Source: an uncultured Chloroflexia bacterium
GTDB taxonomy: Bacteria; Chloroflexota; Limnocylindria; Limnocylindrales; CSP1-4
Assembly (NCBI GenBank): GCA_963743815.1
Contig: CAVURB010000002.1
Coordinates: forward strand, 9,008-73,007
DNA length: 64,000 nucleotides
Reading direction: 5' to 3'
Part shown: piece after piece, positions 1-64,000 of the stretch
Position numbering within the stretch: position 1 is the stretch's first letter
How the letters are laid out: each line of letters starts with the position of its first letter
Made by a program: the position numbers and the translations under genes
Notes under the pieces: generated by a model
The model's input: the letters and a program-made list of their open reading frames with translations, nothing else
The model's database searches: none
What the model was told of the DNA's origin: nothing

Positions 1-815
1 GGCCTTGTTCTTGTGCTGGCTCTTCTCGTCCTGGATCTCGACCACGAGGCCCGGACGGCAGGTGGGTGATGCGCACCGCCGAATCGGTCGTGTTGACCGA
101 CTGACCGCCGGGGCCGGACGAGCGCTTGATATCGATGCGGATGTCCCGCTCTTCGTCGATCTCGATCTCGACCTCGTCGGCCTCGGGCATGACGACGACG
201 GTCGCGGTGGACGTGTGGATGCGTCCGCTCGATTCCGTCGCCGGGATGCGCTGGACGCGATGGACGCCGCCCTCGAACTTGAGCCGGCTGTACGCGCCGT
301 CGCCGCGGACCTGGACGATGGCCTCCTTGATGCCGTCGATCCCGGTCTCGTTGAGGCTCATCACCTCGGTCGCGTAGCGATGCCCGGCGGCATAGCGCAG
401 GTACAGGCGCAGGAGTTCCGCGGCGAACAGGGCCGCCTCCTCGCCGCCGGCGCCGGCACGGATCTCGAGGATCACGTCGCGGTCGTCGTTGGGGTCGCGC
501 GGCAGGAGGAGCACCTTCAGGTCCTCGATGAGGCGCGCCTCGTCGGCCTCCAGGCGCGCGATCTCATCGCGGGCCATCGCGCCCATCTCGTCGTCGCGCG
601 TCGGCCGCATCGCGCAGCTCGCGGGCGCCAGCCAGCTCGGCTCGCGTGGCCTCCAGTCGCCGGAACGCCTCGACGGTGGGCTCGAGGCGGGCGAGCTCCT
701 TGCCGAGCCGGCGGATCTCGCTCGGGTCGGCCGAGACCTCGGGTCGGGACAGTTCGGCCTGGACGTCGTCGTATTGCGCGGCGATCTCGGCGAGCTTGGC
801 GTCGAGGTCGCTCAT
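1..815 (-). CDS. prfA: Peptide chain release factor 1; C-terminal end lies outside the window; apparent frameshift near 600
   Basis: [18 protein letters not shown] start; [10 protein letters not shown] (PxT motif) and [19 protein letters not shown] (GGQ motif) read on the minus strand. Confidence 0.95.
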
Positions 816-1814
816 GCGATCGCTGGCGGGTCGTCCACGTCGTCGGCGAGCGCACTGCGCTCGGGGGGTTCCACCTCGCCGGCGTCCGGTTTCGGCCCGA
901 AGTCGATGGTCGAGCGCTCGAAGTCCGTGGAGCCCTCGGGGATGCTGTTGCCATCCGCGATCAGGGCTTCCTGCATGGAGGTGATCGCGACCTCGATCAT
1001 GTCGTCCTCGGGGCGCTTGGTCGTGATCATCTGGACGAGGATGCCCGGATACATGATCACCTTGACGAGCGGGTTGCTCCGGAACCGTCGCACCGAACTT
1101 GAGGATCTCGTAGCCGACCGCGGCAAGCACCGGGATGAGGATGAACCGGCTCGCGATCATGATCAGCGGTGGCTGCTTGCCGACCAGCGAGAACGCGAAG
1201 ATCGAGAGCATCACGAGGATCACGAGGAACTCCGTCCCGCAGCGGTGATGCGCCGTCGGGTACTTGCGGACCTCGTCCACCGTGAGGGGATCGCCCGCCT
1301 CGAGAGCGTGGATGGTCATGTGCTCCGCGCCGTGGTACTGGAAGACGCGGTGGATGTCCGGCGCGCGCGAAACGAGGGCGAGATAGCCGAGGAAGATCCC
1401 GACCTGGATGATCCCCTCGAGGACCGGCTGCGCCCAGCCCTGATCGGAGCCCGACGTCGCGACGCTGGAGATGAACAGCGGCAGCAGGGAGAAGATCGCG
1501 ATCGCCACGCCGAACGTGATGAGCAGCATGACGATGATCGAGCCCTTGCCGAGCTCGACGTCATCCTCCTCGGCCTGGACGTTCGCGCTGCGGATGAGCC
1601 AGCGGGTGCCGACGACGAGCGTCTCGTACAGCACGATGAGCCCGCGGATGAACGGCCACTTGGCGGCGCGATGGGCGTGGAGGCCCGAGTCCAGGCGCTC
1701 CGTGGCGATGACGATCCGGCCGTCCGGATGGCGCAACGCCACCGCGATCGCATCGCGACCACGCATGAGCACGCCTTCCATGAGGGCCTGGCCCCCGTAC
1801 GCGTAGCTGGGCAT
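812..1814 (-). CDS. DUF1385 family membrane protein; frameshift near 1090
   Basis: YGGQALMEGVLMRG, VFQYHGAEHMTIHA, HHRCGTEF and LTT/ITTKRPEDDMIEVAI-type motifs; usual position between rpmE and prfA. Confidence 0.88.
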
Positions 1815-1911
1815 GCCGGCAAGTCTACCGGCCATCGTCGCGGGGAGCGGGCGACGCGCCCGCGATCCGGCGCCGCCGCGGTGGCCAGGTCCCGCGCCCC
1901 CGGGAATCACG

Positions 1912-1938
1912 ACGGCCGACCCGTCGAGGGCCGGCCGT
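1912..1938 (-). terminator. GC-rich hairpin downstream of rpmE
   Basis: ACGGCCG-A-CCC gtcga GGG-C-CGGCCGT inverted repeat; weak U-tract. Confidence 0.45.
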
Positions 1939-1973
1939 TCCGGATCGGTGTGGCGACGGGGACTCCCGCGACC

Positions 1974-2186
1974 TTAGCTTCGGGCCTGGCGCTCCAGGCG
2001 CTTCTGGAAGCGTTCGACCTGGCCGGCCGTGTCGATGATGTTCTGCGTGCCGGTGAAGAACGGGTGACAGTTGCTGCACACGTCAACCCGCAGCTCGGGT
2101 CGCGTGGAGCCGACCGTCCACTCGCGGCCGCATGAGCCGCAGTGGACCTTGGCTTCGTAGTACTTGGGATGGATGTCGGGCTTCAC
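1974..2186 (-). CDS. rpmE: 50S ribosomal protein L31, Zn-binding type
   Basis: MKPDIHPKY...CGSCG...DVCSNCHPFFTG. Confidence 0.97.
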   Translation of the reverse strand: MKPDIHPKYYEAKVHCGSCGREWTVGSTRPELRVDVCSNCHPFFTGTQNIIDTAGQVERFQKRLERQARS

Positions 2187-2244
2187 GGTGTGCTCTCCTC
2201 CGACGCCGTCCGTGCAGGGCCATCGCCCCGCCGGTGGTCGCCGG

Positions 2245-2547
2245 CTACGTTCCGGTGGGTTCGGCCGCGGTCAGGCGCGTCGCTGCGGCGGTCTCGACCG
2301 CCTCGACCCGGATGCGCTTCTTGGACTTGGTGGCGTGCTCGAAGTGGACCTTGCCGGTCACGGTGGCGAACACGGTGTAGTCCCGGCCCAGCCCGGTGCC
2401 GGGCCCGGATAGGAAGGTCATCCCCCGCTGGCGCACGATGATCGAGCCGGCCGGGACGAGCTGGCCGTCGCCGGCCTTGACGCCGAGGCGCTGGCCGACG
2501 CTGTCGCGACCGTTCTTGACGCTGCCGCCTGCCTTCTTGTGGGCCAT
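2245..2547 (-). CDS. rpmA: 50S ribosomal protein L27
   Basis: [24 protein letters not shown]. Confidence 0.98.
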
Positions 2548-2552
2548 GTCGG

Positions 2553-3230
2553 TTACTCGTCCTTCTTGGTGGCGCGCTTCGGGGCGCTCTTCTTCGGCGC
2601 TGCGCCGTCTCGTCGCTCGCGGCGTCCGCCGACTTCGCCTTGGCCGCGGGCTTCTTCGTGGCCGGCTTCGCGTCCGCCGACCGCCTCAGCCTTCGGGGCC
2701 GCCTCGGCCTTCGCCGCATCGTCCTTGGCCGTGGACTTGGCCGCGGTCGTCTTGGTCGACTTCGTCGTCGCCTTGGTCGCAGCCTTGGCCGGGACCGCGA
2801 GCTTGGCGGCGAGCTCCGCATCCTTCGCGGCCTGCGCGGCAGCGGCCTCCTCGAGGCGCTGGCGCTCGCTCTTCGCATCCGTCTCGGCCTTGGCGGCCAC
2901 CTTCGCGGCACTCTTGCCGCCGAAGACGATGTCGCTGATGCGCAGGATCGTCAGTTCCTGGCGATGGCCCTTCTTGACTCGGCTCCGGGCCTTGGGTCGG
3001 TACTTGAACGAGATGAGCTTCTCACCGCGGGCCTGACGCAGGACCTCGGCGCTGACCGCCGCGCCGTCCACGACGGGCTGCCCGATCGCTGCCGTGTCCC
3101 CGTCAGCGACGAGGAGGACGCGATCGAAGTTGACGGTCTTGCCGGGTTCGACGTCCAGGAGCTCGACTTCGAGCTCCGTGCCGACCTCGACGCGGTACTG
3201 CTTTCCGCCGGTCTCGATGACTGCGTACAT
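2553..3230 (-). CDS. rplU: 50S ribosomal protein L21 with a long Ala/Lys-rich C-terminal tail
   Basis: [14 protein letters not shown]...KKGHRQELT followed by about 120 low-complexity residues. Confidence 0.97.
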
Positions 3231-3236
3231 GGGTCC

Positions 3237-4102
3237 TCAGGATCTGGTGTGGCGACCGCGGGCGACGCGCGTGGCGATCGGGCTGTCGGACATGGGATGG
3301 CGCCCGGCATCGGCCGGGGCGCGGACGGTGGAGTGTACGGCCGAACGGAGGGTTCGGTCAATCGTGCGGCGGGCGGTTGCCATCATGTGGCGGCGCGGTC
3401 GTGCCAGGTCCTCGGCCAGGATGAGGCGCTCGCGGACGATGGCCTCGATCGCCAGCGGCGCCCCGACCAGGTCCGCGAGGGCCCCGATCACTTCCTCCGG
3501 CCGGCCGGTGCCGAGTTCGGGGTGGAACCGCGTGCGCGTCGCGATCACGAGCGGTGGCCCCGGATCCGCGACCGAGACATCGATGACCAACGGTCGGAGG
3601 TCGTAGGTGACCGTCCCACCCCCCTTGGCCCGCTCGCGCGGCAGGTGGTCCGCGGCAAGCAGCGCCGCGCACGCGCGATCGAGTCGAGCGCGGCCGCGAC
3701 CCCGCCCGCCAGCGTGATCCGATAGTCCGCCGCCGCGACGCGGCCCGCCAGCGCCGGGCCGGCCAGCCACACGTCCTGGAGGTCGACCAGCCGCCACCCG
3801 TCGGGGATGACCGGCGAGAGCGCCTCGCGAACCTGGTAGATCGGCAGACGCTCGGTCAGGACGATGTCGAGCAGCTCGCCGTCCGCGGCCATCCCGACGG
3901 GGAGTGGCGCCCCGATCGAGATCCGCGGCGCGCGGCGTGGCCCCCTCGGACCAGGCCAGCGGCAGCGCCGACCCGCGGATGGCCGACTCCCAGGCATCGC
4001 GTCAGTTCGCGCTGCGTCTGACCCGGGGCCGCGGCGGCGCGCGCCAGGACGAGGCGCCAGCGCTGGCGAGGCTCGCGCGTGGATCCCGGGGTCGTCCTGC
4101 AC
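3237..4102 (-). CDS. TIGR03936/DUF2344 radical-SAM-linked protein; frameshifts, start approximate
   Basis: Pieces read across frames: RQRWRLVLAR..QRELTDAWESAIRGSALP / ISIGAPLPVGMAADGELLDI / TGRPEEVI..IVRERLIL; upstream of rplU. Confidence 0.72.
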
Positions 4103-4122
4103 GTCTGGTAGTCTGCCGGACG

Positions 4123-5436
4123 ATGGACGAACCCGACCGGTCGATCGCCGACCGTCCGCCCGCGCCCGGCGCCGGGACGTCCACGACGTCGGCGTGGGTC
4201 GCGACGCTGCCGCCTCCACCGTTCGTCGATCCGGCGTCGCCCGCCGGGCGCTCCCCGGTTCGCGGCGCTCTCACCGCGCGTCGCGCGTGCTGATCGCGGC
4301 GACCGTCGTCATCGGCCTGCTGCTGTGGATGGCGCGCGACAGCCTCCGGCCGTTCGTCGTCGGCCTGCTCATCGTCTGGCTGCTGGATCCGCCGGTCCGC
4401 TGGCTCGTCCGCCGCGGCGTCCGCCGGACGATCGCCATCGCCGGCGTCTACATCGTCGCGTTCCTCGCGTTCGTCGAGTTCCTGAACCTGACCCTCACGC
4501 CGCTCATCAACGAGCTCGTGCTGTTCATCGAGGACTTCCCCGCGCTCGCCGAGCAATTCCAGGGCCAGCTGGAGCGTCTCGGCGAGTTCTACCAGCGCCT
4601 CCAGATCCCCGAGGCGGTCCGCGAATGGATCGATGCGCTCATCGCGAGCATCGGACAGGGCGGCACGGAGGCGCCGACCTTCGACTTCTCGTTCCTGATG
4701 CCGCTCATCACCGGCGCGGGCAGCTTCATCGGGGCGATCTTCGGCTACATCATCCTGCCGGTCTGGGTCTTCTACCTGCTCAAGGACCGGGTGGCCCTCA
4801 CGAACCAGTTCGACGCGTCGCTCCCGGCGGCCTGGCGGTTCGACACCTGGGCCGTCGTCCGGCTGGTCCAGCGCGTGTTCGGGCAGTGGGTGCGCGGCCA
4901 GCTCATCCTCGGGTTCACCGTCGGGTTGTTCACGTTCATCGGTCTCACGATCCTGTCCGATCGTCATCGACCCGATCTTCGGCCGCTACGCGGTCCTGCT
5001 CTCGGTCATCGCCGGCATCCTGGAGCTCGTCCCGATCATCGGCCCGATCATCGCGGCCGTCCCGGCCGTGCTCCTCGCGGCCACCGCCGGCCTCGAATCG
5101 GTCGTCGCGGCACTCGTCCTCTACACGCTCGTCCAGCAGATCGAGAACAACTTCCTCGTGCCCAAGATCCAGGGCGACGCGATCGAGCTCCATCCGGCGG
5201 CGGTGATCTTCGCGATCATCATCGGGGGCGCGTTGGCCGGCCTCCTCGGAGCCATCCTTGCCCTCCCGATCCTGGCCGCGTTCCGTGATGTCGTGCGCTA
5301 CCTGTTCCGACGCCTCAGCCCCGAGGCGCCCGATGCCCTGGCGGCATCGATCGACGGGCTCGGCCTGGATCGCCGGCCGGGCCTGGTGCCCGCCGTGGAT
5401 GGACCCGCGGGTCCCGGCGACGGAGCCTCGTCGTGA
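4123..5436 (+). CDS. AI-2E family transporter; frameshifts near 4290 and 4960
   Basis: Multi-TM; VWLLDPPVRWL, GQWVRGQL, ELVPIIGP, QQIENNFLVPKIQGDAIELHP. Confidence 0.9.
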
Positions 5437-6087
5437 CGGGATCGCCGGATGCCTACAAGACGCTGCAGGTCGATCCCGAGGCGGACGACGAGGTCATCGT
5501 CGCGGCATATCGACGACTCGCGCGCAAGTACCACCCGGACACCGCAGCCAACGACGAGGCCGCAGGCCCGGATGGCCGCGATCAACGCCGCGTGGGATCT
5601 GATCGGGACACCGGCCAAGCGCGCGGCGTACGACCGGGAGCGCGAGGCACGGGCCAGGACGCGCGAGGCGAGCGCGGCCCCGGGCCCCGGCCCGACCGCC
5701 GCCGCAGACACCGCCGGCGGCGACCCGCGACCCCACCGCCGACACCGCCCCGCCCCGAACCCGAGACGGTCTCGCGCGACTGGACGATGGGTCGATCGAC
5801 GATGGGTGGCGGGTACGACCCCTCGATGCGGACCTCGGACGGCCCGGGCGCCGCCGGTCAGCCGCCGGGCAACCCATCCGGGAGCGTCGTCACGTTCGGT
5901 CGATACACCGGTTGGTCGCTCGGCGAGATCGGCCGGAGCGACCTCGAGTACCTCGAGTGGCTGGACCGGGCGCCCATCGGACGCCAGTACCGCGACGAGA
6001 TCGACGCCGATCCTGCGGCGGAGCGGCCGACGCACGTCGGCGGACGACGAGGCCGTGGATCGGCGCGGGTTGTTCCGCCGCCGCTGA
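5433..6087 (+). CDS. J-domain protein with a small C-terminal FGRY..W.L.EI..D..YLEWL domain; frameshifts
   Basis: DAYKTLQV...AAYRRLARKYHPD...MAAINAAWDLIG...RAAYD; no Zn-finger or DnaJ C-terminal domain. Confidence 0.85.
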
Positions 6088-6105
6088 CGATCGCGCCGCT
6101 GACCA

Positions 6106-7336
6106 TCAGCGCGAGACGCCGAGGCAGGCGAAGCCCGTCGGCGGACCCGGCATCCGGCATCCGCGGCGATCGCGCGCGGGATGGACCAGGCGAGCAGGTA
6201 CGGCGCGACGACCGTCGTCAGCACGACGGCGACCAGCACGGCGCTGAACAGACCCGCCGACGAGCAACCCGGCCGCGAGACCGAGGTTCGCGACCACGAT
6301 CCCGACCTCGCCGCGCGGGACCATGCCGAAGCCGACGGTGGCGGCGCCCCAGCGACCCTGCGACCGAGCTCCCAGGAACCCGCCGGCGGCCTTGGTGAGG
6401 ACGCCGACGACCGCCAGCCCGATGGCCAGGAACGCGATGTCCAGATCCAGCAGGGCGCTCAGGTCCAGTTGGGCGCCGGTCACGGCGAAGAAGAACGGCG
6501 TGAAGATCTGGCTCAACGGCCGGATCTCGTGCTCGAGTTCGTCCCGGGCCTCGGTCTCCGCGACGATCAGCCCGGCCACGAACGCGCCGATGATGGCCGC
6601 GAGGCCGATCGCGGCCGAGACGAGCGCGACCGCGAACATCAGGATGAAGGCCGGGACGAGCGGCGTGTCCGCGAACAGCGGCCAGGTGAACACCTCGCGC
6701 TTGAGTCCACGGGCCCGACGCGCGGCCGCGAATCCCAGGCCGACGAGACCGACCGCCGCGACGGCCACGAACAGGGTGGACCCTGAGAGGTCGCCGGTCG
6801 CCGCCCCGGAGACGACCCCGATGAGGATCAGCGCAAGGACGTCGTCGATGACGGCGGCGCCCAGCACGATCCGCGCGAAGGTGCGATCGAGGACGCCCAT
6901 CTCGGCGAGCACCCGGCTCGTGATGCCGATGCTCGTCGCGGCCAGGGCGAGGCCGATGTAGAGCGCCGTGTAGGTGCTCTCGCCGATCCCGAGCCCGATG
7001 GCGACTCCGGCCACGATCGGCAGGATCATCGCGATGATCGCGGTCAGCACCGCCGGGCGTCCCACCGCCAGCAGGTCGTCGAGGCGCACTTCGAGCCCGA
7101 CCGCGAAGAGCAGGATGACGACACCGATCTCGGCCAGGACCTCCGCCGTCTCGCCCGGGACCACGAGGCCGAGCAGCGCCGGGGCCCACGATGAACCCGC
7201 CCAGCAACTCGCCGACGACGGCCGGCTGCCCGAGCCGACGGGCGACCTCCTCGCCGAGCTTGGCCGCCACGAACAGGATGAACAGTCCGACCATCACGTC
7301 GAGCGGCGCACCGGATGCGGTCGGCGACCGGTTCAC
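6106..7336 (-). CDS. Cation:proton antiporter (CPA2, NapA/GerN-like); frameshift near 7170
   Basis: QPAVVGELLGG, AEIGVVILLFAVGLE, ATSIGIT, AAVIDDVL, GMVPRGEVG. Confidence 0.9.
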
Positions 7337-7380
7337 CGAACGTGGGCGAGATCGTGATGGACAGGCAGCATCCGGGGCCT

Positions 7381-8650
7381 CTACAGGTAGCGCAGGTAGA
7401 CGTAGACGGTCGAGACCGCAAGCGACATCCCGGCCACCGGGATCCCGTAGCGCATGAAGGCGCGCGAACGTGATCGGCTCGCCCGCGCGACCGGCGAGGT
7501 TGGCCACCACGACGTTCGCCGACGCGCCCGACGATGGTCGCGTTCCCACCGAGGCAGGCGCCGAGTGCGAGCGACCACCACAGCGGCTCGATGGGCATCC
7601 CGGACGCGCCGAGTTCCTGGACGACCGGGATCATCGTGGCGGTGTACGGGATGTTGTCGATGATCGCCGAGGCGATCCCGCTCAGCCAGATCAGCCCGAG
7701 CGTCGTCACCGTCGCGTCACCGTTCGGTGATGTCGATGAGCCACGCGGCGACCGCATCGACGATGCCGACGTGGACGATCGCCGCGACGAGCATGAACAG
7801 GCCGACGAAGAAGAACAGGGTGGACCACTCCACCTCCTCGAGCACGGTCTGCGCATCCAGTCGTGCCGCCAGCGTCAGCACCGCCGCGCCGAACAGGGCG
7901 ATGGTCCCCGCCTCGAGACCCAGGGGCCGCGCGAGCGTGAACCCGATCATCGTCGCCGCGAGCACCGCCAGGCTGATCCGCAGCAGGCGGCGGTCGGTGA
8001 GCATCTCGTTCTCGTCGAGCGCGAGCACGGCGTCGCGGACCTCCGCATGGACGGCGAAGTCGCGGGCGAAGAACAGGCGCGTCATCCCGAGGAAGACGAC
8101 GAAGATCAGCGACGGCCACCGGCGCCATGTTGAGGAGGAAGTCCTCGAAGCCGAGGTCGGCCGCCGACCCGATGAGGATGTTCGGCGGATCGCCGATCAG
8201 CGTCGCTGTCCCACCGATGTTGCTCGCCAGGATCAGGCTGATGAGGAATGGCAGCGGCGAGACGCGCAGGACGCTCGCGATGTAGAGGGTGACCGGCGCG
8301 ATGAGGACCACGGTCGTGACGTTGTCGAGGAACGCCGACAGGAAGCCGCACAGACGACGCTCAGCACGATCAGCAGCCGATACGGATCGCCGCCGGCCAC
8401 CTTGACCGACCGGATCGCCAGCCACCCGAAGAAGCCCGTCCGCCGCAGGATCCCGGCCATGATCATCATGCCGGCCAGCAGCAGGATGACGTTGAGGTCG
8501 ATCGCGCCGAACGCGTCCTCCTGGCTGACCAGGCCGAGGATGACGACGAGCGATCCGCCGAGGAGGGCCGCGATGGTCTTGTCGACCCGGTCCGTCGCGA
8601 TCGAGCGCGTAGGTGACGACGAAGATGACCCCGGCGAGGACGACCTCCAT
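7381..8650 (-). CDS. ArsB/NhaD (SLC13-like) anion/Na+ permease; several frameshifts
   Basis: SAFLDNVTTV, LASNIGGTATLIGDPPNILIG, SAIIDNIPY, GACLGGNAT. Confidence 0.88.
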
Positions 8651-8656
8651 CGCGTC

Positions 8657-9162
8657 TCAGTCGGCCGTGGCGGAATCGGCTTCGAGCGCCTCGACGTAGC
8701 GCATCGTCAGCTCGAGCAGGTCCAGATACCCGGTCGGTCGGCCCGTCGGCGTCCACGACGTACAGGCCGGACAGGTGTCGCGCGTGCATCCGTCGGAAGG
8801 CCTCGTCGATGGTCGCCGTCTCGCCGATCGAGGCGGGCGGCAACATGACGTCGCCGACCGTCCGGGCCGAGACCGTGTGCCCGAACCGCGCCGCGTCGGC
8901 CAGGTCGGAGATCTCGGCGAGCAGCGACTCGGGCGAGACGCGGACGATCACGGCCTCCGCGAGTCGCACCGTGGACAGCACGCCGATGAGGACACCGCGC
9001 GTCGTCGACGACGCCCAGGACGCGGGTCTGGGGCCGCTCGGCGGCGACGTGCATGACCGCGAGGGGATCGTCACCGGGGTGGACGAGCAATGGCTCGATG
9101 CTCAGGCGGGCGACGCTCTCCGAGACCGGAGTGTGGCGGACGCGGCGGGTGCGCTCGCTCAT
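8657..9162 (-). CDS. CBS-pair domain protein; frameshifts
   Basis: LGVVDD..GVLIGVLS and TVGDVMLPP..IGETATIDEAFRRM...LYVVDADG CBS repeats. Confidence 0.8.
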
Positions 9163-9202
9163 GGCCACAAGGGTACCCGGTCCAGGTGCCACGCTCGTGG
9201 CC

Positions 9203-10367
9203 TCACCACTCGGCGCGTGTCTGCCTGATGTTGATGCTCTGCAGGATCCCGAGCCCGATGGCCATGCTCACCAGCGACGCCCCGCCGTGGGTCACGAACG
9301 GGAGCGGGATGCCGGTGATCGGCATGATCCCCATCACCATGCCCGACGTTGACGACCAGCTGGAACAGGATCATCGAGGCGAGGCCGGCCGCGAACAGCG
9401 TCCCGAACGGGTCGCGCGATCGCCAGCCGGCGACCAGGACCCGCCAGAGCAGGAGCACGAACAGGCCGAACAGGACCATCGCCGCCGATGAAGCCGAGCT
9501 CCTCGGCGAGGATCGCGAACACGAAGTCGGTCGTCTGGACGGGCAGGAAGTCGCCCTGGGCCTGGGTCCCGTTGGTCAGGCCCTTGCCCATCCACCCACC
9601 CGAGCCGATCGCGATCTGCGACTGGTAGAGCTGGTAGCCGGCGCCCTGGAGGTCCTTGTCGGCGGCGAGGAACGACGTCAGGCGCTCCTTCTGGTAGTCA
9701 CGCAGGATGTACGTCCAGGCGATCGGCACCATGGCGATGACACCAGCCGCCAGGACGGCGAGCCAGCGCAGGCTCGCGCCGGACATCCAGAGCATGCCGG
9801 CCAGGATCGCCGCGAAGACGAGCGACGTCCCGAGGTCGGGCTGGAGCATGACCAGGCGCGAGCGGCGGGCCCACCAGCACGCAGGCGCCCAGGATCGACC
9901 CGAGCGAATCGAGCTTGCCCTCACGGCTCGCGAGGTAGTTGGCCAGGACGATGATCATGAGGATCTTGGCGAGCTCGCTGAACTGGAAGGTGAACGGGCC
10001 GAGCGCGATCCACCGTGCCGAGCCGCCCACGCCGCTCCCGATCGCGAGGGTCAGCACGAGCAGCCCGAGCTGGAGCGCATAGACCGGCCAGGCCAGGGTC
10101 TTGAGCCAGTGATAGTCGAACGCGGTCGCGATCAGGAACATGACGACGGCGATGCCGGCCCACATGAGGCCGCGCGTGAACGTCGTGCCGGCTTCGAGGG
10201 GCGTGCTGCCGCTCTCGACGCTGTTCGTGTACGCCATCACCAGGCCGGTGGCGGCCAGCAGGCACGGCGTACGTCGCGAGCTGCAGGTCGAAGGCCCGCC
10301 ACGCGGTCCCGACCGACCTGGCGGCCCAATCGGTGACGCCGACCGGCTCGGCGCGGATGACGCCCAT
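9203..10367 (-). CDS. rodA: Rod shape-determining SEDS protein RodA; frameshifts
   Basis: FQFSELAKI, MLQPDLGT, YQLYQSQIAIGSGG, PVQTTDFVFAILAEELGF, PITGIPLPFVTHGG; follows PBP2. Confidence 0.93.
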
Positions 10368-12274
10368 CAGTCGTTCGTGTAGAAGTTGCCGCGCTTGAGC
10401 AGCTCGGGAAGGCGGTAGTCCTTCTCGATGTCGTAGTGCAGCTGGAAGAAGTACTTCACGATCTCGGTCGCGGCGTTGCCGACGGTCCGCGAGTCGTGCG
10501 CGAAGGCCATCACGACCAGCTCGGAGTCGGTCTTGTTGAACGACCCGTTGACCGGGTCTCTCGGCGTGAACCCGACGAACCAGGACGAGTACGGGAGCCG
10601 ACCCTTGGCGTCCGGTGTCCCGAACTCCGCCGTCCCGGACTTGCCGGCGATCTTGATCGGCAGGTCCACGAGGTTGTACGTGTGGCGCAGCGTCACGGTC
10701 TCGCGCGCGGCGTTGCGCATCACCCGCAGCACGCTGTTCTTCACGTCCAGCTCGTGGAGGACCTTGGGCTCGAACGGCCGGATCACCCTGCCGTCCGGGC
10801 CGACGACCTCGCGCACGATCTGCGGCTGGTACAGCGTCCCGCCGTTCGCCAGGGCCGCGTAGGCATTGATGAGCTGGAGGGGCGTCACGGCGTCATAGCC
10901 CTGGCCGATGCCGGCCTGGTACGTCTCGCCGGCGAACATCGGCGCGCCCAGGGCGTCCTGCTTCCACTCGTTCGTCGGGCACGATGCCGGACACCTCACC
11001 GGGCAGATCGACGCCGGTGGGCTCACCGAAGCCGTACTGGTTCGCCCAATAGCCCAGCCGGTCGCTGCCCGAGCATGCCCGCGACCTGGTAGAAGAAGGT
11101 GTCGCTCGAGTGGCCGAACCCGCAGTAGATGTCGCACGGGCCCCAGCCACGCCGGTTCCACTCGTAGAACTTGGTCGACCCGAGCGTCAGGAACCCCTTC
11201 GTCATGACCTTGGTCGACGGGCTGATCTCCTTGTCGGCGAGGCCACCGGTCCCGGTCACGAGCTTGTACGTGGATCCCGGCGCGTAGTGGGCCTGCACCG
11301 CGTGGTTGATGAGCGGCTTGTCCTTGTCCTCGAGCAGCTCGGTGAAGTCGGCCGCGCTGATCCCGCGGGAGAACAGGTTGTTGTCGTAGGTCGGCAGGCT
11401 GACCATCGCGAGGATCTCGCCGGTCTGCGGGTTCATCGCGATGACGACACCGCGCGTCATCCCGATCTTCTTCATCGCCCAGCGGAGCGCCTTCTCGGCG
11501 TCTTTCTGGGCCTGCGTGTCGATGGTGAGCGTGAGGGACGCCCCAGGCTCGGCGTCGCGAACGGTCTGGAGCACCTGGGTCCGCCGGCCGGTCGCGTCGC
11601 GCTCCACGCTCTCGGCGCCGTAGGTGCCGCGCAGCTCCGTCTCGTACGCGCGCTCGACCCCGACCTTCCCGATGCAGATCGTCCGGCTGGTAGCCGAGCT
11701 GCGCGCAGCTCGGGCAGCTGCTCGGCCGACACCGGGACCGGTGTAGCCGAGGAGCTGCGACATAGAGCGGCCCGTCCGTGTACTCGCGCCGAGCCTCGAC
11801 GACGACCTCGACCCCGGCAGCTCGAATCCGGCCTCGGAGATGAGATTCGCCGTCGCCTGATCGACGTCCTGCGCGACCCTGACGAGGTCGAACGCGGATC
11901 CGGGATTGCCATCGATCGTCGCGTTGATGTCGGACGCGTCCATCTTGAGGAGGGCGGCCAGACGCGTGACGACCGAGTCGCGCAGGGAGTTCGGGCAGGT
12001 CGGCTGGGCGGACCTTCACGGCGAAGGTCGGCACGTTGGAGACCAGCAGGCGTCCGCTCCGGTCGTAGATGAGGCCGCGCGGCGCGGGGATCGGCTCCTC
12101 GCACGGTCCGATTGGCCGTCGAGAGGGCCGCGTACTCCGTGCCGTTCGCGATCTGCAGGTAGAACAGGCGCGCCGTCAGCGCGCCCGACGCCGAGCACCA
12201 CCACCAGCCCGAACACGAGGAAGCGCGACAGTCCGGCGTGCCGGCTCCTGCCGACCGTCGAGGTAGGTGTTCAC
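10367..12274 (-). CDS. mrdA: Penicillin-binding protein 2 (class B); several frameshifts
   Basis: PRGLIYDRSG, GKVGVE..YE..LRG, YAPGSTYK (SxxK), HSSDTFFYQ, IAGKSGTAE (KSG). Confidence 0.93.
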
Positions 12275-12771
12275 CAGTCCACCCGTTCCTGGTCCATCCG
12301 TCGATCGTGCACGGCGATCACCAGCGGGCCCACGATCGCGGCGAGAACGGCGTCGTAGATGGCACCCGGCACCACGGTCGACAGCGGGTCGTCGACCGGG
12401 AGCGGTGCGCCCAGCGCGCCGAAGATGATGAACAGGATCATCGAGTACCCGATGCTGAGGACGAACACGGCCCCGATCGGGACGATCGGTCGAAGCCGTG
12501 CGAAGGATCTGGCGAGGACAGAGGCGCCGCCCACGCACAGGAGGAGGGCGAACGCCGAGGAGCCGAGCGGTCGTTGTGCAAGGACATCGAGTGCGAGACC
12601 TCCGACGAAGGCCCAGACCAGACCGGCCTCGAGACCGACCGCGATCGTGACCACGACGCCGAAGACGAGCACCAGATGTGGTTGCGCGTCTCCGATCTTG
12701 AGATAAGCACCGACGGTGAGTTCCAGCAGGGCCGTCACCACCGCACCGACCGCAGCGAGTAGCAGGGTCAT
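12271..12771 (-). CDS. mreD: Rod shape-determining protein MreD
   Basis: Hydrophobic 166-aa protein; PHLVLVFGV...GLVWAFVGGLALDVL; stop overlaps the mrdA GTG. Confidence 0.85.
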   Translation of the reverse strand: MTLLLAAVGAVVTALLELTVGAYLKIGDAQPHLVLVFGVVVTIAVGLEAGLVWAFVGGLALDVLAQRPLGSSAFALLLCVGGASVLARSFARLRPIVPIGAVFVLSIGYSMILFIIFGALGAPLPVDDPLSTVVPGAIYDAVLAAIVGPLVIAVHDRRMDQERVDW

Positions 12772-12937
12772 CGGTCGGGTCGAATCCTCGGCGAAGTGGC
12801 CAAAGGTCGCGCCCCTCCCTGCCTGGCACCTCAAGACGATGGATTCGGCGGCGACGTCTTCGGTGCAGTATCCCATGCGAGGCACGAACGGGCAACGGGC
12901 CGCGGTCGAGGTCCCGATCCGATGCAGCGCGCCGGGC

Positions 12938-12953
12938 TGTTTCACGTGAAACA
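12938..12953. promoter_or_regulatory. parS: parS centromere site
   Basis: Perfect palindrome TGTTTCACGTGAAACA, the canonical ParB-binding consensus, about 125 bp upstream of parA. Confidence 0.95.
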
Positions 12954-13037
12954 AGCGCCGGATACGTCGCAGCTACGTCACGCCTGCCATGCTGGCGGCA
13001 GCGCATCCGCAGAACGAGGTCAAACGCCCGGCGATGG

Positions 13038-13043
13038 TAGAAT
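13038..13043 (+). promoter_or_regulatory. Extended -10 element of the parAB promoter
   Basis: TG-G-TAGAAT upstream of parA. Confidence 0.55.
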
Positions 13044-13078
13044 TCGAGCCTGTGAGAGCCCTCCGAGCAGGCCACTGA

Positions 13079-13909
13079 GTGGGCCGAACGATCGCCTGCG
13101 CGAACCAGAAGGGCGGCGTCGGCAAGACCACGACGGTGGTGAACCTCGCGAGCTACCTTGCGCTCGACGGGGACCGCGTCCTCGTCGTCGACCTCGACCC
13201 CCAGGGGAACGCCACGAGCGGGCTCGGCGTGGATCGCGCCGCGCTGGACCGTTCCGTCTATGACGCCGTCGTCGACGGCCACGAACTGGAGACACTCATC
13301 GTCCAGAGCTCGGCGTCCGCCGTCGACATCGTCCCCGCCTCGATCGCGCTCGCCGGCGCCGAGGTCGAGCTCGCGGGGATCGATGCCCGCGAACGGCGGC
13401 TGCGTCGGATGCTCGAGCCCGTCGCACCGAAGTACGACGTCATCTTCATCGATTGCCCGCCATCGCTCGGCCTGCTGACCGTGAATGCACTGACCGCTGC
13501 CGATGCCGTGCTCGTCCCGCTCCAGTGTGAGTACTACGCGCTTGAAGGACTGACCCAGTTGCTCGCAACCATCGACCTCGTCCGGGATCATCTGAACCCG
13601 CGTCTCGCGCTCGACGGGCATCGTCCTGACCATGGCCGACGCCCGCACGAACCTGTCCGCCGACGTCGCCGCTGAGGTCCGCCGACACCTGGGCGACAAG
13701 GTCTACGAGACGGTCATCCCGCGAAGTGTCCGGCTCTCGGAGGCACCGAGCCATGGGCTGCCGATCAACCGGTACGCCGAAGGGTCGCGCGGCGCCGTCG
13801 CCTACCGCCTCCTCGCTCGCGAGTTCCGGGCGCGCCGCGATCGTGGACCGGTCCCCTCGGCCTTCGCCGCACAAGAGCGAACCGCCGACGCCGAAGCGAT
13901 GGTGCTCTC

Positions 13910-13913
<4 letters not shown>
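13079..13913 (+). CDS. parA: Chromosome partitioning ATPase ParA/Soj; frameshift near 13620
   Basis: ANQKGGVGKTTT, DLDPQGNATSGLG, IDCPPSLGLLT, PLQCEYYALEG, IPRSVRLSEAPSHG. Confidence 0.96.
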
Positions 13914-16742
<2,829 letters not shown>

Positions 16743-16756
16743 CACCCGGGTCATCG

Positions 16757-17247
16757 ATGTACCGGGCGTCGCCCGCTTCGAGGTCGCTCCCCATCGCTGT
16801 TTCGCTTGCGGGACGCTGAACACCAACGGGATCGGGCTCATCCTCCACGTGGAGGCGGACCGCTCGTGGACGGAGTTCGAACTCGAGCCACGGTTCCAGG
16901 GATGGGACGGGATCGCCCATGGCGGGATCCTGTGCACGATCCTCGACGAAGTCATGGCGTGGTCGCTGGCCGGCGCCGACAACTGGGGCATGACCGCACG
17001 GATGCAGGTCGATTTCCGCAAGCCCGTCCCGCTGGAGACACCGCTTCGCGCGGAAGGGTGGATCACGCGTTCGCGGCGCCGGATCATCGACACGCAGGGC
17101 CGGATCATCGATCGCGCCACCGGCCAGGAGCTGGCGACCGGGACCGGCGTCTACGTGGCCGCCGACGCGTCACGGAAGGCCGAACTCCGCGCTCGCTACG
17201 GGTTCCGTGGACCCGACACACCCGACCACGTGGACGCCACCTCGTGA
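16757..17247 (+). CDS. PaaI/hot-dog fold thioesterase; start uncertain
   Basis: HRCFACG..N..GIGL, FQGWDGIAHGGILCTILDEVMAW. Confidence 0.82.
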
Positions 17248-18224
17248 CGACCGCGACGGCAGACCGAACCGCCTCGCCGACGACCGCACGGGCCGTGGCG
17301 TTCGTGGCCGCCCGGCGGCCCATCGCCGAGACGCTTGGTGCCGGTCTCGCGGACCAGATCGGCGATCCGGATGCCTTCGCCGCAGCGCTGCGCGCCGCGT
17401 TCGTGCGACTCGCCGACCCCGAGTACCACGACGGTCAGCATCGGGTGGCGCCGAACCTGGGTCTCGTCCACGGTGTGCGCTGGCCGCTGCTCGCAGCCGT
17501 CGCCCGAGGCTTCCGGCAGGCGACGCGCGGCGACCGTCCGACCGCCCTGCTGTACGTGGCCGACCGACTCTTTCGGGAGCCGGAGCTGGAAGCCCGCTGG
17601 TTCGCCTTCGGATTGCTCGAGCGCACGTTGCCGGCAGACGCTGAACGTACGTGGCAGCTCCTTCGACGAGCCGCGCGCGAGTCGGCTGACTGGATCACCG
17701 TGGACAGCCTGGCCCACCCGTACGCGCTCGGGATCGCCGCCGAAGCCTACCGATGGGCGGAGCTCGAGCAGCTGGTGTTCTCTCCCTCGCGCTGGGAACG
17801 TCGGCTGGTCGGGTCCACGATCGCGACGATGACGCACGGCAACGGTCGCACGGACCGCGGTCCGACCGTGGTAGAGCACGCCCTGCCGCTGCTGGGACAG
17901 CTGATAGGTGACGCCGAACCCGACGTCCAGAAGGCGTTGTCGTGGGCGTATCGGTCACTCGCCGCGGTCGATCCCGCCGCCACCCTCGCCGCCCTCACCG
18001 CCGAGACGGACCGGGCGGTCGCCGGCGACGACGGTCATCGCGCATGGGTGATCCGCGACAGTCTTGCCAAGCTGGATCCGGCGTTCGCCGACGACCTGCG
18101 ACGCCGCCTCGCGGGGATCCGCAAGCGAGCGGGTGCGCCGTCGACCTCCGCCGCCGCCTCGACGTCCGCCCGCTTCGGCGGCCTGCCCGATCCCATCCAC
18201 CACCCTGAACCGCCGCTCGTCTGA
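17244..18224 (+). CDS. DNA alkylation repair enzyme-like (AlkD/AlkC HEAT-repeat) protein
   Basis: DWITVDSLA, WERR..VGS, GDAEPDVQKALSWAYR; GTG overlaps the upstream stop. Confidence 0.7.
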   Translation: MTTATADRTASPTTARAVAFVAARRPIAETLGAGLADQIGDPDAFAAALRAAFVRLADPEYHDGQHRVAPNLGLVHGVRWPLLAAVARGFRQATRGDRPTALLYVADRLFREPELEARWFAFGLLERTLPADAERTWQLLRRAARESADWITVDSLAHPYALGIAAEAYRWAELEQLVFSPSRWERRLVGSTIATMTHGNGRTDRGPTVVEHALPLLGQLIGDAEPDVQKALSWAYRSLAAVDPAATLAALTAETDRAVAGDDGHRAWVIRDSLAKLDPAFADDLRRRLAGIRKRAGAPSTSAAASTSARFGGLPDPIHHPEPPLV

Positions 18225-18240
18225 GCAGGAGTAGCCGACC

Positions 18241-20805
18241 GTGACCGACGACATGGGCAACGTCCGAGCCATCCGGATCGAGGACGAGATGCGCGTCTCG
18301 TACCTCGATTACGCGATGAGCGTGATCGTGGCCCGCGCCCTGCCGGACGTCCGCGACGGACTCAAGCCCGTCCACCGCCGGATCCTCTACACGATGGGCG
18401 AGATGGGGCTCTCCGCTACCAGCTCGTATCGCAAGTGCGCGGCGATCGTCGGCGAGGTGATGGGCAAGTACCACCCGCACGGCGACGTGGCGCTGTACGA
18501 CGCCCTCGTCCGCCTGGCCCAGGACTTCTCGATGCGCTACCCGCTCGTCGATGGGCAGGGCAACTTCGGATCGGTGGATGGCGACGGCGCGGCGGCGATG
18601 CGCTACACGGAAGCGCGCCTGACCGGGATCGCCGCCGAGATGCTGGCCGATATCGACAAGGAGACCGTCGACTTCGTCGAGAACTACGACGGCACGCAGA
18701 AGCAGCCGTCCGTCCTGCCGGCGAAGCTCCCCAACCTCCTGGTGAACGGCAGCTCGGGGATCGCCGTCGGGATGGCGACCAACATCCCGCCGCATCACCT
18801 CGGCGAGATCGTGGATGCGACGGTCGCACTCATCGACGACCCGGACCTGACCTCGGATGACCTCTGCAAGTTCGTCATGGGCCCGGACTTCCCGACCGGC
18901 GGCACGATCTTCCGGTTCGAGAAGCAGCGCAACATCCTGACCGGCGAGTGGGAGACGGTGGACGCGATCCGCCAGATGTATGCCCATGGTCGCGGACGTG
19001 TGGTGATGCGCGCCCAGGTGGCCTTCGAGGAGGTCCGCGGCGACCGCACCGCGATCATCGTGACCGAGTTGCCATACCAGGTGAACAAAGCCGCGCTCCT
19101 CGAGAAGATGGCCGACCTGGTCAAGGACAAGCGCATCGATGGCATCGCGGACCTTCGCGACGAATCGGACCGCGACGGGATGCGCATCTACATCGAGATC
19201 AAGCGGGACGCGAACCCCCACAAAGTCCTGAACAACCTGTTCAAGCACACGCCGATGCAGCTCGCGTTCAACATGAACATGCTCGCGCTGGTCGATGGCC
19301 AGCCGCAGACGCTGCCGCTGCGGAGCGTCCTCCAGCATTACGTCGATCACCGCCGCGACATCGTCCGGCGGAGGACGGAGTTCGACCTGGGCAAGGCGCG
19401 TGCCCGGGCGCACATCCTCGAGGGCCTCAAGATCGCCCTCGACAACCTCGACGCCGTCATCAAGACGATCCGCGAGTCGTCGGAGGTCGATGACGCGCGA
19501 ACGAACCTCATGAAGCGCTTCGACCTGTCCGAGCTCCAGGCCCAGGCGATCCTGGACATGCGGCTGGCCCGCCTGGCCGCCCTCGAGCGCAAGAAGATCG
19601 AGGACGAATACCTCCAGGTCATCCAGCTCATCGCCGAGCTCGAGGACATCCTCGCCAACCCGGCGCGGGTCCTCGGGATCATCAAGGACGAGCTCGCGGA
19701 GCTCAAGAAGAAGTACGCCGGCGAGCGACGCACGCGCGTCGCGGACGATGCCAGTCGAGAGATGACCGACGAGGACCTGATCGCCGACGAGGACGTCGTC
19801 GTGACGATCTCCGGTCGCGGCTACATCAAGCGCCAGCCAGTGGACACGTACCGACGCCAGCACCGCGGCGGGAAGGGGATCATCGGCCATGTCACCCGCG
19901 AGGAGGACGCGGTCGAGCACCTGCTGGTCGCGAACACGCACCACTGGGCGCTGTTCTTCACGAACCGCGGGCGCGTGTTCAGCGCGAAGGTCCACTCGAT
20001 CCCGGATGCCAGCCGCCAGGCCAAGGGCATCCCGATCATCAACCTGCCCGGCGTCCAGGTGGAATCGGGCGAGCTCCCGATGGCCACGATCGTGCTCAAG
20101 GATTTCACGGCGGGCTCGTACCTGGTCCTCGCGACCCGCAAGGGCATCGTCAAGAAGACCCCACTCGAGCAATTCGAGCGGGTGCGTTCCTCGGGGATCC
20201 GGGCCATCACCATCGCCGACGACGACGAGCTGGCATGGGTCGACGTGAGCACGGGCCACGACGACGTGATCATCGCCACGGCCAAGGGCAAGCTCGCGCG
20301 GTTCGCCGAGAGCGAGGTCCGGGCCATGGGTCGCGATGCCGCGGGCGTCATCGGGATCCGGTTGGCCCGCCAGGGCGATTCGGTCGTGGGCATGAGCGTG
20401 GTTGAGCCGGAATCGGACATCCTCGTCCTCTCGGAGACCGGCTATGGCAAGCGCGTCCCCTTGACCGAGTTCCGTCGGAAGCACCGCGGAGGCCAGGGCG
20501 TCGGTCTCATCTCGCTGGAAGGACGCAAGACCGGTGACGTCGCGGCCGTCCAGCAGGTCACCGACGAGGACGAGGAGCTGCTCCTCATCAGCGCTGGCGG
20601 TCAGGTCATCCGGACCGAGACGAACACGATCAACCGCTATTCCTCCGCGGCGCGAGGCGTCATCGTCATGCGCCTGGCCGAGGGGGACCGGGTCGTGGCG
20701 ATCGCCGCGTTCCGAGCCGGACTTGCGGACCGCGACGGCATGGGCGAGGATGGGGACCCCGGAGCGGGTGGTCCTGGTCCGACCGTCCCGTCCGGCGGTC
20801 AGTGA
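18241..20805 (+). CDS. gyrA: DNA gyrase subunit A
   Basis: [15 protein letters not shown] (catalytic Tyr), GyrA-box QHRGGKG, C-terminal pinwheel repeats. Confidence 0.98.
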
Positions 20806-21926
20806 CGAAGGCCTCGGATTTCGGCGAGCGGGAGACGGCACCGTTGTACGCGGACCAGTTCGAGATCTACCACGGGAACGCCAACCCGGACCTGGCACGC
20901 AAGATCGCGCGCTACCTGGGCACCGAACCGGGCAAGGCCGAAGTCTTCCAGTTCGCGAACGAGAACATCTTCGTCAAGATCCTGGACAACGTCCGGGAGA
21001 AGGACGTCTTCCTCGTCCAGCCGACGTCGCACCCGGTCAACCAGTCGATCATGGAACTCCTGATCATGATCGACGCGTTCAAGCGGGCCTCCGCCGGGCG
21101 GATCACCGCGGTCATCCCGTTCTACGCGTACGGTCGCTCCGACAAGAAGGACCAACCGCGGGTCCCGATCACCGCTCGGCTCATCGCCGACATGATCACG
21201 GTGGCCGGCGCCGACCGGGTGCTCTCGATGGACCTCCACCAGGGCCAGATCCAGGGGTTCTTCAACATCCCGGTCGATGAGTTGACGGCGGTGCACCTGC
21301 TGTCGCGCCACTTCATCAACAAGCACCTCGAGGATTGCGTCGTCGTCACGGACCTTGGGTTCGCCAAGCGCGCGCGCACGTTCGCGGAGCTGCTGAACGC
21401 CCCGCTGGCGATCATCGAGAAGCGTCGCGTGGGGAACCTGGATCGCGCGGAGCTGATGAATGTCATCGGCGACGTCCGCGGCAAGCGCGCGATCATCGTC
21501 GACGACGAGATCGACACGGGCGGGACCCTCATCGAGGTCGTCCGGGCGCTCGAGCGCGAGGGCGTCACCGAGATGTACGCCTGCGCGACTCATGGAGTCC
21601 TCTCGGACCCGGCGGTGGAGCGGATCCGCGACAGCTCGCTGCGCGAAGTCGTCATCACCGACTCGATCCCCCTGCCGGCCGCCAAGCGGATCCCCAAGCT
21701 CACCATCCTGTCCGTCGCGCCACTCATCGGCGAGGCGATCAAGCGCATCCACCGCGGCGAGTCGGTCGGCGCGCTGTTCTCCAGCGAGGTCTCGTTCACG
21801 CAGGAGATGCTGCTGTGGGATGACGGCAGCGAGGGCGGACTCGGCGGGCTCGACGAACCCGGCCCTACCGGTGGCGAGCCCTTGGCGGCGGACCTCGCGT
21901 CCGCTGTACCATCGGTCGACCGATGA
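20802..21926 (+). CDS. prs: Ribose-phosphate pyrophosphokinase
   Basis: [42 protein letters not shown]. Confidence 0.96.
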
Positions 21927-22189
21927 CCCTCCAGCTGCACCGACCCGACGGCGAAGGCGGCCTCGAGCCGCGACCCGTCACCGACCAGGACTGGCAGAAC
22001 CAGCTGCGCTCGCCGCGCTGGGGCAGCGGGCTGCGTGGCGGCCGGTTGCCCGCCCACAAGAACACCGAGATGAACCCGACGTCGCGGTTGCGCTCGGTGC
22101 TGTTCTGGCTGGCCCTGGGCGCGGTGACGTTCGTCGTCCTCGTCGCCGGCTACGGCTCCGGGTTCTGGAGCCTCGTCCCGCCGAGCTGA
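21923..22189 (+). CDS. Small hypothetical protein with a C-terminal TM helix
   Basis: ATG overlaps the prs stop; hydrophobic VLFWLALGAVTFVVLVAGYG. Confidence 0.6.
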   Translation: MTLQLHRPDGEGGLEPRPVTDQDWQNQLRSPRWGSGLRGGRLPAHKNTEMNPTSRLRSVLFWLALGAVTFVVLVAGYGSGFWSLVPPS

Positions 22190-22239
22190 GGCCTGCCCGC
22201 GAAACCCTCGCCTTGGGAACTCCGGTCCAGGCACGCCTG

Positions 22240-22400
22240 AACGTCCCACCTAGTCTCCCCACGAATCCTGTGGAAGGCTGAGCCGGTCGGGACCCCAGGA
22301 TCCCTTCCGCCCTGGTCCGGGTGGACTGCCACGGACGCCACACAGTGGGATCGGGCGCCCTGCCGCGCACCAGTATCGCCACGGGACTAGGAGGGACGTT
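22240..22400 (-). ncRNA. Candidate structured ncRNA (raiA-motif-like or 6S-like); strand and ends uncertain
   Basis: 15/16-bp closing inverted repeat at 22240-22255 and 22385-22400 with several internal helices; G-U pairs favour the minus strand. Confidence 0.5.
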
Positions 22401-22482
22401 GCGGGATCCGGCCGCGCGGGATCCGGCCGCGCGGGATCCGGCCGCGTGCGCGGGATCCGTCCCGTTGCGGGATCTGGCCGCC
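22401..22482. repeat. 15-bp tandem repeat GCGGGATCCGGCCGC: three perfect and two degenerate copies
   Basis: Perfect copies at 22401, 22416 and 22431; degenerate copies near 22450 and 22467. Confidence 0.9.
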
Positions 22483-22592
22483 AGGGACTCCGGACGATGT
22501 CGGGTGGCGCGAACACGACCTTCCCGTCCGCGCGGCTGACGCCCGCCCACGAATCGGGGTCCGAGGCGGTCTCGCCCTATACTCTCCGTCCC

Positions 22593-25610
<3,018 letters not shown>

Positions 25611-25624
25611 GCGGTCGTCCATCG

Positions 25625-26217
25625 GTGGGTCTGGTCGTCCGTTTCGTCCTCGTCGCGGGGGTCGTGGCCGTCGGGGTCGCGGGGTACGCGACGTACCGGA
25701 TCTGGGACCAGGGCGGACGGACGAGCGGCCATCCGTCGATGCGATCGTCGTCATGGGTGCCGCGCAGTACGACGGCCGGCCGTCTCCCGTGTTCGCGGCG
25801 CGCCTCGACCACGCGGTCGAGCTGTTCCATGCGGGGCTTGCCCCCAGGCTCATCGTGACGGGCGGCAAGGCGGAAGGTGATCGGACGACCGAGGCCGCCA
25901 GCGCTCGCGCCTATGCCATCGCGCACGACGTCCCTGAGGACGCGATCCTCCTCGAGGACGAGAGTCGGACGACGCTCGAGTCGATCCGTGGGGTCGCCGC
26001 TCTCATGGACGGCCACGACCTCTCGACGGCGATCTTCGTCTCCGACCCGACCCACATGCTGCGCGTCCTGCGGATGGCGTCCGACGCGGGGATCACGGGC
26101 TATGGGTCGCCGACGACGACGAGCCCGATCGAGCGGGATGCCGTCGCTCGCGTGGATGCGCTGGTCCACGAACTGGGCGCGCTGGCCGTGTATTTCCTGT
26201 CCGGCCAGGCTCCCTGA
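25625..26217 (+). CDS. YdcF/DUF218 (ElyC/SanA-like) envelope protein; frameshift near 25720
   Basis: N-terminal TM; DAIVVMGAA, ARLDHAVEL, IVTGG, EDESRTTLES, SDPTHMLR. Confidence 0.88.
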
Positions 26218-26260
26218 GGGCGATCGAGCGTCCCGAGGAACCGCGATCTGGATTTCCCTC

Positions 26261-26289
26261 TTGGCGGTGGGAGATTGGCCGCCTATACT
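26261..26289 (+). promoter_or_regulatory. Sigma70-type promoter upstream of the Cys-rich ORF and prfB
   Basis: TTGGCG-N17-TATACT. Confidence 0.6.
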
Positions 26290-26385
26290 GTGCCAAACCT
26301 ACCGCCACGGGCCGCCCGAGTACCCACGGCAGGTCGAGCTCCCAGCCCAGTCGCCCGTGCCCAGCGCCAACTAGTGAGGGAGTCC

Positions 26386-26610
26386 GTGAAGCAGGCCGAG
26401 GACGCCGCGTTCGTCGATCTGATCGCATGCGAGCGCGACTGTCGCTCCTGCAGTTATGCCGCCGCATTGGACTGCGATGGCAATTGCGGCGTTTGTCCGC
26501 ACAACGGTTACTGTCCCTGCGTGAACCCCGTCGTCGCGCGGAGCAAGACAGCACTGCGGCTCATCGAGCTGCGCCCGCTCCTGCTCCAGGATCTCCAGGT
26601 CCGGAACTAG
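26386..26610 (+). CDS. 74-aa Cys-rich protein with two CX3CX2C motifs and a CXC
   Basis: GAGGGA SD before GTG; CERDCRSC...CDGNCGVC...CPC; TAG abuts the prfB GTG. Confidence 0.7.
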   Translation: MKQAEDAAFVDLIACERDCRSCSYAAALDCDGNCGVCPHNGYCPCVNPVVARSKTALRLIELRPLLLQDLQVRN

Positions 26611-27742
26611 GTGGACGCATCCACCATCCGCGACCTGGCCGAACGGATCCGGTCGACCTCGGGGCGGCTTTGACCTCGAGGTCAAGGGAGAGCGCGTCGC
26701 CCAGCTCGAGGCGCTGACCCAGGAGCCCGGGTTCTGGGATGACCAGCGCGGTGCCCAGAAGGTGCTGCGCGAGGCCGATGGGCTGCGGTCCGAGATCGAA
26801 ACCTGGACCGACCTGCTGACCCGCACCGCCGACCTCGAAGCGGCCGTCGAGCTTCTCGACGAGACCGACGATGCCGGCCTCCAGGCCGAGCTCGAGCGCG
26901 ACGCCGCGGGGCTCGAGAAGGATTTCTCCCTCGAGCGGACGGCCCTGCTGTTCTCCGGCGAGCACGACGAGCGGGCGGCCATCCTCACGATCAGCGCCGG
27001 CGCGGGCGGGACCGAAGCAACCGACTGGGCCGAGATGCTCCTGCGGATGTACCTGCGCTGGGCCGAACGCCATCGGTTCCCGACGGAGATCATCGACCAG
27101 CAGGAAGGCGAGCAGGCGGGCCTCAAGAGCGTGACCGTCGAGGTGGGCGGTCGGCGCGCGTACGGATGGCTGCGGGCGGAGCGCGGGGTCCATCGGCTGG
27201 TACGGATCAGCCCGTTCGATTCGCAGAAGCGGCGCCAGACCACGTTCGCCCTCGTCGAGGTGCTCCCCGAGGTGGACGACGACATCGAGATCGAACTCGA
27301 CTGGGACGTCATCCGGGTGGACACCTACCGGGCGCAGGGCGCCGGTGGCCAGCACGTCAACAAGACCGATTCCGCCGTCCGACTCACCCACGGACCCACC
27401 GGTCTCGTCGTCCAGAGCCAGAACGAGCGCTCACAGACGCAGAACAAGGAGAACGCCATCAAGGTCCTCAAGGCGCGGCTCCTGGAGCGGGCGCTCGAGG
27501 AGAAGGAGGCGGAGATGCGCGCGCTCAAGGGCGAGCACGTCGAGGCCGGCTGGGGCAACCAGATCCGGAGTTACGTCCTGCATCCCTACCAGATGGTGAA
27601 GGACCTTCGGACGGGCTACGAGACCGGCAACACCAGCGCCGTGCTCGATGGGGACCTGGACGCGTTCATGCAGGCGGAACTCGAACGACTCGCGACCGGC
27701 GGCGCGCTGCGCGGCGAGCACGCCGAGACACCCGTCGCGTGA
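26611..27742 (+). CDS. prfB: Peptide chain release factor 2 with programmed +1 frameshift at CTT-TGA-C (26668-26674)
   Basis: 20-codon first frame ends GGG CGG CTT TGA C; +1 frame gives DLEVK..FWDD, RISPFD (SPF motif) and GAGGQHVN. Confidence 0.97.
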
Positions 27743-28740
27743 CCGTCCCGACCGGCGCCGACGTGGTCCCGGGTCGCGTCACCGCCACCGCAACCTATCG
27801 ACCTGCGCGACCGGACGAGCTCGCCCCCTGTGCCGATATCTGGCGCGCGAGCATCAACGACTACATCCTGCCGCTGGGCCAGATGGAGATCCCGCCCGAG
27901 CAGGCCCCGCTGCTGCGCCTCTACGCGCACCTCCAGGCGACCGATCCGGACCGATTCGTGGTGGCGGTCGTGCCCGACGCGGGCGCGGACGGCGCCGAGC
28001 GGATCGTGGGGTTCGCCGCCGCCGTCATGCGCGAGCGGCTCTGGTTCCTCTCGATGTGCTTCGTCCTGCCGGAGATGCAGGGGGCCGGCATCGGTCGTGC
28101 GCTCCTCGCCCAGGTCGCTCCGCCTGCGGCCCCCGAGATCGTCCGCTCCACGGCGACCGACAGCGCACAACCGATCTCGAACGCGCTCTACGCCTCGCTC
28201 GGGATCGTCCCGAGGCTCCCGCTGCTCAACCTCATCGGCCATCCGATGCACCCGGACGCCTTCGGCCCCTTGCCGTCCGGGATCCGACCCGTGTCATTCG
28301 AGGAACGCGCCGGCGCCGGCGGTGGCGGTGGTAGTGGACACGCCGAGCTGGCGGCGACCGTTGACGCCCTCGACCGGGAACTGCTGGGTGTCGCGCACCC
28401 GCTCGACCATCGGTACCTGCGCCAGGAGGGCCGGCGCGGCTGGCTCTACCTCGGTCCCGACGGCACCGCGGTCGGGTACGGCTATGCGACCGAAGCGGGT
28501 CGCGTCGGTCCGGTGGCCGCGCTCGACGCGGACCTGCTCGCCCCCATCCTGGGGCACCTCACGGACGTCGTGACCCCGCGCGGCGCGTTCGCGATGTGGC
28601 TCCCCGGATCTGCCGATCGAGCCGTCGTGGCGGCCTTGGCAGCCGGCTTCCGGCTGGACCAGTTCCCCATCCTGCTCTGCTGGGATCGGCCGTTCGCCGA
28701 CCTGACGCGCTATCTGCCCATCTCACCCGGACTGCTCTAG
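27739..28740 (+). CDS. GNAT family N-acetyltransferase (tandem GNAT)
   Basis: YRPARPDEL, FVLPEMQGAGIGRALL, LYASLG, GRVGPVAA. Confidence 0.85.
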   Translation: MTVPTGADVVPGRVTATATYRPARPDELAPCADIWRASINDYILPLGQMEIPPEQAPLLRLYAHLQATDPDRFVVAVVPDAGADGAERIVGFAAAVMRERLWFLSMCFVLPEMQGAGIGRALLAQVAPPAAPEIVRSTATDSAQPISNALYASLGIVPRLPLLNLIGHPMHPDAFGPLPSGIRPVSFEERAGAGGGGGSGHAELAATVDALDRELLGVAHPLDHRYLRQEGRRGWLYLGPDGTAVGYGYATEAGRVGPVAALDADLLAPILGHLTDVVTPRGAFAMWLPGSADRAVVAALAAGFRLDQFPILLCWDRPFADLTRYLPISPGLL

Positions 28741-28791
28741 ACCCATCCGGACCGGACCATCGTCCGGGGTCCCATACGCCGCTCGTCCCGT

Positions 28792-28820
28792 TTGGCAGAA
28801 GCCCGGGGCGGTGGTAGCCT
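28792..28820 (+). promoter_or_regulatory. ftsEX promoter
   Basis: TTGGCA-N17-TAGCCT with extended TG. Confidence 0.55.
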
Positions 28821-28830
28821 CGGGTCCGAC

Positions 28831-29701
28831 GTGGCTCCCCCAGCCGTGCCCGCGGACGGAGCTCGAACGACCGGAGTCGGTGGCGACCGTCGTCGCCTCG
28901 ATGACTCCCCCGCGGAGTGGCCAGTGACCATCGCCCCCGCGCCGTCGCCGGCGCGCTCCCTTCGACGCCGCCTCCTGGATCGCGGTCGCGACCAGGCCGG
29001 GCAGGAACGCGCCGTCCTCGTGCTGCATGACGTCACCAAGCAGTACCCCAACGGGAAGATCGCACTGCGCGACGTGGACCTGGTCATCCCCGAGGGCGAC
29101 TTCGTGTTCCTCGTCGGGCCGTCCGGTGCCGGCAAGTCCACGCTCATCAAGCTGCTCATCCGCGACGAGATCGCGACACGCGGCGACGTCGTGCTGGACG
29201 GCCAGGACCTGGCCCGGCTACCCCGCCGCCAGGTCCCGCGGATGCGCCGCAAGATCGGGATCATCTTCCAGGACTTCAAGCTGTTGCCGACCAAGACCGT
29301 ATGGGAGAACGTGGCGTTCGCCCTGGAGGTGACCGGTCATCCGCGCCGCCAGATCCGTCCCGCGGTCGATCGGGTGCTCGCGATCGTCGGCCTCACGGCG
29401 CAGGCGAAGCAGATCCCCTCGCAGCTTTCGGGCGGCGAGCAGCAGCGGACCGCCATCGCCCGGGCGCTCGTCCACGATCCGCGGCTGATCATCGCGGACG
29501 AACCGACCGGGCAACCTGGATCCGCTCATCAGCTGGGAGATCCTGCAGCTGCTGCTGCGCATCAACGAGCTGGGCGTCACGGTCCTGATGGCGACCCACA
29601 ACGCGGATGTCGTGACCGCCCTGCGCCGGCGCGTGGTCGCCCTCGAGGAGGGCCGGATCATCCGCGACGAGGTCGGTGGCGCCTACCACCGCGAGGATTG
29701 A
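28831..29701 (+). CDS. ftsE: Cell-division ABC ATPase FtsE; N-terminal extension or uncertain start; frameshift near 29510
   Basis: [35 protein letters not shown]; precedes ftsX. Confidence 0.93.
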
Positions 29702-29705
29702 CGCG

Positions 29706-30591
29706 GTGATCACGTTCGTCGTCTTCAGCATCCGGCGGGCCTGGCAGGGCTTCTGGCGCAACGCGGTCATGAGCCTCGCCGCGACCGCGACGATGGTCCT
29801 GATGCTCCTCCTGCTCGCCGGGTTCTGGATCATCCAGACCGGACTGCTGGCCGGCCTGGAGTTCACGGAGCAGAAGGTCGAGGTCGTCGCGTACCTGCAG
29901 CCCAACGCGACCGAGAGTCAGGTCGAAGCGCTCCAGCGCGATCTCGAGGCCATGCCCGAGGTCCAGGAGGTGGTCTACGTCACGCGGGACGACGCGCTCG
30001 TGCGCTTCCGCGAATCGATGGAGGCGCAAGGTCGTGAGGACCTCACCCAGTACCTCGAGAGCAACCCGCTCTTCGCCAGCCTCGAGGTCAAGTTCGTCGA
30101 ACCGACCGGGATCGCGGTGGTCAGCGACGTCCTGCAGGCGGACGGGGCGGTCCGCAACGTCATCAACATCGAGGACCTCGTGGACCGGGTGCTCACCGTC
30201 ACGAACGTCCTGCGGACCGCCGGCACGGTCCTGTTGATCATCGTCGGGGTCATCTGCCCTGTTCATCATCGTCAACACGATCCGCCTCGCCGTCTTCGCG
30301 CGAGCCGAGGAGATCGAGATCATGCGGCTCGTCGGCGCGTCCGACGCGTTCATCCGTTGGCCGTTCGTGTTCGAGGGCGCCTTCGTCGGCTTCCTGGGTG
30401 CCGCGATCACGCTGGCCGTGCTGGCCGCCGCGGCAGAGCCGCTGAGCGGCTTCATGGTCGAGTTCTTCCGGATCCTCCCGCTCGAGGTCGGGTCGCTCAC
30501 GCGTGACCTCGTCGCGCTGGTGATGGGCGCCGGGGTGGGGCTCGGGATCGTCGGTTCCTGGGTATCGGTCCGGACCTACCTGATCCGCTAG
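29706..30591 (+). CDS. ftsX: Cell-division permease FtsX; frameshift near 30255
   Basis: FWRNAVMS, EEIEIMRLVGASDAFIRWPFVFEG. Confidence 0.93.
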
Positions 30592-30605
30592 CGAGCGGCG
30601 ATCGC

Positions 30606-32020
30606 GTGGACGGCTCCGACGAAGGACTCGATGTACCCTTGGCGCCCGCCACCGAGGAACCCCATCGCGTGATCGAGCCGCCCGCGATCCGACCAGCCGC
30701 CCCCGAGCCGCCGCGGTCCCGGTCGCACCGGTCGCGCCGGCCACCGCCACGACGCCGGGTCGTCGCGTGCCCATCCTGCCGATCTCGATCGCGCTCGTCG
30801 CCCTGCTCGCGGGTGGCGCCCTGTTCATGTCGGGCTACTCGATGGGTCGCCAGACCGCCGCCGAACCCGGCACGCCGGTCAGCGACGAGGAGGCGTTCCG
30901 GCCGTTCTGGGACACGTATCACACCATCAACGAGCGCTACGCCGGTGGCGAGGTGGATCGCGACGCGCTCGTCCAGGGGGCCATCCGCGGGATGATCGAG
31001 TCGCTGGAGGACCCGTACTCGTCCTACCTCACCTCCGACGAGTACCGCGAGAGCCTCCAGGGCATCAGCGGCGAGTTCGAGGGCATCGGCGCGGAGATCG
31101 CGACGGAGGCATCCGACGGCACGCAGGGGTGCGCGACGCTGGGCGCGGATTGCCGGCTCGTCATCGTCGCGCCGCTCGATGGGTCGCCGGCCGAGGCGGG
31201 CGGCCTGCTGGCCGGCGACCTGATCCTCGCCGTGGACGGGGTCCCGCTGGACGGCCTCGAGCGTGGACGGCGCGCGCGATCGGATCCGCGGGCCCAAGGG
31301 GTCGGTCGTCGTGCTCACGGTCCAGCGCGACGACGACGAGCCGTTCGCCGTCGAACTCACCCGCGATGTCATCCGCTCGCAGGAGGTCGAGTCCGAGACC
31401 TACGCGGACGGCGATGTCGGCTACGTCCGGTTGAACGGCTTCTCCGACCGCGGCGCCATCGACCTGGAAACGGCGGTGCAGGCGCACGTGGATGCCGGCC
31501 GAACGCAAGCTCATCCTGGACCTGCGCGGCAACCCCGGCGGGTACGTGACGGCCGCGCGCGACGTGGCCAGCGAGTTCATCGCCACGGGCCCGGTGTTCT
31601 GGGAGGAGGAGGCGGACGGCGTGCAGGTCCCGACCGACGCGGTGCCCGGCGGGGTCGCGACCGACCCAGCCATCACCGTCGTGTGCCTGATCGACGGCGG
31701 CAGCGCGTCGGCGAGCGAGATCGTCGCGGGCGCCCTGCAGGACACGGGCCGGGCCGACGCTCGTCGGGACGACGTCCTTCGGCAAGGGGACCGTCCAGCA
31801 GTGGCAGGAGCTCACGGGTGAGGGCGGGGCGTTCCGCCTGACGATCGCGAAGTGGCTGACCCCGGATCGCCGCTGGATCAACGACGTGGGGATCGAACCC
31901 GATGTCGTCGTGACGATCCCCGACGATGTCGCGGCCGGGGACGACCCGATCCTGGAGCGCGCCCTGGAGGTGCTCGCGGGCGAGGCCGGCGTCGGCACGC
32001 TGGAGCAGGTCGCGGCCTGA
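30606..32020 (+). CDS. S41 C-terminal processing peptidase with PDZ domain; frameshifts, start uncertain
   Basis: LEDPYSSYL, FEGIG, SPAEAGGL..GD, LDLRGNPGG, SASASEIVAGALQD, TIAKWLTP. Confidence 0.9.
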
Positions 32021-32194
32021 CGCTCCGCGATCGGTCGCCGGGGAGCCGCCGAGCGCGGGGAACGGCTCCGAAACCCTCCGCGGCGATCCGTTCCGTTGCC
32101 CGGGCGGCATGGGCAGCAAGTCGTTGCTGTCAGCGCATGGGTCGGCGGAGCGCAACCGCCGCGCCCGCGCGGTTACGGTCCCCCTCACAAGTCC

Positions 32195-32223
32195 TTGCGC
32201 TCGGTCGCGGCATCGCATAAGGT
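32195..32223 (+). promoter_or_regulatory. Sigma70-type promoter of a short transcript upstream of smpB
   Basis: TTGCGC-N17-TAAGGT. Confidence 0.55.
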
Positions 32224-32251
32224 GACGCGGAACGAAAGGAGGTGATGTGCA

Positions 32252-32302
32252 GTGATCGACAGTACGCGTAGCTGCACCACCTCGCAGGAGATGCCCGTCT
32301 AG
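32252..32302 (+). CDS. Putative 16-aa peptide MIDSTRSCTTSQEMPV
   Basis: GAAAGGAGGTGAT Shine-Dalgarno at 32234-32246; GTG start 9 nt after GGAGG; TAG at 32300. Confidence 0.5.
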   Translation: MIDSTRSCTTSQEMPV

Positions 32303-32331
32303 TCGGACACCCCTGTGGGTGGTAAGCAACT

Positions 32332-32361
32332 CGAACGCCGGCCCGCACGGGCCGGCGTTCG
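32332..32361 (+). terminator. Perfect 13-bp hairpin between the small ORF and smpB
   Basis: CGAACGCCGGCCC gcac GGGCCGGCGTTCG; weak U-tract. Confidence 0.65.
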
Positions 32362-32438
32362 TGCGCCACGACCCCAGCGCCCCGATCCGGTGCCATCGGA
32401 CGTGGGCACGATCCGACGAACGACCAAGGAGCCATCCC

Positions 32439-32903
32439 ATGCGCGACGATTCGACCGTCGCCGTCAATCGAAGAGCCCGCCACGAGTTCACGATCGACGA
32501 CACGTTCGAGGCTGGGCTCGTGCTGACCGGCACGGAGATCAAGTCGATCCGTGCCGGCAAGGCGAACATCGCCAACGCCTACGCGCGCATCGAGCGCGGT
32601 GAGGCGTGGCTGATCGGCGCGGACATCGCACCGTTCGAGCAGGGCAATCGATACAACCACGACCCCAAGCGGACGCGGAAGCTGCTCCTGCATCGCAAGC
32701 AGATCGACGAACTCCTGGGCCGTGCCAAGGCCAAGGGCCAGACGATCGTCCCGTTGCGGCTGTACATCACGCGCGGCAAGGCGAAGGTGGAACTCGGCCT
32801 CGCGCGCGGCAAGCAGCTGCATGACAAGCGACGCGACATCGCCGACCGTGATGCCAAGCGGGACATCGCACGGCAGATGGCGGATACCCAGCGCGGTCGG
32901 TAG
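32439..32903 (+). CDS. smpB: SsrA-binding protein SmpB
   Basis: NRRARHEF, EAGLVLTGTEIKSIR, RKLLLHRKQI, GKQLHDKR. Confidence 0.98.
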   Translation: MRDDSTVAVNRRARHEFTIDDTFEAGLVLTGTEIKSIRAGKANIANAYARIERGEAWLIGADIAPFEQGNRYNHDPKRTRKLLLHRKQIDELLGRAKAKGQTIVPLRLYITRGKAKVELGLARGKQLHDKRRDIADRDAKRDIARQMADTQRGR

Positions 32904-32925
32904 AGCGCATTCGCGCCGTCGCTGG

Positions 32926-34597
32926 CTAGCGGAGCAGGTACCGACGGCTGAGCGGGACCTCCGCGACCGGTTCGATCTTCAGCGGACGTCCATCGAGCGA
33001 GACCCGACCGTCGCACGACGTCCACATCGATGGCTGGGGCAGACCGGTTGAGCGCCAGATCCGACCTCGTGAGCCCGCGCGTCCCACGAACGCCGATGAC
33101 CGATCGCCCGTGCGCCGCGAAACCCGGCGACCGCGCCGCCGCGACCGACGCCGAGACGAACACCGCCGAGAGCGATGCGGCCGCGCCCCCGGATCCCCCC
33201 CAATCGGCGCGATAGCGGGTCGGCTCCGCGCCTTCGACCGTGGCGTTGCCCTCGCCGAGGGGGCCCCACGCGGGTACCCCGCCCTTGAAGACGAGCGCCG
33301 GCTTGACGCCGAAGTAGGCGGGCTCCCAAAGCACGATGTCGGCCAGGCGGCCGGCCTGCAGCGACCCGACGTGGTCAGCGATGCCGTGCGTGATCGCCGG
33401 CTCGATCGTGACCTTGGCGAGGTAGCGCAGGACCCGTTCGGTCGCGTCGTACGGATCGTTCGACGTGGCCGTCCCCTCCCAGCTCGACATCACGTGCGCC
33501 AGCTGGAACGTCCGACGGACGGTCTCCATCATCCGGCCCATCCCCTGCGAGTCCGAGTTGACGATCGCGATGGCGCCCAGTTCGTGCAGCGGGCCCTCGG
33601 CGGCCATCGTGGCGGCGTGGACCCGCTCCTCGACCAGGGCCAGGTCCTCCGCCACGCCGAACGACGCGCCGTGGTTGAGGATGATCATCGGGACCTGTTC
33701 GGCCACGGCGTTCACGCCGAACGGCACGGTCGGGGTCGTCGAGGAACAGATGATGTTGGGCTCGCGGACCAGCCCGATGGCATCGGGGACGTGCCCGCCG
33801 CCGCTTCCCTCCACGTGATAGGCGTGGACCGTCCGTCCGTCGATCGCGGCGACGGTGTCCTCGAGTTCGGCGCTCTCGTGGAGGCCGTCGGTATGGAGCG
33901 AGACCGATACGTCGTGCTCGTCGGCGAACCGCAGCGTGTGGTCGATCAACCCGGGATCCGCGCCGTAGTCCTCGTGGATCTTGAACCCGCAGGCCCCGGC
34001 CTCCAGCAGGCGGGCGAGCGACCCGTCGTCCTCCGCGCGGGCGCAGGCCTGCAGGCCGATGTTCAGGGGCCAGTCGGCGGTCGCGGCGAACGTCCGCTCC
34101 ATCGCCCAGGGCGGTTCCTCGAATCCGGCGGTGATCAACGTCGTCACCCCGCCCGACAGCGCGGCGGGCAGCAGGCCCGGTGAGATGAGGTGGACGTGGC
34201 TGTCGACCGCCCCCGGCGTCGCGATCAGCCCGTACCCCATGAACGGCTCGGTGTGCGGTCCGATGGGCAGCTCGATCCCGTCGCTGATCTGCTCGTTGCC
34301 GGCCCGACCGACCCCCACGATCCGCCCGTCCTTGATCCCGATATCGGCCTTGATGGCACCGAGCAGCGGGTCCAGCACGAGGACACCCGCGATGACGGCG
34401 TCGAGTTCCGAGGCCGACGACCCACCCTGGGTCGAGCGGGGCCGCAGCGTCTTCGCATAACCCCAGATCGGCTCGTCGCCGGGGGCCTGCCGGTCCTCCG
34501 CGACACGGATCCACAGGTCGGTGTCGCCCAGGCGGACGCGGTCGCCCGTCGTGGGGCCGTAGCGGGCGAGCGACTCCTCGGGGGAGAGTCGGGTCAT
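32926..34597 (-). CDS. ureC: Urease alpha-subunit homolog (divergent); frameshift near 33025
   Basis: YGPTTGDRVRLGDTDL, DSHVH, GFKIHEDYG, HTD, HVEGSGGGHVPD, SDSQGMGR. Confidence 0.88.
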
Positions 34598-35206
34598 CGG
34601 GACGGGCCCCGGTCGTCGTCCCCGCCGGCGCCGCCGTAGCGCACCAGCCGGACGGTCCGCGTTTCGCCGGGCGACCATCGCTCGGTGGAGCCGGCCGGCA
34701 GGTCCAGGTGGCGGCCACGCGCGGCATCGCGATCGAAGACGAGGCGCTCGTTCACGCGATGGAACGGATGGTGTGACGAGACGCGGACGACGCGGGCGGA
34801 CGTACTCGTCACTTCGAGATCGACCCTGTCGCCCGGGTCCTCGTCGATCGCGCCCGACGTCTCCGGTGGGGCGACGGACCGTTCCCGGGTCATCGTCGCC
34901 CGGTGGTCCGAGCGGCTCCAGGAGCACGACGAGCCGGACCCCGTCGTCCATGAGCACCTCCAGCCGGACATCGCCGACCAGGGCAGCCACCCCGGGGAGC
35001 ACCTGGTCAACGGTGACAGCGCCGCGACCGGCCGCTTCCACCTCGGCGTAGCTCACGCCGGCCCGGGCCGCCTCCAGCATCGCGTCGCAGATGAGTGCGA
35101 CGGCCTCCGGGGCGTTGAGGAGCAGTCCGCGGTCACGATGTCGCCGGGCGAGCTCCGCGGCCGTGAAGATGAGGAGTCGTTCCTCCTCCCACGCGGTCAG
35201 CCGCAT
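34594..35206 (-). CDS. ureAB: Fused urease gamma-beta subunit; one frameshift near 34855
   Basis: MRLTAWEEERLL..LNAPEAVALI gamma domain, then SSHHPFHRVNERLVFDRDAARGRHLDLPAG..PGE beta domain; no stop or separate N-terminus between them. Confidence 0.8.
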
Positions 35207-35218
35207 CGGATGTCGCGA

Positions 35219-36111
35219 TCAGCGCCGCGCGAGCCAGATGACGAGGCCGTTCAGGGTCGCGATGTAGGCGACGAGGAGGAGCAGGATGATGGTCAGGATC
35301 CACAGGTACCCATCCAGGCGGGCGTTGGCCTGGTCGAGGCGGACCTGCGCCTCGTCCAGTCGCGTCTGGATACGACCGCCGAGATCGGCGACCCCATCGA
35401 TCGCTCCCCGCAGGTTGGTCGCACCCTCGACGATCCGCTCCACGGCGATGCCCGCGACACCAGCCTCGCGGAGCCGGCTCACGTTGTCGTCGAACTGCTG
35501 GAGCCTGGCGTCAAGGGCGGCCAGTTCCTCGGTCGGCAGCGTGGGCAGGTCGATGAACGGGACGAGGCTGGCGACCTGGCGGACGGTCTCGAGGCCCGAC
35601 TCGACGCGCGCCCGCAACTCGGCGAACTGGTTTCGGACCGCGTCGTAGCGATCGGCGATGGTCGCCGCTCGAGCGGCGAGTGCGGGCGGGATGTTGGCAC
35701 CCGGCATGATCGCCGACATATTCGCGATGAAGTCGTCGATGTCGGTGACGCGCTCCTGGACGCGGTCGGTCGCCAGTTCCACGATCGTCGAGCCTCGCTC
35801 GATCTGCCGATCGGCGGACTCGAACACGCCGCCGATGGAGTCGGAGATCCAGCCGTGGACGAGGAGGATCCCGATGGCGAGCACGGCGCAGACCACGAGC
35901 CCGACCACGCCCAGCGACCTGGGCCGCCGCGCGGGTCTTGCGCCGACCGCGCTCCGGTGCCGGCACGGCCGGGCCGCGGCGTCATCCGCGGCGTCTGCCG
36001 TCGGCGTCTTCCGCGGCGGCGGCCGTCGACTTCGGGGTCGGCGAGGGGCGCCTCCGCGTCCGATCCCGTCGCGTCGTTCACCTCCGGGTTCGGTCCTTTA
36101 TCGGTCGTCAT
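35219..36111 (-). CDS. Hypothetical membrane protein: two TM segments flanking a helical/coiled-coil domain; frameshift near 35950
   Basis: VGLVVCAVLAIGILLV and YLWILTIILLLLVAYIATLNGLVIW; ends 13 nt before ureAB. Confidence 0.7.
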
Positions 36112-36152
36112 CACTCAGCCCTCGTACCCTGCGCCTGCATTGCCCGCCAAGC

Positions 36153-37404
36153 CTAGCGGTGCGCGGCGATGACCGTTCGTCGCGCAGGGACGGGCGCGAG
36201 CTCCCAGGCTCGCGTCTCCACCGGGACACCCGGACGGGCACGGAAGAACAGGATCGACCCCGACCCCGGACACGGCGGCACAGAGCAGCAGACCGGCCGT
36301 CACGTCCACGATCCCGGCCTGGAGGAGGGCGCTCATCGAGAACGCGGCCACGATGCCGCGGGCCCCGGTGATCGCATTCCAGCCGGCCATCGCGGCCGCA
36401 CGCGAAGCCAGGGTCGTCTGCTCGGAGATGACGGAGGCGATCCCGACATCGATGGACGCGCCAGCGACGCCGCCCGCGAGTGCGGCGATCCACAGGACCG
36501 CGAACTCGGGCGCGACCGCATAGGCCAGCAACGAGGTCAGGCCCAGCAGGCTCCCCACGCGCATCGCGACCAGGGCACCCCAGCGATCGGTGACCGCCCC
36601 CCAGGCGAGGAACGCGACCGTCGTCGCGACGGCAGCGAGCAGGCCCAGGACGCCGACGTCGGCGAGCGTCAGGTCAAGTCGATCGACGTGGACCAGCGCG
36701 AAGAGCGGCGCGGCCGCGATGAGGCCCCCACCGTAGAACCCCTGCGCCATGGCGACGCGGGCCAGCGTGGGGCGTTCGCGGAGAGCGCGGATGGACCCGC
36801 GCGCCGAGAACGGCGGCGGCGCTGCAGCAGATGGCGCTCGGAGTCCGGCGAACCCGATCGCCGCCACCAATCCCACGATGCCGGCCAGGGCGACGGCGGT
36901 CTCGCCACCGAGCCGATCGGCCACGATCCCCCCGATCAGGACGGCGACCGCACCGGCTGCGGCTCGACCCATCCCCAGCACGCCGACGATGCGCCCCCGA
37001 AGACGCGACGGGTACATCGCGCCCCACAGGCGCAGGTGGAACGGGCCACCGAGCGACAGGCTGAGCCAGAAGACGATCGCCACGGCGACCATGACCGCGG
37101 GTGTCGGGAACAGGACCAGCAGGATGAGCGTGGCTGCCCCGCCGCCGCGCATCAGCGCCAGCCCGAACGGGGATCGGGGGCCAACGCGACCCGCGAACAT
37201 CCCGAGCAGGTTGGCGATGAACGGCGCCGAGGCGAGGGCCGCCAGACCGATGGGCTCGAGGCCACCGCGGCGGGCGATCGTGGGAAGGAGGGCGCCGACC
37301 AGGGCCATGGTCACCCCGATCCCGACGGCAGCGACCAGGTCGAGGGCGAGGTTGCGCCCGACCGCGCGCCGATTCGGAGATGGTTGGAGTGACGGCCGGA
37401 GCAC
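36153..37404 (-). CDS. MFS transporter; frameshift near the C-terminus
   Basis: About 12 hydrophobic segments; LWGAMYPSRLRGRIVG, WGAVTDRWG motif A-like. Confidence 0.85.
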
Positions 37405-37548
37405 AGGTACCTCGTAACAGCCCTGCGGCCTGCGAGGTGAGCTGTCGGGCTCGGCGTGGGTCCGCCGTCGCGGTGGGTCCGCGATTCGCCCCGGAAGGTG
37501 GGTCCCCCGTCCTCGGATGAGGAGGTTCGGCCACGGACAACGATACCA

Positions 37549-37588
37549 GCCCCGGACGGGATCGGCCGATGGGCCGTCCGTCCGGGGC
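37549..37588 (-). terminator. Hairpin downstream of the lipoprotein gene
   Basis: GCCCCGGACGG...CCGTCCGGGGC 11-bp stem with an internal GGCC pair. Confidence 0.5.
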
Positions 37589-37600
37589 CGGGAAGTACGG

Positions 37601-38197
37601 TCAGCCCGGGGTGTCGAGCCCGTCCTGGAGGATCGCCTCGACCCGATCGGCGGAGACCGGAGCATCGAACGTCAGCTCCAGGATCCGGTCGAAGGCCATC
37701 GCATCGGTCGCTTCCGTGGGCTCCGGCTGCACGAGGACGAACCGAAGGCCGGTCGTGGTCTCGTCGATGAAGAGCGCGAGGTCGCTGTCGATCGGGAAGT
37801 CGACCCACGTCAGGCGAAGCGTTCGGTCATCGACGTTCTCGACGACGAGGGCGTACGGCTCCACCGACGCGCCGTCACCGGGCGTCCCGGAGACGGCATC
37901 GACGACGCTGCCGGTGTGGTCGACGATGTCGACCTCGACGTCGGCGCCGGTAGCATTCTCGAGGTCGACGGTCATCGGCATGGCGTCGCCGCCACCGTCC
38001 GACGGCGTGGCGATCGGCGTGGCGATCGGCGTGGCGGTCGGCGCGATGGGCGTCGGGGCCGGTTGGCCAGTCGGCGACGGGTCTGCCGCGACGGCCGAGC
38101 TGCAGGCAACCAGGACAAAGGCGGAGACGGCGAAGACAAGGCCCAGACCGGCGCTCGTGCGTCGCGTCCGGCGGGGTCGTGGCGAATGGGTGGTCAT
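37601..38197 (-). CDS. Putative lipoprotein with a Pro/Thr-rich linker
   Basis: Basic N-region, hydrophobic core, lipobox LVAC, PIAT repeats; GAAGGA SD. Confidence 0.78.
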   Translation of the reverse strand: MTTHSPRPRRTRRTSAGLGLVFAVSAFVLVACSSAVAADPSPTGQPAPTPIAPTATPIATPIATPSDGGGDAMPMTVDLENATGADVEVDIVDHTGSVVDAVSGTPGDGASVEPYALVVENVDDRTLRLTWVDFPIDSDLALFIDETTTGLRFVLVQPEPTEATDAMAFDRILELTFDAPVSADRVEAILQDGLDTPG

Positions 38198-38424
38198 CGT
38201 GTGCATCCTTCGGGTGATCCGTTCCAGCGAGCGTTCCGGCACGTGCTGTGTGGTGTTCGCTCGCAAGGGATGGGGGCGATCGGCCATGACTTCTTCAAGG
38301 ATCGAGGGCGCAGCAGCGCGATCGAGTACCTCCGTCCACGCCGCCCGCGACGGATGACGTAGACGCCCCTTCTTCGGAGGTCGTGGTAGCATCTGGAGGA
38401 AACCGAACCGACGTTCGGTCCTGT

Positions 38425-38800
38425 GGGGATGCGTGGTTTCGACAGGGCTTGGCTGTCGGGGAGTGCGAGCCGGGGATGCTGCTCAGGCCCCGTCAACAAG
38501 GCAGCAAAACGAAGTACCTGGCAACCGCCAGTCGACTCTCGCCCTCGCTGCTTAGGCAGTAAGGTGAGCGTGGAAGCTACCTCCGCTTCGCGGGTAGTGG
38601 AAGCGTCATGCAGCGAAGCTGCGATCCGGATGAGCGTCGCGTAGTCCGGAGTCAAGCCCGATCTAGGGGCACGTGACTGGACCGCCCGACAGGGTGCCGA
38701 TGTTCGTTCGGGCGGTCGACGACAAACCATCGGACACGCTCGTAGTGGTCCCCGGCGAAGGGTTCTGGACGGGGAGTTCGACTCTCCCCCATCTCCACCA
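38425..38800 (+). ncRNA. ssrA: tmRNA; tag peptide (A)GNRQSTLALAA
   Basis: 5' GGGGATGCGTGGTTTCGAC, 3' GAGTTCGACTCTCCCCCATCTCCACCA; tag ORF at 38520-38555; TGgTAGCAT -10 at 38384-38392. Confidence 0.96.
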
Positions 38801-38849
38801 AACCACCCATGCGGATGACAGATCCGCCGGTCGGTGGTTACATCGACGC

Positions 38850-40223
38850 ATGCAGCGTCGAACCCGCCTTGTCACCGCACTCTCGGTCGCCATGCTGGCT
38901 GCGACGATGGGTGCGCCCGCCGTCCGCGCCGCGGATCCGGTCATCGTCGCCGCCGGCGACATCGGCGATTGCACGACGACCGCGGACACCGCGACCGCAA
39001 AGCTGCTGGACGCCATTCCCGGCACGGTCGTGACCCTCGGCGACAACGCCTACGACTCGGGGACCGCGGCCCAGTTCCGTGACTGCTACGCGCCGAACTG
39101 GGGCCGCCACCTGACGCGAACGCGACCATCGCCCGGGAACCACGACTACGGGACCGACGATGCGACCGGCTATTTCGGCTACTTCGGTTGGCGCGCTGGG
39201 GACCCGAGCAGGGGCTACTACAGCTATGACCTCGGCACGTGGCACATCGTCGTGCTCAACTCCAACTGCGGAGATATCGGCGGGTGTGGCTCGAGTTCGC
39301 CACAGGCCGTCTGGCTCCGCGCCGACCTCGCCAAGAAGTCGGGGTTCAGCGTCCTCGCCTACTGGCACCACCCGCGCTTCAGTTCGGGAGAGCACGGTGA
39401 CGACACGAGCGTCGGGACGTTCTGGGAGATCCTGTATGCAGCAGGCGCGGACCTGATCCTCAACGGCCACGATCACGACTACGAGCGGTTCGCCCCGCAG
39501 GACCCGGGTGGCCGCGCCGATCCCAGCCACGGGATCCGCCAGTTCGTCGTCGGGACTGGCGGTACGGACCTGCGGGCTCGCGCTTCCACCGCCGCCAACA
39601 GTCAGGTCTTCTCGTCCACGCATGGCGTCCTGCGCCTGACCCTGCGCGCCGATGCATACGACTGGGCGTTCGTCCCGATCGCCGGCAAGACCTTCAAGGA
39701 TTCCGGGACGGCCGCGACCCATGAGCCACCGGGAGCGCGGACGACGAAGACCTTCGCGATCTCTGACGACACGTACGTTGACCAGGGCCGACCCGGAACC
39801 AACTTCGGGAGCGCCACCCGTATCCTCGTGGATAGCGACGCTGGCGGCGGGACCGACCAGCACGGCTACCTGAAGGCGACCGTCGCGGGCATCAGTGGCG
39901 CCGTGGACCGCGCGATGCTGCGGCTGTGGGTCACGAACCCGACCGTCAACGGCCCGCGCGTCCACCCGACCACCACCGGGTGGGCCGGCGGTTCCATCAC
40001 CTGGCGGACCAAGCCGCCGCAGACCGGCAACTCCGCGTCCGACGCCGGCGCGATGGCCGGCGGCCGTTGGGTGGATCTCGACGTGACGAAGATCGTCCGC
40101 GGGAACGGCACGTATGGCTTCCTCTTGCACCCGACGTCCGGGGACGGGCTCGCGGTCGAGTCCCGCCAGGGTGCGCATCCGCCCCGCCTGATCGTGCAGA
40201 CCGTGGCGGCCTCCGGGGACTGA
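38850..40223 (+). CDS. Secreted calcineurin-like metallophosphoesterase with C-terminal DNRLRE/CBM96-like domain
   Basis: Signal peptide; AGDI, GDNAY, GNHDY, HHP, GHDHDYER; DTYVDQGRPGTNFGS. Confidence 0.85.
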   Translation: MQRRTRLVTALSVAMLAATMGAPAVRAADPVIVAAGDIGDCTTTADTATAKLLDAIPGTVVTLGDNAYDSGTAAQFRDCYAPNWGRHLTRTRPSPGNHDYGTDDATGYFGYFGWRAGDPSRGYYSYDLGTWHIVVLNSNCGDIGGCGSSSPQAVWLRADLAKKSGFSVLAYWHHPRFSSGEHGDDTSVGTFWEILYAAGADLILNGHDHDYERFAPQDPGGRADPSHGIRQFVVGTGGTDLRARASTAANSQVFSSTHGVLRLTLRADAYDWAFVPIAGKTFKDSGTAATHEPPGARTTKTFAISDDTYVDQGRPGTNFGSATRILVDSDAGGGTDQHGYLKATVAGISGAVDRAMLRLWVTNPTVNGPRVHPTTTGWAGGSITWRTKPPQTGNSASDAGAMAGGRWVDLDVTKIVRGNGTYGFLLHPTSGDGLAVESRQGAHPPRLIVQTVAASGD

Positions 40224-40319
40224 CCCCGTCTCAGGTATCCTCAGGCGGCCAACCAGCCGTCGTTCTGGCACGGACCCGCGCCAGTCCTGCGCACCCCCCC
40301 GCCGACCACGGGAAGAGCC

Positions 40320-42161
40320 ATGGACCACGAGCCCGTTCTCATCTCGACCATCGCGATCGGACTGACCGCCGCATTCATCGGCGGCCTCCTCGCTCGACGC
40401 CTGCGCCTGCCAGCCATCGTCGGCTACATCGCGGCCGGGGTCGCCATCGGGCCCTTCACGCCCGGGCTGATCGCGGACGCCGAGATCGCGACCGAGCTCG
40501 CGGAGCTCGGCGTGATCCTGCTGATGTTCGGGGTCGGGATCCACTTCTCGTTCCGCGACTTGCTCGCAGTGAAGAACATCGCGGTTCCGGGCGCGGTCAT
40601 CCAGATCACGGTGGCTACCCTCCTGGGGATCGGCCTCGGCGTGCTGCTGGGCTGGGGCGTGGCCGGGGGTCTGGTCATCGGACTCGCCGTGTCGGTCGCA
40701 AGCACCGTCGTCCTGCTCCGGGCCCTGATGGATCGCGGCGAGCTCGACACGGAGCAAGGCCGGATCGCGGTCGGTTGGCTCATCGTGGAGGACATCTTCA
40801 CGGTCGTGGTCCTTGTGCTCCTGCCGGCGATCGCTCCGCTGCTCGGCGGGGCGGCGGCCGACCCGGCAGCGGGCAGCGGGCTGGGACCGATCGGTGACCT
40901 GGTCGTCGCGCTGACCAAGGCGACGATCTTCGCCATCGTCATGGTCGTGGTCGGCGCGCGGTTCGTCCCGTGGCTGTTGCTCGTCGTCGCCCGCGAGAGC
41001 TCCCGCGAACTGTTCACGCTCGCCGTCCTGGCCCTCGCCCTCGGGATCGCGTACGTCTCATCGGCCGTGTTCGGGGTGTCGTTCGCCCTCGGTGCATTCC
41101 TGGCCGGCGCGGTGGTCAGCGAATTGGACATGAGCCATCAGGCGGCCGCCGACGCCCTTCCGCTCCGTGATGCATTCGCCGTCCTCTTCTTCGTGTCCGT
41201 GGGGATGTTGCTGGACCCGGCGTATCTCGTCGCCAATCCACTCCCGATCGCCGCGATGGTGGCCCTCATCGTGGTCGCACAGCCATTCGTCGCGTTCCTG
41301 ATCGTCGCGCTCTTCGGATACTCATTGCGGATCGGATTGACGGTCGCGGCCGCCCTCGGCCAGATCGGCGAGTTCTCGTTCATCCTGGGCACGATGGGGC
41401 TGTCGCTCGCGCTCCTCCCCGACGAGGGGTTCCAGCTCATCGTCGCGGGGGCGCTGTTGTCGATCGCGCTCAATCCATTCCTGTTCCGCGCCGTGGATCC
41501 GCTCGAGACGCGACTGCGCGGGAACCCCGTCCTTGCCGCCATCACTGCGCGCCGCGCCGGCGTCCTGGGCACCCTGGACGAGCCCGTGCGAGACGCGCTC
41601 CGGCAGCACGCGATCCTGTGCGGGTACGGGCGGGTGGGTCGCCTGATCGGCCCGGCCCTGGAACGTCGCGGCTTCCGGTACGTGGTGATCACCCAGCAGC
41701 GGAACGAGGTGGACGGGTTGCGCCGTCGTGGCGTCCCCGCGCTCTATGGCGACGCCGCGAATCCGGAGGTCCTGGAGCTCGCCCATGTCGAACGCGCCCG
41801 CCTCGTGATCGTGGCCACGTCCGATCCGCACGAGACGCGGCTCATCGTGGAGCGGACTCGCCAACTCAATCCCGACCTGGACTTCGTGGTGCGGACCCAC
41901 AGCGATACGGAGGCCGCGCACCTGCGGGCGCTCAGCTCCAAGGTCCAGGCCGTCCATGGCGAGCGCGAACTCGCCGTGCAGATGGCGCGCTACTCGCTGC
42001 GCAGGTTCGGGGTCAGCGCGACCGAGGCCGAGTCGATCGCCCAGGGTCTTCGCGGACGGCCGGTCGCGCTCGTGGCACCGTCTGGGTCGCGGTCGCGGAG
42101 CGACCGGATCGAGCGCTGGTGGTCGCGGCTATGGGGCAACTCACCCGACGACGCGGGCTGA
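40320..42161 (+). CDS. Cation:proton antiporter with TrkA-N domain (YbaL/Kef-like)
   Basis: LAELGVILLMFGVGIHF, VASTVV, LIVEDI, QIGEFSF, CGYGRVG, YGDAANPEVL. Confidence 0.92.
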   Translation: MDHEPVLISTIAIGLTAAFIGGLLARRLRLPAIVGYIAAGVAIGPFTPGLIADAEIATELAELGVILLMFGVGIHFSFRDLLAVKNIAVPGAVIQITVATLLGIGLGVLLGWGVAGGLVIGLAVSVASTVVLLRALMDRGELDTEQGRIAVGWLIVEDIFTVVVLVLLPAIAPLLGGAAADPAAGSGLGPIGDLVVALTKATIFAIVMVVVGARFVPWLLLVVARESSRELFTLAVLALALGIAYVSSAVFGVSFALGAFLAGAVVSELDMSHQAAADALPLRDAFAVLFFVSVGMLLDPAYLVANPLPIAAMVALIVVAQPFVAFLIVALFGYSLRIGLTVAAALGQIGEFSFILGTMGLSLALLPDEGFQLIVAGALLSIALNPFLFRAVDPLETRLRGNPVLAAITARRAGVLGTLDEPVRDALRQHAILCGYGRVGRLIGPALERRGFRYVVITQQRNEVDGLRRRGVPALYGDAANPEVLELAHVERARLVIVATSDPHETRLIVERTRQLNPDLDFVVRTHSDTEAAHLRALSSKVQAVHGERELAVQMARYSLRRFGVSATEAESIAQGLRGRPVALVAPSGSRSRSDRIERWWSRLWGNSPDDAG

Positions 42162-42168
42162 CCGTCGG

Positions 42169-44052
42169 CTAGTCGGTCGGCGCCGACGCGGCGGCGGGCG
42201 CGCCCTTCCCGACGAGCGTGATGCCGGTGATCCGCGCGTAGTTCGAGTAGTACGTGTCGCGGTGGATGACCTTGCCGTTCTTGTCGCGCACGGTCCGCGT
42301 CGCGCTGACCTGGAAGCCGTTCACCGGGTACTCGATCCGCTTGCGGGCGCCAGGGGCAAGGCTCGAGGTGTACTGGACGGTGTCGCTCGCGCGTCGGACG
42401 TTCTGGCGGGCACCGGTCGCGATGGTCACCTTCCGGCCGTTCGGGACGCTGTACAGGTCGAACCGTACGTAGCCCGCGCCGCCCTCGCGCCAGCCGCGGC
42501 CCCGGATGAGGATCGGGTACTCGGTGTCGTTGGTGAACGACATCGTCTGCCGCGAGCCGGAGGCGCTGATGAAGACGGTGGCATCGAGGCCGAGCGGATA
42601 GCGGTCGATGTAGTAGTAGTGGTTGCGACGGGCACCCATCTCGTAGCCAGCACGGAGGGCGGCGTTGAACAACGTGGTGGAGCACGAGCAGATCCCGCCC
42701 GCGAGCGCGCCCTGCGGTTCGGTCTTGCCGTTGATGATGGCGCCGCCGTCCCGGTACCCCTTCGCGCGGGTGACCGGCCCGATCGCGTCCCAGAAGTCGA
42801 ATGTCGCCCCCGGGGCCACGACGTAGCCGTCGATGAGCCGCGCGGGGATCCAGATGTTCGCCCCGAAACCGTTCTTCTCGCTGATCGGGAAGTACGTGGT
42901 CCAGGTACCGCCCTTGAGCCGCTTCATCTTGGGTCGGGCGGCCTCCGCCTCGGCGGTCGTCAGGACGGGCTTCGTCACCTCGAGGGCAGGTTCGACGGAC
43001 AGGTTGACCGGCCCCGCGGCACGCTCCTTGAGGAGCGCCTCGACTTGGGCGGTCGTCGCGACGACGTCCACCTTATAGCCGTTCTTGCTCGGGGTGACCC
43101 CGCTGATCTCGCCACCGGACGTCTTGAACGACGCGTTGACCGGGGCCTTGTCGATCTTCTTGGCCGCCTTCTCGATGGCCGCGGGCAGCTTCTCCGTATC
43201 GATCGTCGGCGCGTATCCGCCGTCGGCGGTCGGCGTGAAGGTGATCCAACCGCGGAGTGTCTTTGCGGAGATGGACGGCGGCTTCTCCACGTCCTCGGCC
43301 GCGAGCGTGATCTTGGTGGTGATGCGCTCGGCCGTTGCCTTCGCGGTGGACGCCTCCGTCGTGGTGACGGCGGGCTCTACGGCGTCGACCGGTACGGGGA
43401 TCTCGAGGCGCGCCGGGGCGTCGAGCTCGCCCAGTGCGGCCAGGGCCATCGCGATGGGCTCCGCGGGGTCTGCCACCCGCCCGTCCGCGCCGGGTTCGAG
43501 TTCGAACTTGACCTCGTCGTTGGTGATGACCGCGGCGTCGACGGGATCCCGGGTGAGCAGTCCCAGGTGACCACTGATCCGCTTCGCAAGGAGATCGGCG
43601 TCGAAGGTGACCCGCGGTTGCAGGGTGACGCCGCGCAGGGCCGTGCGAGCGTCCGCGATCACCCGCTCGACGGGGTTGCCGTCCCGGCCGACGGCCATCG
43701 CCTCGGCCACCATCGCCTCGACGTCGGCGCGCCGACCGAACTCGGCGAACGGGATGACGATGTCCCCATCCGGGCCGGCCAGGACGACCTCGCCATCGGA
43801 CAGCGGGGCGTAGGCGGCGGCGAGGGTCGCTGTCGCGGAGCCGGCATCCATCCCCGACAGGTCCAGCGTGCCCATGCGGACCCCGGGCAGCACGCGACCG
43901 GCGTACTGCTGGTCGTAGGCGTACATGGCGCCCACGCCAAGGGCCATCGCCGCGATGAGCCCGGCCAGGAACGCAACGAAGAACCGCGTGCGCGTGGATG
44001 CTCGACGCGGTTCGTGCGCGATCCCGACGGTTTCAGGCGTGGTCGTGGTCAT
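42169..44052 (-). CDS. VanW-family protein with peptidoglycan-binding (PG_binding_4-like) region
   Basis: N-terminal TM; GATFDFWDAIG, GGICSCSTTLFNAAL, RRNH, YPLGLDATV. Confidence 0.87.
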   Translation of the reverse strand: MTTTTPETVGIAHEPRRASTRTRFFVAFLAGLIAAMALGVGAMYAYDQQYAGRVLPGVRMGTLDLSGMDAGSATATLAAAYAPLSDGEVVLAGPDGDIVIPFAEFGRRADVEAMVAEAMAVGRDGNPVERVIADARTALRGVTLQPRVTFDADLLAKRISGHLGLLTRDPVDAAVITNDEVKFELEPGADGRVADPAEPIAMALAALGELDAPARLEIPVPVDAVEPAVTTTEASTAKATAERITTKITLAAEDVEKPPSISAKTLRGWITFTPTADGGYAPTIDTEKLPAAIEKAAKKIDKAPVNASFKTSGGEISGVTPSKNGYKVDVVATTAQVEALLKERAAGPVNLSVEPALEVTKPVLTTAEAEAARPKMKRLKGGTWTTYFPISEKNGFGANIWIPARLIDGYVVAPGATFDFWDAIGPVTRAKGYRDGGAIINGKTEPQGALAGGICSCSTTLFNAALRAGYEMGARRNHYYYIDRYPLGLDATVFISASGSRQTMSFTNDTEYPILIRGRGWREGGAGYVRFDLYSVPNGRKVTIATGARQNVRRASDTVQYTSSLAPGARKRIEYPVNGFQVSATRTVRDKNGKVIHRDTYYSNYARITGITLVGKGAPAAASAPTD

Positions 44053-44100
44053 GGGAGCGACATCCTATCAGCCGGGCGAAACCCCGCCGTTCGAGAGGGG

Positions 44101-44128
44101 CGGGCCTCCAGAAGACGCCGGAGGCCCG
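44101..44128 (-). terminator. Hairpin downstream of jag
   Basis: CGGGCCTCC...GGAGGCCCG. Confidence 0.45.
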
Positions 44129-44161
44129 GTCCGGGTGACGGGGCGGTACTCGACCTGCGGC

Positions 44162-45155
44162 TCAGCCGCCGCGCGGCAGGAGCACGACGCGCCGATTCGG
44201 CTCCTCGCCGATCGATTGCGTCACGACGTCCGCATGGTCACGCAGGGTCAGGTGGATCCAGCGACGCTCCAGGGCCGGCATCGGCTCCAGCTGGAGCATC
44301 TTCCCGGTCTCGGTGACGCGCGCAGCCGCCCGTTCCGCGAGCTCTCGGAGTTGGCGCTCCCGTCGGCCGCGATAGTCCTCGACATCCACGAGGACGCGGG
44401 TCCAGGCGCCCATCTCCTTGGAGAGCATCAGGTTCACGAGGTGCTGGAGGGCCGAGAGCCGCTCGCCCTTGCGCCCGATGAGGGCACCGAGCGCGTCGCG
44501 GTCATCGCCCTGGGCCACGACGTTGAGCCGGCTGGTCTCGCCGGCAGCGACTTCCACCTTGGCGTCGAAGCCCAGGTGGGTCATCAGGGTCTCGAGGATC
44601 CGCTGGCCCGCCGCAAGGGCCTCGGGCGAGGCTTCGGATGCCTCGAACTCGGCGCGTTCCGCAGCCAGCGAGCCGCGCGCGGCCGCGACTTCGGCGGCCT
44701 CGGACGCCGACACGTCCACAGCGGTGCCACGGCGGGGAGCGCGATCACGCGTATCGGGGCGCGGGCCGCGATCGTCACGGCGCGGGCCGCGGTCGCGCGG
44801 CTCCGGGCGCGGGCCGCGATCCTCACGGCGCGGGCCGCGGTCGCGCGGCCCGCGGTCGTCACGGGGCCGATCGTCCGCTGGGCGGTCGCGCGGCTCCGCC
44901 GGTCGGTCGTCGCGCGGCGACGGCGGAGGCAACGGCGTCGCGGCGGCGGCGTCGCGCTTCGGGCGCGGCACCACCGAGTGCGTCGCGCGGAGCGGCCACG
45001 ATCCGGGCGGGCTCGGCACCCATGCCCAGGACGCCCCGGCTCCCGGGGGTCAGGATCTCGAAGTCGAGATCGTTGAGGCCGGCACCGAACTCCTCGCGGG
45101 CGAGGCGGAGGGCCTCCTCGACCGTCTTGCCGGTGAATTCCTTGTAGGCACTCAT
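44162..45155 (-). CDS. jag: RNA-binding protein Jag/KhpB/EloR; frameshift near 45000
   Basis: EFTGKTVEEAL N-terminal domain, LIGRKGERL KH domain, MPALERRWIH R3H domain. Confidence 0.93.
44757..44880 (-). repeat. Coding tandem repeats (RDRGPR/RDDRGPR) in the Jag linker
   Basis: GCGGGCCGCG(A/G)TC units repeated, including an approximately 48-nt duplication. Confidence 0.8.
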
Positions 45156-45156
45156 G

Positions 45157-46326
45157 TCAGCGTCGTCTCCCTCGTCGGCCCTGGCGGCCGCGCTCGCGAT
45201 GACGGATCGTCTTCTCCGCCGTCGTCTTCTTGTCCGCGTCGGTCAGGATGGCCGCACGCTTGGATGGCTCAGGAGGTGGAGGCATCTCCACCGGGAAGCG
45301 GGGGGTGTGGGCGGTCGCGAAACCAGGTGTCCACCCGAGGAACGGGAACATGGAACCCCAGCCCACGATCAGGTACTGCTGGATGATCGAGAAGACCGTC
45401 GCGACGATCCAGTAGATGAACAGGCCCGCCGGAAGGAAGCCGCCGTACACGACGGAGATGAGCGGCAGGAACAGCATCGTCTGGCGCTGGATCCGGACGT
45501 TGGGATCGTCGTTCGACGGATCGGCCGCCGGCAGCATCATCCGCGACTGGACCAGCTGCAGCAGCGCCGAGGCGATGGCCAGGAAGCTGAGGCCGAAGCC
45601 GGCGATCCACAGGAAGGCCTGGGGCACGGCGATATCGCCGAGGATCGGCACCGTCGTGTCGATGCACGGGCCGAGCGCGGCGTCCGGCATGCCGGTGGCC
45701 GGGTTGATGTTGGTGCACTGGACGTCCACGACCTGGACTCCGAAGACGGTCAGCATGGCCGACGGATCCACGTTGGTCAGGCCCTGCGAGATGACCGAGT
45801 ACATGATGAACAACAGGGGAAGCTGAAGGAGCAGCGGGAAGCAGCCCGAGAGCGGGTTGATGCCGCGCTCCTTGAACAGCTCCTGCTGCGCCACGCGGGC
45901 CTTCATCTGGTCGCCCTTGTAGCGCTTCTGGACCTCCTTGAGCTCGGGCTGGATGAGCTGCATCCGCCGCTGGGAGACCAACTGCTTGCGATAGAGCGGG
46001 ATGAGGACCGCGCGGACGATCAGGGTCAGCACGACGATGGCCCAGGCGATCGCGCCGTCGATACCAAGGTTCTCGAGGAACTGGTAGACCGCGATCAGGA
46101 TGATGAACATCGACTGGAAGATCGGGGTGAACAGCCAGGCGATGGTCTGGACCGGATCCGAGCCGGGCTCGGCCGGCTCCAGGGGCGGGGCGGCCTGAGA
46201 CGGGATGGGCTGGCCGTCCGAGCCCGTGGGGGTCGCGCCCGGGACGCACGCCGCGAGGACGAGCGCGAAGACGACCGCGATCAGGAGCGCAGGACCGATC
46301 CGGCGGAGGGTCGGCGAGAGGGTCAC
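45157..46326 (-). CDS. yidC: Membrane protein insertase YidC
   Basis: AIVVLTLIVR, MQLIQPEL, GINPLSGCFPLLLQLP, PAGLFIYW; lipobox-like LAAC. Confidence 0.95.
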   Translation of the reverse strand: MTLSPTLRRIGPALLIAVVFALVLAACVPGATPTGSDGQPIPSQAAPPLEPAEPGSDPVQTIAWLFTPIFQSMFIILIAVYQFLENLGIDGAIAWAIVVLTLIVRAVLIPLYRKQLVSQRRMQLIQPELKEVQKRYKGDQMKARVAQQELFKERGINPLSGCFPLLLQLPLLFIMYSVISQGLTNVDPSAMLTVFGVQVVDVQCTNINPATGMPDAALGPCIDTTVPILGDIAVPQAFLWIAGFGLSFLAIASALLQLVQSRMMLPAADPSNDDPNVRIQRQTMLFLPLISVVYGGFLPAGLFIYWIVATVFSIIQQYLIVGWGSMFPFLGWTPGFATAHTPRFPVEMPPPPEPSKRAAILTDADKKTTAEKTIRHRERGRQGRRGRRR

Positions 46327-46341
46327 GGGCTGGGCGCCTCG

Positions 46342-46548
46342 CTAGCGGACCGGGTCATACCCGCCCGGGTTCCATGGGTGGCAGCGGGCGATGCGCTTGG
46401 CACCCATCCAGCTCCCCTTCAGCAGGCCGTACTTGGAGATGGCCTGCTCGGCGTAGTGCGAACACGTCGGCTCGAACCGACACGATGGCGGAAGCCACGC
46501 GAACACGATCCGGTAGAGCTTGATGAACCCGATCCCGATCCGCTTCAT
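46342..46548 (-). CDS. yidD: Membrane protein insertion efficiency factor
   Basis: [10 protein letters not shown]...[16 protein letters not shown]. Confidence 0.96.
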
Positions 46549-46880
46549 CCCGTGGCTCCTTCGACGACGCCGCCTCGGACGAGTGTCCGATGCAACGCTC
46601 CGACCAGCGTGTCGTGGTCGGTCTCGACGATCGCGGGCCGGGCGATGATGAGAACGTCCCAGCCGGGCTGGAACGAGGGCGCCATCACCCTGAGCGCCTC
46701 GCGGATCCGTCGGCGGACCCGGTTCCGTACGACCGCACCGCCCAGCCGGCGGCCGGTCGACAGGCCGAACCGCGTCGTCTCGAGATCGGTCCGCAGGAAT
46801 CGGACGGTGAACAGGGAGTGGGACTTGGTCGTCGCCGCACCCTGGATCGCCGCGAAGTCCTGCGGGCGAGAGAGCATCAC
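46545..46880 (-). CDS. rnpA: RNase P protein component; start approximate
   Basis: [25 protein letters not shown] (RNR motif). Confidence 0.95.
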
Positions 46881-46912
46881 GAGTCGCGGCGGGTTTGGGC
46901 CGCGATCGGTGG

Positions 46913-47047
46913 TCAGGCCGTCAGTCGCTTCCGACCACGAGCCCGCCGCGCGGCGAGGATACGGCGACCCGGCGTCGTCTTCATCCGGGCACGGAAGCCG
47001 TGCTCCTTGGCGCGATGGCGCTTCTTGGGCTGGTAGGTCCGCTTCAT
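46913..47047 (-). CDS. rpmH: 50S ribosomal protein L34
   Basis: [22 protein letters not shown]. Confidence 0.98.
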
Positions 47048-47163
47048 CGGGGTGTCCTGAGATCCTCTCCGTCCGGCCTCGGGGACGGTCGCTCCGTCTT
47101 CCCCGAAAGGCACGCAAACGCGCCGGTACCCCACGGGGTACATGGCGCGTCGTCGTCCGGCGG

Positions 47164-47193
47164 ATGATATGACGCGCCCGGAAGGGGTGTCAA
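47164..47193 (-). promoter_or_regulatory. rpmH operon promoter
   Basis: TTGACA-N18-TATCAT on the minus strand. Confidence 0.75.
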
Positions 47194-47280
47194 ACGCCGA
47201 CGACCCTCGTCCGCTGGGGCCGCGGCGGGCCTCGATGGGCCTCACGCACGGATACTCCCCAGGGGTATGGGAGAATCGCC

Positions 47281-47310
47281 TTGCGACGGCGTCTTCGCCG
47301 GTGCTATCCT
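47281..47310 (+). promoter_or_regulatory. dnaA promoter
   Basis: TTGCGA-N18-TATCCT with extended TG. Confidence 0.65.
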
Positions 47311-47499
47311 CTCCGGGCCCTCGGCGCCGGGACGCTCGCGGGAGACCCTCAGGCAGCCTCGGGAAGCAGGCGTGAGGGACCGCGTCGACCGCATCGTCGG
47401 ACGGGCGTCACGAGCGCTCGCGACCCGGCTCCCCCGACCCCCGTTCTCCGGCCGCACCTACCTATCGACAAGCCCGAGCACCAAGGTCCCATCGAACGA

Positions 47500-48882
47500 A
47501 TGGACGCGAAGCAGGTCTGGCGAGCCGCCCTGGGTGAACTCCAGGTCTCGCTGTCTCCGGCCAATTACGAGACGTGGCTGCGCGACACGCAGCTCGTCGA
47601 TGTCGAGGAGCAGCGCTTCCGGATCGCCGTTCCCAACGGCTTTGCGAAGGACTGGCTCGAGACCCGCTACCGGTCGCTCATCAGCCAGACGCTCGCGAGG
47701 ATCGTCGGCTACAGCGTCCAGGTCGAGTTCGTGGTCGGCGCGACGACTCCCGTGGCCGAGGACGAGACGGACGGCATCGCGGCAGCCCCCGCGCCCGTCC
47801 CCGCCGCGAGCCAGCATGTCCGAGTGGAGCCCACGCGGGTCGGCGGCGAGGGCGGCGCGACCAACATCAACCCGCGGTACACGTTCAGCAACTTCATCGT
47901 CGGGTCGGCCAATCGCCTGGCCCACGCGGCGAGCCTGTCGGTGGCGGAACGGCCGGGGCACGCCTACAACCCGCTGTTCCTGTACGGGGGCGTTGGTCTC
48001 GGCAAGACCCACCTGATGCATGCGATCGGCAACCAGGTGATCGCCCGGTTCCCGCGCAAGCGTGTCGTGTACGCCACGTCCGAGAAGTTCACGAACGAGT
48101 TCATCACGAGCATCCAGCAGGGCAAGATCGACGAGTTCCGGGCGCGCTACCGGCGGATCGACCTGCTGCTCATCGACGACATCCAGTTCATCGCGGACAA
48201 GGAGCGGACGCAGGAAGAGTTCTTCCATACGTTCAATGCGATCCACGAGGACGGCAAGCAGATCGTCCTTTCGTCGGACCGCCCGCCCAAGGCCATCCTC
48301 ACGCTCGAAGAGCGGCTGCGGAGCCGGTTCGAGTGGGGCCTCATCGCCGACCTCACGGCACCAGACCTCGAGACGCGGATCGCCATCCTCCGGGCCAAGG
48401 CCGAGGAAGGCGCGGTGCCGATCGGCTCCGACGTCATCGAGTTCATCGCCCGCAAGGTCGTCAGCAACATCCGCGAGCTCGAGGGGGCGCTCAACCGGAT
48501 CGTCGCCTACGCCTCCATGGGAGCGATGCCCATCAGCATCGAGCTGGCGCAGGCGGTCCTCTCCAACGTCCTGTACAACCCCAAGAAGCGCCAGGTCACC
48601 CCGGAGCGGATCGCCCGGGCCGTGTCCGATTACTACAGTGTCCCCATGGATGCGCTGCAGGGGCAGAAGCGGGACAAGGCGATCGTGATGCCGCGGCAGA
48701 TCGCCATGTTCCTCATGCGCGAGGAGACGGACGTCTCGCTGCTGCGGATCGGTGCCGAGCTCGGCGGACGCGACCACTCCACCGTGCTGCACGCCTGCGA
48801 CAAGATCACGCGGGAGGTAGCCGTCAACGACGAGCTTCGCCGCGAGATCGCCGCGGTCCGCGAGCTGATCTACGCCGACTGA
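47500..48882 (+). CDS. dnaA: Chromosomal replication initiator DnaA
   Basis: YTFSNFIVG, NPLFLYGGVGLGKTHL, LIDDIQF, RLRSRF, GGRDHSTV. Confidence 0.98.
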   Translation: MDAKQVWRAALGELQVSLSPANYETWLRDTQLVDVEEQRFRIAVPNGFAKDWLETRYRSLISQTLARIVGYSVQVEFVVGATTPVAEDETDGIAAAPAPVPAASQHVRVEPTRVGGEGGATNINPRYTFSNFIVGSANRLAHAASLSVAERPGHAYNPLFLYGGVGLGKTHLMHAIGNQVIARFPRKRVVYATSEKFTNEFITSIQQGKIDEFRARYRRIDLLLIDDIQFIADKERTQEEFFHTFNAIHEDGKQIVLSSDRPPKAILTLEERLRSRFEWGLIADLTAPDLETRIAILRAKAEEGAVPIGSDVIEFIARKVVSNIRELEGALNRIVAYASMGAMPISIELAQAVLSNVLYNPKKRQVTPERIARAVSDYYSVPMDALQGQKRDKAIVMPRQIAMFLMREETDVSLLRIGAELGGRDHSTVLHACDKITREVAVNDELRREIAAVRELIYAD

Positions 48883-49267
48883 GCCTGGCGGGTCACGCCG
48901 CAGACCGGTGGGACACCCGTGGGTAACCGCCGTCACGCTGGGGACGAACAGGCCTTCCGCGGCGCCCCGCCCGTCGGACGACCCGAGTCGTCCACGGTCG
49001 CTCGACACGTCCGCCCCCGAAAGGCCGTCTCCCGTCCACGACGCGGGCGGGATCGTCCACGCCCTCGCGCCGCACGTCCATGCACGTTGGTCCACAGCGT
49101 CCACACCATGATGATGGTGATGACGGAGTGAGAAGATAGAGAGAAGATACCCACTAACCCCGCGACCCGGCCGGGAGCGCTCCGGACGAACCGCGTCCCA
49201 CCCGGCCTGCCGACACCCCCGAACGCGGCCCCGAGCGCAGCAGCAATTCGAGTGGAGTGAACCCGAC
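48883..49267. other. oriC: Replication origin oriC with degenerate DnaA boxes and a trio-like repeat
   Basis: dnaA-dnaN intergenic region; NNGTCCAC(A/G) boxes at 48988, 49032, 49053, 49088 and 49097; TTACCCACG on the minus strand at 48918-48926; (A/G)TG repeat at 49108-49125; purine-rich AGAAGATA twice. Confidence 0.85.
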
Positions 49268-50386
49268 GTGAGACTCTCGGTCATGCAGGAGAACCTGGCC
49301 CGAGGCCTGTCCGTGGTCAGTCGTGCCGTCTCGAGCCGGAGCACGCTGCCCGTCCTGGCCAATGTCCTGCTCAAGACCGAGGACGCTGGCCTGAAGCTGA
49401 CAGCCACCAACCTCGAGATCGGGATCACGTACTGGGTTCCGGGCAAGATCGACGAGGACGGGGCGATCACCGTTCCGGCGAAACTGCTGACGGACCTCGT
49501 CAACTCGCTGCCCTCCGGCGACAAGGTGGATCTCGAGGTCGCCACGGGCGATACGCTGCACGTGCGCGCCGGTCGGTTCCAGACGCACATCAAGGGCATC
49601 GACGCGGAGGAGTTCCCGGCGATCCAGACCGCCGGGGATCGTCCGACCACGCGGATCGCCCAGAACGTGTTGCGTCGTGCGCTTGCCGAGACGGCATTCG
49701 CGGCCGCGAGCGACGAGGCCCGACCGATCCTGACCGGGGTCCTCGCGAAGTTCGAGGGTGACCAGCTCACGCTGGCCGCGGCCGACAACTACCGGATCGC
49801 GGTGAAGACCGTCCCGATCCTGGATCCGGTGCCCGAGACCAGCGTCGTCATCCCGGCACGCGCGCTCAATGAGCTCGCCCGCGTGCTCGCCGACGTCGAT
49901 GACCCGGTCGAAGTGGTGCTGGCCGGGGGCCGCAACCAGGTCCTCTTCCATCTTGATGGCGTGGATCTCGTGAGCCGGCTCATCGACGGGCAGTTCCCCA
50001 ACTACCAGCAGGTGATGCCGCAGTCGCACGCCACCCGGGCCGTGCTCGATCGCGAGGAGCTGTTGCGGGCTGTCCGTCCCGCCGCGCTCATCGCCCATGA
50101 GTCGGCCAACATCGTCAAGCTCCAGATCGGCGGCGACGCGGAACCCGGGATCACGGTGAGCGCCAACGCCGAGGTGGGCGACCACGTGGGACAGGTGGAG
50201 GCATCCGTGGAGGGCGACGGCACGACCATCGCGTTCAACGCGCGCTATCTCGCCGACGTCCTGACCAACGTGACCGCGGAGCAGTTCGCCCTCGAGCTCA
50301 ACGGGCCGCTGTCGCCGGGTGTCTTCAAGCCGATCGGCGACGACCAGTACGTCCACGTCGTCATGCCGGTCCGGACCACCTCGTAG
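49268..50386 (+). CDS. dnaN: DNA polymerase III beta sliding clamp
   Basis: STLPVLANV, TATNLEI, AAADNYRI, RLIDGQFPNY, VVMPVR. Confidence 0.98.
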   Translation: MRLSVMQENLARGLSVVSRAVSSRSTLPVLANVLLKTEDAGLKLTATNLEIGITYWVPGKIDEDGAITVPAKLLTDLVNSLPSGDKVDLEVATGDTLHVRAGRFQTHIKGIDAEEFPAIQTAGDRPTTRIAQNVLRRALAETAFAAASDEARPILTGVLAKFEGDQLTLAAADNYRIAVKTVPILDPVPETSVVIPARALNELARVLADVDDPVEVVLAGGRNQVLFHLDGVDLVSRLIDGQFPNYQQVMPQSHATRAVLDREELLRAVRPAALIAHESANIVKLQIGGDAEPGITVSANAEVGDHVGQVEASVEGDGTTIAFNARYLADVLTNVTAEQFALELNGPLSPGVFKPIGDDQYVHVVMPVRTTS

Positions 50387-50404
50387 TCAGCGGACACCCT
50401 CACC

Positions 50405-51543
50405 TGCTCGAGTCGCTCTACCGCGCTGGACCTGCGCGGCTACGCAACGCTCGAGGCCTCGTTCGGGCCGGGCGCACATCTCGTCGTCGGACCCAATGCC
50501 GCCGGCAAGACGAGCCTCCTCGAGGCGATCGTGCTCCTGGGCTGGGGGCGGTCGCACCGCACGAGCGCCGATGGCGAGTTGATCCGCTGGGACCATGACC
50601 TGGCGCGAGTAGAAGGTCGTGTCGGGGACGACGTCCTCGAGGTGGCGGTCGTGCGCTCGGGCGCGGACGGTGCGGGGGTCGGAAGCGGATCCGCATCAAC
50701 GGGGCGGGACGCCGCTCGACGGCCCTGGGACGGGTGCTCCGAGTCGTCCTGTTCGCCCCCGAGGAGATGCTGCTGGTCATCGGCGCCCCGTCGCTGCGAC
50801 GAGCGGCGATGGATGCCCTCGCCGCCGCACGGTTTCCCGCCTATGCCGACGATCTCGCGACGTATGGGCGGACGCTCCAGCAGCGCAACAGCCTGCTCCG
50901 CGCGATCCGCGAGGAGACCGCCTCGCGCGACGAGCTCCGATTCTGGGACGCGACGTTCCTCGACGCCGGCGGCCGGGTCATCGACGCCCGTCGCGGTTCC
51001 TCGAGTCGCTGGGCCCACCACTCGCGGCGGCCCATCGGGAGATCGCGCCCGAGGAGGGTGCGGCCGGAGCCCTGACCCTGCGGTACGTGACGAACGCCCC
51101 GACGACCGCCGCCGAGACGCCACGCGAGGCCCTGGCCCGGCGCCTCGTCGAGACCGCGGACAAGGAGGTCTGGAACGGGGCGACGGTCATCGGACCGCAT
51201 CGGGATGACCTCGCCTTCGATCTCGCGGGGCGCGAGCTGTCGTCGTTCGCATCGCGTGGCCAGCAGCGGACCGCGATCCTTGCCTTCAAGCTCGCGGAAC
51301 TGGACCTGCTGACCGATCTCGATGGCCGGCCGCCGCTGCTCCTGCTCGACGACGTCTTCAGCGAACTCGATCCGGATCGCCGCGCTCACCTGGTCCGACG
51401 GATCGCCGGTCTGCCCCAGGCGTTCGTGACGACGACGACGCTCGATGACCTGGACCCGGCGCTCGTCGCGGTCGCTCGGACGTGGGAGGTCGGAGGCCGG
51501 TCCGACGGGCGCTGCCCTCGTCCAGGCCGGGCCGTCGACGTGA
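50405..51543 (+). CDS. recF: DNA replication/repair protein RecF; several frameshifts, start approximate
   Basis: GPNAAGKT, GPHRDDL, SRGQQRT, LLLLDDVFSELD. Confidence 0.93.
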
Positions 51544-51873
51544 CGACGCCGCGTCGCCGGCCCATGCGCCGGATCGGCGAGTTGATCCCCGATGCCGCAC
51601 GCGCGCTCGGCCTCGAGGACGAGCTCCGTCTCGCACGGGCGATCGCGACGTTCGAGGCGGTCGTCGCCGAGCGGATCCCGGCCGCGGCCGGCGCATGCCG
51701 GGTGATCCGGATCGAAGGGTTCGCGATCGACGTGGAGGCCGATGCGCCCATCGTCGCCCAGGAACTCCGGCTTCGTCGCACGAGAGCTTCTGACCGCGTT
51801 CGCGGCCACCCCCGGGGGGGTCGGCGTCCGCGATCTGCGCGTCCACGTCCGTCGCGGAGGCCCGCGCGTATAA
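51540..51873 (+). CDS. dciA: DUF721/DciA family helicase-loading factor; frameshift near 51780
   Basis: MRRIGELIPDAARALGLEDEL...AQELRL; canonical position after recF. Confidence 0.75.
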
Positions 51874-51964
51874 TCCCCGGACCTGCCAGCCATCTCGGGG
51901 CGAGTGTCGGCCGATCCGGCCACGGATCGTCCCCCGCCCGACCATCGTTGCACGAGAGGCCCGC

Positions 51965-54232
51965 ATGGCCGCCAGACTCCAATTGAAGCTCGGTCTCGTC
52001 GCCGAGCACGCCCGCCTCGCCAATTCGCCGGACACGCTCGTCGTGGTCGAGCCGAGCGTGGGTTCGGTCGCCCGCTCGAAGGGCCACCTGTACCTGCTCG
52101 TCACGGCACGGACGAGCTCCCGCCACGCCCTCGAGGCCACGCGGCTCGCCGCCGAGACGATCCGCAACGAGTACTACTACGACGAGTCCGCGGGCATCCG
52201 GGTCTGCCTCCAGAAGGCGATCGCGACCGCGAACAAGCGACTCGCCCACCAGGCGGATCGGCTCGGCCTCAAGTCGCCCGATGGCAACGGCCCGATCGGC
52301 GTCGGCGTCGCCGTCGTTCGCGGCAACGAGATGTACGTCGCGACGGTCGGACCTGCCGAGGCCTACCTCATCCGCCAGGCTCGCCTGTCGACGCTCCCGG
52401 ACCCGCACCGCGAACGGGGCCTGCCATCCACCGGGCTCGAGCCGGATGTCTGGCGCGGCGAGATCTCGGTCGGCGACTCCCTCGTCCTCGTCTCCCCGAA
52501 CATGATGGCGCGCCTGGGACCCGACGAGCTCAAGGACGCGATGCTGACGCTCCACCCGCAGTCGGCGATGGAACATCTCCACGCCCGGTTCGTGGCGGCC
52601 GATGGTGCCGGGTCCGATGGTGCCATCGCCTTCGAGGCGACCGAGGTGGCGACGACGACCCGTGCCCGCACCCTCGTCCCCGTGCGGCCGGCGGAGCCGC
52701 TGGCGGGCGCCCCGGATCGATCGCCGATCCCGCTGGCGGACAACGTGCAGGCGGCATCGGCCGCCGTGACGAGCGCCGCCGGCAATGCGCGCTCGGCCGC
52801 GGGCGGTGCGCTCGAGCGGGTCGTCGGCCGGGTGCAGGAGTTCATGCCCCGGCGCAAGCCCGCCTACCGGCGGGTGACACCCCTCGCATCGCGCCGCGAG
52901 ACGCAGCGCCGGGCCGCGGTGGCCGCCCTCGCCCTGATCACGGTCGTGGGCGGTCTCGGTCTCGCGGTCTACGCGTTCGGTGGCACGGGCCAGCAGGAGG
53001 CCATCAGCTCGGTGAATGCCGGGCAGGCGGCCCTGACGGCCGCCCAGGAGCGGATCGACGACGTGTCCGGACCGGGCATCGACCTGATCGAGGACGACCC
53101 CGAGCAGGCGATGACGCTGCTCACGGAGGCGTACGAGGAGCTCGACAAGGCCGAGGCGGCCAAGGTGAACGCCAGGGTGGTGGACCCGCTCCGCGCCGAG
53201 GTGGTGGCTGGGCTGGATCGGCTGTACGGGGTGGTCCCGGTCGCGACCACGGACTTGTTCACGTTCACCCCCGAGGAGGGGGCAGAGGCGTTCGACCTGA
53301 CCACGATGGTCCGCGGTCCGGATGACGCCCCCTACGTCATCGATGCCGCGACCAAGACCGTCTATCGCGTGGACCTCAAGCGGATGAAGGCGACCACCGT
53401 CGTGCGCGAGGGGAAGAAGGCCGGCGGCACGACGGTCGCCGAGCCCAGGTTCCTGGCCGTCGGCGGGCGCGATCTGCTGATCCTCGACAGCAAGAACGTA
53501 CTCTGGCGGTGGCGCGCATCCGACGACGCCGGCAAGGGGACGCTCACCAAGGTCACGGTCTACGGCTCCACCCAATGGGGCGACGACATCACGGCCATCG
53601 GGACGTTCCTGCGGGACAAGGAGCGCAACCTCTACAACCTGTACGTGATCGACCCCTCCGAACAGCAGATCCGTGCCTACCCGCCCGCCAGCGACGGCGG
53701 CGGGTTCCCGGCCAAGCCCACCGGTTGGCTGGCGACGGCGCGGGCGGTCGACGAGATGACGGCGATGTACATCGACGGCGACGTCTTCATCACCGAGGCC
53801 GGCATCCTGGAGCGATTCACGCGCGGCAAGAGTGACGGATGGGAGGCTGGCGCACCCGAGGACCAGCTGTTGCGGCCCGCATCGGACCTCATCCTGGTGG
53901 CCGGCACGGGCGACCAGCGCGAGGGCGTGGTGTACGCCTTCGACAGCCGCAACGACCGCGTCCTGGCCTACGACAAGGCCAGCGGGGAGTACGTCGCCCA
54001 GTACCGGCTCGCCGGCGAGCGCCCGGACTGGGAGGACCTGCGTGCCCTCTATGTGATCCCTGGTGTGGAGGAGGCTCCCGCCACCCTGGTCTGGCTCGGA
54101 GAGGACCGCATCGGCGAGGCGGTCCTCGAAGCCGTCTCGGACGACGCACCCCGCGCGACCCCCACGGCGACCCCCGAGGAGAGCGACGGGTCGGGCGATG
54201 AGCCGAGCCCCGATACGACGCCCAAGCCGTAG
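51965..54232 (+). CDS. Membrane protein: degenerate PP2C-like domain + TM + extracytoplasmic NHL/beta-propeller
   Basis: PP2C-fold strands (GHLYLLV, LQKAIATAN, VAVVRGNEMYVATVGPAEAYLIR, VGDSLVLVS); one TM; YNLYVIDP..QI..Y and MYIDGDVFI repeats; TATAAT at 51868. Confidence 0.7.
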   Translation: MAARLQLKLGLVAEHARLANSPDTLVVVEPSVGSVARSKGHLYLLVTARTSSRHALEATRLAAETIRNEYYYDESAGIRVCLQKAIATANKRLAHQADRLGLKSPDGNGPIGVGVAVVRGNEMYVATVGPAEAYLIRQARLSTLPDPHRERGLPSTGLEPDVWRGEISVGDSLVLVSPNMMARLGPDELKDAMLTLHPQSAMEHLHARFVAADGAGSDGAIAFEATEVATTTRARTLVPVRPAEPLAGAPDRSPIPLADNVQAASAAVTSAAGNARSAAGGALERVVGRVQEFMPRRKPAYRRVTPLASRRETQRRAAVAALALITVVGGLGLAVYAFGGTGQQEAISSVNAGQAALTAAQERIDDVSGPGIDLIEDDPEQAMTLLTEAYEELDKAEAAKVNARVVDPLRAEVVAGLDRLYGVVPVATTDLFTFTPEEGAEAFDLTTMVRGPDDAPYVIDAATKTVYRVDLKRMKATTVVREGKKAGGTTVAEPRFLAVGGRDLLILDSKNVLWRWRASDDAGKGTLTKVTVYGSTQWGDDITAIGTFLRDKERNLYNLYVIDPSEQQIRAYPPASDGGGFPAKPTGWLATARAVDEMTAMYIDGDVFITEAGILERFTRGKSDGWEAGAPEDQLLRPASDLILVAGTGDQREGVVYAFDSRNDRVLAYDKASGEYVAQYRLAGERPDWEDLRALYVIPGVEEAPATLVWLGEDRIGEAVLEAVSDDAPRATPTATPEESDGSGDEPSPDTTPKP

Positions 54233-54247
54233 TCCGGCGGCCTGCGG

Positions 54248-54949
54248 ATGATCCCGCTGCGCGACGCCAACCCGACGCACCGCACGCCCGTCGTCACGAT
54301 CGGGCTGATCGTCGCCTGCTTCATCGGCTGGGCGTATGAGTTGTTCCTGCTGGCCGGCGAGGGCTCGGCATCGCTCGAGGCGTTCCTGACGGACTGGGGC
54401 ATCGTCCCCCAGGATCTTGTCGCGGCCCTGTCATCCGGCGGGATCGCATCAGCGGAGACCGCCACGCTCCTGACCTATCAGTTCCTGCATGGCGGCTGGC
54501 TGCACATCCTGGGGAACATGCTGTTCCTCTGGATCTTCGGCAACAACATCGAGGATCGCCTGGGTCGGGTCGGGTTCCTCCTCTTCTACCTGTCGGCCGG
54601 CGCGGTCGCCGGACTCGCCCAGGTCATGATCGACCCCACGTCGACGACCCCGACGATCGGTGCGTCCGGCGCGATCGCTGGCACCCTGGGGGCATACCTC
54701 GTCTTCTTCCCCCGCGCCCGGATCACCTCGCTCGTCTTCCTCGGCTTCTTCTACCAGCTGATCGACGTGCCGGCCGTGGTCGTCCTGCTGTTCTGGATCG
54801 CCCTGCAGGTCATCGACGGCATCGCGTCCCTCGGGCTCACCGAAGCCGGCGGGGTCGCCTTCTTTGCGCATATCGGCGGCTTCGCCTTCGGGGCGGGTGT
54901 CGCGCTGCTCCTGACCCGGGTCCTGCGGCGACCAGCGGGCATGGGATAA
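54248..54949 (+). CDS. Rhomboid intramembrane serine protease
   Basis: FLHGGWLHILGNM, WIFGNNIEDRLG, GASG (Ser), AHIGG (His). Confidence 0.95.
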   Translation: MIPLRDANPTHRTPVVTIGLIVACFIGWAYELFLLAGEGSASLEAFLTDWGIVPQDLVAALSSGGIASAETATLLTYQFLHGGWLHILGNMLFLWIFGNNIEDRLGRVGFLLFYLSAGAVAGLAQVMIDPTSTTPTIGASGAIAGTLGAYLVFFPRARITSLVFLGFFYQLIDVPAVVVLLFWIALQVIDGIASLGLTEAGGVAFFAHIGGFAFGAGVALLLTRVLRRPAGMG

Positions 54950-54956
54950 TCCGCTG

Positions 54957-55514
54957 ATGGACGACGACGCCCTGATCGAGATGGTCGTCGAGAGCGTTCG
55001 GGTCCACATGCTCTCCAGCCGCCACGTCGTGATCCTCAAGGAGACCGGGCGCGACCGCTACCTGCCCATCTGGATCGGCCCGTGGGAGGCCAGCGCGATC
55101 GCGATGCGCCTGCAGGGCCTGACACCCGAGCGACCGCTGACGCACGACCTGTTCGTGACCGCGCTCGAGGCCGTCGAGGCACGGGTGGCCCGGGTCGTCA
55201 TCTCCGATCTCGCCGACGAGACCTTCCATGCCCGGCTCTTCGTGGAGCGCAACGGGCAGATCGGCGAAGTGGACGCTCGACCCTCGGATGCGCTCGCGCT
55301 GGCGGTCCGTGTCGGGGCCCCGATCTTCGCCGCGCCGTCGGTGCTCGACCAGGCGGGTCTTGGCGCCGACGGCGGGCTGGGGGAGGACGAGGAAGGCAGT
55401 GGGAGCCTGTTGGAGTCCACCGGGGAGCAGATCGTGGACGAACGCCTGGACGTTTTCCGCGACTTCGTCAACTCGCTCGAGGTGGACCCCGACGCCGAGG
55501 GCCGCGGCAGCTGA
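54957..55514 (+). CDS. Bifunctional nuclease family protein (DUF151)
   Basis: LPIWIG..EA.AI, RPLTHDL, DARPSDALALA. Confidence 0.93.
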   Translation: MDDDALIEMVVESVRVHMLSSRHVVILKETGRDRYLPIWIGPWEASAIAMRLQGLTPERPLTHDLFVTALEAVEARVARVVISDLADETFHARLFVERNGQIGEVDARPSDALALAVRVGAPIFAAPSVLDQAGLGADGGLGEDEEGSGSLLESTGEQIVDERLDVFRDFVNSLEVDPDAEGRGS

Positions 55515-55528
55515 CCGCGGAGGTCGCC

Positions 55529-56335
55529 TCAGACCGGGTCTCGCAGGATCGGTTCGCCGCGGCGGAGGGCGCGGTCGCGGTTCACCCACATGTGCAGGCG
55601 CAGCCGCCAGAAGTCGCGGACCGCGCGGAGGATCACCTGCGGCCGGGCGCCGGTCGGTGACCCGGCGGTCCGGGGGTAGTGGGGCACGCCCACCTCGACG
55701 ACCGATCGCCCGGCGACCCGCAGCTTGATCAGGAGCTCGGCGGAGAAGAACGCGCCACCGGACTCGACGCGCAGGCCCTCGAGGGCGTCGCGACGGAGCA
55801 GCTTGCAGGCACAGTCCACGTCCGTCACGGTCAACCCGAAGAACAGGCGATTGGCCAGCCGGTACGCCTTCGCATAGATCGTCCGGATGACCGGGTCGGC
55901 CCGCTTGATCCGAAATCCGGCGACGACATCAGGGGCGTCAGGTGCTGCGAGCCGGGCCGTCAGCCGGGCGAGGTCCTCGATCCGGAACTGCCGGTCGCCG
56001 TCGGTGAAGGCGACGAGCTCATATCGGGCGGCAGCAAAGCCCGACCGCAGGGCCGCTCCGTATCCCTGGTTCACCTCGTGGTGGACGACGCGCACGATCC
56101 CCGGGTGGGCCACGGCGAGTTCGTCGGCGATGGCCTTCGTGCGGTCGCGCGACCCGTCGTCGACCGCGATGATCTCGAAGGTCTCCGCGATCGTCGGCAG
56201 GACGTCCAGCGCCTCCTCCACGAGCCCGGCGAGGTTCGCTTCCTCGTTGTGGGCGGGGAAGAAGTACGAGAGCCGGGCGAGGCGGACAGCCGGTGGCAGC
56301 GGCCGCGGTCTCCGGTGGCGGTGACGACCGGTCAC
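55529..56335 (-). CDS. GT2 glycosyltransferase, polyprenol-phosphate sugar synthase (DPM1/Ppm1-like)
   Basis: FFPAHNEEAN, VDDGSRD, FTDGDRQF, DVDCACKL. Confidence 0.9.
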   Translation of the reverse strand: MTGRHRHRRPRPLPPAVRLARLSYFFPAHNEEANLAGLVEEALDVLPTIAETFEIIAVDDGSRDRTKAIADELAVAHPGIVRVVHHEVNQGYGAALRSGFAAARYELVAFTDGDRQFRIEDLARLTARLAAPDAPDVVAGFRIKRADPVIRTIYAKAYRLANRLFFGLTVTDVDCACKLLRRDALEGLRVESGGAFFSAELLIKLRVAGRSVVEVGVPHYPRTAGSPTGARPQVILRAVRDFWRLRLHMWVNRDRALRRGEPILRDPV

Positions 56336-57871
56336 GCCGGCGTCCTCGCGCGGGCCGACGACCCGGGTCAGGAACCGCGCGTCCAGGCCGTCGATCGGAT
56401 CGAGCACGTAGCGTCGCTCGAGCTCCGCGATCTCGGCAAGGTCGGCGCGGATGACGTAGACGGGGCGCGTGGGGAGGTTGTCGTCGATCACGTCGTAGAT
56501 GTCTCCGAGGTCCTGGTCGAGGCGGGTCCGGTCGTCGATGATGGCGATGTCGGGCCGCAGGCCCTCGACGTGCTGTGCGTACCATAGCGGGGTCGAGAAC
56601 GACCACCAGCTGACGACGACCGCGTCGGGTTCGAGCGTCGCGAGCGTCCGGTCCAGCCATCGCCGGGCGGCCGTGTCGTCGCTCCGATCCACCTGCTCGG
56701 CGCGTCCGCCAAGAGCCAAGCCGGTCGGGACGAGCAACAGCACCGCGAGGACGGTCGCGACGATCGCCCTGGGCCGCAGCGCCGGTCCGTCGCTTCCGTC
56801 GAGCGGGTCGGGGTCGGTGTCAGCGGTGACCGACGTCGCGACGGCCCCGACGAGGATCGCCAGCCACGTCCACGCGATGAGTGCCGGAACGAGGTAGTAC
56901 CGCCCGATGTCGGCGTTCACATACGATGCGGCGAAGAGGCAGGTGATCCCGAGCGAGACGCCACTGAGGATGGCGTAGCGAGGCCTGACGAAGGCCGTCG
57001 CGATGAACCCGACCGGGATCAGCGCCGCGAGCGGCCCGAAGCCGGCCACCGTCCGGTCCACGAGTTCGCCGATCTTGCCCCCCAGGTCGCTGAACGGGGA
57101 GACGAGGCTGCCCCGGAACTGCTCCGCGAGGACGATGTACCAGAACCCGTCCCAGGTCTCCGGTCGGCCATACACGAGCGGCGCACGGAACGGGCCGGCG
57201 CGCAGCGGCAGCTGCAGGAAGACCAGGGCGGCCGTCCCGATCACGGCCAGGGCGCAGACGAGGATGAAGCGGGGCCGGCGAAGGATGCCCGGCTCCACCG
57301 CGAGGACGTAGATCCCGACGGCTGGCGCGAGGAGTAGCGTGAGCGAGTGGTTGCCCATGGCGAGCCCGTAGACCATCGCCGCGGTGACCAGCAGCCGATC
57401 CCGTCGCCGACCGGGCGGCCCGGCCTCCCAGGCCACGAGGACGCGGAACAGGATCGCGACGAGCAGCAGGTGCAGGGAATGCGCCTCGGCGTGGGTGCCG
57501 ATCGACCACACGATGTCCGTGAAGGCCAGACCCAGGCCGGCGAGGACGCCGAGGACCAGCGACCGGGTGAGGGCTCGGGTGAGGTCCACCGTCACCGCCG
57601 CCGCGGCCGCGACGCACAGCGCCGAGTAGAGGTTCATGCGCAGCGCCGGTTCGCCGAACGGTGACAGCAGGAGATTGGCGATCCATGCCGAGATGACGTA
57701 CGTGGGGAATCCGGTCGGATGGGCAGTGCCCAGGAGCGGGCCGACGGTCTGGAGCTCACCGGTATCCCAGAAGTCGACATCGGGGAGCAGCGTCAGGCGG
57801 ATCGCGATGAACGCCGCGATCCCGACCGCGAGCGGGACCGCGATCCTGCCGACCGTGCGGGCGTTCACCAT
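56332..57871 (-). CDS. DUF2723/TMEM260-like GT-C glycosyltransferase; appears in frame with the GT2, probably through an indel
   Basis: WDTGELQTVGPLLGTAHPTGFPTY signature, multi-TM, C-terminal soluble domain. Confidence 0.85.
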
Positions 57872-59346
57872 CCCAGCAACCGCCCCCAGGCGACGCCCCA
57901 CGCGTTGATCACCACCGAAAGCGCGACGAGCCCGACCGTGAGCGGCATCGCCCACCAGCGGCCGCGATCGACGAGCCGTTGCGCACCGAGGGCGACGAGG
58001 ATCAGCGCGAACGGCACGACGTCGTTGCTGAACCGGTAGCCGAACTGGACCCAGCCCTGGCTGAAGTGCATGAGGTTGACGATGACGACCAGGATGATCG
58101 CGAGCGCGGCCCCGGTCACAAGGCGGCTGCGTCCGTAGCGCCGCAGGGCAGGCAGGAGGAGCAGGTACGCCGGGCTCGTCAGCAGCACGCTCATCCCGAT
58201 GTCGCGCGGGACCACAAGCGGGCAGTCGCGGTCGAACAGGCCGCGCGTGGCACCGGGCTCCTGGCAGACCGGCGTCGCGTTGACGCCCAGGCTGTCGGGC
58301 AAGGTCGTCGGGAAGACGTCCGGCGTGGCGAGGAACATGAGCGCGGCGTTCCTGGGCAGGTAGCGCGGATCCTCGACCGCCCAGTCCGGTTCGTAGCCGA
58401 GCGCGCGATAGGCTGCCGTCTCCTGTCGATACAGGTAGTCGTAGGCGGGATGCAGGGCGGTGCCGGTGGTCGCCACGTTGTAGGCGAGCAGGAGCCCCAC
58501 CGGGATGATGGCGCCCAGGCCGGCCGACCAGCTGCGCCGCCACCACGTGCCGCCCGCCCCGACCAGCATGAAGAACGGCGCGGCGAAGACGACTGTCAGG
58601 CGGGCGGTGCACGCCAGGCCGAACAGCAGGCCGATCAGGAACTGGCGTCGGTCGACCGCAAGGCGGTCGCGCCAGCGCTCAGCTGGAGCGTTGCCGACCG
58701 TCCCGGGGGCGCGCTGCTCGTCCCCGGGCTCGTCGTCCTGGGCGGCTGGGTCGGCGCGGAGCGCGAGCCCCACCGCGACCATGATCAGCCCGACGGCCAC
58801 GATGTGCGCCTGGTACCAGGTCGTGGCCAGCTGGGCGGTGTACCAGAAGACCGTCCCGAATGCGAAGAAGATCGTGGCCGCCAACCGGATCGGGGCGCGG
58901 ATGGCGAGCGGCGCCAGCATCCACCAGCACAGCGCGATGTCGATGGCGGCCAGGATCGTGAAGAGGGTCTGGTCGTCGGTCGCGAGACCCCAGGTCGCGA
59001 CGAACGGCACGAGCAGGAGGGCGGGCAGCGGCGGGAACGGGAGGAGCGCCCGCGCCACCCCGTCGGTCGACACCACCGGGAGCACGTCCTGGAAGTAGAA
59101 GTTGCCCAGACCGTCCGGTGACTCCCACACCGGGTAGCGGATCGCCGCCTGGCCCTCGAGGAATGCCGACGCCTGCCAGACGAAATGGTCATAGAACCGG
59201 TCGGCCTGGGTGGCCAGATAGATCACGAGGGCCGCGAGCGCGAGCAGACCGCCGACCGCTATCGCCAGCCAGCGTTCGGCGCGCGCCTCTTCCCATCGGC
59301 CCGCTCCGGAGTCCGCCGGGCGACCCTGTGCTACGCTCCGATCCAC
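57865..59346 (-). CDS. Polytopic membrane protein, probable GT-C glycosyltransferase
   Basis: YDHFVWQASAF, FPPLPALL, LACTAR, FGYRFSND; about 11 TM segments; within the glycosylation cluster. Confidence 0.6.
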   Translation of the reverse strand: MDRSVAQGRPADSGAGRWEEARAERWLAIAVGGLLALAALVIYLATQADRFYDHFVWQASAFLEGQAAIRYPVWESPDGLGNFYFQDVLPVVSTDGVARALLPFPPLPALLLVPFVATWGLATDDQTLFTILAAIDIALCWWMLAPLAIRAPIRLAATIFFAFGTVFWYTAQLATTWYQAHIVAVGLIMVAVGLALRADPAAQDDEPGDEQRAPGTVGNAPAERWRDRLAVDRRQFLIGLLFGLACTARLTVVFAAPFFMLVGAGGTWWRRSWSAGLGAIIPVGLLLAYNVATTGTALHPAYDYLYRQETAAYRALGYEPDWAVEDPRYLPRNAALMFLATPDVFPTTLPDSLGVNATPVCQEPGATRGLFDRDCPLVVPRDIGMSVLLTSPAYLLLLPALRRYGRSRLVTGAALAIILVVIVNLMHFSQGWVQFGYRFSNDVVPFALILVALGAQRLVDRGRWWAMPLTVGLVALSVVINAWGVAWGRLLGW

Positions 59347-59377
59347 CTTCCACGCTCGTGCAGGAGCCGTTTTCCCG

Positions 59378-62300
59378 GTGACTGGCCCCGCATCCGGCGG
59401 GCTTGAGCGAGGCACGGGAGCGCCAACGCGGTCGACCGGGACACAGGGAGCCGTCAGCGCGATCCTGATCGTCCTCGCGCTCGGGCTCGCCCTCCGCGTC
59501 ATCATCGCATACCTGCTCCCGGGCTCCGGTTTCGACACGGACCTGTCGAGCTTCCGCGCGTGGGCGGCCAACCTGTTCGACGAGGGGCTCTACGGCTTCT
59601 ACGATCGGGACTTCTTCCACGACTACACGCCCGGCTATCTGTACGTCCTGTGGCTCGTCGGGGCCGTCGGCAGCGTGTTCGGCGGCGTCGGTGACCTCAT
59701 CAAGATCCCGCCGATCCTGGCGGACCTCGGCATCGCCTGGCTCGCCTGGTCGATGGTTCGTGAACTCGGCGGCCGCGATCGACTGGCTCTGCTGGCGGCG
59801 GCCGTGGTGGTGGTCAACCCGGTCTTCTGGTTCGACAGCGTGGTCTGGGGCCAGGTCGACTCGTTCGGCGTCCTGTTCCTGCTGCTGGCCCTGCGCGAGC
59901 TGTGGCGCGACCACCCCGAGCGAGCCGCGATCCTCACCGTGGTCGCTGCGCTGATCAAGCCGCAGCTGGGGATCCTGATCCCGCTCGTAGCCGTGGTCAC
60001 CATCCGTCGCGCCCTGTGGCCGATCGAGGCTCCCGCCGCGGGCGCCGGTGACGGTCGTGGCCTGCGCCACCGGTTGCGCGCCTGGGAGGCACGCACCGGG
60101 TCACCACTCCGGATCCTGACGACCGGCGCCGCCGGTTACCTGACCGCCGTCATCCTCTGCCTGCCCTTCGGGTTGAGCGTGCTCGTGCCGCAAGCCGAAC
60201 CACCGTTCTTCACCTCCGGGCTCATCGAGCAGATCGTGCTGGCCGGTGGCGGCTATCCGTATCTGACGGTCAACGCCTACAACGCCTGGGCACTCGTTCC
60301 CGGCGACCTCGGCAACAGCCTGGCCAACAGCGGGCTGTGGATGTGCGATTCGCTGATGGTGGAGGCCTCGCGCTGCACGTCGGGGACAGCGACCTTCGGG
60401 CCGATCCCGGCGGTCGCCGTCGGGGCGGGACTCCTGGTGGCGACGATCGTGGGCGTCCTCGTGGTGGCGGCGCGTCGCCCGGACAAGCTGACGCTGCTCG
60501 TCGCCATGTCCGTCCTTGCCATCGCGTTCTTCGCTGCGCCGACCCGCGTCCACGAACGGTATGGGTTCCCGTTCTTCGCCCTGGCCGCGATCCTCTTCGC
60601 GATCTCGTTCCGCTGGCGCATCGCCTACGTGGTCATGAGCGTGGCGACGTTCCTCAACATGTACGTGGTCCTGACCACGCTCTATCCGCCCCGGGATCCG
60701 ACGGTCAATCCCGTCGTGGACTGGCTGGGCATCGGGGAAGCCGTCCGGTCGCCGGCCGGGGTCGTGGCGGTCGCGATCATGCACACCGCGGTCTTCATCT
60801 GGGCGCTGTGGCAGCTGCGCGCCAGCGGCCGCGAACGGCTCGCGGCGGACCTGGTCGATGCCGGCCCGTTGCCGGAGTCCGTTGCCGTCGATCGGGGGCC
60901 CAGCGGGTCGCTGGACCGTCCGATCGTGGACCCGCTCGCACCCCAGGCCGAATGGATAGCCGCGAGCGGCGGTTCGGCCGACGCCGCCCCGACGGTCGCC
61001 GCCGCGGCGGTCGTCTATCCGACCTGGCAGGGACCGCGGTCCTTCAGCGAGGCCGGGTTCACCGGCTGGTTCCGCGACCGGCTCTCCCAGCGACCTGCCC
61101 GCGCCGACCGCAGCGCGGCGATCGCCCGGGAGGGTGGCGGACGCCTGGACGGCCTGGACGCCTGGTTCCTCGTCGTGCTCGTGCTGGCGACGCTCGGTAT
61201 GCGCACGTTCCGCCTGGCCGAGCCCTATCAGATGCACTTCGATGAGGTCTACCACGCACGGACCGCGGCCGAGTTCCTGCAGGGCTGGCGCTACGGCCTG
61301 GACCACGACATCTACGAGTGGACGCACCCCCACCTGGCCAAGTACGCGATGGCCGGTGGCATCGCGCTATGGGGCGAGGATGACGTCCGCGCCACCAGCG
61401 CACTCGGGACGCCGGTCCGCGCGGCAGCCATCGAGCATCGTCGTGAGGACGCCGTGAACGGCGAACGCGCCGGTGAGCGTGTCCACGTGGCGACGGGGAC
61501 GGAGATCCGGACGTACGACCTGCGCTCGCGCGAGCTCATCGATGCCATTCCGGCGGCGGGGGCGAGTGCGGTCGCGGTCGATCCGACGACCGACCTGCTC
61601 ATCGTCGGATCCGACGATGGCGGGGTTTCGACGATCGACCTCACCTCGATCGGCCTCGAGGAGGGGTTGGCGCCGCTCGACGTCGGGCGGGTCAACCACG
61701 CGGTCATGCACCTGCTCGTGACCGACGATGGCACGACGATCATCGCCGCGTCGGACGCGCGCCTGACGGCCCTCGATGCCGCCGAGGGGACGGTACTCGG
61801 GACCGCTGAGCTGCCCGGGATCGCCGATCTCGGGCCGGCCGGGACCGGCGACGCCCTGGTGGCCGTCCCGGCCGCCATCGATGACACCACGGCCATCGCC
61901 TCGACGCTGGCGGAGCTCCTCGACGGCGACGCCGGCGAGTATCAGGCGCTGCTCGACGGTGCGACGGACCCGGACGGCCAGGTCGTGCTGGGCAGCCCGG
62001 GCAGCGGCGAGGAGCGGACCGCCGTTGACGAGGCGATCACGGATGGCCGGCTTGCCGGCGTGGAGGTGGTGGAACTGCCGCGCGTGGCCGTCGCGACCGA
62101 GGACGGCGTCGCCTTCATCGATCCGGCCACGGCCGGGGTCTCGAGCGAGATCGCGATGATCGGCGGGGCGCACGGACTGGCGTTGGTCACAGGCATCGAC
62201 GACCCGAAGCTCTACGTGAGCAGCGGCCCGTCCGACGACCCCGGCTACGACGTGATCTCCGTGGGCGGGGAGAAGGCCGATGACGGACCGGTCAGCGATG

Positions 62301-64000
62301 GACGGCACCCGCTTCCTGCGCCCGGCACGCGCGTCGCGTACGACGAGGCGACCCAGCAGGTCCACATCCTTGGCCTCACGCCGGACGCGACCGGGTCCGA
62401 CACCGACGACTGGACGGTCTACGTCGTCGAACCGCATGGCAACGCCGTGTTTGCCGACGCGGCCCTCCCCGACGGCATGGTCCCGGCCGCGTGGGTCATG
62501 GATGTCGAGCCGGCGTACGTGAGCGACGATCGGCAGGAGCTGCTCGTCTTCGGCGACGACGGCGCGACGGCATCGATCGCCCTGGGGTCGCACGCATTCG
62601 CCTGGCGCCTGCCGGGCGTGATCGCCGGTGCGCTGATGGCCGCGTGCCTGTACCTGCTGACGCGGATCCTGTTCCGACGCCGGCTCGTCGCGGGGCTCGT
62701 CGCGGCCTTCGTCGTGCTCGACGGGATGCTGTTCGTGCAATCGCGGATCGGGATGAACGACGTGTACGTCGGCTTGTTCATCATGGCCGCATACACGGTA
62801 TTCGCCGCGGTCTGGACGGGTTGGTGGCGAGGCCGGGTTGCCTTCTGGATATCCATGCCCGTCATCGGCCTCCTCATGGGCCTGGCCCTCGCCTCGAAGT
62901 GGGTGGCCGCCTACGCGATCGGGGCCCTCGTGCTGCTCCTGCTCGTCCGCAGTGCCCTGGGGCGGGTGATGGCCATCCTGGGGCTCATCGCGATCACGAG
63001 CGTCCTCGGGTACATCGCGCTCGCCGTGCCCGAGGGCCAGGGCATCGGGAACGTCACGTTCCTGGCGATCATGGTCGCGCTCACGCTGCTCGCCGTGGTC
63101 GTGGCGGTCTATCACCCCGTGGCCTGGACCGACGAGGAGCAGTGGCTCGCCCTGCTGGCGCCGGCGGCGGCCGGGGTCGCCGTCTTCTTCGGCGCGCTGG
63201 GGCTGGGTCTTCTCGAGACGACGATCACGGTGGGCTCGCTGGCCGTGACGCCGTTCCTGGTGGCCTTGCTGCTTGCGTCGGGCTCCGTCGTGGTCGCGAT
63301 CGCCTTCTGGGTGGGTGGGCGGCTCGGGTATGGCCCGCTCGCGACGCCACCCGGCCCCGACGATCCGCGGAGCATCCTCGAGGCGCCCGCGACGCCGCCA
63401 TCGGGCTGGCTCCGCCCCGGCTGGTCGTTCGGCCTGCCCCTGGTCTGGGCGACGATCTCCCTCGTGGCGATCCCGCTGGTCGTGTACGTGATCTCGTACA
63501 TCCCGTGGGCGATGATCGACGGCCACCAGCTGTGGACCGGCGTCCCCGCCGGACACGATGGGCAGACCCTGCTCGAGCTGACGGCGCAGATGTACGGCTA
63601 CCACAACGGGCTCACCGCCCCGCACCCGGCTTCGTCGCCCTGGTGGGCCTGGCCGTTCGACCTCAAGCCGGTCTGGTTCTACCAGGACTCGTTCGCCGGC
63701 GGGACCACCGCCGCGATCTACGACGCGGGCAACCTCGTCATCTGGTGGCTCGGCGTCCCGGCGATGGTGTTCGTCTCGATCATGGCCTTCCGCCGGCGCA
63801 GCCTCGCCCTGGCGCTGATCGCCATCGGGTTCGCCGCGCAGTGGATCCCCTGGGCGCGGATCGATCGGGCGGCGTTCCAGTACCACTACTACACGGCGCT
63901 GCCGTTCGTGATCATGGCGCTCGCCTACTTCGTGGCGGAACTGTGGAACGGCGCGACGCGGCGGACGTGGATGTGGGCGCGGATCGTCGCGGGCGTCGCG
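59378..64000 (+). CDS. Giant double GT-C protein: GT87/ALG6-like domain + PMT/GT39 protein O-mannosyltransferase with an inserted beta-propeller; runs off the window end
   Basis: Frame read in phase at sampled points from GTG 59378 (CAGGAG SD) to the window end; DTDLSSFRAW, DYTPGY, WGQVDS, KPQ, HERY; then FDEVYH, HPHLAKY, SRIGMND, SKW, HPASSPWWAWP. Confidence 0.85.
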   Translation, partial: MTGPASGGLERGTGAPTRSTGTQGAVSAILIVLALGLALRVIIAYLLPGSGFDTDLSSFRAWAANLFDEGLYGFYDRDFFHDYTPGYLYVLWLVGAVGSVFGGVGDLIKIPPILADLGIAWLAWSMVRELGGRDRLALLAAAVVVVNPVFWFDSVVWGQVDSFGVLFLLLALRELWRDHPERAAILTVVAALIKPQLGILIPLVAVVTIRRALWPIEAPAAGAGDGRGLRHRLRAWEARTGSPLRILTTGAAGYLTAVILCLPFGLSVLVPQAEPPFFTSGLIEQIVLAGGGYPYLTVNAYNAWALVPGDLGNSLANSGLWMCDSLMVEASRCTSGTATFGPIPAVAVGAGLLVATIVGVLVVAARRPDKLTLLVAMSVLAIAFFAAPTRVHERYGFPFFALAAILFAISFRWRIAYVVMSVATFLNMYVVLTTLYPPRDPTVNPVVDWLGIGEAVRSPAGVVAVAIMHTAVFIWALWQLRASGRERLAADLVDAGPLPESVAVDRGPSGSLDRPIVDPLAPQAEWIAASGGSADAAPTVAAAAVVYPTWQGPRSFSEAGFTGWFRDRLSQRPARADRSAAIAREGGGRLDGLDAWFLVVLVLATLGMRTFRLAEPYQMHFDEVYHARTAAEFLQGWRYGLDHDIYEWTHPHLAKYAMAGGIALWGEDDVRATSALGTPVRAAAIEHRREDAVNGERAGERVHVATGTEIRTYDLRSRELIDAIPAAGASAVAVDPTTDLLIVGSDDGGVSTIDLTSIGLEEGLAPLDVGRVNHAVMHLLVTDDGTTIIAASDARLTALDAAEGTVLGTAELPGIADLGPAGTGDALVAVPAAIDDTTAIASTLAELLDGDAGEYQALLDGATDPDGQVVLGSPGSGEERTAVDEAITDGRLAGVEVVELPRVAVATEDGVAFIDPATAGVSSEIAMIGGAHGLALVTGIDDPKLYVSSGPSDDPGYDVISVGGEKADDGPVSDGRHPLPAPGTRVAYDEATQQVHILGLTPDATGSDTDDWTVYVVEPHGNAVFADAALPDGMVPAAWVMDVEPAYVSDDRQELLVFGDDGATASIALGSHAFAWRLPGVIAGALMAACLYLLTRILFRRRLVAGLVAAFVVLDGMLFVQSRIGMNDVYVGLFIMAAYTVFAAVWTGWWRGRVAFWISMPVIGLLMGLALASKWVAAYAIGALVLLLLVRSALGRVMAILGLIAITSVLGYIALAVPEGQGIGNVTFLAIMVALTLLAVVVAVYHPVAWTDEEQWLALLAPAAAGVAVFFGALGLGLLETTITVGSLAVTPFLVALLLASGSVVVAIAFWVGGRLGYGPLATPPGPDDPRSILEAPATPPSGWLRPGWSFGLPLVWATISLVAIPLVVYVISYIPWAMIDGHQLWTGVPAGHDGQTLLELTAQMYGYHNGLTAPHPASSPWWAWPFDLKPVWFYQDSFAGGTTAAIYDAGNLVIWWLGVPAMVFVSIMAFRRRSLALALIAIGFAAQWIPWARIDRAAFQYHYYTALPFVIMALAYFVAELWNGATRRTWMWARIVAGVA

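Follow-up and report, generated by a model that had tools for sequence, protein, structure and literature searches.

The window is a 64,000-nucleotide stretch of contig CAVURB010000002.1 from an uncultured Chloroflexia bacterium, and it contains a small gene for a cysteine-rich mini-protein that ends directly at the start of prfB, the gene encoding RF2. Its neighbours within the window are secA, a DUF218 gene, prfB, a GNAT gene, ftsE, ftsX and ctpB, and in one clade B locus (L093) the cluster also includes gyrA, prs and smpB. Judged by gene content, this context is one of translation and cell division and not of metal homeostasis. The DUF218 gene is situated between secA (22446-25610) and the promoter of the mini-gene and is missing at that position in clade B. 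The host genome is G+C-high and has many spurious ORFs. The locus comprises the following features, given in window coordinates:

25279-26217, + strand, DUF218 gene, true start uncertain (Pfam DUF218 at 4.7e-29)
26261-26289, + strand, sigma-70-like promoter TTGGCG-N17-TATACT (promoter scan, conservation)
26296-26385, + strand, ~90-nt 5' UTR with its start placed from the -10 box, SD at its 3' end
26386-26610, + strand, mini-protein gene, 74 codons plus TAG (pN/pS 0.088)
26428-26520, + strand, eight-cysteine core, residues 15-45, C-x3-C-x2-C-x7-C-x3-C-x2-C-x5-C-x-C
26521-26607, + strand, 29-residue C-terminal tail with a net charge of +3, near-invariant in clade A and different in clades B and C
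26526-26536, + strand, left arm of a predicted helix (CCCCG..GUCG, codons 47-51), no synonymous variation in 85-90 sequences
26608-26613, + strand, stop/start junction TAG/GTG (mini-ORF stop, prfB start), 92 loci
26611-26673, + strand, prfB frame-0 leader, VDASTIRDLAERIRSTSGRL then TGA; the in-frame TGA follows 20 sense codons in 79/79 loci
26654-26664, + strand, right arm of the predicted helix (CGAC..CGGGG), including the SD-like GGGG 3 nt 5' of CUU
26668-26674, + strand, programmed +1 frameshift site of prfB, CTT TGA C (from sequence)
26672-27742, + strand, prfB +1 frame, RF2 body (Pfam PCRF 2.2e-54, RF-1 7e-40)

Codon-level comparison shows that 26386-26610 is a genuine protein-coding gene of an undescribed family. 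Translation from the GTG at 26386 to the TAG at 26608-26610 yields a 74 aa product, MKQAEDAAFVDLIACERDCRSCSYAAALDCDGNCGVCPHNGYCPCVNPVVARSKTALRLIELRPLLLQDLQVRN, with cysteines at positions 15, 19, 22, 30, 34, 37, 43 and 45. The first-pass annotation had listed these eight positions correctly and had proposed a real microprotein of unrecognised family, to be checked by searching for the peptide in relatives and by a selection analysis. Both were run: the open frame and its cysteine pattern are kept in relatives, and across 90 of them the mean pS is 0.444 and the mean pN 0.039 (ratio 0.088). All eight cysteines are invariant in these relatives while their codons swap between TGC and TGT. The start codon is the exact point where amino-acid conservation sets in, and purifying selection is strong over all 74 residues, including the N-terminus. 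Among the 92 clade A loci the initiation codon is GTG in 74, TTG in 17 and ATG in one, and the product is 74 aa long in 90/92 loci. Residues C15, E16, C19, C22, Y24, L28, C30, D31, G32, C34, C37, C43, P44 and C45 are unchanged over clades A, B and C and the divergent locus L137. Counted from the sequences, 26-29 residues separate the last cysteine from the end of the protein in all four clades. This tail carries a net charge of +3 (clades A and B) or +4 (clade C), a modest value with acidic residues interspersed.

The distribution of the gene across genomes shows it to be a single-copy core gene of the class Limnocylindria (Chloroflexota), with the streamlined family f2 excepted. We found it in 272 of 301 genomes of the class and in 147 of the 154 high-quality ones; the seven high-quality genomes without it are the seven high-quality f2 genomes, so that elsewhere the count is 147/147. 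No genome has a second copy. More than 212 species representatives encode the mini-protein, and the family accounts for 434 clusters (90% identity) in a large protein database. Mean pairwise identity in the same 79 genomes is 93.3% for the mini-protein vs 74.4% for RF2.

Profile and structure searches did not connect the mini-protein to a known family. Neither Pfam nor NCBIfam matched the ORF, a longer 111-aa frame or any of 48 aligned members, a PDB search with the family profile found nothing beyond a chance match to a beta-galactosidase stretch (E 2.5), and Rfam gave no match at the mini-gene locus. The AlphaFold2 model from a 48-row alignment is too low in confidence to use (mean pLDDT 52.9, pTM 0.30, core 60-67, tail <50). 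Radical SAM enzymes carry CX3CX2C in a partial or full TIM barrel of at least ~200 aa; the mini-protein has the spacing alone in common, with 74 aa only and no Pfam match in 48 members, and was rejected as a member of this group. The 2x[4Fe-4S] ferredoxins are recognised by a Fer4-type match in Pfam together with two copies of CxxCxxCxxxCP. This assignment was also rejected, as the mini-protein has CxxxCxxC twice followed by CPC, no Fer4 match at E values up to 10 and no PDB relative. Bacterial metallothioneins are cysteine-rich metal-thiolate clusters, usually metal-inducible and located beside metal-homeostasis genes. The cysteine density of the mini-protein fits; there is no family match and the context is that of translation and cell division. 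A metallothionein-like protein, one of the roles suggested at first pass, is conceivable, yet it leaves the fixed place before prfB unexplained. The eight-cysteine module is also the N-terminal domain of a 321-aa ParB_N protein on a phage-like contig, with all eight cysteines aligning, and therefore seems to be a general module that is not intrinsically RF2-specific. A word-based search for relatives of this fusion returned only that protein itself. Our literature search found no report of a cysteine-rich ORF upstream of prfB and nothing on Limnocylindria release factors.

The mini-gene is preceded by conserved expression signals. TTGGCG-N17-TATACT is the sole sigma-70-like site in 25500-27500, with 0.0 sites expected from shuffles, and ATTTCCCTCTTGGCG...TATACT is kept at 90-99% in 87 related loci; clade B has the same CCTCTTGGCG-N17-TAGGAT promoter. 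The SD of the mini-ORF, GAGGGAG at 26376-26382, is ~90-99% conserved, and the early proposal of a separate promoter and SD for the mini-ORF is thereby borne out. Outside the SD the 5' UTR is variable in length and sequence and poorly alignable, and RNAalifold found no consensus structure in it. A scan of 25000-28000 against Rfam returned gabT alone, a chance match at E 0.29 and under the gathering score. No terminator-like site is present inside the mini-ORF.

The stop of the mini-ORF and the start of prfB form a junction that is maintained throughout the class in several forms. The prfB GTG at 26611 immediately follows the mini-ORF TAG. All 92 clade A loci have either 0-nt spacing (TAG/GTG, TGA/GTG, TAG/ATG) or a 1-nt overlap (TAGTG, TGATG), whereas prfB starts with TTG 14 nt inside the mini-ORF in 12/12 clade B loci. 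A spacer of 0-20 nt, read from the junction sequences and not from prfB starts called programmatically for each locus, separates the two ORFs in 30 clade C loci. In L137 the prfB ATG lies 32 nt inside the mini-ORF, and the upstream gene is endonuclease V, not secA. From these comparisons of gene order, the linkage of the mini-gene is to prfB rather than secA. The arrangement expected of a coupled leader cistron was found in 92/92 clade A loci, in 12/12 clade B loci, in clade C, in L137 and in 8/8 uORFs of f2. The conserved junction is consistent with the translational coupling suggested initially, as is the lack of a clear SD for prfB: no conserved SD precedes its start, and the GGA seen there is not fixed because codon 73 of the mini-ORF varies (CGG in 60/90, CGC in 21/90). 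In each of clades A, B and C, 72-75% of mini-ORFs terminate with UAG, compared to 21% genome-wide, and reinitiation would therefore be mostly RF1-dependent and not RF2-dependent. In 5/19 other Chloroflexota, secA ends -22 to +8 nt from where prfB begins, so a coupling of prfB to the cistron before it is the ancestral state. Two contigs, each from a different sample and together representing one lineage, carry the mini-ORF as an in-frame fusion with the RF2 leader; this rare fusion may be merely tolerated. Gene calls in the wrong frame explain the apparent fusions P0125 and P0127, and P0177 comes from a spurious repeat match.

A long-range RNA helix is predicted to connect the mini-ORF to the frameshift region of prfB. 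The frameshift site itself is present in all clades, in f2 and in 19/19 other Chloroflexota. RNAalifold predicts pairing of 26526-26536 with 26654-26664; nine base pairs of this helix are invariant in 85/85 sequences, and the helix occurs in 52/85 individual minimum-energy folds with a mean pair probability of 0.56. Third codon positions are invariant at 6/6 sites within the helix vs 7/86 elsewhere, for a helix chosen on the same alignment. Since both arms are invariant, the helix shows no covariation. In f2 the uORF and leader fold together into a single extended hairpin, which has the same CCCCG:CGGGG pairing at its base. Clades B and C were searched for a comparable long-range helix, and none was found.

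Family f2 has lost the cysteine domain and kept the translational arrangement. Its genomes retain a uORF of 16-18 codons that ends on the prfB start. The peptide varies among f2 subgroups, and a remnant (GTGAAGCAG...CCCCGTCGTCGCC) is recognisable in some genomes. The RF2 tree puts f2 beside f1 (100/99) with f4 outside, which makes the absence of the cysteine domain a secondary loss. The survival of f2 without it indicates that this domain is dispensable for RF2 function as such, and the finding that most f2 uORFs stop with UGA weakens the idea of RF1 gating. RF2 residues showed no pattern tracking the presence or absence of the mini-protein: f2 has only 8 scattered changes, and the 2 class-specific RF2 positions are kept in f2 too. 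In 60 high-quality genomes of the class there are two RF-1-domain genes only per genome, hence no ArfB, and f2 is without both the mini-protein and ArfB. No tmRNA was found by aragorn in the present assembly, an uninformative result at 72% completeness.

We favor, at somewhat better than even confidence, a joint reading in which the mini-gene is a coupled first cistron before prfB and its product is a two-site metal module acting with RF2 or termination. The mini-gene very likely opens a dedicated mRNA that it shares with prfB, and because prfB has no conserved SD, most initiation on prfB would come from ribosomes fresh from terminating on the mini-gene. The predicted helix of f1 and f2, which pairs codons 47-51 with the prfB leader, would close a domain of ~130 nt around the junction, so that prfB translation would continue to require that the upstream ORF be translated. 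The mini-protein is plausibly a cytoplasmic module with two putative metal sites, Zn or Fe-S, in which each CX3CX2C triad would take one cysteine of the CPC pair as fourth ligand, followed by the basic tail of 26-29 residues. It probably works with RF2 or termination, as its genomic linkage suggests, and could do so in trans as an accessory subunit or a metal- or redox-sensitive modulator of RF2 or the terminating ribosome, with coupling fixing its amount in proportion to prfB initiations. A more far-reaching version seems unlikely to us: RF2 would have a dedicated eight-cysteine metal-cluster partner, encoded on a shared mRNA and in one lineage joined to RF2 as a fusion, tying stop recognition, RF2-dependent ribosome rescue or RF2 synthesis to metal or redox state, with a UAG reinitiation gate read mostly by RF1 and a long-range RNA lock added to the +1 frameshift control.

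Several other explanations account for part of these observations. The mini-protein could have a general role apart from termination, such as Zn or Fe-S redox, metal buffering or that of a mini-ferredoxin, and be linked to prfB purely in cis, having been recruited there as the coupling cistron; we consider this a possibility of lesser weight. The f2 uORF shows that a cis function is separable from the cysteine domain, no RF2 signature tracks the presence of the mini-protein, the module is found on an unrelated ParB_N protein, and an overlapping stop and start makes the gene order hard to break. However, the adjacency has outlasted four rebuilds of the junction and a change of upstream neighbour, the two proteins are fused in one lineage, no genome has a second mini-gene elsewhere, and the mini-protein is more conserved than RF2. 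[quoted passage not shown] ArfA of E. coli, BrfA of B. subtilis and ArfT of Francisella are such small RF-dependent rescue factors, and those known so far are without mutual sequence homology (PMC6881298). The mini-protein resembles them in size (~55-75 aa), narrow taxonomic range and tie to RF2, a tie that in its case is given by gene linkage alone; its C-terminal tail is basic too, though modestly so (+3 to +4 per clade), ArfB is missing and smpB lies within the same gene cluster. Characteristic of ArfA and BrfA is that they are made from a non-stop mRNA, cut or terminated within the ORF, and that trans-translation represses their synthesis (PMC6881298); the truncation is due to an internal terminator or RNase III site. 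The mini-gene, in contrast, has no internal terminator and its mRNA must run into prfB, its conserved stop serves the prfB start, and arfA and brfA are not found in front of prfB. The mini-protein also has no sequence similarity to ArfA, BrfA or ArfT, its cysteine cluster is without counterpart there, and f2 does without both this protein and ArfB.

A mainly cis-acting sensor, with the tail in the exit tunnel and the cysteine module emerged at the stop so that metal-dependent co-translational folding, or pausing mediated by the tail, sets the efficiency of termination and of reinitiation on prfB, appears very unlikely. The constant distance from last cysteine to stop in four clades despite differing tails, the near-invariance of the tail within clades and the strictly maintained junction would all suit it, but purifying selection on all 74 residues would be more usual for a folded product acting in trans, and the module functions as a domain of another protein. 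Moreover, the mini-protein has no known arrest motif, and it is not obvious why RF2 supply should be linked to metal status. The first-pass suggestion of a cysteine-rich RiPP precursor, SCIFF- or ranthipeptide-like with its maturase encoded elsewhere, fared worse and is highly improbable. SCIFF and ranthipeptide precursors contain six cysteines in about 45 residues, and the mini-protein is likewise short, cysteine-dense and highly conserved, and has no family assignment. Precursors of this type are found beside a dedicated maturase such as a radical SAM/SPASM enzyme, or co-occur with one. Unlike SCIFF precursors, which are always beside a radical-SAM maturase, the mini-gene has only housekeeping genes as neighbours, the only genes inspected for a maturase, and is coupled to prfB by a fixed translational junction. 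A leader/core architecture is absent, RiPP cores are usually variable whereas this single-copy core gene is kept at 93% identity across a family, and the module recurs as a domain of the 321-aa protein. Almost no probability remains for the view that the mini-ORF is no gene at all and only a GC-driven shadow frame lying across a conserved prfB RNA leader. The G+C-high genome with its spurious ORFs and the real RNA-level constraint in codons 47-51 would be compatible with such a frame, but codon-level analysis rules it out: pS is 0.44 vs a pN of 0.04, and third positions are free at nearly all codons while amino acids are fixed.

The joint reading of a coupled cistron and a termination-associated metal module can be compared to known systems for each of its parts. 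Termination-reinitiation coupling operates in trpE-trpD and trpB-trpA of E. coli, and long-range RNA pairing controls downstream cistrons in MS2-type phages. As in coupled cistrons, the stop and start of the mini-gene and prfB abut or overlap (TAGGTG, TAGTG, TGATG, 14 or 32 nt), prfB has no conserved SD and RNA structure is predicted around the junction. The system differs in that the downstream prfB already has its own +1 frameshift autoregulation and that the upstream cistron is a dedicated hyper-conserved eight-cysteine micro-protein expressed from a promoter of its own; the prfB of sister Chloroflexota is coupled to secA instead. Autoregulation of prfB relies on a +1 frameshift at CUU UGA C and an upstream SD-like element. 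Both the site and the SD-like GGGG element are present and conserved here, but in f1 and f2, unlike in E. coli, this element is predicted to pair with an upstream ORF 130 nt away, an added layer that to our knowledge has not been described for E. coli prfB.

Small cysteine modules that act on larger partners are known from WhiB-like [4Fe-4S] proteins, which bind sigma factor, and from Trm112, which binds Zn, activates the eRF1 methyltransferase Mtq2 and is itself linked to release-factor biology. The mini-protein is similarly tiny and strongly conserved, but matches neither in Pfam or NCBIfam and differs in cysteine spacing. RF2 supply is among the best-studied bacterial autoregulatory circuits, and we know of no dedicated protein partner or leader cistron in its textbook form. 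Here, a whole class puts a protein more conserved than RF2 before prfB with a junction rebuilt four ways, and streamlined relatives drop the protein and keep a short uORF and the putative RNA lock. If the mini-protein binds RF2 or the ribosome, termination or rescue would gain a new accessory protein that uses a metal cofactor; otherwise, the locus would be a clear natural case of a leader cistron replacing secA in prfB coupling. In either case an unannotated protein family and an eight-cysteine module are defined. The Limnocylindria that carry them are abundant uncultured soil bacteria.

The mini-gene, a 74-codon ORF with eight cysteines directly upstream of prfB (RF2), is genuine and subject to very strong purifying selection. 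Its product is represented by 434 clusters (90% identity) in a 5.8-billion-protein collection, the best 120 of which are 89-97% identical, by 61 matches in a 1.84-billion representative set and by >212 loci in GTDB species representatives. The ORF is 74 aa long in 90 of 92 loci and starts with GTG (74), TTG (17) or ATG (1). This start codon is the exact onset of amino acid conservation, the upstream in-frame translation being unrelated among genomes. The first-pass annotation had called for a measure of selection and for conservation of the Cys pattern in relatives. Across 90 sequences, mean pS is 0.444 and mean pN 0.039 (ratio 0.088, Nei-Gojobori), and every Cys is invariant even though TGC and TGT codons interchange. 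In the same 79 genomes, average identity is 93.3% for the mini-protein as opposed to 74.4% for RF2.

The gene order in the high-G+C window is secA, DUF218 gene, mini-gene, prfB, GNAT gene, ftsE, ftsX and ctpB, with the following positions upstream of prfB:

22446-25610, secA
ending at 26217, DUF218 gene
GTG 26386 to TAG 26608-26610, mini-ORF, 74 residues

The annotated architecture holds in all its parts: the cysteines occupy exactly positions 15, 19, 22, 30, 34, 37, 43 and 45, a sigma-70-like promoter (TTGGCG-N17-TATACT, 26261-26289) is the sole such site in 2 kb (0.0 expected from shuffles), a GAGGGAG SD precedes the GTG, and the TAG abuts the prfB GTG at 26611 with a spacer of 0 nt. The prfB leader, VDASTIRDLAERIRSTSGRL, terminates in CTT TGA C (26668-26674), the classical +1 frameshift site. 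Across 87 loci, promoter (ATTTCCCTCTTGGCG...TATACT) and SD show 90-99% conservation; the promoter-to-SD stretch of the 5' UTR is variable, and no consensus structure was found in it. Further along the window, ftsE and ftsX (29440-29720 and 30200-30600) both change reading frame mid-gene, ftsE continuing in another frame past ADEPTG and ftsX switching near 30250; indel errors of the MAG assembly are the probable cause, pseudogenes the alternative. At the window edge, the RF-1 domain of prfA, the RF1 gene (1-175, minus strand; genome C2:8849-9182), is matched as two overlapping pieces in different frames, apparently another frame break in the assembly.

Of the 301 genomes of the class, 272 carry the mini-gene as a single copy; it occurs in 147 of the 154 high-quality ones and in 54 of 57 genera. 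All seven high-quality genomes without it belong to family f2, a family of streamlined genomes (1.0-1.4 Mb) whose order also contains the window's family. Among ~350 genomes of other Chloroflexota classes, no match to the mini-protein better than E 5e-5 was found. The protein family comprises three clades:

Clades of the mini-protein
Clade A: family f1, which includes the window
Clade B: family f4; ~100 aa, with MKQL and a ~28-residue insert on the N-terminal side of the Cys core
Clade C: families f3 and f5; 65-66 aa, present in 32/32 genomes

Residues I13, C15, E16, C19, C22, Y24, L28, C30, D31, G32, C34, C37, C43, P44 and C45 are invariant in all clades.

Linkage to prfB extends across the clades. 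Clade A ORFs invariably either abut prfB (0 nt) or overlap it by 1 nt (TAG|GTG, TGA|GTG, TAG|ATG, TAGTG, TGATG). Clade B has the order secA, ORF, prfB, ftsE, ftsX, ctpB, smpB without the DUF218 gene, and its prfB starts with a TTG 14 nt inside the mini-ORF (12/12 loci), while clade C shows spacers of 0-20 nt in any frame. A GNAT acetyltransferase gene (27790-28740) separates prfB from ftsE in the window's family; in clade B, ftsE directly follows prfB. On a metagenome contig of 52% G+C (L137), a divergent homologue has an endonuclease V gene upstream in place of secA and is still followed by prfB, whose ATG lies 32 nt inside the mini-ORF; the RF2 encoded there branches outside the f1, f2 and f4 groupings in a tree whose deep nodes are weak. 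Two clade C contigs, each from a different sample, have TGT in place of the mini-ORF stop, and the Cys protein reads through into the RF2 leader up to CTT TGA C, which is, as read from these contigs, a natural fusion. The prfB frameshift is kept in 19/19 other Chloroflexota, and five of them (L149, L152, L154, L163, L165) place the secA stop at -22 to +8 nt relative to the prfB start, a sign that secA and prfB may be translationally coupled in several further classes of Chloroflexota. Coupling of prfB to an upstream cistron consequently looks ancestral, the mini-gene having taken over that place in Limnocylindria.

Family f2 offers a view of this locus with no Cys domain in the secA-prfB interval. 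A uORF of 16-18 codons replaces the 74-codon gene, with a stop that overlaps the prfB GTG or adjoins it (GGGTGAGC, TGGTGAGC or TAAccgGTG). In L139-L143, 1 nt separates the secA TAG from the uORF GTG, so that the cistrons form a coupled chain. Since the uORF peptides of the three f2 subgroups differ (VSSESLVGAAVRLGMGAG, VKQQSPVVALERPSERPW, VKSQYPVAVFVRSSAS), the peptide is not what is conserved. The uORF of L144-L146 is a recognizable remnant of the mini-gene (GTG AAG CAG ... CCC GTC GTC GCC). Absence of the Cys domain is a secondary loss because f2 is sister to f1 in the RF2 tree (100/99) with f4 outside. Judged from these comparisons, the cis function is that of a translated ORF whose end coincides with the prfB start, and retention of the uORF without the Cys domain indicates that this function is separable from the Cys protein and outlasts it.

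Constraint at the RNA level is concentrated in one segment of the mini-ORF. Synonymous sites vary freely over most of the ORF, and codons 47-50 (AAC CCC GTC GTC) show zero variation in ~90 sequences. RNAalifold pairs CCCCG..GUCG (26526-26536) with CGAC..CGGGG (26654-26664) in the prfB leader, the second arm containing an SD-like GGGG 3 nt upstream of CUU UGA C. Each of the nine pairs is preserved in 85/85 sequences with no covariation, and the GGGG is required for frameshifting anyway. The helix is seen in individual minimum-energy folds of 52/85 sequences (mean pair probability 0.56), and third codon positions are invariant at 6/6 sites inside it compared with 7/86 outside (Fisher 2.4e-6, the helix having been chosen on the same alignment); positions of its 2x2 internal loop do vary. 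The predicted helix would close a domain of ~130 nt and could thereby make initiation at prfB contingent on the upstream ORF being translated. In f2, the entire uORF and prfB leader form one long predicted hairpin with the same CCCCG:CGGGG base; two subgroups arrive at this fold from different sequences, and in L139-L143 the prfB GUG is paired in the apical stem. No helix of this kind was found in clades B and C. Codons 53-54 (AGC AAG, 26544-26549) and 60-61 (ATC GAG, 26563-26568) are likewise nearly free of synonymous variation in ~90 sequences, which the predicted helix does not explain.

UAG is the preferred mini-ORF stop in clades A (66/92 loci), B (9/12) and C (22/30), as against 21% UAG and 75% UGA among 729 long coding-like ORFs of the window's genome. 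This preference indicates that prfB reinitiation depends mostly on RF1, an arrangement by which RF2 would escape positive feedback. UAG is a tendency and not a rule, as most f2 uORFs have a UGA stop.

The mini-protein has no relative in Pfam, NCBIfam or the PDB, and its AlphaFold2 model is not confident (mean pLDDT 52.9). As inspection by eye reveals no signal peptide or hydrophobic segment and the protein is presumably cytoplasmic, the eight invariant cysteines most likely ligate metal. Their spacing suggests two pseudo-symmetric sites, each built from a CX3CX2C triad and one Cys of the CPC motif, and would suit a pair of Zn(Cys)4 sites as well as a pair of cubane clusters. The C-terminal tail after the last Cys is basic, 26-29 residues long in every clade and clade-specific in sequence. 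A remote homologue occurs in another Chloroflexota family, where a 321-aa ParB_N protein (P0273; L147:310-1275, minus strand) aligns through its N-terminal 72 residues with all eight cysteines (hhalign probability 96.3%, E 1.9e-9). Its gene adjoins an SSB-like gene among genes without Pfam matches, including those for 532- and 1406-aa products (context L148), a setting that resembles a phage or mobile element. Attachment to a ParB_N protein indicates that the Cys core is an autonomous module that can be joined to other proteins.

From the linkage to prfB, the fusion and the extreme conservation, we infer that the mini-protein also acts in trans. The Cys-rich RiPP precursor listed among the possible roles in the first-pass annotation is unlikely for a hyper-conserved single-copy gene that has a fixed junction with prfB and housekeeping neighbours, none of them a maturase. 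High-quality Limnocylindria genomes contain exactly two RF-1-domain genes, RF1 and RF2, and no ArfB-type rescue factor, which leaves room for a rescue role of the mini-protein that depends on RF2. ArfA and BrfA, however, have as their regulatory hallmark synthesis from non-stop mRNA (PMC6881298), which the mini-gene does not share. No pattern of RF2 residues was found to follow the presence or absence of the mini-protein. Near the SPF motif of RF2 (window ~27206-27226), two positions of the +1-frame product (RISPFDSQKRRQT), I179 and Q185, are conserved class-wide and rare in 19 other Chloroflexota RF2 sequences.

Follow-up and report, generated by a model that had tools for sequence, protein, structure and literature searches.

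Urease is a textbook example of a nickel enzyme, for which maturation by UreDEFG is regarded as near-obligatory. The window, a stretch of 64,000 nucleotides from an uncultured soil bacterium of the order Ca. Limnocylindrales (Chloroflexota), carries a urease-like locus with a rebuilt substrate pocket and no ureD, ureE, ureF or ureG in its operon. The question raised by this locus is which substrate such an enzyme hydrolyzes. The evidence described below is best explained if ure(AB)C encodes a chaperone-independent urease-fold amidohydrolase for N-carbamoyl amines, a reading to which a probability of about one in two is assigned. Judged by its relatives and their gene neighborhoods, the enzyme probably splits N-carbamoyl amines such as N-carbamoylputrescine, not plain urea.

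The locus lies on the minus strand of the window at positions 32926-35206, the span given in a sequence-only reading of this DNA, from the ATG of ureAB at 35206 to the TAG of ureC at 32928-32926. ureAB (34594..35206) encodes a fused gamma/beta urease subunit (Pfam Urease_gamma, 94.8 bits; Urease_beta, 71.9 bits), with the gamma domain at 35206-34910 and the beta domain at approximately 34830-34627; the bifunctional gamma/beta model NF009671 is the top NCBIfam match for each half. The ureAB TGA at 34596-34594 overlaps the ATG of ureC in the sequence ATGA. ureC (32926..34597) encodes the urease-alpha-like catalytic subunit (Pfam Urease_alpha, 110 bits; Amidohydro_1, 136 bits), and all four urease domains are found by Pfam. 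The product of ureC is approximately 556 residues long once the frame is restored, compared to 551-560 residues in relatives. An AF2 model of UreC (pTM 0.87) has the expected urease-alpha fold and matches urease alpha chains in Foldseek with TM scores of 0.87-0.89. A scan of the ure(AB)C operon for promoters and terminators gave no usable signals.

Both genes are interrupted in the window. An extra base in the ureAB linker at approximately 34864, relative to a related locus (L008), breaks the frame and leaves ureB in a different reading frame from that common to ureA and ureC. In relatives, ureA and ureB are in one frame as a single fused gene, with an unbroken 196-residue fusion in two of them (L077 and L125); the fusion is interrupted in the window solely by the one-base insertion. 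A second extra base, at approximately 33016 when compared to four relatives, places the last 28 codons of ureC (DGRVSLDGRPLKIEPVAEVPLSRRYLLR up to the stop) in another frame. The sequence-only reading missed the ureAB fusion and both frameshifts. Frameshifts of this kind are open to misreading as the "signs of decay" that it had named as refuting its proposal of an altered enzyme.

If the frameshifts were real, ureAB and ureC would be pseudogenes in this genome. Two frame changes within 2.3 kb would fit such decay, as would the patchy presence of the genes (approximately 36 of 121 genomes of the order), which indicates that losses occur. However, frame changes are equally dense in neighboring genes: seven occur in 6.5 kb, five of them in ftsE, ftsX and ctpA and two in ureAB and ureC. 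The coding sequence past each of the seven shifts stays conserved in the shifted frame, and the ureC tail beyond its shift is 56-89% identical to those of relatives. No stop codons or larger lesions are present, and dN/dS is 0.11-0.14 against close relatives and 0.11 against the closest one, which demonstrates purifying selection on ure(AB)C. The genome itself is 72% complete (3.9 Mb in 19 contigs; congeners are 88-95% complete), and many of the closest relatives are long-read metagenome-assembled genomes. Decay is therefore highly improbable, and the two frameshifts in ureAB and ureC are, by comparison with relatives, most likely long-read consensus errors, given the five others in nearby ftsE, ftsX and ctpA.

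The dinuclear metal site of UreC is intact. Residues were paired by HMMER alignment of UreC to H. pylori UreB and other ureases in the PDB. The six metal-ligand codons span 33551..34198 (minus strand) and encode H134 (34198-34196), H136 (34192-34190), K206 (33982-33980), H235 (33895-33893), H261 (33817-33815) and D349 (33553-33551), which align with H136, H138, K219, H248, H274 and D362 of H. pylori UreB. We take the same six positions to be H134, H136, K217, H246, H272 and D360 in K. aerogenes numbering. The equivalents of the catalytic residues H219, D221, H320 and R336 are also retained, as H208 and D210 in a KIHED motif, H309 in the flap, and R325 after the flap. These four residues are invariant in 198 members of the clade to which UreC belongs, as are the metal ligands, except that H261 is replaced in one member and D349 in two. 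The claim in the sequence-only reading that all six ligands, H219 and the flap histidine are conserved is thus confirmed, both by the alignment and across the 198 relatives.

The wall of the substrate pocket is where UreC departs from canonical ureases. The pocket loop, I155-W164 (ITAGFEEPPW; 34106..34135, minus strand), follows a VTTLI motif and reads TAGFEEPPW where canonical representatives have GGGTGPAxGTxATTCTPGPW, a gap of 11 residues. The gap takes out the position of Ala167 in K. aerogenes and Ala170 in S. pasteurii; in canonical urease this segment supplies the carbonyl that binds urea. Within the new loop, five residues (A157, G158, F159, E161 and P162) do not vary in either of the sub-clades described below, and two others (E160 and P163) hardly do. 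Where the two glutamates lie with respect to the metals is inferred from the alignment. The flap segment, M304-F312 (MIILNHGASF; 33662..33688, minus strand), reads MIILNHG compared to the canonical MLMVCHH, with N308-H309-G310 at the positions of C319-H320-H321. Across the window's branch the asparagine occurs in 197 of 198 members and the histidine and glycine in all 198, and the helix-turn-helix of the flap is retained in the AF2 model. Alignment therefore bears out both the in-frame loss of 11 residues and the change of MVCHH to ILNHG (C319N, H321G) first noticed in the sequence, and the description of a urease-fold enzyme with an intact dimetal site and a remodelled pocket holds by Pfam, by HMMER alignment and by comparison of the loop and flap.

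UreABC of canonical nickel ureases (K. aerogenes 2KAU/1FWJ, S. pasteurii 4UBP and H. pylori 1E9Y) has the same gamma, beta and alpha domains and the same fold, an alpha subunit approximately 40-45% identical to UreC, identical metal ligands including the carbamylatable lysine, and the same catalytic histidine, aspartate and arginine. In contrast to these enzymes, the window has the 11-residue loop deletion, a flap changed from C-H-H to N-H-G, fused gamma and beta subunits, a score below the urease equivalog cut-off and a genome without accessory genes. Motifs also changed relative to canonical ureases are HTDGLHE, HVEGSGGGHVPD, CSSTTPT and NSDSQG, and the second arginine of RIR is a histidine.

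The deletion is not peculiar to the window. UreC sequences with the 11-residue deletion form a monophyletic clade (99-100 SH-aLRT in three trees) that includes the UreC of the window, and the earlier suggestion that the deletion might define a clade is thereby substantiated. The clade is nested in a wider non-canonical group with a four-residue deletion, which is separate from canonical ureases. Across 198 members of 68-93% identity, little or no variation is seen in the ITAGFEEPP loop or the NHG flap. The traits of the clade are all found in the window: a fused ureAB followed by ureC, the ITAGFEEPP loop, an x-H-G flap and no adjacent accessory genes. By alignment and phylogeny, the 11-residue deletion together with the acidic loop AGFEEPP is a shared derived trait of the branch. 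Within the order, non-canonical ureC occurs in approximately 35-36 of 121 genomes, including one single-contig genome and several of 2-5 contigs.

The absence of accessory genes extends beyond the operon. No ureD, ureE, ureF or ureG is among the neighbors, as had been claimed; the genes upstream encode a 229-residue protein and an MFS transporter. A genome search for ureDFG, which the sequence-only reading had proposed, found no UreD or UreF in the window's own genome and only weak matches of the cobW family. True UreG is encoded in 2 of the 121 genomes of the order, in one of which a canonical ureC lies beside ureG; this is the one genome of the order in which a canonical ureC was shown. Accessory genes are thus lacking from the window's own and nearly all related genomes, and the non-canonical ure(AB)C pair constitutes the sole urease-type genes of its genome.

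Activity without dedicated accessory proteins has precedents in the iron urease UreA2B2 of H. mustelae (3QGA) and in UreABC of B. subtilis, both with an unshortened pocket loop and an unchanged CHH flap. These are ordinary ureases by alignment score, whereas the window's clade forms a deep branch of its own; 3QGA matches the UreC of the window with 439 bits and a TM score of 0.88, no closer than other ureases in the PDB. Two-gene clusters with a fused ureAB and no adjacent accessory genes are also found in Streptomyces coelicolor (SCO5525-5526) and S. avermitilis (PMC2492869, PMC3293853), where the pair coexists with a full canonical urease cluster (PMC2492869). The likeness is one of cluster type, by description, and the window's own genome differs in having the non-canonical pair only. 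No biochemical work on a ure(AB)C-only enzyme came up in a literature search.

These comparisons bear on whether ure(AB)C could be a genuine urease, with urea as the physiological substrate and a center of nickel, iron or another metal that self-assembles without chaperones. The loop deletion and flap changes would then aid chaperone-free metal loading or tune kinetics and would not alter specificity. Retention of the gamma and beta subunits, of all ligands and of the H219, D221, H320 and R336 equivalents is consistent with such an enzyme; the residues for urea hydrolysis are all kept except for the deleted loop, so urea could be a substrate. UreC also scores 589 bits against the NCBIfam "urease subunit alpha" subfamily model NF009686, above its cut-off of 354, and its relatives carry that name in their source records. 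Since canonical ureC was shown in one genome of the order, the enzyme would elsewhere mostly be the sole urease. On the other hand, UreC scores 513 bits against the urease equivalog TIGR01792, below the cut-off of 680, and the deleted loop with its urea-binding carbonyl has been replaced by a strictly conserved acidic motif. The Streptomyces pair beside a complete canonical cluster argues against redundancy in that branch (PMC2492869). True UrtA, of the urea ABC transporter, is encoded in 0 of the 121 genomes, against a dependence on urea; a urea transporter was considered as support for urea and set aside, since its absence does not separate the window's branch from the rest of the order. Overall, a genuine urease, the chief competing reading, is considered somewhat unlikely, and the gene neighborhoods of relatives, described below, also weigh against it.

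The immediate surroundings in the window offer little guide to the substrate. A gene for a 229-residue coiled-coil protein with a C-terminal transmembrane helix (35219..35908, minus strand) lies 12 nucleotides upstream of ureAB. The protein has no Pfam or NCBIfam match, and it was rejected as a functional partner because homologs occur at 9 of 80 related loci and at none in the sister clade; it is a sporadic neighbor outside the conserved unit. A relative of 25% identity beside a deiminase gene in one genome (G114) is probably a coincidence. Farther upstream on the same strand is the MFS transporter gene (36115..37404, true start uncertain; Pfam MFS_1, 57 bits; no NCBIfam match), the leader of which contains a c-di-AMP riboswitch of the ydaO type (37412..37542, minus strand; Rfam RF00379, 64.9 bits against a gathering score of 38). 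Orthologs of the transporter are present in 13 of the 121 genomes, including four or five without ure(AB)C, and are missing from many ureC-positive genomes. The riboswitch accompanies the MFS gene in all relatives that have it, even where the gene is inverted. The MFS gene is a module separate from ure(AB)C; as it is inverted or absent at some related loci and present in ureC-negative genomes, it was rejected, together with its riboswitch, as a clue to the substrate.

The chromosomal site itself is conserved. ssrA, the tmRNA gene (38425..38800, plus strand; Rfam RF00023, 108.7 bits), and smpB (32319-32903, plus strand; Pfam SmpB, 199.5 bits) bracket the ure(AB)C cassette in eight of eight relatives scanned, and the window's branch sits between these two genes throughout the order. 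Genes for a proline-racemase-like protein and an LLM oxidoreductase, located between ureC and smpB in some relatives, were dismissed as associated genes, being convergent rather than co-transcribed; the window has neither.

The strongest pointer to the substrate comes from the sister branches. In 19 of 48 metagenome loci of the sister clade, a PAD_porph gene (344-348 bits) encoding a putative agmatine deiminase lies between ureAB and ureC, and at four further loci (L144, L150, G117 and G036) a deiminase gene is directly upstream of, or divergent to, ure(AB)C. Every deiminase-linked UreC has the identical TTLITAGFEEPP loop. The copy in G036, where the deiminase gene adjoins an Amidohydro_3-ureAB-ureC array, is the nearest outgroup to the window's branch and its immediate sister (99 SH-aLRT), and deiminase-linked copies appear at several further places in the other branch of the tree. 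Within the order, a deiminase is encoded in 5 of 121 genomes, all five of which carry the ure(AB)C enzyme with the deletion loop; in three of the five, the only ure(AB)C is of the smpB-linked type, as in the window. Since this exact loop recurs in relatives that are co-transcribed with agmatine deiminase, the pocket was most likely shaped for N-carbamoyl amines. That pathway yields no urea, which is a further argument against a genuine urease.

The linkage is not universal. The window's own genome has no match to PF04371, the deiminase family, and none lies within the window; in the window's branch a deiminase is never adjacent, and approximately 31 of 36 genomes have no deiminase at all, which would favor urea as the substrate. 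Several sister-clade loci with 6-kb flanks also have no deiminase. The flap differs between the two, [AL]VHGG in the sister clade versus LNHGA in the window's branch, with asparagine for valine and alanine for glycine. Against the agmatine deiminase equivalog, with its cut-off of 381.8 bits, the deiminase homologs reach 300 bits, and the substrate of the deiminase itself is therefore not certain. The suggestion in the sequence-only reading that the substrate might be a substituted urea consequently stands in part: it gains comparative support from the deiminase-linked sister lines, since the product of the deiminase is an N-substituted urea, but the window's branch has the asparagine flap and no linkage.

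On this evidence, an N-carbamoyl-amine hydrolase would work as follows. A fused gamma-beta subunit and an alpha subunit would form a functional two-gene enzyme in which a dinuclear metal center, bridged by a carbamylated lysine, is assembled without UreD, UreE, UreF or UreG. In the urea pocket, the deletion and the AGFEEPP loop would open up the wall on which the Ala167/170 carbonyl normally sits. In relatives with the identical loop, the co-transcribed agmatine deiminase would produce N-carbamoylputrescine. The reaction would follow that of urease, with attack of the metal-bound hydroxide on the ureido carbon to give ammonia and the carbamate of the amine; breakdown of this carbamate would yield CO2 and the free amine, and the Glu-Glu loop may hold the distal ammonium group of the substrate. 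The window's sub-branch, with its LNHG flap and ssrA-smpB site, would have descended from a deiminase-linked ancestor, and the scavenged N-carbamoyl amine that it hydrolyzes is probably still the same one or a close relative of it. As a deiminase is absent from most genomes of this branch, the carbamoyl amine would need to be imported. It is tentatively proposed that the whole branch with the 11-residue deletion consists of non-ureases, namely chaperone-independent and probably nickel-free N-carbamoyl-amine amidohydrolases.

The change in the flap coincides with the loss of the deiminase linkage and could mark a change of substrate. The window's branch may have gained a new function upon leaving the deiminase context, acting as an amidohydrolase on a small nitrogen compound other than urea or a carbamoyl amine, for instance a carbamate ester, an amide, biuret, guanylurea, guanidine or another guanidino compound. 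A cationic planar substrate such as guanidinium would likewise be compatible with an acidic loop, and the wider non-canonical family occurs in diverse gene contexts (Amidohydro_3, Ntn-hydrolase, class-III aminotransferases and ectABCD). Three single representatives (P0123, P0125 and P0127), located on very short contigs, added no informative context. However, the deiminase-linked copies have exactly the same pocket loop, and neither gene context nor regulation hints at any particular alternative; the window contains no guanidine riboswitch, and its sole riboswitch belongs to the MFS module. A substrate of this kind is clearly unlikely, and hydrolysis of N-carbamoyl amines is the preferred reading.

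The known enzyme most similar in function to the proposed N-carbamoyl-amine hydrolase is AguB, which uses a Cys-Glu-Lys triad and no metal. AguB catalyzes the same reaction as proposed here, and its gene adjoins aguA in an analogous operon position, but it has a CN-hydrolase fold with no homology to ure(AB)C. An AguB-like CN-hydrolase (approximately 270 bits, below the cut-off) is nearly universal in the order, and the canonical second step may therefore be present; an argument from a missing AguB was dropped for this reason. Two enzymes acting on the agmatine deiminase product have been described, AguB and putrescine carbamoyltransferase (PMC13625781). A literature search found no urease-fold enzyme for the N-carbamoylputrescine step.

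Finally, the results describe a large, conserved and soil-abundant branch of the urease family in which the dinuclear site was kept, the chaperones were dropped and the substrate wall was rebuilt. The branch is a natural experiment in the opening of a urea-specific pocket to N-substituted ureas. If the deiminase link reflects function, ure(AB)C would be a new enzyme for a step of polyamine and arginine catabolism. It would provide a third, non-homologous route, after AguB and putrescine carbamoyltransferase, that converts N-carbamoylputrescine to putrescine, ammonia and CO2, and would be the first enzyme of the urease fold to act physiologically on a different substrate. Substrate and metal may both be misassigned for thousands of proteins annotated as "urease subunit alpha" in Chloroflexota and related metagenomes, in which case the potential for ureolysis in soil, as estimated from ureC counts, would be overestimated.

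The urease structural genes occupy 35206-32926 on the minus strand of the window and match Pfam Urease_gamma, Urease_beta, Urease_alpha and Amidohydro_1. The sequence-only reading of an intact metal site is borne out by the HMMER alignment of UreC with solved ureases, in which all six metal-ligand positions are paired, as are the equivalents of K. aerogenes H219, D221, H320 and R336. The changes it described in the pocket are also seen in alignments: after VTTLI, UreC reads TAGFEEPPW, whereas canonical representatives have GGGTGPAxGTxATTCTPGPW, a gap of 11 residues, and the flap is ILNHG instead of MVCHH. Among 198 members of the window's branch (the smpB-linked type with flap LNHG), the four catalytic residues never vary, AGFEEPP shows little or no variation, and the N-H-G of the flap is invariant except for one Thr at N308. 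Five ligands are invariant; H261 (the His272 equivalent) is replaced by Asn in 1 of 198 and D349 (the Asp360 equivalent) in 2 of 198, changes that may reflect sequencing errors or inactive enzymes. An AF2 model of UreC (pLDDT 78, pTM 0.87; 38-sequence alignment) keeps the helix-turn-helix of the flap, and in Foldseek it matches urease alpha chains with TM 0.87-0.89 and other amidohydrolases at ~0.5.

Homologues of UreC number in the thousands (551-560 aa, 80-93% identity) and carry the source name 'urease subunit alpha'. Relatives among species genomes number 516, and almost all of the best 80 bear the label Chloroflexota or Ca. Limnocylindria/Limnocylindrales. In NCBIfam, UreC scores above the loose subfamily cut-off and well below the urease equivalog cut-off. 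Among 50%-identity representatives the loop has three states: canonical, shortened by 4 residues, or shortened by 10-11 residues. In trees the 11-residue-deletion clade is monophyletic with support of 99-100, so the deletion serves as a clade marker. Its sister is the 10-residue form, and both are nested in the 4-residue group, apart from canonical ureases. Seven full-length urease-alpha homologues (P0155, P0174, P0189, P0195, P0202, P0216 and P0232) have degenerate HxH ligands and flap (e.g. VDSNVH, VDCYAP); in the tree they group with canonical ureases, and they are possible pseudo-enzymes.

The ureA start codon is an ATG at 35206, the ureB stop and ureC start overlap as ATGA (34597-34594), and the ureC stop codon is at 32928-32926. 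Three-frame translation of the window places ureA and ureC in a shared frame, ureB in a different one and the final 28 codons of ureC in a third reading. Across 80 related loci, ureA and ureB form a single fused gene, and ureC is read to its end without a frame change. The window has 1 extra nt at ~33016 in ureC compared with four relatives, and another at ~34864 in the variable ureAB linker compared with the related locus L008. The UreB domain terminates just after LVRYGG (window 34594-34640), with ~20 C-terminal residues of canonical UreB missing, and its NCBIfam match ends at position 196 of 231.

Frame changes could indicate decay or sequencing error. Compared with the short-read relative L029, the window has seven in 6.5 kb (ctpA 3, ftsX 1, ftsE 1, ureC 1, ureAB 1), and conservation persists downstream of every one. 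The genome (3.9 Mb, 19 contigs) has a completeness score of 72%, versus 88-95% for congeners of like size, and many of the window's closest relatives are long-read soil MAGs. The dN/dS of ureC is 0.11 and 0.14 against its two closest relatives. From these observations we conclude that the frame changes are probably consensus indel errors. Five of them fall together in ftsE, ftsX and the C-terminal protease gene ctpA (28800-31990, plus strand), and at ~1 indel error per kb there, 'pseudogene' calls in this genome need care.

As the sequence-only reading noted, the window contains no accessory genes near ure(AB)C. A genome-wide search extends this: the genome has a single ureC, no UreD, no UreF, and only weak cobW-family matches. 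True UreG was found in 2 of 121 genomes of the order, in one of which (G115) the UreG gene adjoins a canonical ureC. Non-canonical ureC is carried by ~35 of the 121; one of these genomes is assembled as a single contig and several others in 2-5 contigs, so the absence of chaperones reflects the lineage rather than incomplete binning. True UrtA, for urea transport, was found in none of the 121 genomes.

In all relatives examined, the ure(AB)C cassette is bracketed by the tmRNA gene (38425-38800) and smpB (32319-32903). The gap between these trans-translation genes holds a variable 5-6 kb insert, consisting of ure(AB)C with or without MFS/riboswitch and small genes, and in this order it acts like a hot spot for integration. 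Upstream of ureAB are a gene for a 229-aa protein without a Pfam match, sporadic among related loci, and an uncharacterised MFS transporter gene without an NCBIfam match, the leader of which contains a c-di-AMP riboswitch (RF00379; 37412-37542, minus strand, 64.9 bits). Riboswitch and MFS gene always co-occur as a unit conserved in Limnocylindrales. The module is inverted or absent in some related loci, and the MFS ortholog is present in ureC-negative genomes and missing from many ureC-positive ones, so it was rejected as a clue to the substrate and is considered an independent neighbour. In some relatives, but not in the window, ureC and smpB are separated by a proline-racemase-family gene and an LLM-type oxidoreductase gene, both convergent to ureC (for example locus L039, 9712-11591).

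Relatives link the enzyme to agmatine deiminase. Only 5 of the order's 121 genomes encode the deiminase, and all five carry a non-canonical ure(AB)C enzyme. It is divergent from ureAB, ~100 bp apart, in G117 and divergent from an Amidohydro_3-ureAB-ureC operon in G036; G006, G058 and G114 have only the smpB-linked enzyme, with the deiminase elsewhere. A metagenome scan with P0123, representing the sister branches, returned 48 loci. A PAD_porph gene (344-348 bits) lies between ureAB and ureC in 19 of these, sharing their strand and separated from them by a few bases, and directly upstream in 2 more. The 19 operons (L107, L109-L114, L116-L118, L120, L122, L123, L125, L134, L136, L141, L142 and L148) have near-zero intergenic gaps and are on high-GC (68-74%) soil metagenome contigs. 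Their flanks are unrelated, indicating that ureAB, deiminase and ureC are a conserved unit. Every deiminase-linked UreC has the identical TTLITAGFEEPP loop, with flap [AL]VHGG. The tree places the G036 copy as immediate sister to the window's branch (support 99), and other linked copies occupy several positions within the other branch; deiminase linkage thus brackets the window's branch.

Other genes recur nearby. A COG1574-type Amidohydro_3 gene, possibly encoding another hydrolase of this pathway, recurs in the 11- and 4-residue deletion groups alike, either immediately upstream of ureAB or after ureC in convergent orientation; examples are at L100 7573-9063, L156 692-2287, and downstream of ureC in L119 and L121. 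In L157 (4000-11215; 4-residue-deletion group), ureAB-ureC is flanked on one side by a class-III aminotransferase gene and on the other by an ectoine/hydroxyectoine cluster (ectABCD).

The product of agmatine deiminase is N-carbamoylputrescine, an N-substituted urea. Removal of one pocket wall and its replacement by an acidic Glu-Glu motif would suit the chemistry of a ureido compound whose tail is cationic. Given this fit, the deiminase linkage and the nature of its product, we propose that the 11-residue-deletion clade consists of N-carbamoyl-amine amidohydrolases that self-assemble the metal site; as the best explanation of the locus in the window, this has a probability of roughly one half. 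Two cautions apply: the deiminase homologues score below the equivalog cut-off, and nearly all genomes of the order have an AguB-like CN-hydrolase. The enzymes described as acting after agmatine deiminase are AguB and putrescine carbamoyltransferase (PMC13625781), and a literature search found no paper tying a urease homologue to the N-carbamoylputrescine step.

The sequence-only reading of a urease-fold amidohydrolase for a different or larger substrate is thus partly supported, through deiminase-linked sisters with the same loop. For the window's own branch the N-carbamoyl-amine proposal is weaker, because deiminase linkage is absent, the deiminase is usually missing from the genome, and the flap has changed from V to N, a change that coincides with loss of linkage. 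This branch may act on scavenged carbamoyl amines, a shifted substrate, or urea.

Streptomyces clusters of ure(AB)C only have been known since 2008 (PMC2492869) and have been treated as urea-utilising genes (PMC3293853); the literature search found no biochemistry of such enzymes. The new findings are that the pocket deletion defines a clade, that chaperones are lacking across the genome, and that the enzyme is tied to agmatine deiminase in operons; together they point to a possible, testable change of function.

Follow-up and report, generated by a model that had tools for sequence, protein, structure and literature searches.

A conserved Limnocylindria locus pairs a polyprenyl-phosphate sugar synthase-type gene with a candidate single-chain protein O-mannosyltransferase

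Gene content and layout of the locus

The DNA analysed here is a window of 64,000 nucleotides from an uncultured Chloroflexia bacterium of the class Limnocylindria, and its end, from position 55529 onward, holds one donor-type enzyme and four GT-C glycosyltransferase modules. The donor-type enzyme is a GT2 protein of the polyprenyl-phosphate sugar synthase type that lacks transmembrane (TM) helices. The GT-C modules comprise a TMEM260-like protein, an unassigned protein that we call gtc2, and two modules, one GT87-like and one PMT/GT39, that reside within a single protein of 1795 residues (the giant protein). All five catalytic modules were located in the window, as follows.

55529..56335, minus strand: GT2, Ppm1/DPM1-like, about 268 residues, no TM helix (PF00535, 98 bits)
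56336..57871, minus strand: TMEM260-like/DUF2723 GT-C, about 512 residues, ATG start at 57871 (PF11028, 88 bits against a cut-off of 24.2)
57865..59346, minus strand: gtc2, GT-C glycosyltransferase, 493 residues (AF2 model and Foldseek)
59347..59377, no strand: intergenic gap of 31 bp between the divergent starts of gtc2 and the giant gene
59378..60877, plus strand: giant protein, N-terminal GT87-like GT-C, residues 1-500 (PF09594)
61100..61384, plus strand: giant protein, PMT TM1 and first extracytoplasmic loop, with the HFDEVYH (DE) motif and HPHLAKY helix
61385..62581, plus strand: giant protein, β-propeller in PMT loop 1, about 400 residues, predicted extracytoplasmic (AF2/Foldseek)
62582..64000 and on to 64765, plus strand: giant protein, PMT/GT39 transmembrane core (PF02366, PF16192)

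A sequence-only reading of the window had proposed the same gene set, and every module in it is present, including the giant double GT-C/PMT protein. However, the GT2 and TMEM260-like genes form one open reading frame (ORF) in this assembly rather than two genes, and the giant gene, which opens with a GTG codon at 59378, runs 765 nucleotides past the end of the window. The divergent start codons of gtc2 (59346) and the giant gene (59378), described in that reading as 32 bp apart, do lie that close, and the N-termini of both proteins are kept in relatives (52 orthologs share that of gtc2, MDRSVAQG). A search of 59150-59600 gave no sigma-70 consensus promoter. The giant gene is a single ORF of approximately 1720-1980 codons in 49 relatives, has more than 1133 homologs, and aligns in a single frame over residues 1-1802 with its relative P0007 at 70% identity. 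Upstream, dnaN and DciA place the locus in a syntenic region near the origin.

The gtc2, TMEM260-like and GT2 proteins

Neither gtc2 itself nor a profile of 52 gtc2 sequences matched any Pfam family or PDB sequence. Its assignment comes from an AF2 model (pLDDT 87.5, pTM 0.89) whose best Foldseek matches are the GT-C enzymes AglB, Pmt4, ArnT, ALG3/9, Emb and AftD (probability 0.9-1.0, TM-score 0.4-0.48). The gtc2 family spans 2340 representative clusters, and a few orthologs weakly resemble YfhO and DUF6057. A cluster on contig C6 contains three gtc2 paralogs together with one paralog of the N-terminal module of the giant protein.

The stop codon of gtc2 overlaps the ATG of the TMEM260-like gene by 7 nucleotides, an arrangement repeated in a related locus (L083). 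The TMEM260-like protein is predicted from its TM count and positive-inside pattern to contain about 11 TM helices followed by a C-terminal domain of about 120 residues. Residues 7-448 align with human TMEM260 (9rql; E 2.5e-21), an IPT-domain O-mannosyltransferase, so that the membrane domains correspond end to end. The two proteins share the loop-1 motifs DxGEL (DTGEL here, DSGEL in 9rql) and AHPxGxP (AHPTGFP and AHPPGYP, respectively), as well as the first segment after the membrane domain. The metazoan protein is 707 residues long, whereas the bacterial accessory gene encodes about 512; the latter ends about 60 residues past the aligned region, and no TPR family match was found in it. Its nearest homologs are stand-alone proteins of 500-550 residues, the closest having 511. 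We are aware of no acceptor for any bacterial DUF2723 protein.

In this assembly the TMEM260-like ORF reads without a stop into GT2 and ends at 55529, and the ancestral GTG start of GT2 (56335) is in frame with the upstream gene. This fusion is probably an assembly indel artefact, because the two genes are separate in 64 of 76 relatives and the genome shows at least 10 shifts of reading frame across the adjacent PI-mannoside (PIM) genes, which are 70-95% identical. GT2 is most likely a separate, translationally coupled gene; relatives encode it as a protein of 254-258 residues, and the stop and start codons of the two genes overlap as GTGA in one related locus (L003) and as ATGA in two others (L001 and L009). 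Because the C-terminal domain of the TMEM260-like protein aligns just after the TMEM260 membrane domain and follows about 11 TM helices, it is expected to be extracellular, and a fused GT2 would therefore face away from nucleotide sugars.

Pfam, PDB and NCBIfam searches all identify polyprenyl-phosphate (Pol-P) sugar synthases as the closest relatives of GT2. Its best PDB matches are ArnC (9bhc, 1.8e-12), DPMS (5mlz, 8.9e-9) and GtrB (5ekp), and its top NCBIfam matches are ArnC, PpgS, PgfS and Dol-P hexose transferase. The equivalog scores reach at most 55 bits against cut-offs of 226-529 and assign no single sugar. The best match, ArnC, is not a mannose enzyme, which speaks against reading GT2 as a mannose-loading protein. 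The enzyme might thus make polyprenyl-P-glucose, -GalNAc, -arabinose or a similar donor, with the GT-C proteins decorating a wall polysaccharide or S-layer glycan, a proposal modelled on the three-component systems Gtr, CsbB/YfhO, GacI/GacL and PpgS/Rv3779. The matches of GT2 to ArnC, PpgS, PgfS and GtrB (all under family cut-offs) and the weak likeness of some gtc2 orthologs to YfhO and DUF6057 are in keeping with this proposal, and the C6 paralogs suggest a wider GT-C toolkit for envelope polymers. The locus indeed shares the logic of the GtrA/GtrB/GtrC, CsbB-GtcA-YfhO and PpgS-Rv3632-Rv3779 systems, in which a cytoplasmic GT2 supplies donor to GT-C users outside, but here a single synthase is accompanied by four GT-C modules, and no match to the GtrA flippase family (PF04138) was found in the genome that the window comes from (72% complete). 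GtrB and ArnC carry C-terminal TM helices, whereas GT2, like Ppm1-D2 and DPM1, is TM-less. Moreover, three of the four GT-C modules fall in families in which mannose is the sugar of the known members (the GT39, GT87 and TMEM260 enzymes characterised to date, as far as we know, all take Pol-P-mannose as donor), and a homolog of PimA, which uses GDP-mannose, is encoded nearby. We consider this combination of a different sugar and a wall-polymer target very improbable.

Modular structure of the giant protein

The giant protein is built in the order GT87-like module, PMT TM1 and first extracytoplasmic loop, β-propeller and PMT core, all within one ORF, and this order is kept class-wide. The N-terminal module of the window sequence, a weak GT87/PMT_2-type match, exceeds the PF09594 cut-off of 25 bits marginally (26.0-26.3 bits). 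The ortholog from family f69 reaches 37.6 bits along almost the entire profile, and that from family f2 falls below the cut-off at 20.9 bits. GT87 is matched by 32 of 44 orthologous modules at E<0.01, the others matching Alg6_Alg8 or PIG-U, and a profile of the 44 orthologs retrieved nothing relevant from the PDB at E values up to 10. The DLxxF motif that follows TM1 contains an aspartate (Asp55) with at least 90% conservation that also occurs in a stand-alone paralog, and for this reason the module may be a true transferase.

The PMT portion opens with TM1 and a loop containing the HFDEVYH motif, which is invariant in 49 orthologs; the AF2 model places helices at residues 37-55, 66-84 and 98-110 of this region. 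Arg-rich segments, read from the sequence, border TM1 and TM2 on the cytoplasmic side. Loop 1 then accommodates the propeller, whose AF2 model (pLDDT 84.5, pTM 0.82) contains about 31 strands between model residues 115 and 513, arranged in 7-8 blades with a helical sub-insert. Foldseek matches it to WD40-type propellers (target TM-score 0.65-0.74, E ~1e-8), and the corresponding WD40 sequence matches are weak. The core that follows scores above cut-off for PMT (PF02366, 34.3 bits against 22.7) and PMT_4TMC (PF16192, 62.8 against 32.4), as do the f69 and f2 orthologs, and it matches the Pmt4 structures 9i5k and 9e61. Extra C-terminal TM helices lie beyond the end of the window. The NCBIfam equivalog for bacterial Pmt (NF058602) is matched at 35 bits against a cut-off of 800, over the C-terminal part only. 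To our knowledge, family GT39 consists solely of protein O-mannosyltransferases. The Pfam and PDB sequence matches thus uphold the earlier assignments of the PMT and TMEM260-like proteins.

A complex with similar parts has been described in mycobacteria, where Pmt-3xFLAG of M. smegmatis pulls down the homologs of Rv0051, Rv3212 and Rv1209 (bioRxiv 10.64898/2026.07.15.738315). Rv0051 is a GT87-like protein said to lack catalytic residues, and Rv3212 is a periplasmic propeller with eight blades that was modelled as lying over the active site of Pmt; GT39-GT87 fusions also exist in Paenibacillus (bioRxiv 10.64898/2026.07.15.738315). The mycobacterial and corynebacterial complex (Pmt Rv1002c) and the giant protein therefore have in common a DE-motif GT39 core, a GT87-like GT-C module and a large β-propeller, a likeness of domain composition, and as the former is fed by Ppm1, so the Limnocylindria locus has its own Pol-P-sugar synthase. 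The systems differ in that the three parts are joined here in one chain of a Chloroflexota host, the propeller is lodged inside PMT loop 1 rather than forming a separate protein, and the N-terminal module retains the aspartate of its first extracytoplasmic loop, in contrast to the reported loss of catalytic residues in Rv0051. The GT87-like half might serve the PMT as a partner subunit and not act as an extender in its own right.

A two-gene core with accessory transferases

The locus block was found in all 80 related loci that were fetched and also across 71 genomes of the class, and its conservation exceeds chance by far. The synthase and four GT-C modules thus make up a conserved extracytoplasmic glycosylation locus, as had been proposed, and lack of conservation, named at the outset as grounds for giving up the proposal, is not what the genomes display: the PMT part of the giant protein is present in 71/71 Limnocylindria genomes, and a single-copy GT2 ortholog in 69/71. 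In coordinate tables of the class-wide set, GT2 lies on the same contig as the giant gene and within 7 kb of it in about 60 genomes. The divergent pair is retained in families f69 and f2 despite unrelated neighbours, namely ornithine decarboxylase and a PASTA kinase in f69 and purH in f2. The TMEM260-like gene is missing in f2 and in about half of f3, and gtc2 is missing in 17 of the 80 loci. The class-wide core is therefore GT2 and the giant protein; the TMEM260-like protein and gtc2 are dispensable accessories, and the four GT-C modules are not an obligate unit.

This pattern bears on the model originally put forward, in which the PMT and TMEM260-like proteins independently initiate O-mannosylation on different protein classes and the GT87-like module and gtc2 elongate the resulting glycans, all in one pathway. 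The alignment of the TMEM260-like protein with the human enzyme covers its whole membrane domain and includes DxGEL, the PMT module keeps its DE motif, and translational coupling joins gtc2 to the TMEM260-like gene, all of which such a model would accommodate, as it would the S/T/P-rich linkers and TIG/IPT-domain ORF described below. Nevertheless, many genomes keep GT2 and the giant protein without one or both of the other transferases, so concerted action of two initiators and two extenders does not fit the phyletic pattern. The bacterial TMEM260-like protein is without the metazoan TPR domain, its family has no known bacterial acceptor, and an extender role for GT87 is at odds with the report that its mycobacterial counterpart is a non-catalytic partner. 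On balance, the model appears improbable.

The adjacent PIM operon and possible lipid acceptors

Just outside the window lies a mycobacteria-type PI/PIM operon encoding PIP synthase, Ino1, two PatA-like acyltransferases, a PHP protein and a PimA-like GT4 enzyme. The PimA homolog is full length (4n9w/2gej, E 3e-62 over residues 1-363), the PatA homolog matches 5f2t (E 4e-14), and PIP synthase (NF045883, 92 bits) and Ino1 (TIGR03450, 537 bits) both score under their equivalog cut-offs. With this operon abutting it, and with no GtrA-type flippase detected in the partial genome, the locus is not self-contained as first described. Its position beside the PimA/PatA/PIP-synthase/Ino1 operon instead leaves room for lipid acceptors, which figure among the grounds for refutation listed in the sequence-only reading, as does the fact that all characterised GT87, ALG and PIG relatives known to us act on lipid-linked glycans.

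The GT87-like half of the giant protein, possibly with gtc2 and the TMEM260-like protein, might accordingly extend PI-mannosides to higher PIMs or a lipomannan-like polymer, with GT2 supplying polyprenyl-P-mannose as for PimE, MptB and MptA in mycobacteria and proteins not being the main acceptors. The operon adjoins the giant gene in family f1 and is no more than about 9 kb away in f3, the PimA and PatA homologs match at E 3e-62 and 4e-14, the N-terminal module matches GT87, Alg6_Alg8 and PIG-U (families that glycosylate lipid-linked glycans) and conserves Asp55, and genomes of 1.1-1.4 Mb still hold PimA, GT2 and the giant protein. The actinobacterial PIM/LM/LAM pathway (PgsA1-PatA-PimA, Ino1, Ppm1, PimE/MptA/MptB) likewise combines the same operon parts with GT87-like GT-C enzymes and a TM-less Pol-P-sugar synthase. 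In Limnocylindria, however, the GT87-like module has a marginal Pfam score and no solved-structure match and is fused to a PMT; this other half of the protein is a GT39 enzyme with an invariant DE motif, and the composition of GT87, propeller and GT39 is that of the reported Pmt complex. The GT2-giant pair is also not adjacent to the PIM operon in f69 and f2. Of 301 Chloroflexota genomes, 221 have PimA-like genes, a range far beyond that of the giant protein, and PIM-type lipids therefore do not need it. The synteny near the origin may be a matter of simple inheritance. We know of no LM-type product from any Chloroflexota. A pathway devoted to lipoglycans is thus unlikely, less so than the alternatives considered above.

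A model for envelope mannosylation and its candidate acceptors

The reading that we favour, with modest confidence, is that the locus mannosylates the envelope from polyprenyl-P-mannose and centres on a protein O-mannosyltransferase holoenzyme in a single chain, both the sugar and the acceptors being presumed. In Limnocylindria it would supply the extracytoplasmic half of an envelope glycosylation pathway that depends on a lipid carrier. At the cytoplasmic face, GT2 would charge polyprenyl phosphate with a sugar, most likely mannose taken from GDP-mannose; a flippase would turn the lipid-sugar to the outer face, and the GT-C transferases would use it there. The giant protein most likely corresponds to the mycobacterial Pmt holo-complex (Pmt, Rv0051 and Rv3212) condensed into one chain, and its propeller may cap the active site and pick acceptors. 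Protein O-mannosylation, as suggested in the sequence-only reading, is a reasonable function for a protein with the same three parts, and would be directed to Ser/Thr residues of exported proteins. The TMEM260-like protein and gtc2 could be lineage-variable accessory users of the same donor, and the PI-mannoside lipids may be a further acceptor pool. As it joins the three kinds of mycobacterial mannosylation parts in one chain, the giant protein, encoded beside its donor gene in an uncultured soil bacterium of the Chloroflexota, would offer a natural fused model of the mycobacterial protein-mannosylation machine.

Two Pro/Thr-rich proteins singled out earlier as plausible acceptors exist as described. 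One is the product of the 51965-54232 ORF, which has a PT-rich tail, and the other is a candidate acceptor with the following coordinates.

37601..38197, minus strand: lipoprotein with lipobox LVAC, then a linker rich in Pro and Thr (from the translation)

More generally, S/T/P-rich linkers of this kind, which we infer could be O-mannosylation acceptors, occur in about 26 of the 165 lipobox ORFs of the genome, this one included, and one ORF encodes a TIG/IPT domain.

Organization of the locus

The gene arrangement described in the sequence-only reading is borne out, as all five catalytic modules are found at the locus and the 'giant', in which a GT87-like N-terminal module precedes a PMT/GT39 core, aligns end to end and in a single frame with an 1802-aa relative. 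The surrounding window has a G+C content of 70% and occupies C2:9008-73007 in a 3.9 Mb assembly of 19 contigs.

Genes at the locus (window coordinates)
57871 (ATG) to 55529, minus strand: TMEM260-like (DUF2723) GT-C protein and GT2, one open frame with no stop up to the GT2 end
59346 (GTG) to 57867-57865 (TGA), minus strand: gtc2, a 493-aa membrane protein
59378 (GTG) to 64765 (window-scale, past the window end), plus strand: the giant, 1795 aa in the genome

The gtc2 TGA overlaps the ATG of the TMEM260-like gene (57871) by 7 nt, and a gap of 31 bp (59347-59377) separates the divergent gtc2 and giant start codons, both of which are conserved. No sigma-70-like promoter was found in this gap and its flanks by a search that says little at 70% GC. 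Because the gap is only 31 bp and no such promoter is detectable, the promoters must each lie inside the opposite gene, or the mRNAs must be leaderless.

The single open frame joining the TMEM260-like protein to GT2 could be taken for a true synthase-transferase fusion, and is probably an artefact. Of 76 complete related loci, 64 have a TMEM260-like protein that ends at about residue 510 and a GT2 that begins in a different frame; the remaining loci have an in-frame stop (6 of 76) or read through (only 6 of 76). At L003, a related locus of 90% identity, the TMEM260-like stop and GT2 start overlap as GTGA, and the window carries one extra base just upstream that puts the TGA out of frame. The nearest TMEM260-like homologs among 5.8 billion proteins are stand-alone and 500-550 aa long (the best is 511 aa, 92% identity), and separate TMEM260-like (514 aa) and GT2 (258 aa) genes are called in the relative L083. 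Frame changes also mark the phosphatidylinositol mannoside (PIM) operon past the window end, where the PimA-like gene contains a frameshift with a relative 93% identical on its upstream side and 84% downstream, and the PHP, acyltransferase and PIP-synthase genes show at least 10 frame changes with identities of 70-95% inside the pieces. Across window-scale positions 64693-70692 (9700-15699 of the related locus L082), the PimA-like, PHP_C, both PatA-like and PIP-synthase genes are each split into 2-4 reading frames relative to L083, with identities of 61-95% inside the pieces. These patterns suggest that single-base indels are numerous in the assembly, and frameshifts or fusions within it are to be distrusted. 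Moreover, the C-terminal domain of the TMEM260-like protein is predicted to be extracytoplasmic from its TM count, positive-inside pattern and TMEM260 homology, so a fused GT2 would face away from nucleotide sugars.

Identities of GT2, the TMEM260-like protein and gtc2

GT2 matches PF00535 (98 bits), and its best solved-structure matches are all polyprenyl-phosphate sugar synthases (ArnC, 1.8e-12; Pyrococcus DPMS, 8.9e-9; and GtrB). At about 255-268 aa it lacks a TM helix, as judged from its sequence, a trait shared with Ppm1-D2 and DPM1. Its scores fall below every NCBIfam equivalog cut-off, so its sugar stays unassigned. The TMEM260-like module matches PF11028 (88 bits), and residues 7-448 align with human TMEM260 (9rql, E 2.5e-21). 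The DSGEL and AHPPGYP motifs of the human protein appear as DTGEL and AHPTGFP, respectively, and the first post-membrane domain is also conserved, whereas the TPR domain is absent.

Searches of Pfam, NCBIfam and PDB sequences, including with a 52-sequence profile, gave no match to gtc2. Its AF2 model is confident (pLDDT 87.5, pTM 0.89) and matches only GT-C enzymes (AglB, Pmt4, ArnT, ALG3/9, Emb and AftD), with probabilities of 0.9-1.0 but TM-scores of only 0.4-0.48, which makes gtc2 a GT-C protein that lacks close characterised relatives. The gtc2 family comprises 2340 clusters at 50% identity. Elsewhere in the genome, gtc2 has three paralogs at 27-29% identity, and the GT87-like module of the giant has a single stand-alone paralog, which lies on contig C6.

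Paralogs of gtc2 and of the GT87-like module
C6, 43896-45068, plus strand
C6, 56847-58013, minus strand
C6, 74180-75304, minus strand
C3, 330393-331457, minus strand

Three of the four fall within about 31 kb of contig C6, which may hold a second envelope-glycan locus.

Modules of the giant

The N-terminal module of the giant matches GT87 marginally in the window genome (26 bits against a cut-off of 25), as do 32 of 44 orthologs; some orthologs match Alg6_Alg8 or PIG-U instead, and a distant ortholog reaches 37.6 bits on GT87. A PDB profile search gave no assignment of this module to solved structures, and a search for remote homologs that stand alone brought up nothing but fragments of the giant itself. 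An aspartate, D55, in a DLxxF motif after TM1 is conserved in at least 90% of sequences and is common to the stand-alone C6 paralog. The PMT core matches PF02366 and PF16192, each above cut-off, and the sequence HFDEVYH in TM1 and loop 1 is invariant. Loop 1 also holds an insert of about 400 aa, which folds into about 31 strands in the AF2 model (pLDDT 84.5, pTM 0.82) and matches WD40-type propellers in Foldseek (TMt 0.65-0.74). The propeller is predicted to lie outside the membrane, because Arg-rich segments precede TM1 and follow TM2 in the sequence and the helix order of the model.

GT2 and the giant form the conserved core

The sequence-only reading hinged on the cluster being conserved, and the block is retained in all 80 related loci. 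Within f1, the Limnocylindria family of the window, synteny alone says little because unrelated neighbour genes are equally retained. Deeper sampling across the class tells more: the giant's PMT part is present in 71 of 71 genomes and a GT2 ortholog in 69 of 71, and the two lie on one contig and at most 7 kb apart in about 60 genomes, as read from coordinate tables. The divergent arrangement of GT2 and a GT87+PMT giant persists in the families f69 (giant of 1315 aa) and f2 (1440 aa), where the neighbours differ, being ornithine decarboxylase and PASTA kinase genes in f69 and purH in f2. The TMEM260-like gene is absent in f2 and about half of f3, and gtc2 is absent in 17 of 80 f1 loci and in the f3 loci examined. 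The functional unit is GT2 plus the giant, given their class-wide presence, whereas the other two GT-C proteins are often missing and are accessory. The initial interpretation, a lipid-linked glycosylation system of four GT-C domains and one donor synthase, is supported in part. Elsewhere in Chloroflexota, TMEM260-like genes occur in 118 of 301 genomes, in up to 11 copies, and generally do not adjoin a GT2 gene. The interval between GT2 and the giant gene, occupied in f1 by the TMEM260-like gene and gtc2, holds in f69 a 396-aa ORF that lacks a Pfam match (L118 4489-5679, plus strand) and may encode another unassigned membrane protein or be a spurious high-GC ORF.

Comparison with the mycobacterial Pmt complex

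In M. smegmatis pull-downs, homologs of Rv0051, Rv3212 and Rv1209 come down with Pmt-3xFLAG, and partner knockouts phenocopy pmt to varying degrees; Rv0051 is a GT87-like protein that is said to be without catalytic residues and is modelled as a Pmt2-like partner, while Rv3212, a periplasmic propeller with eight blades, sits over the active site of Pmt in the model (bioRxiv 10.64898/2026.07.15.738315). GT39-GT87 fusions are also present in Paenibacillus (bioRxiv 10.64898/2026.07.15.738315). The mycobacterial complex is built from separate GT39, GT87-like and propeller proteins, whereas in the giant exactly these three kinds of part share a single chain. For this reason we propose that the giant would act as a single-chain PMT holoenzyme supplied by the adjacent GT2. 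The module folds and families, the conserved motifs and the GT2-giant linkage are observed. The donor made by GT2 would most likely be polyprenyl-phosphate-mannose, the propeller would gate the giant, and proteins would be its acceptors; gtc2 and the TMEM260-like protein may also have a role. We judge the locus to be one of Pol-P-mannose-dependent envelope mannosylation in which the PMT complex is fused, and the phylum is one from which no such system is known to have been described.

About 26 of 165 lipobox ORFs carry S/T/P-rich linkers, among them the Pro/Thr-rich lipoprotein that the sequence-only reading had proposed as an acceptor; the linker is thus present, and the lipoprotein is a candidate acceptor. 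Since metazoan TMEM260 acts on IPT domains, the ORF with the sole TIG/IPT-domain match in the genome (contig C7, 84205-84402, minus strand, 38 bits) is a candidate substrate of the TMEM260-like enzyme.

To our knowledge, protein O-mannosylation is known among bacteria only from Actinomycetota. The need of Pmt for a GT87-like partner and a periplasmic propeller is a recent proposal made in a preprint (bioRxiv 10.64898/2026.07.15.738315), and a class-wide natural fusion of the three parts in an unrelated phylum would lend the complex independent support of the 'Rosetta-stone' type. As one polypeptide, the giant could also be used for structural work. The locus further offers the first tractable bacterial setting for a TMEM260/DUF2723 homolog, the human ortholog of which underlies a congenital heart and kidney syndrome, as well as for the uncharacterised GT-C family of gtc2, with its more than 2000 clusters.

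A neighbouring PIM operon and the lipid alternative

Just past the window end, convergent with the giant gene, lies a PIM operon that is intact in L083, from which the neighbourhood gene calls were taken. Its order there is HTH regulator, CDP-alcohol phosphatidyltransferase, inositol-1-phosphate synthase, two Lip_A_acyltrans genes, PHP_C and GT4. The GT4 has a full-length match in M. smegmatis PimA (E 3e-62, compared with 4e-22 for PimB'), the acyltransferase has PDB matches to PatA only (4e-14), and NCBIfam gives PIP synthase, INO1 and PIM acyltransferase as the best matches in the operon. On the basis of these matches, the locus adjoins a predicted early PIM pathway of the mycobacterial type. 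Flanked by the PatA-like genes on one side and the PimA-like gene on the other, the PHP_C gene (L083 16557-17378, window-scale about 65971-66746) is a candidate PIP phosphatase gene; in mycobacteria, EphE has been proposed instead for this step (bioRxiv 10.64898/2026.07.15.738315).

PimA-like genes were found in 221 of 301 Chloroflexota genomes sampled, as single copies with 40-47% identity and about 300 bits, including in genomes of 1.2-1.9 Mb, and the capacity to make PI-mannosides may be shared across the phylum. Among the papers searched, none dealt with PI/PIM or with lipoglycans of Chloroflexota or Limnocylindria, and a search of the window genome, which is 72% complete, for a GtrA flippase found none. 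Together with the locus itself, the widespread PimA-type operon suggests that inositol-mannoside and Pol-P-mannose envelope chemistry extends beyond actinobacteria.

Rather than serving as a partner of the PMT core, the N-terminal module of the giant may be a true transferase that acts on PIM-type lipids or extends O-mannose, as D55 is conserved, lipid-linked glycans are the substrates of GT87, ALG and PIG enzymes, and the PIM operon is close to the locus in two families. Strict adjacency as proof of a shared pathway is weakened, as 8.7 kb of unrelated genes intervene in f3 and the operon does not adjoin the GT2-giant pair in f69 and f2. A wider reading, which we regard as improbable, envisages an actinobacteria-like mannosylated envelope in Limnocylindria, made by a set of enzymes not described before, in which a bifunctional giant would initiate through its propeller-gated GT39 part and extend, or mannosylate PI-lipids, through a GT87 part that is still catalytic, and the TMEM260 homolog would also initiate O-mannosylation, on folded Ig-like (TIG/IPT) domains. 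If true, both metazoan-type O-mannosylation systems would go back to deep-branching Terrabacteria.

The single-chain PMT holoenzyme supplied by GT2 remains our preferred reading. Upstream of the locus, gene calls from L083 give dnaN, a DciA-like gene, a 755-aa receptor-like protein, a rhomboid and a BFN/DUF151 gene. Near the gene of the Pro/Thr-rich lipoprotein, the window also contains two RNA features.

RNA features near the lipoprotein gene (window coordinates)
37412-37542, minus strand: c-di-AMP riboswitch (65 bits), just downstream of the lipoprotein gene
38425-38800, plus strand: tmRNA gene (109 bits)
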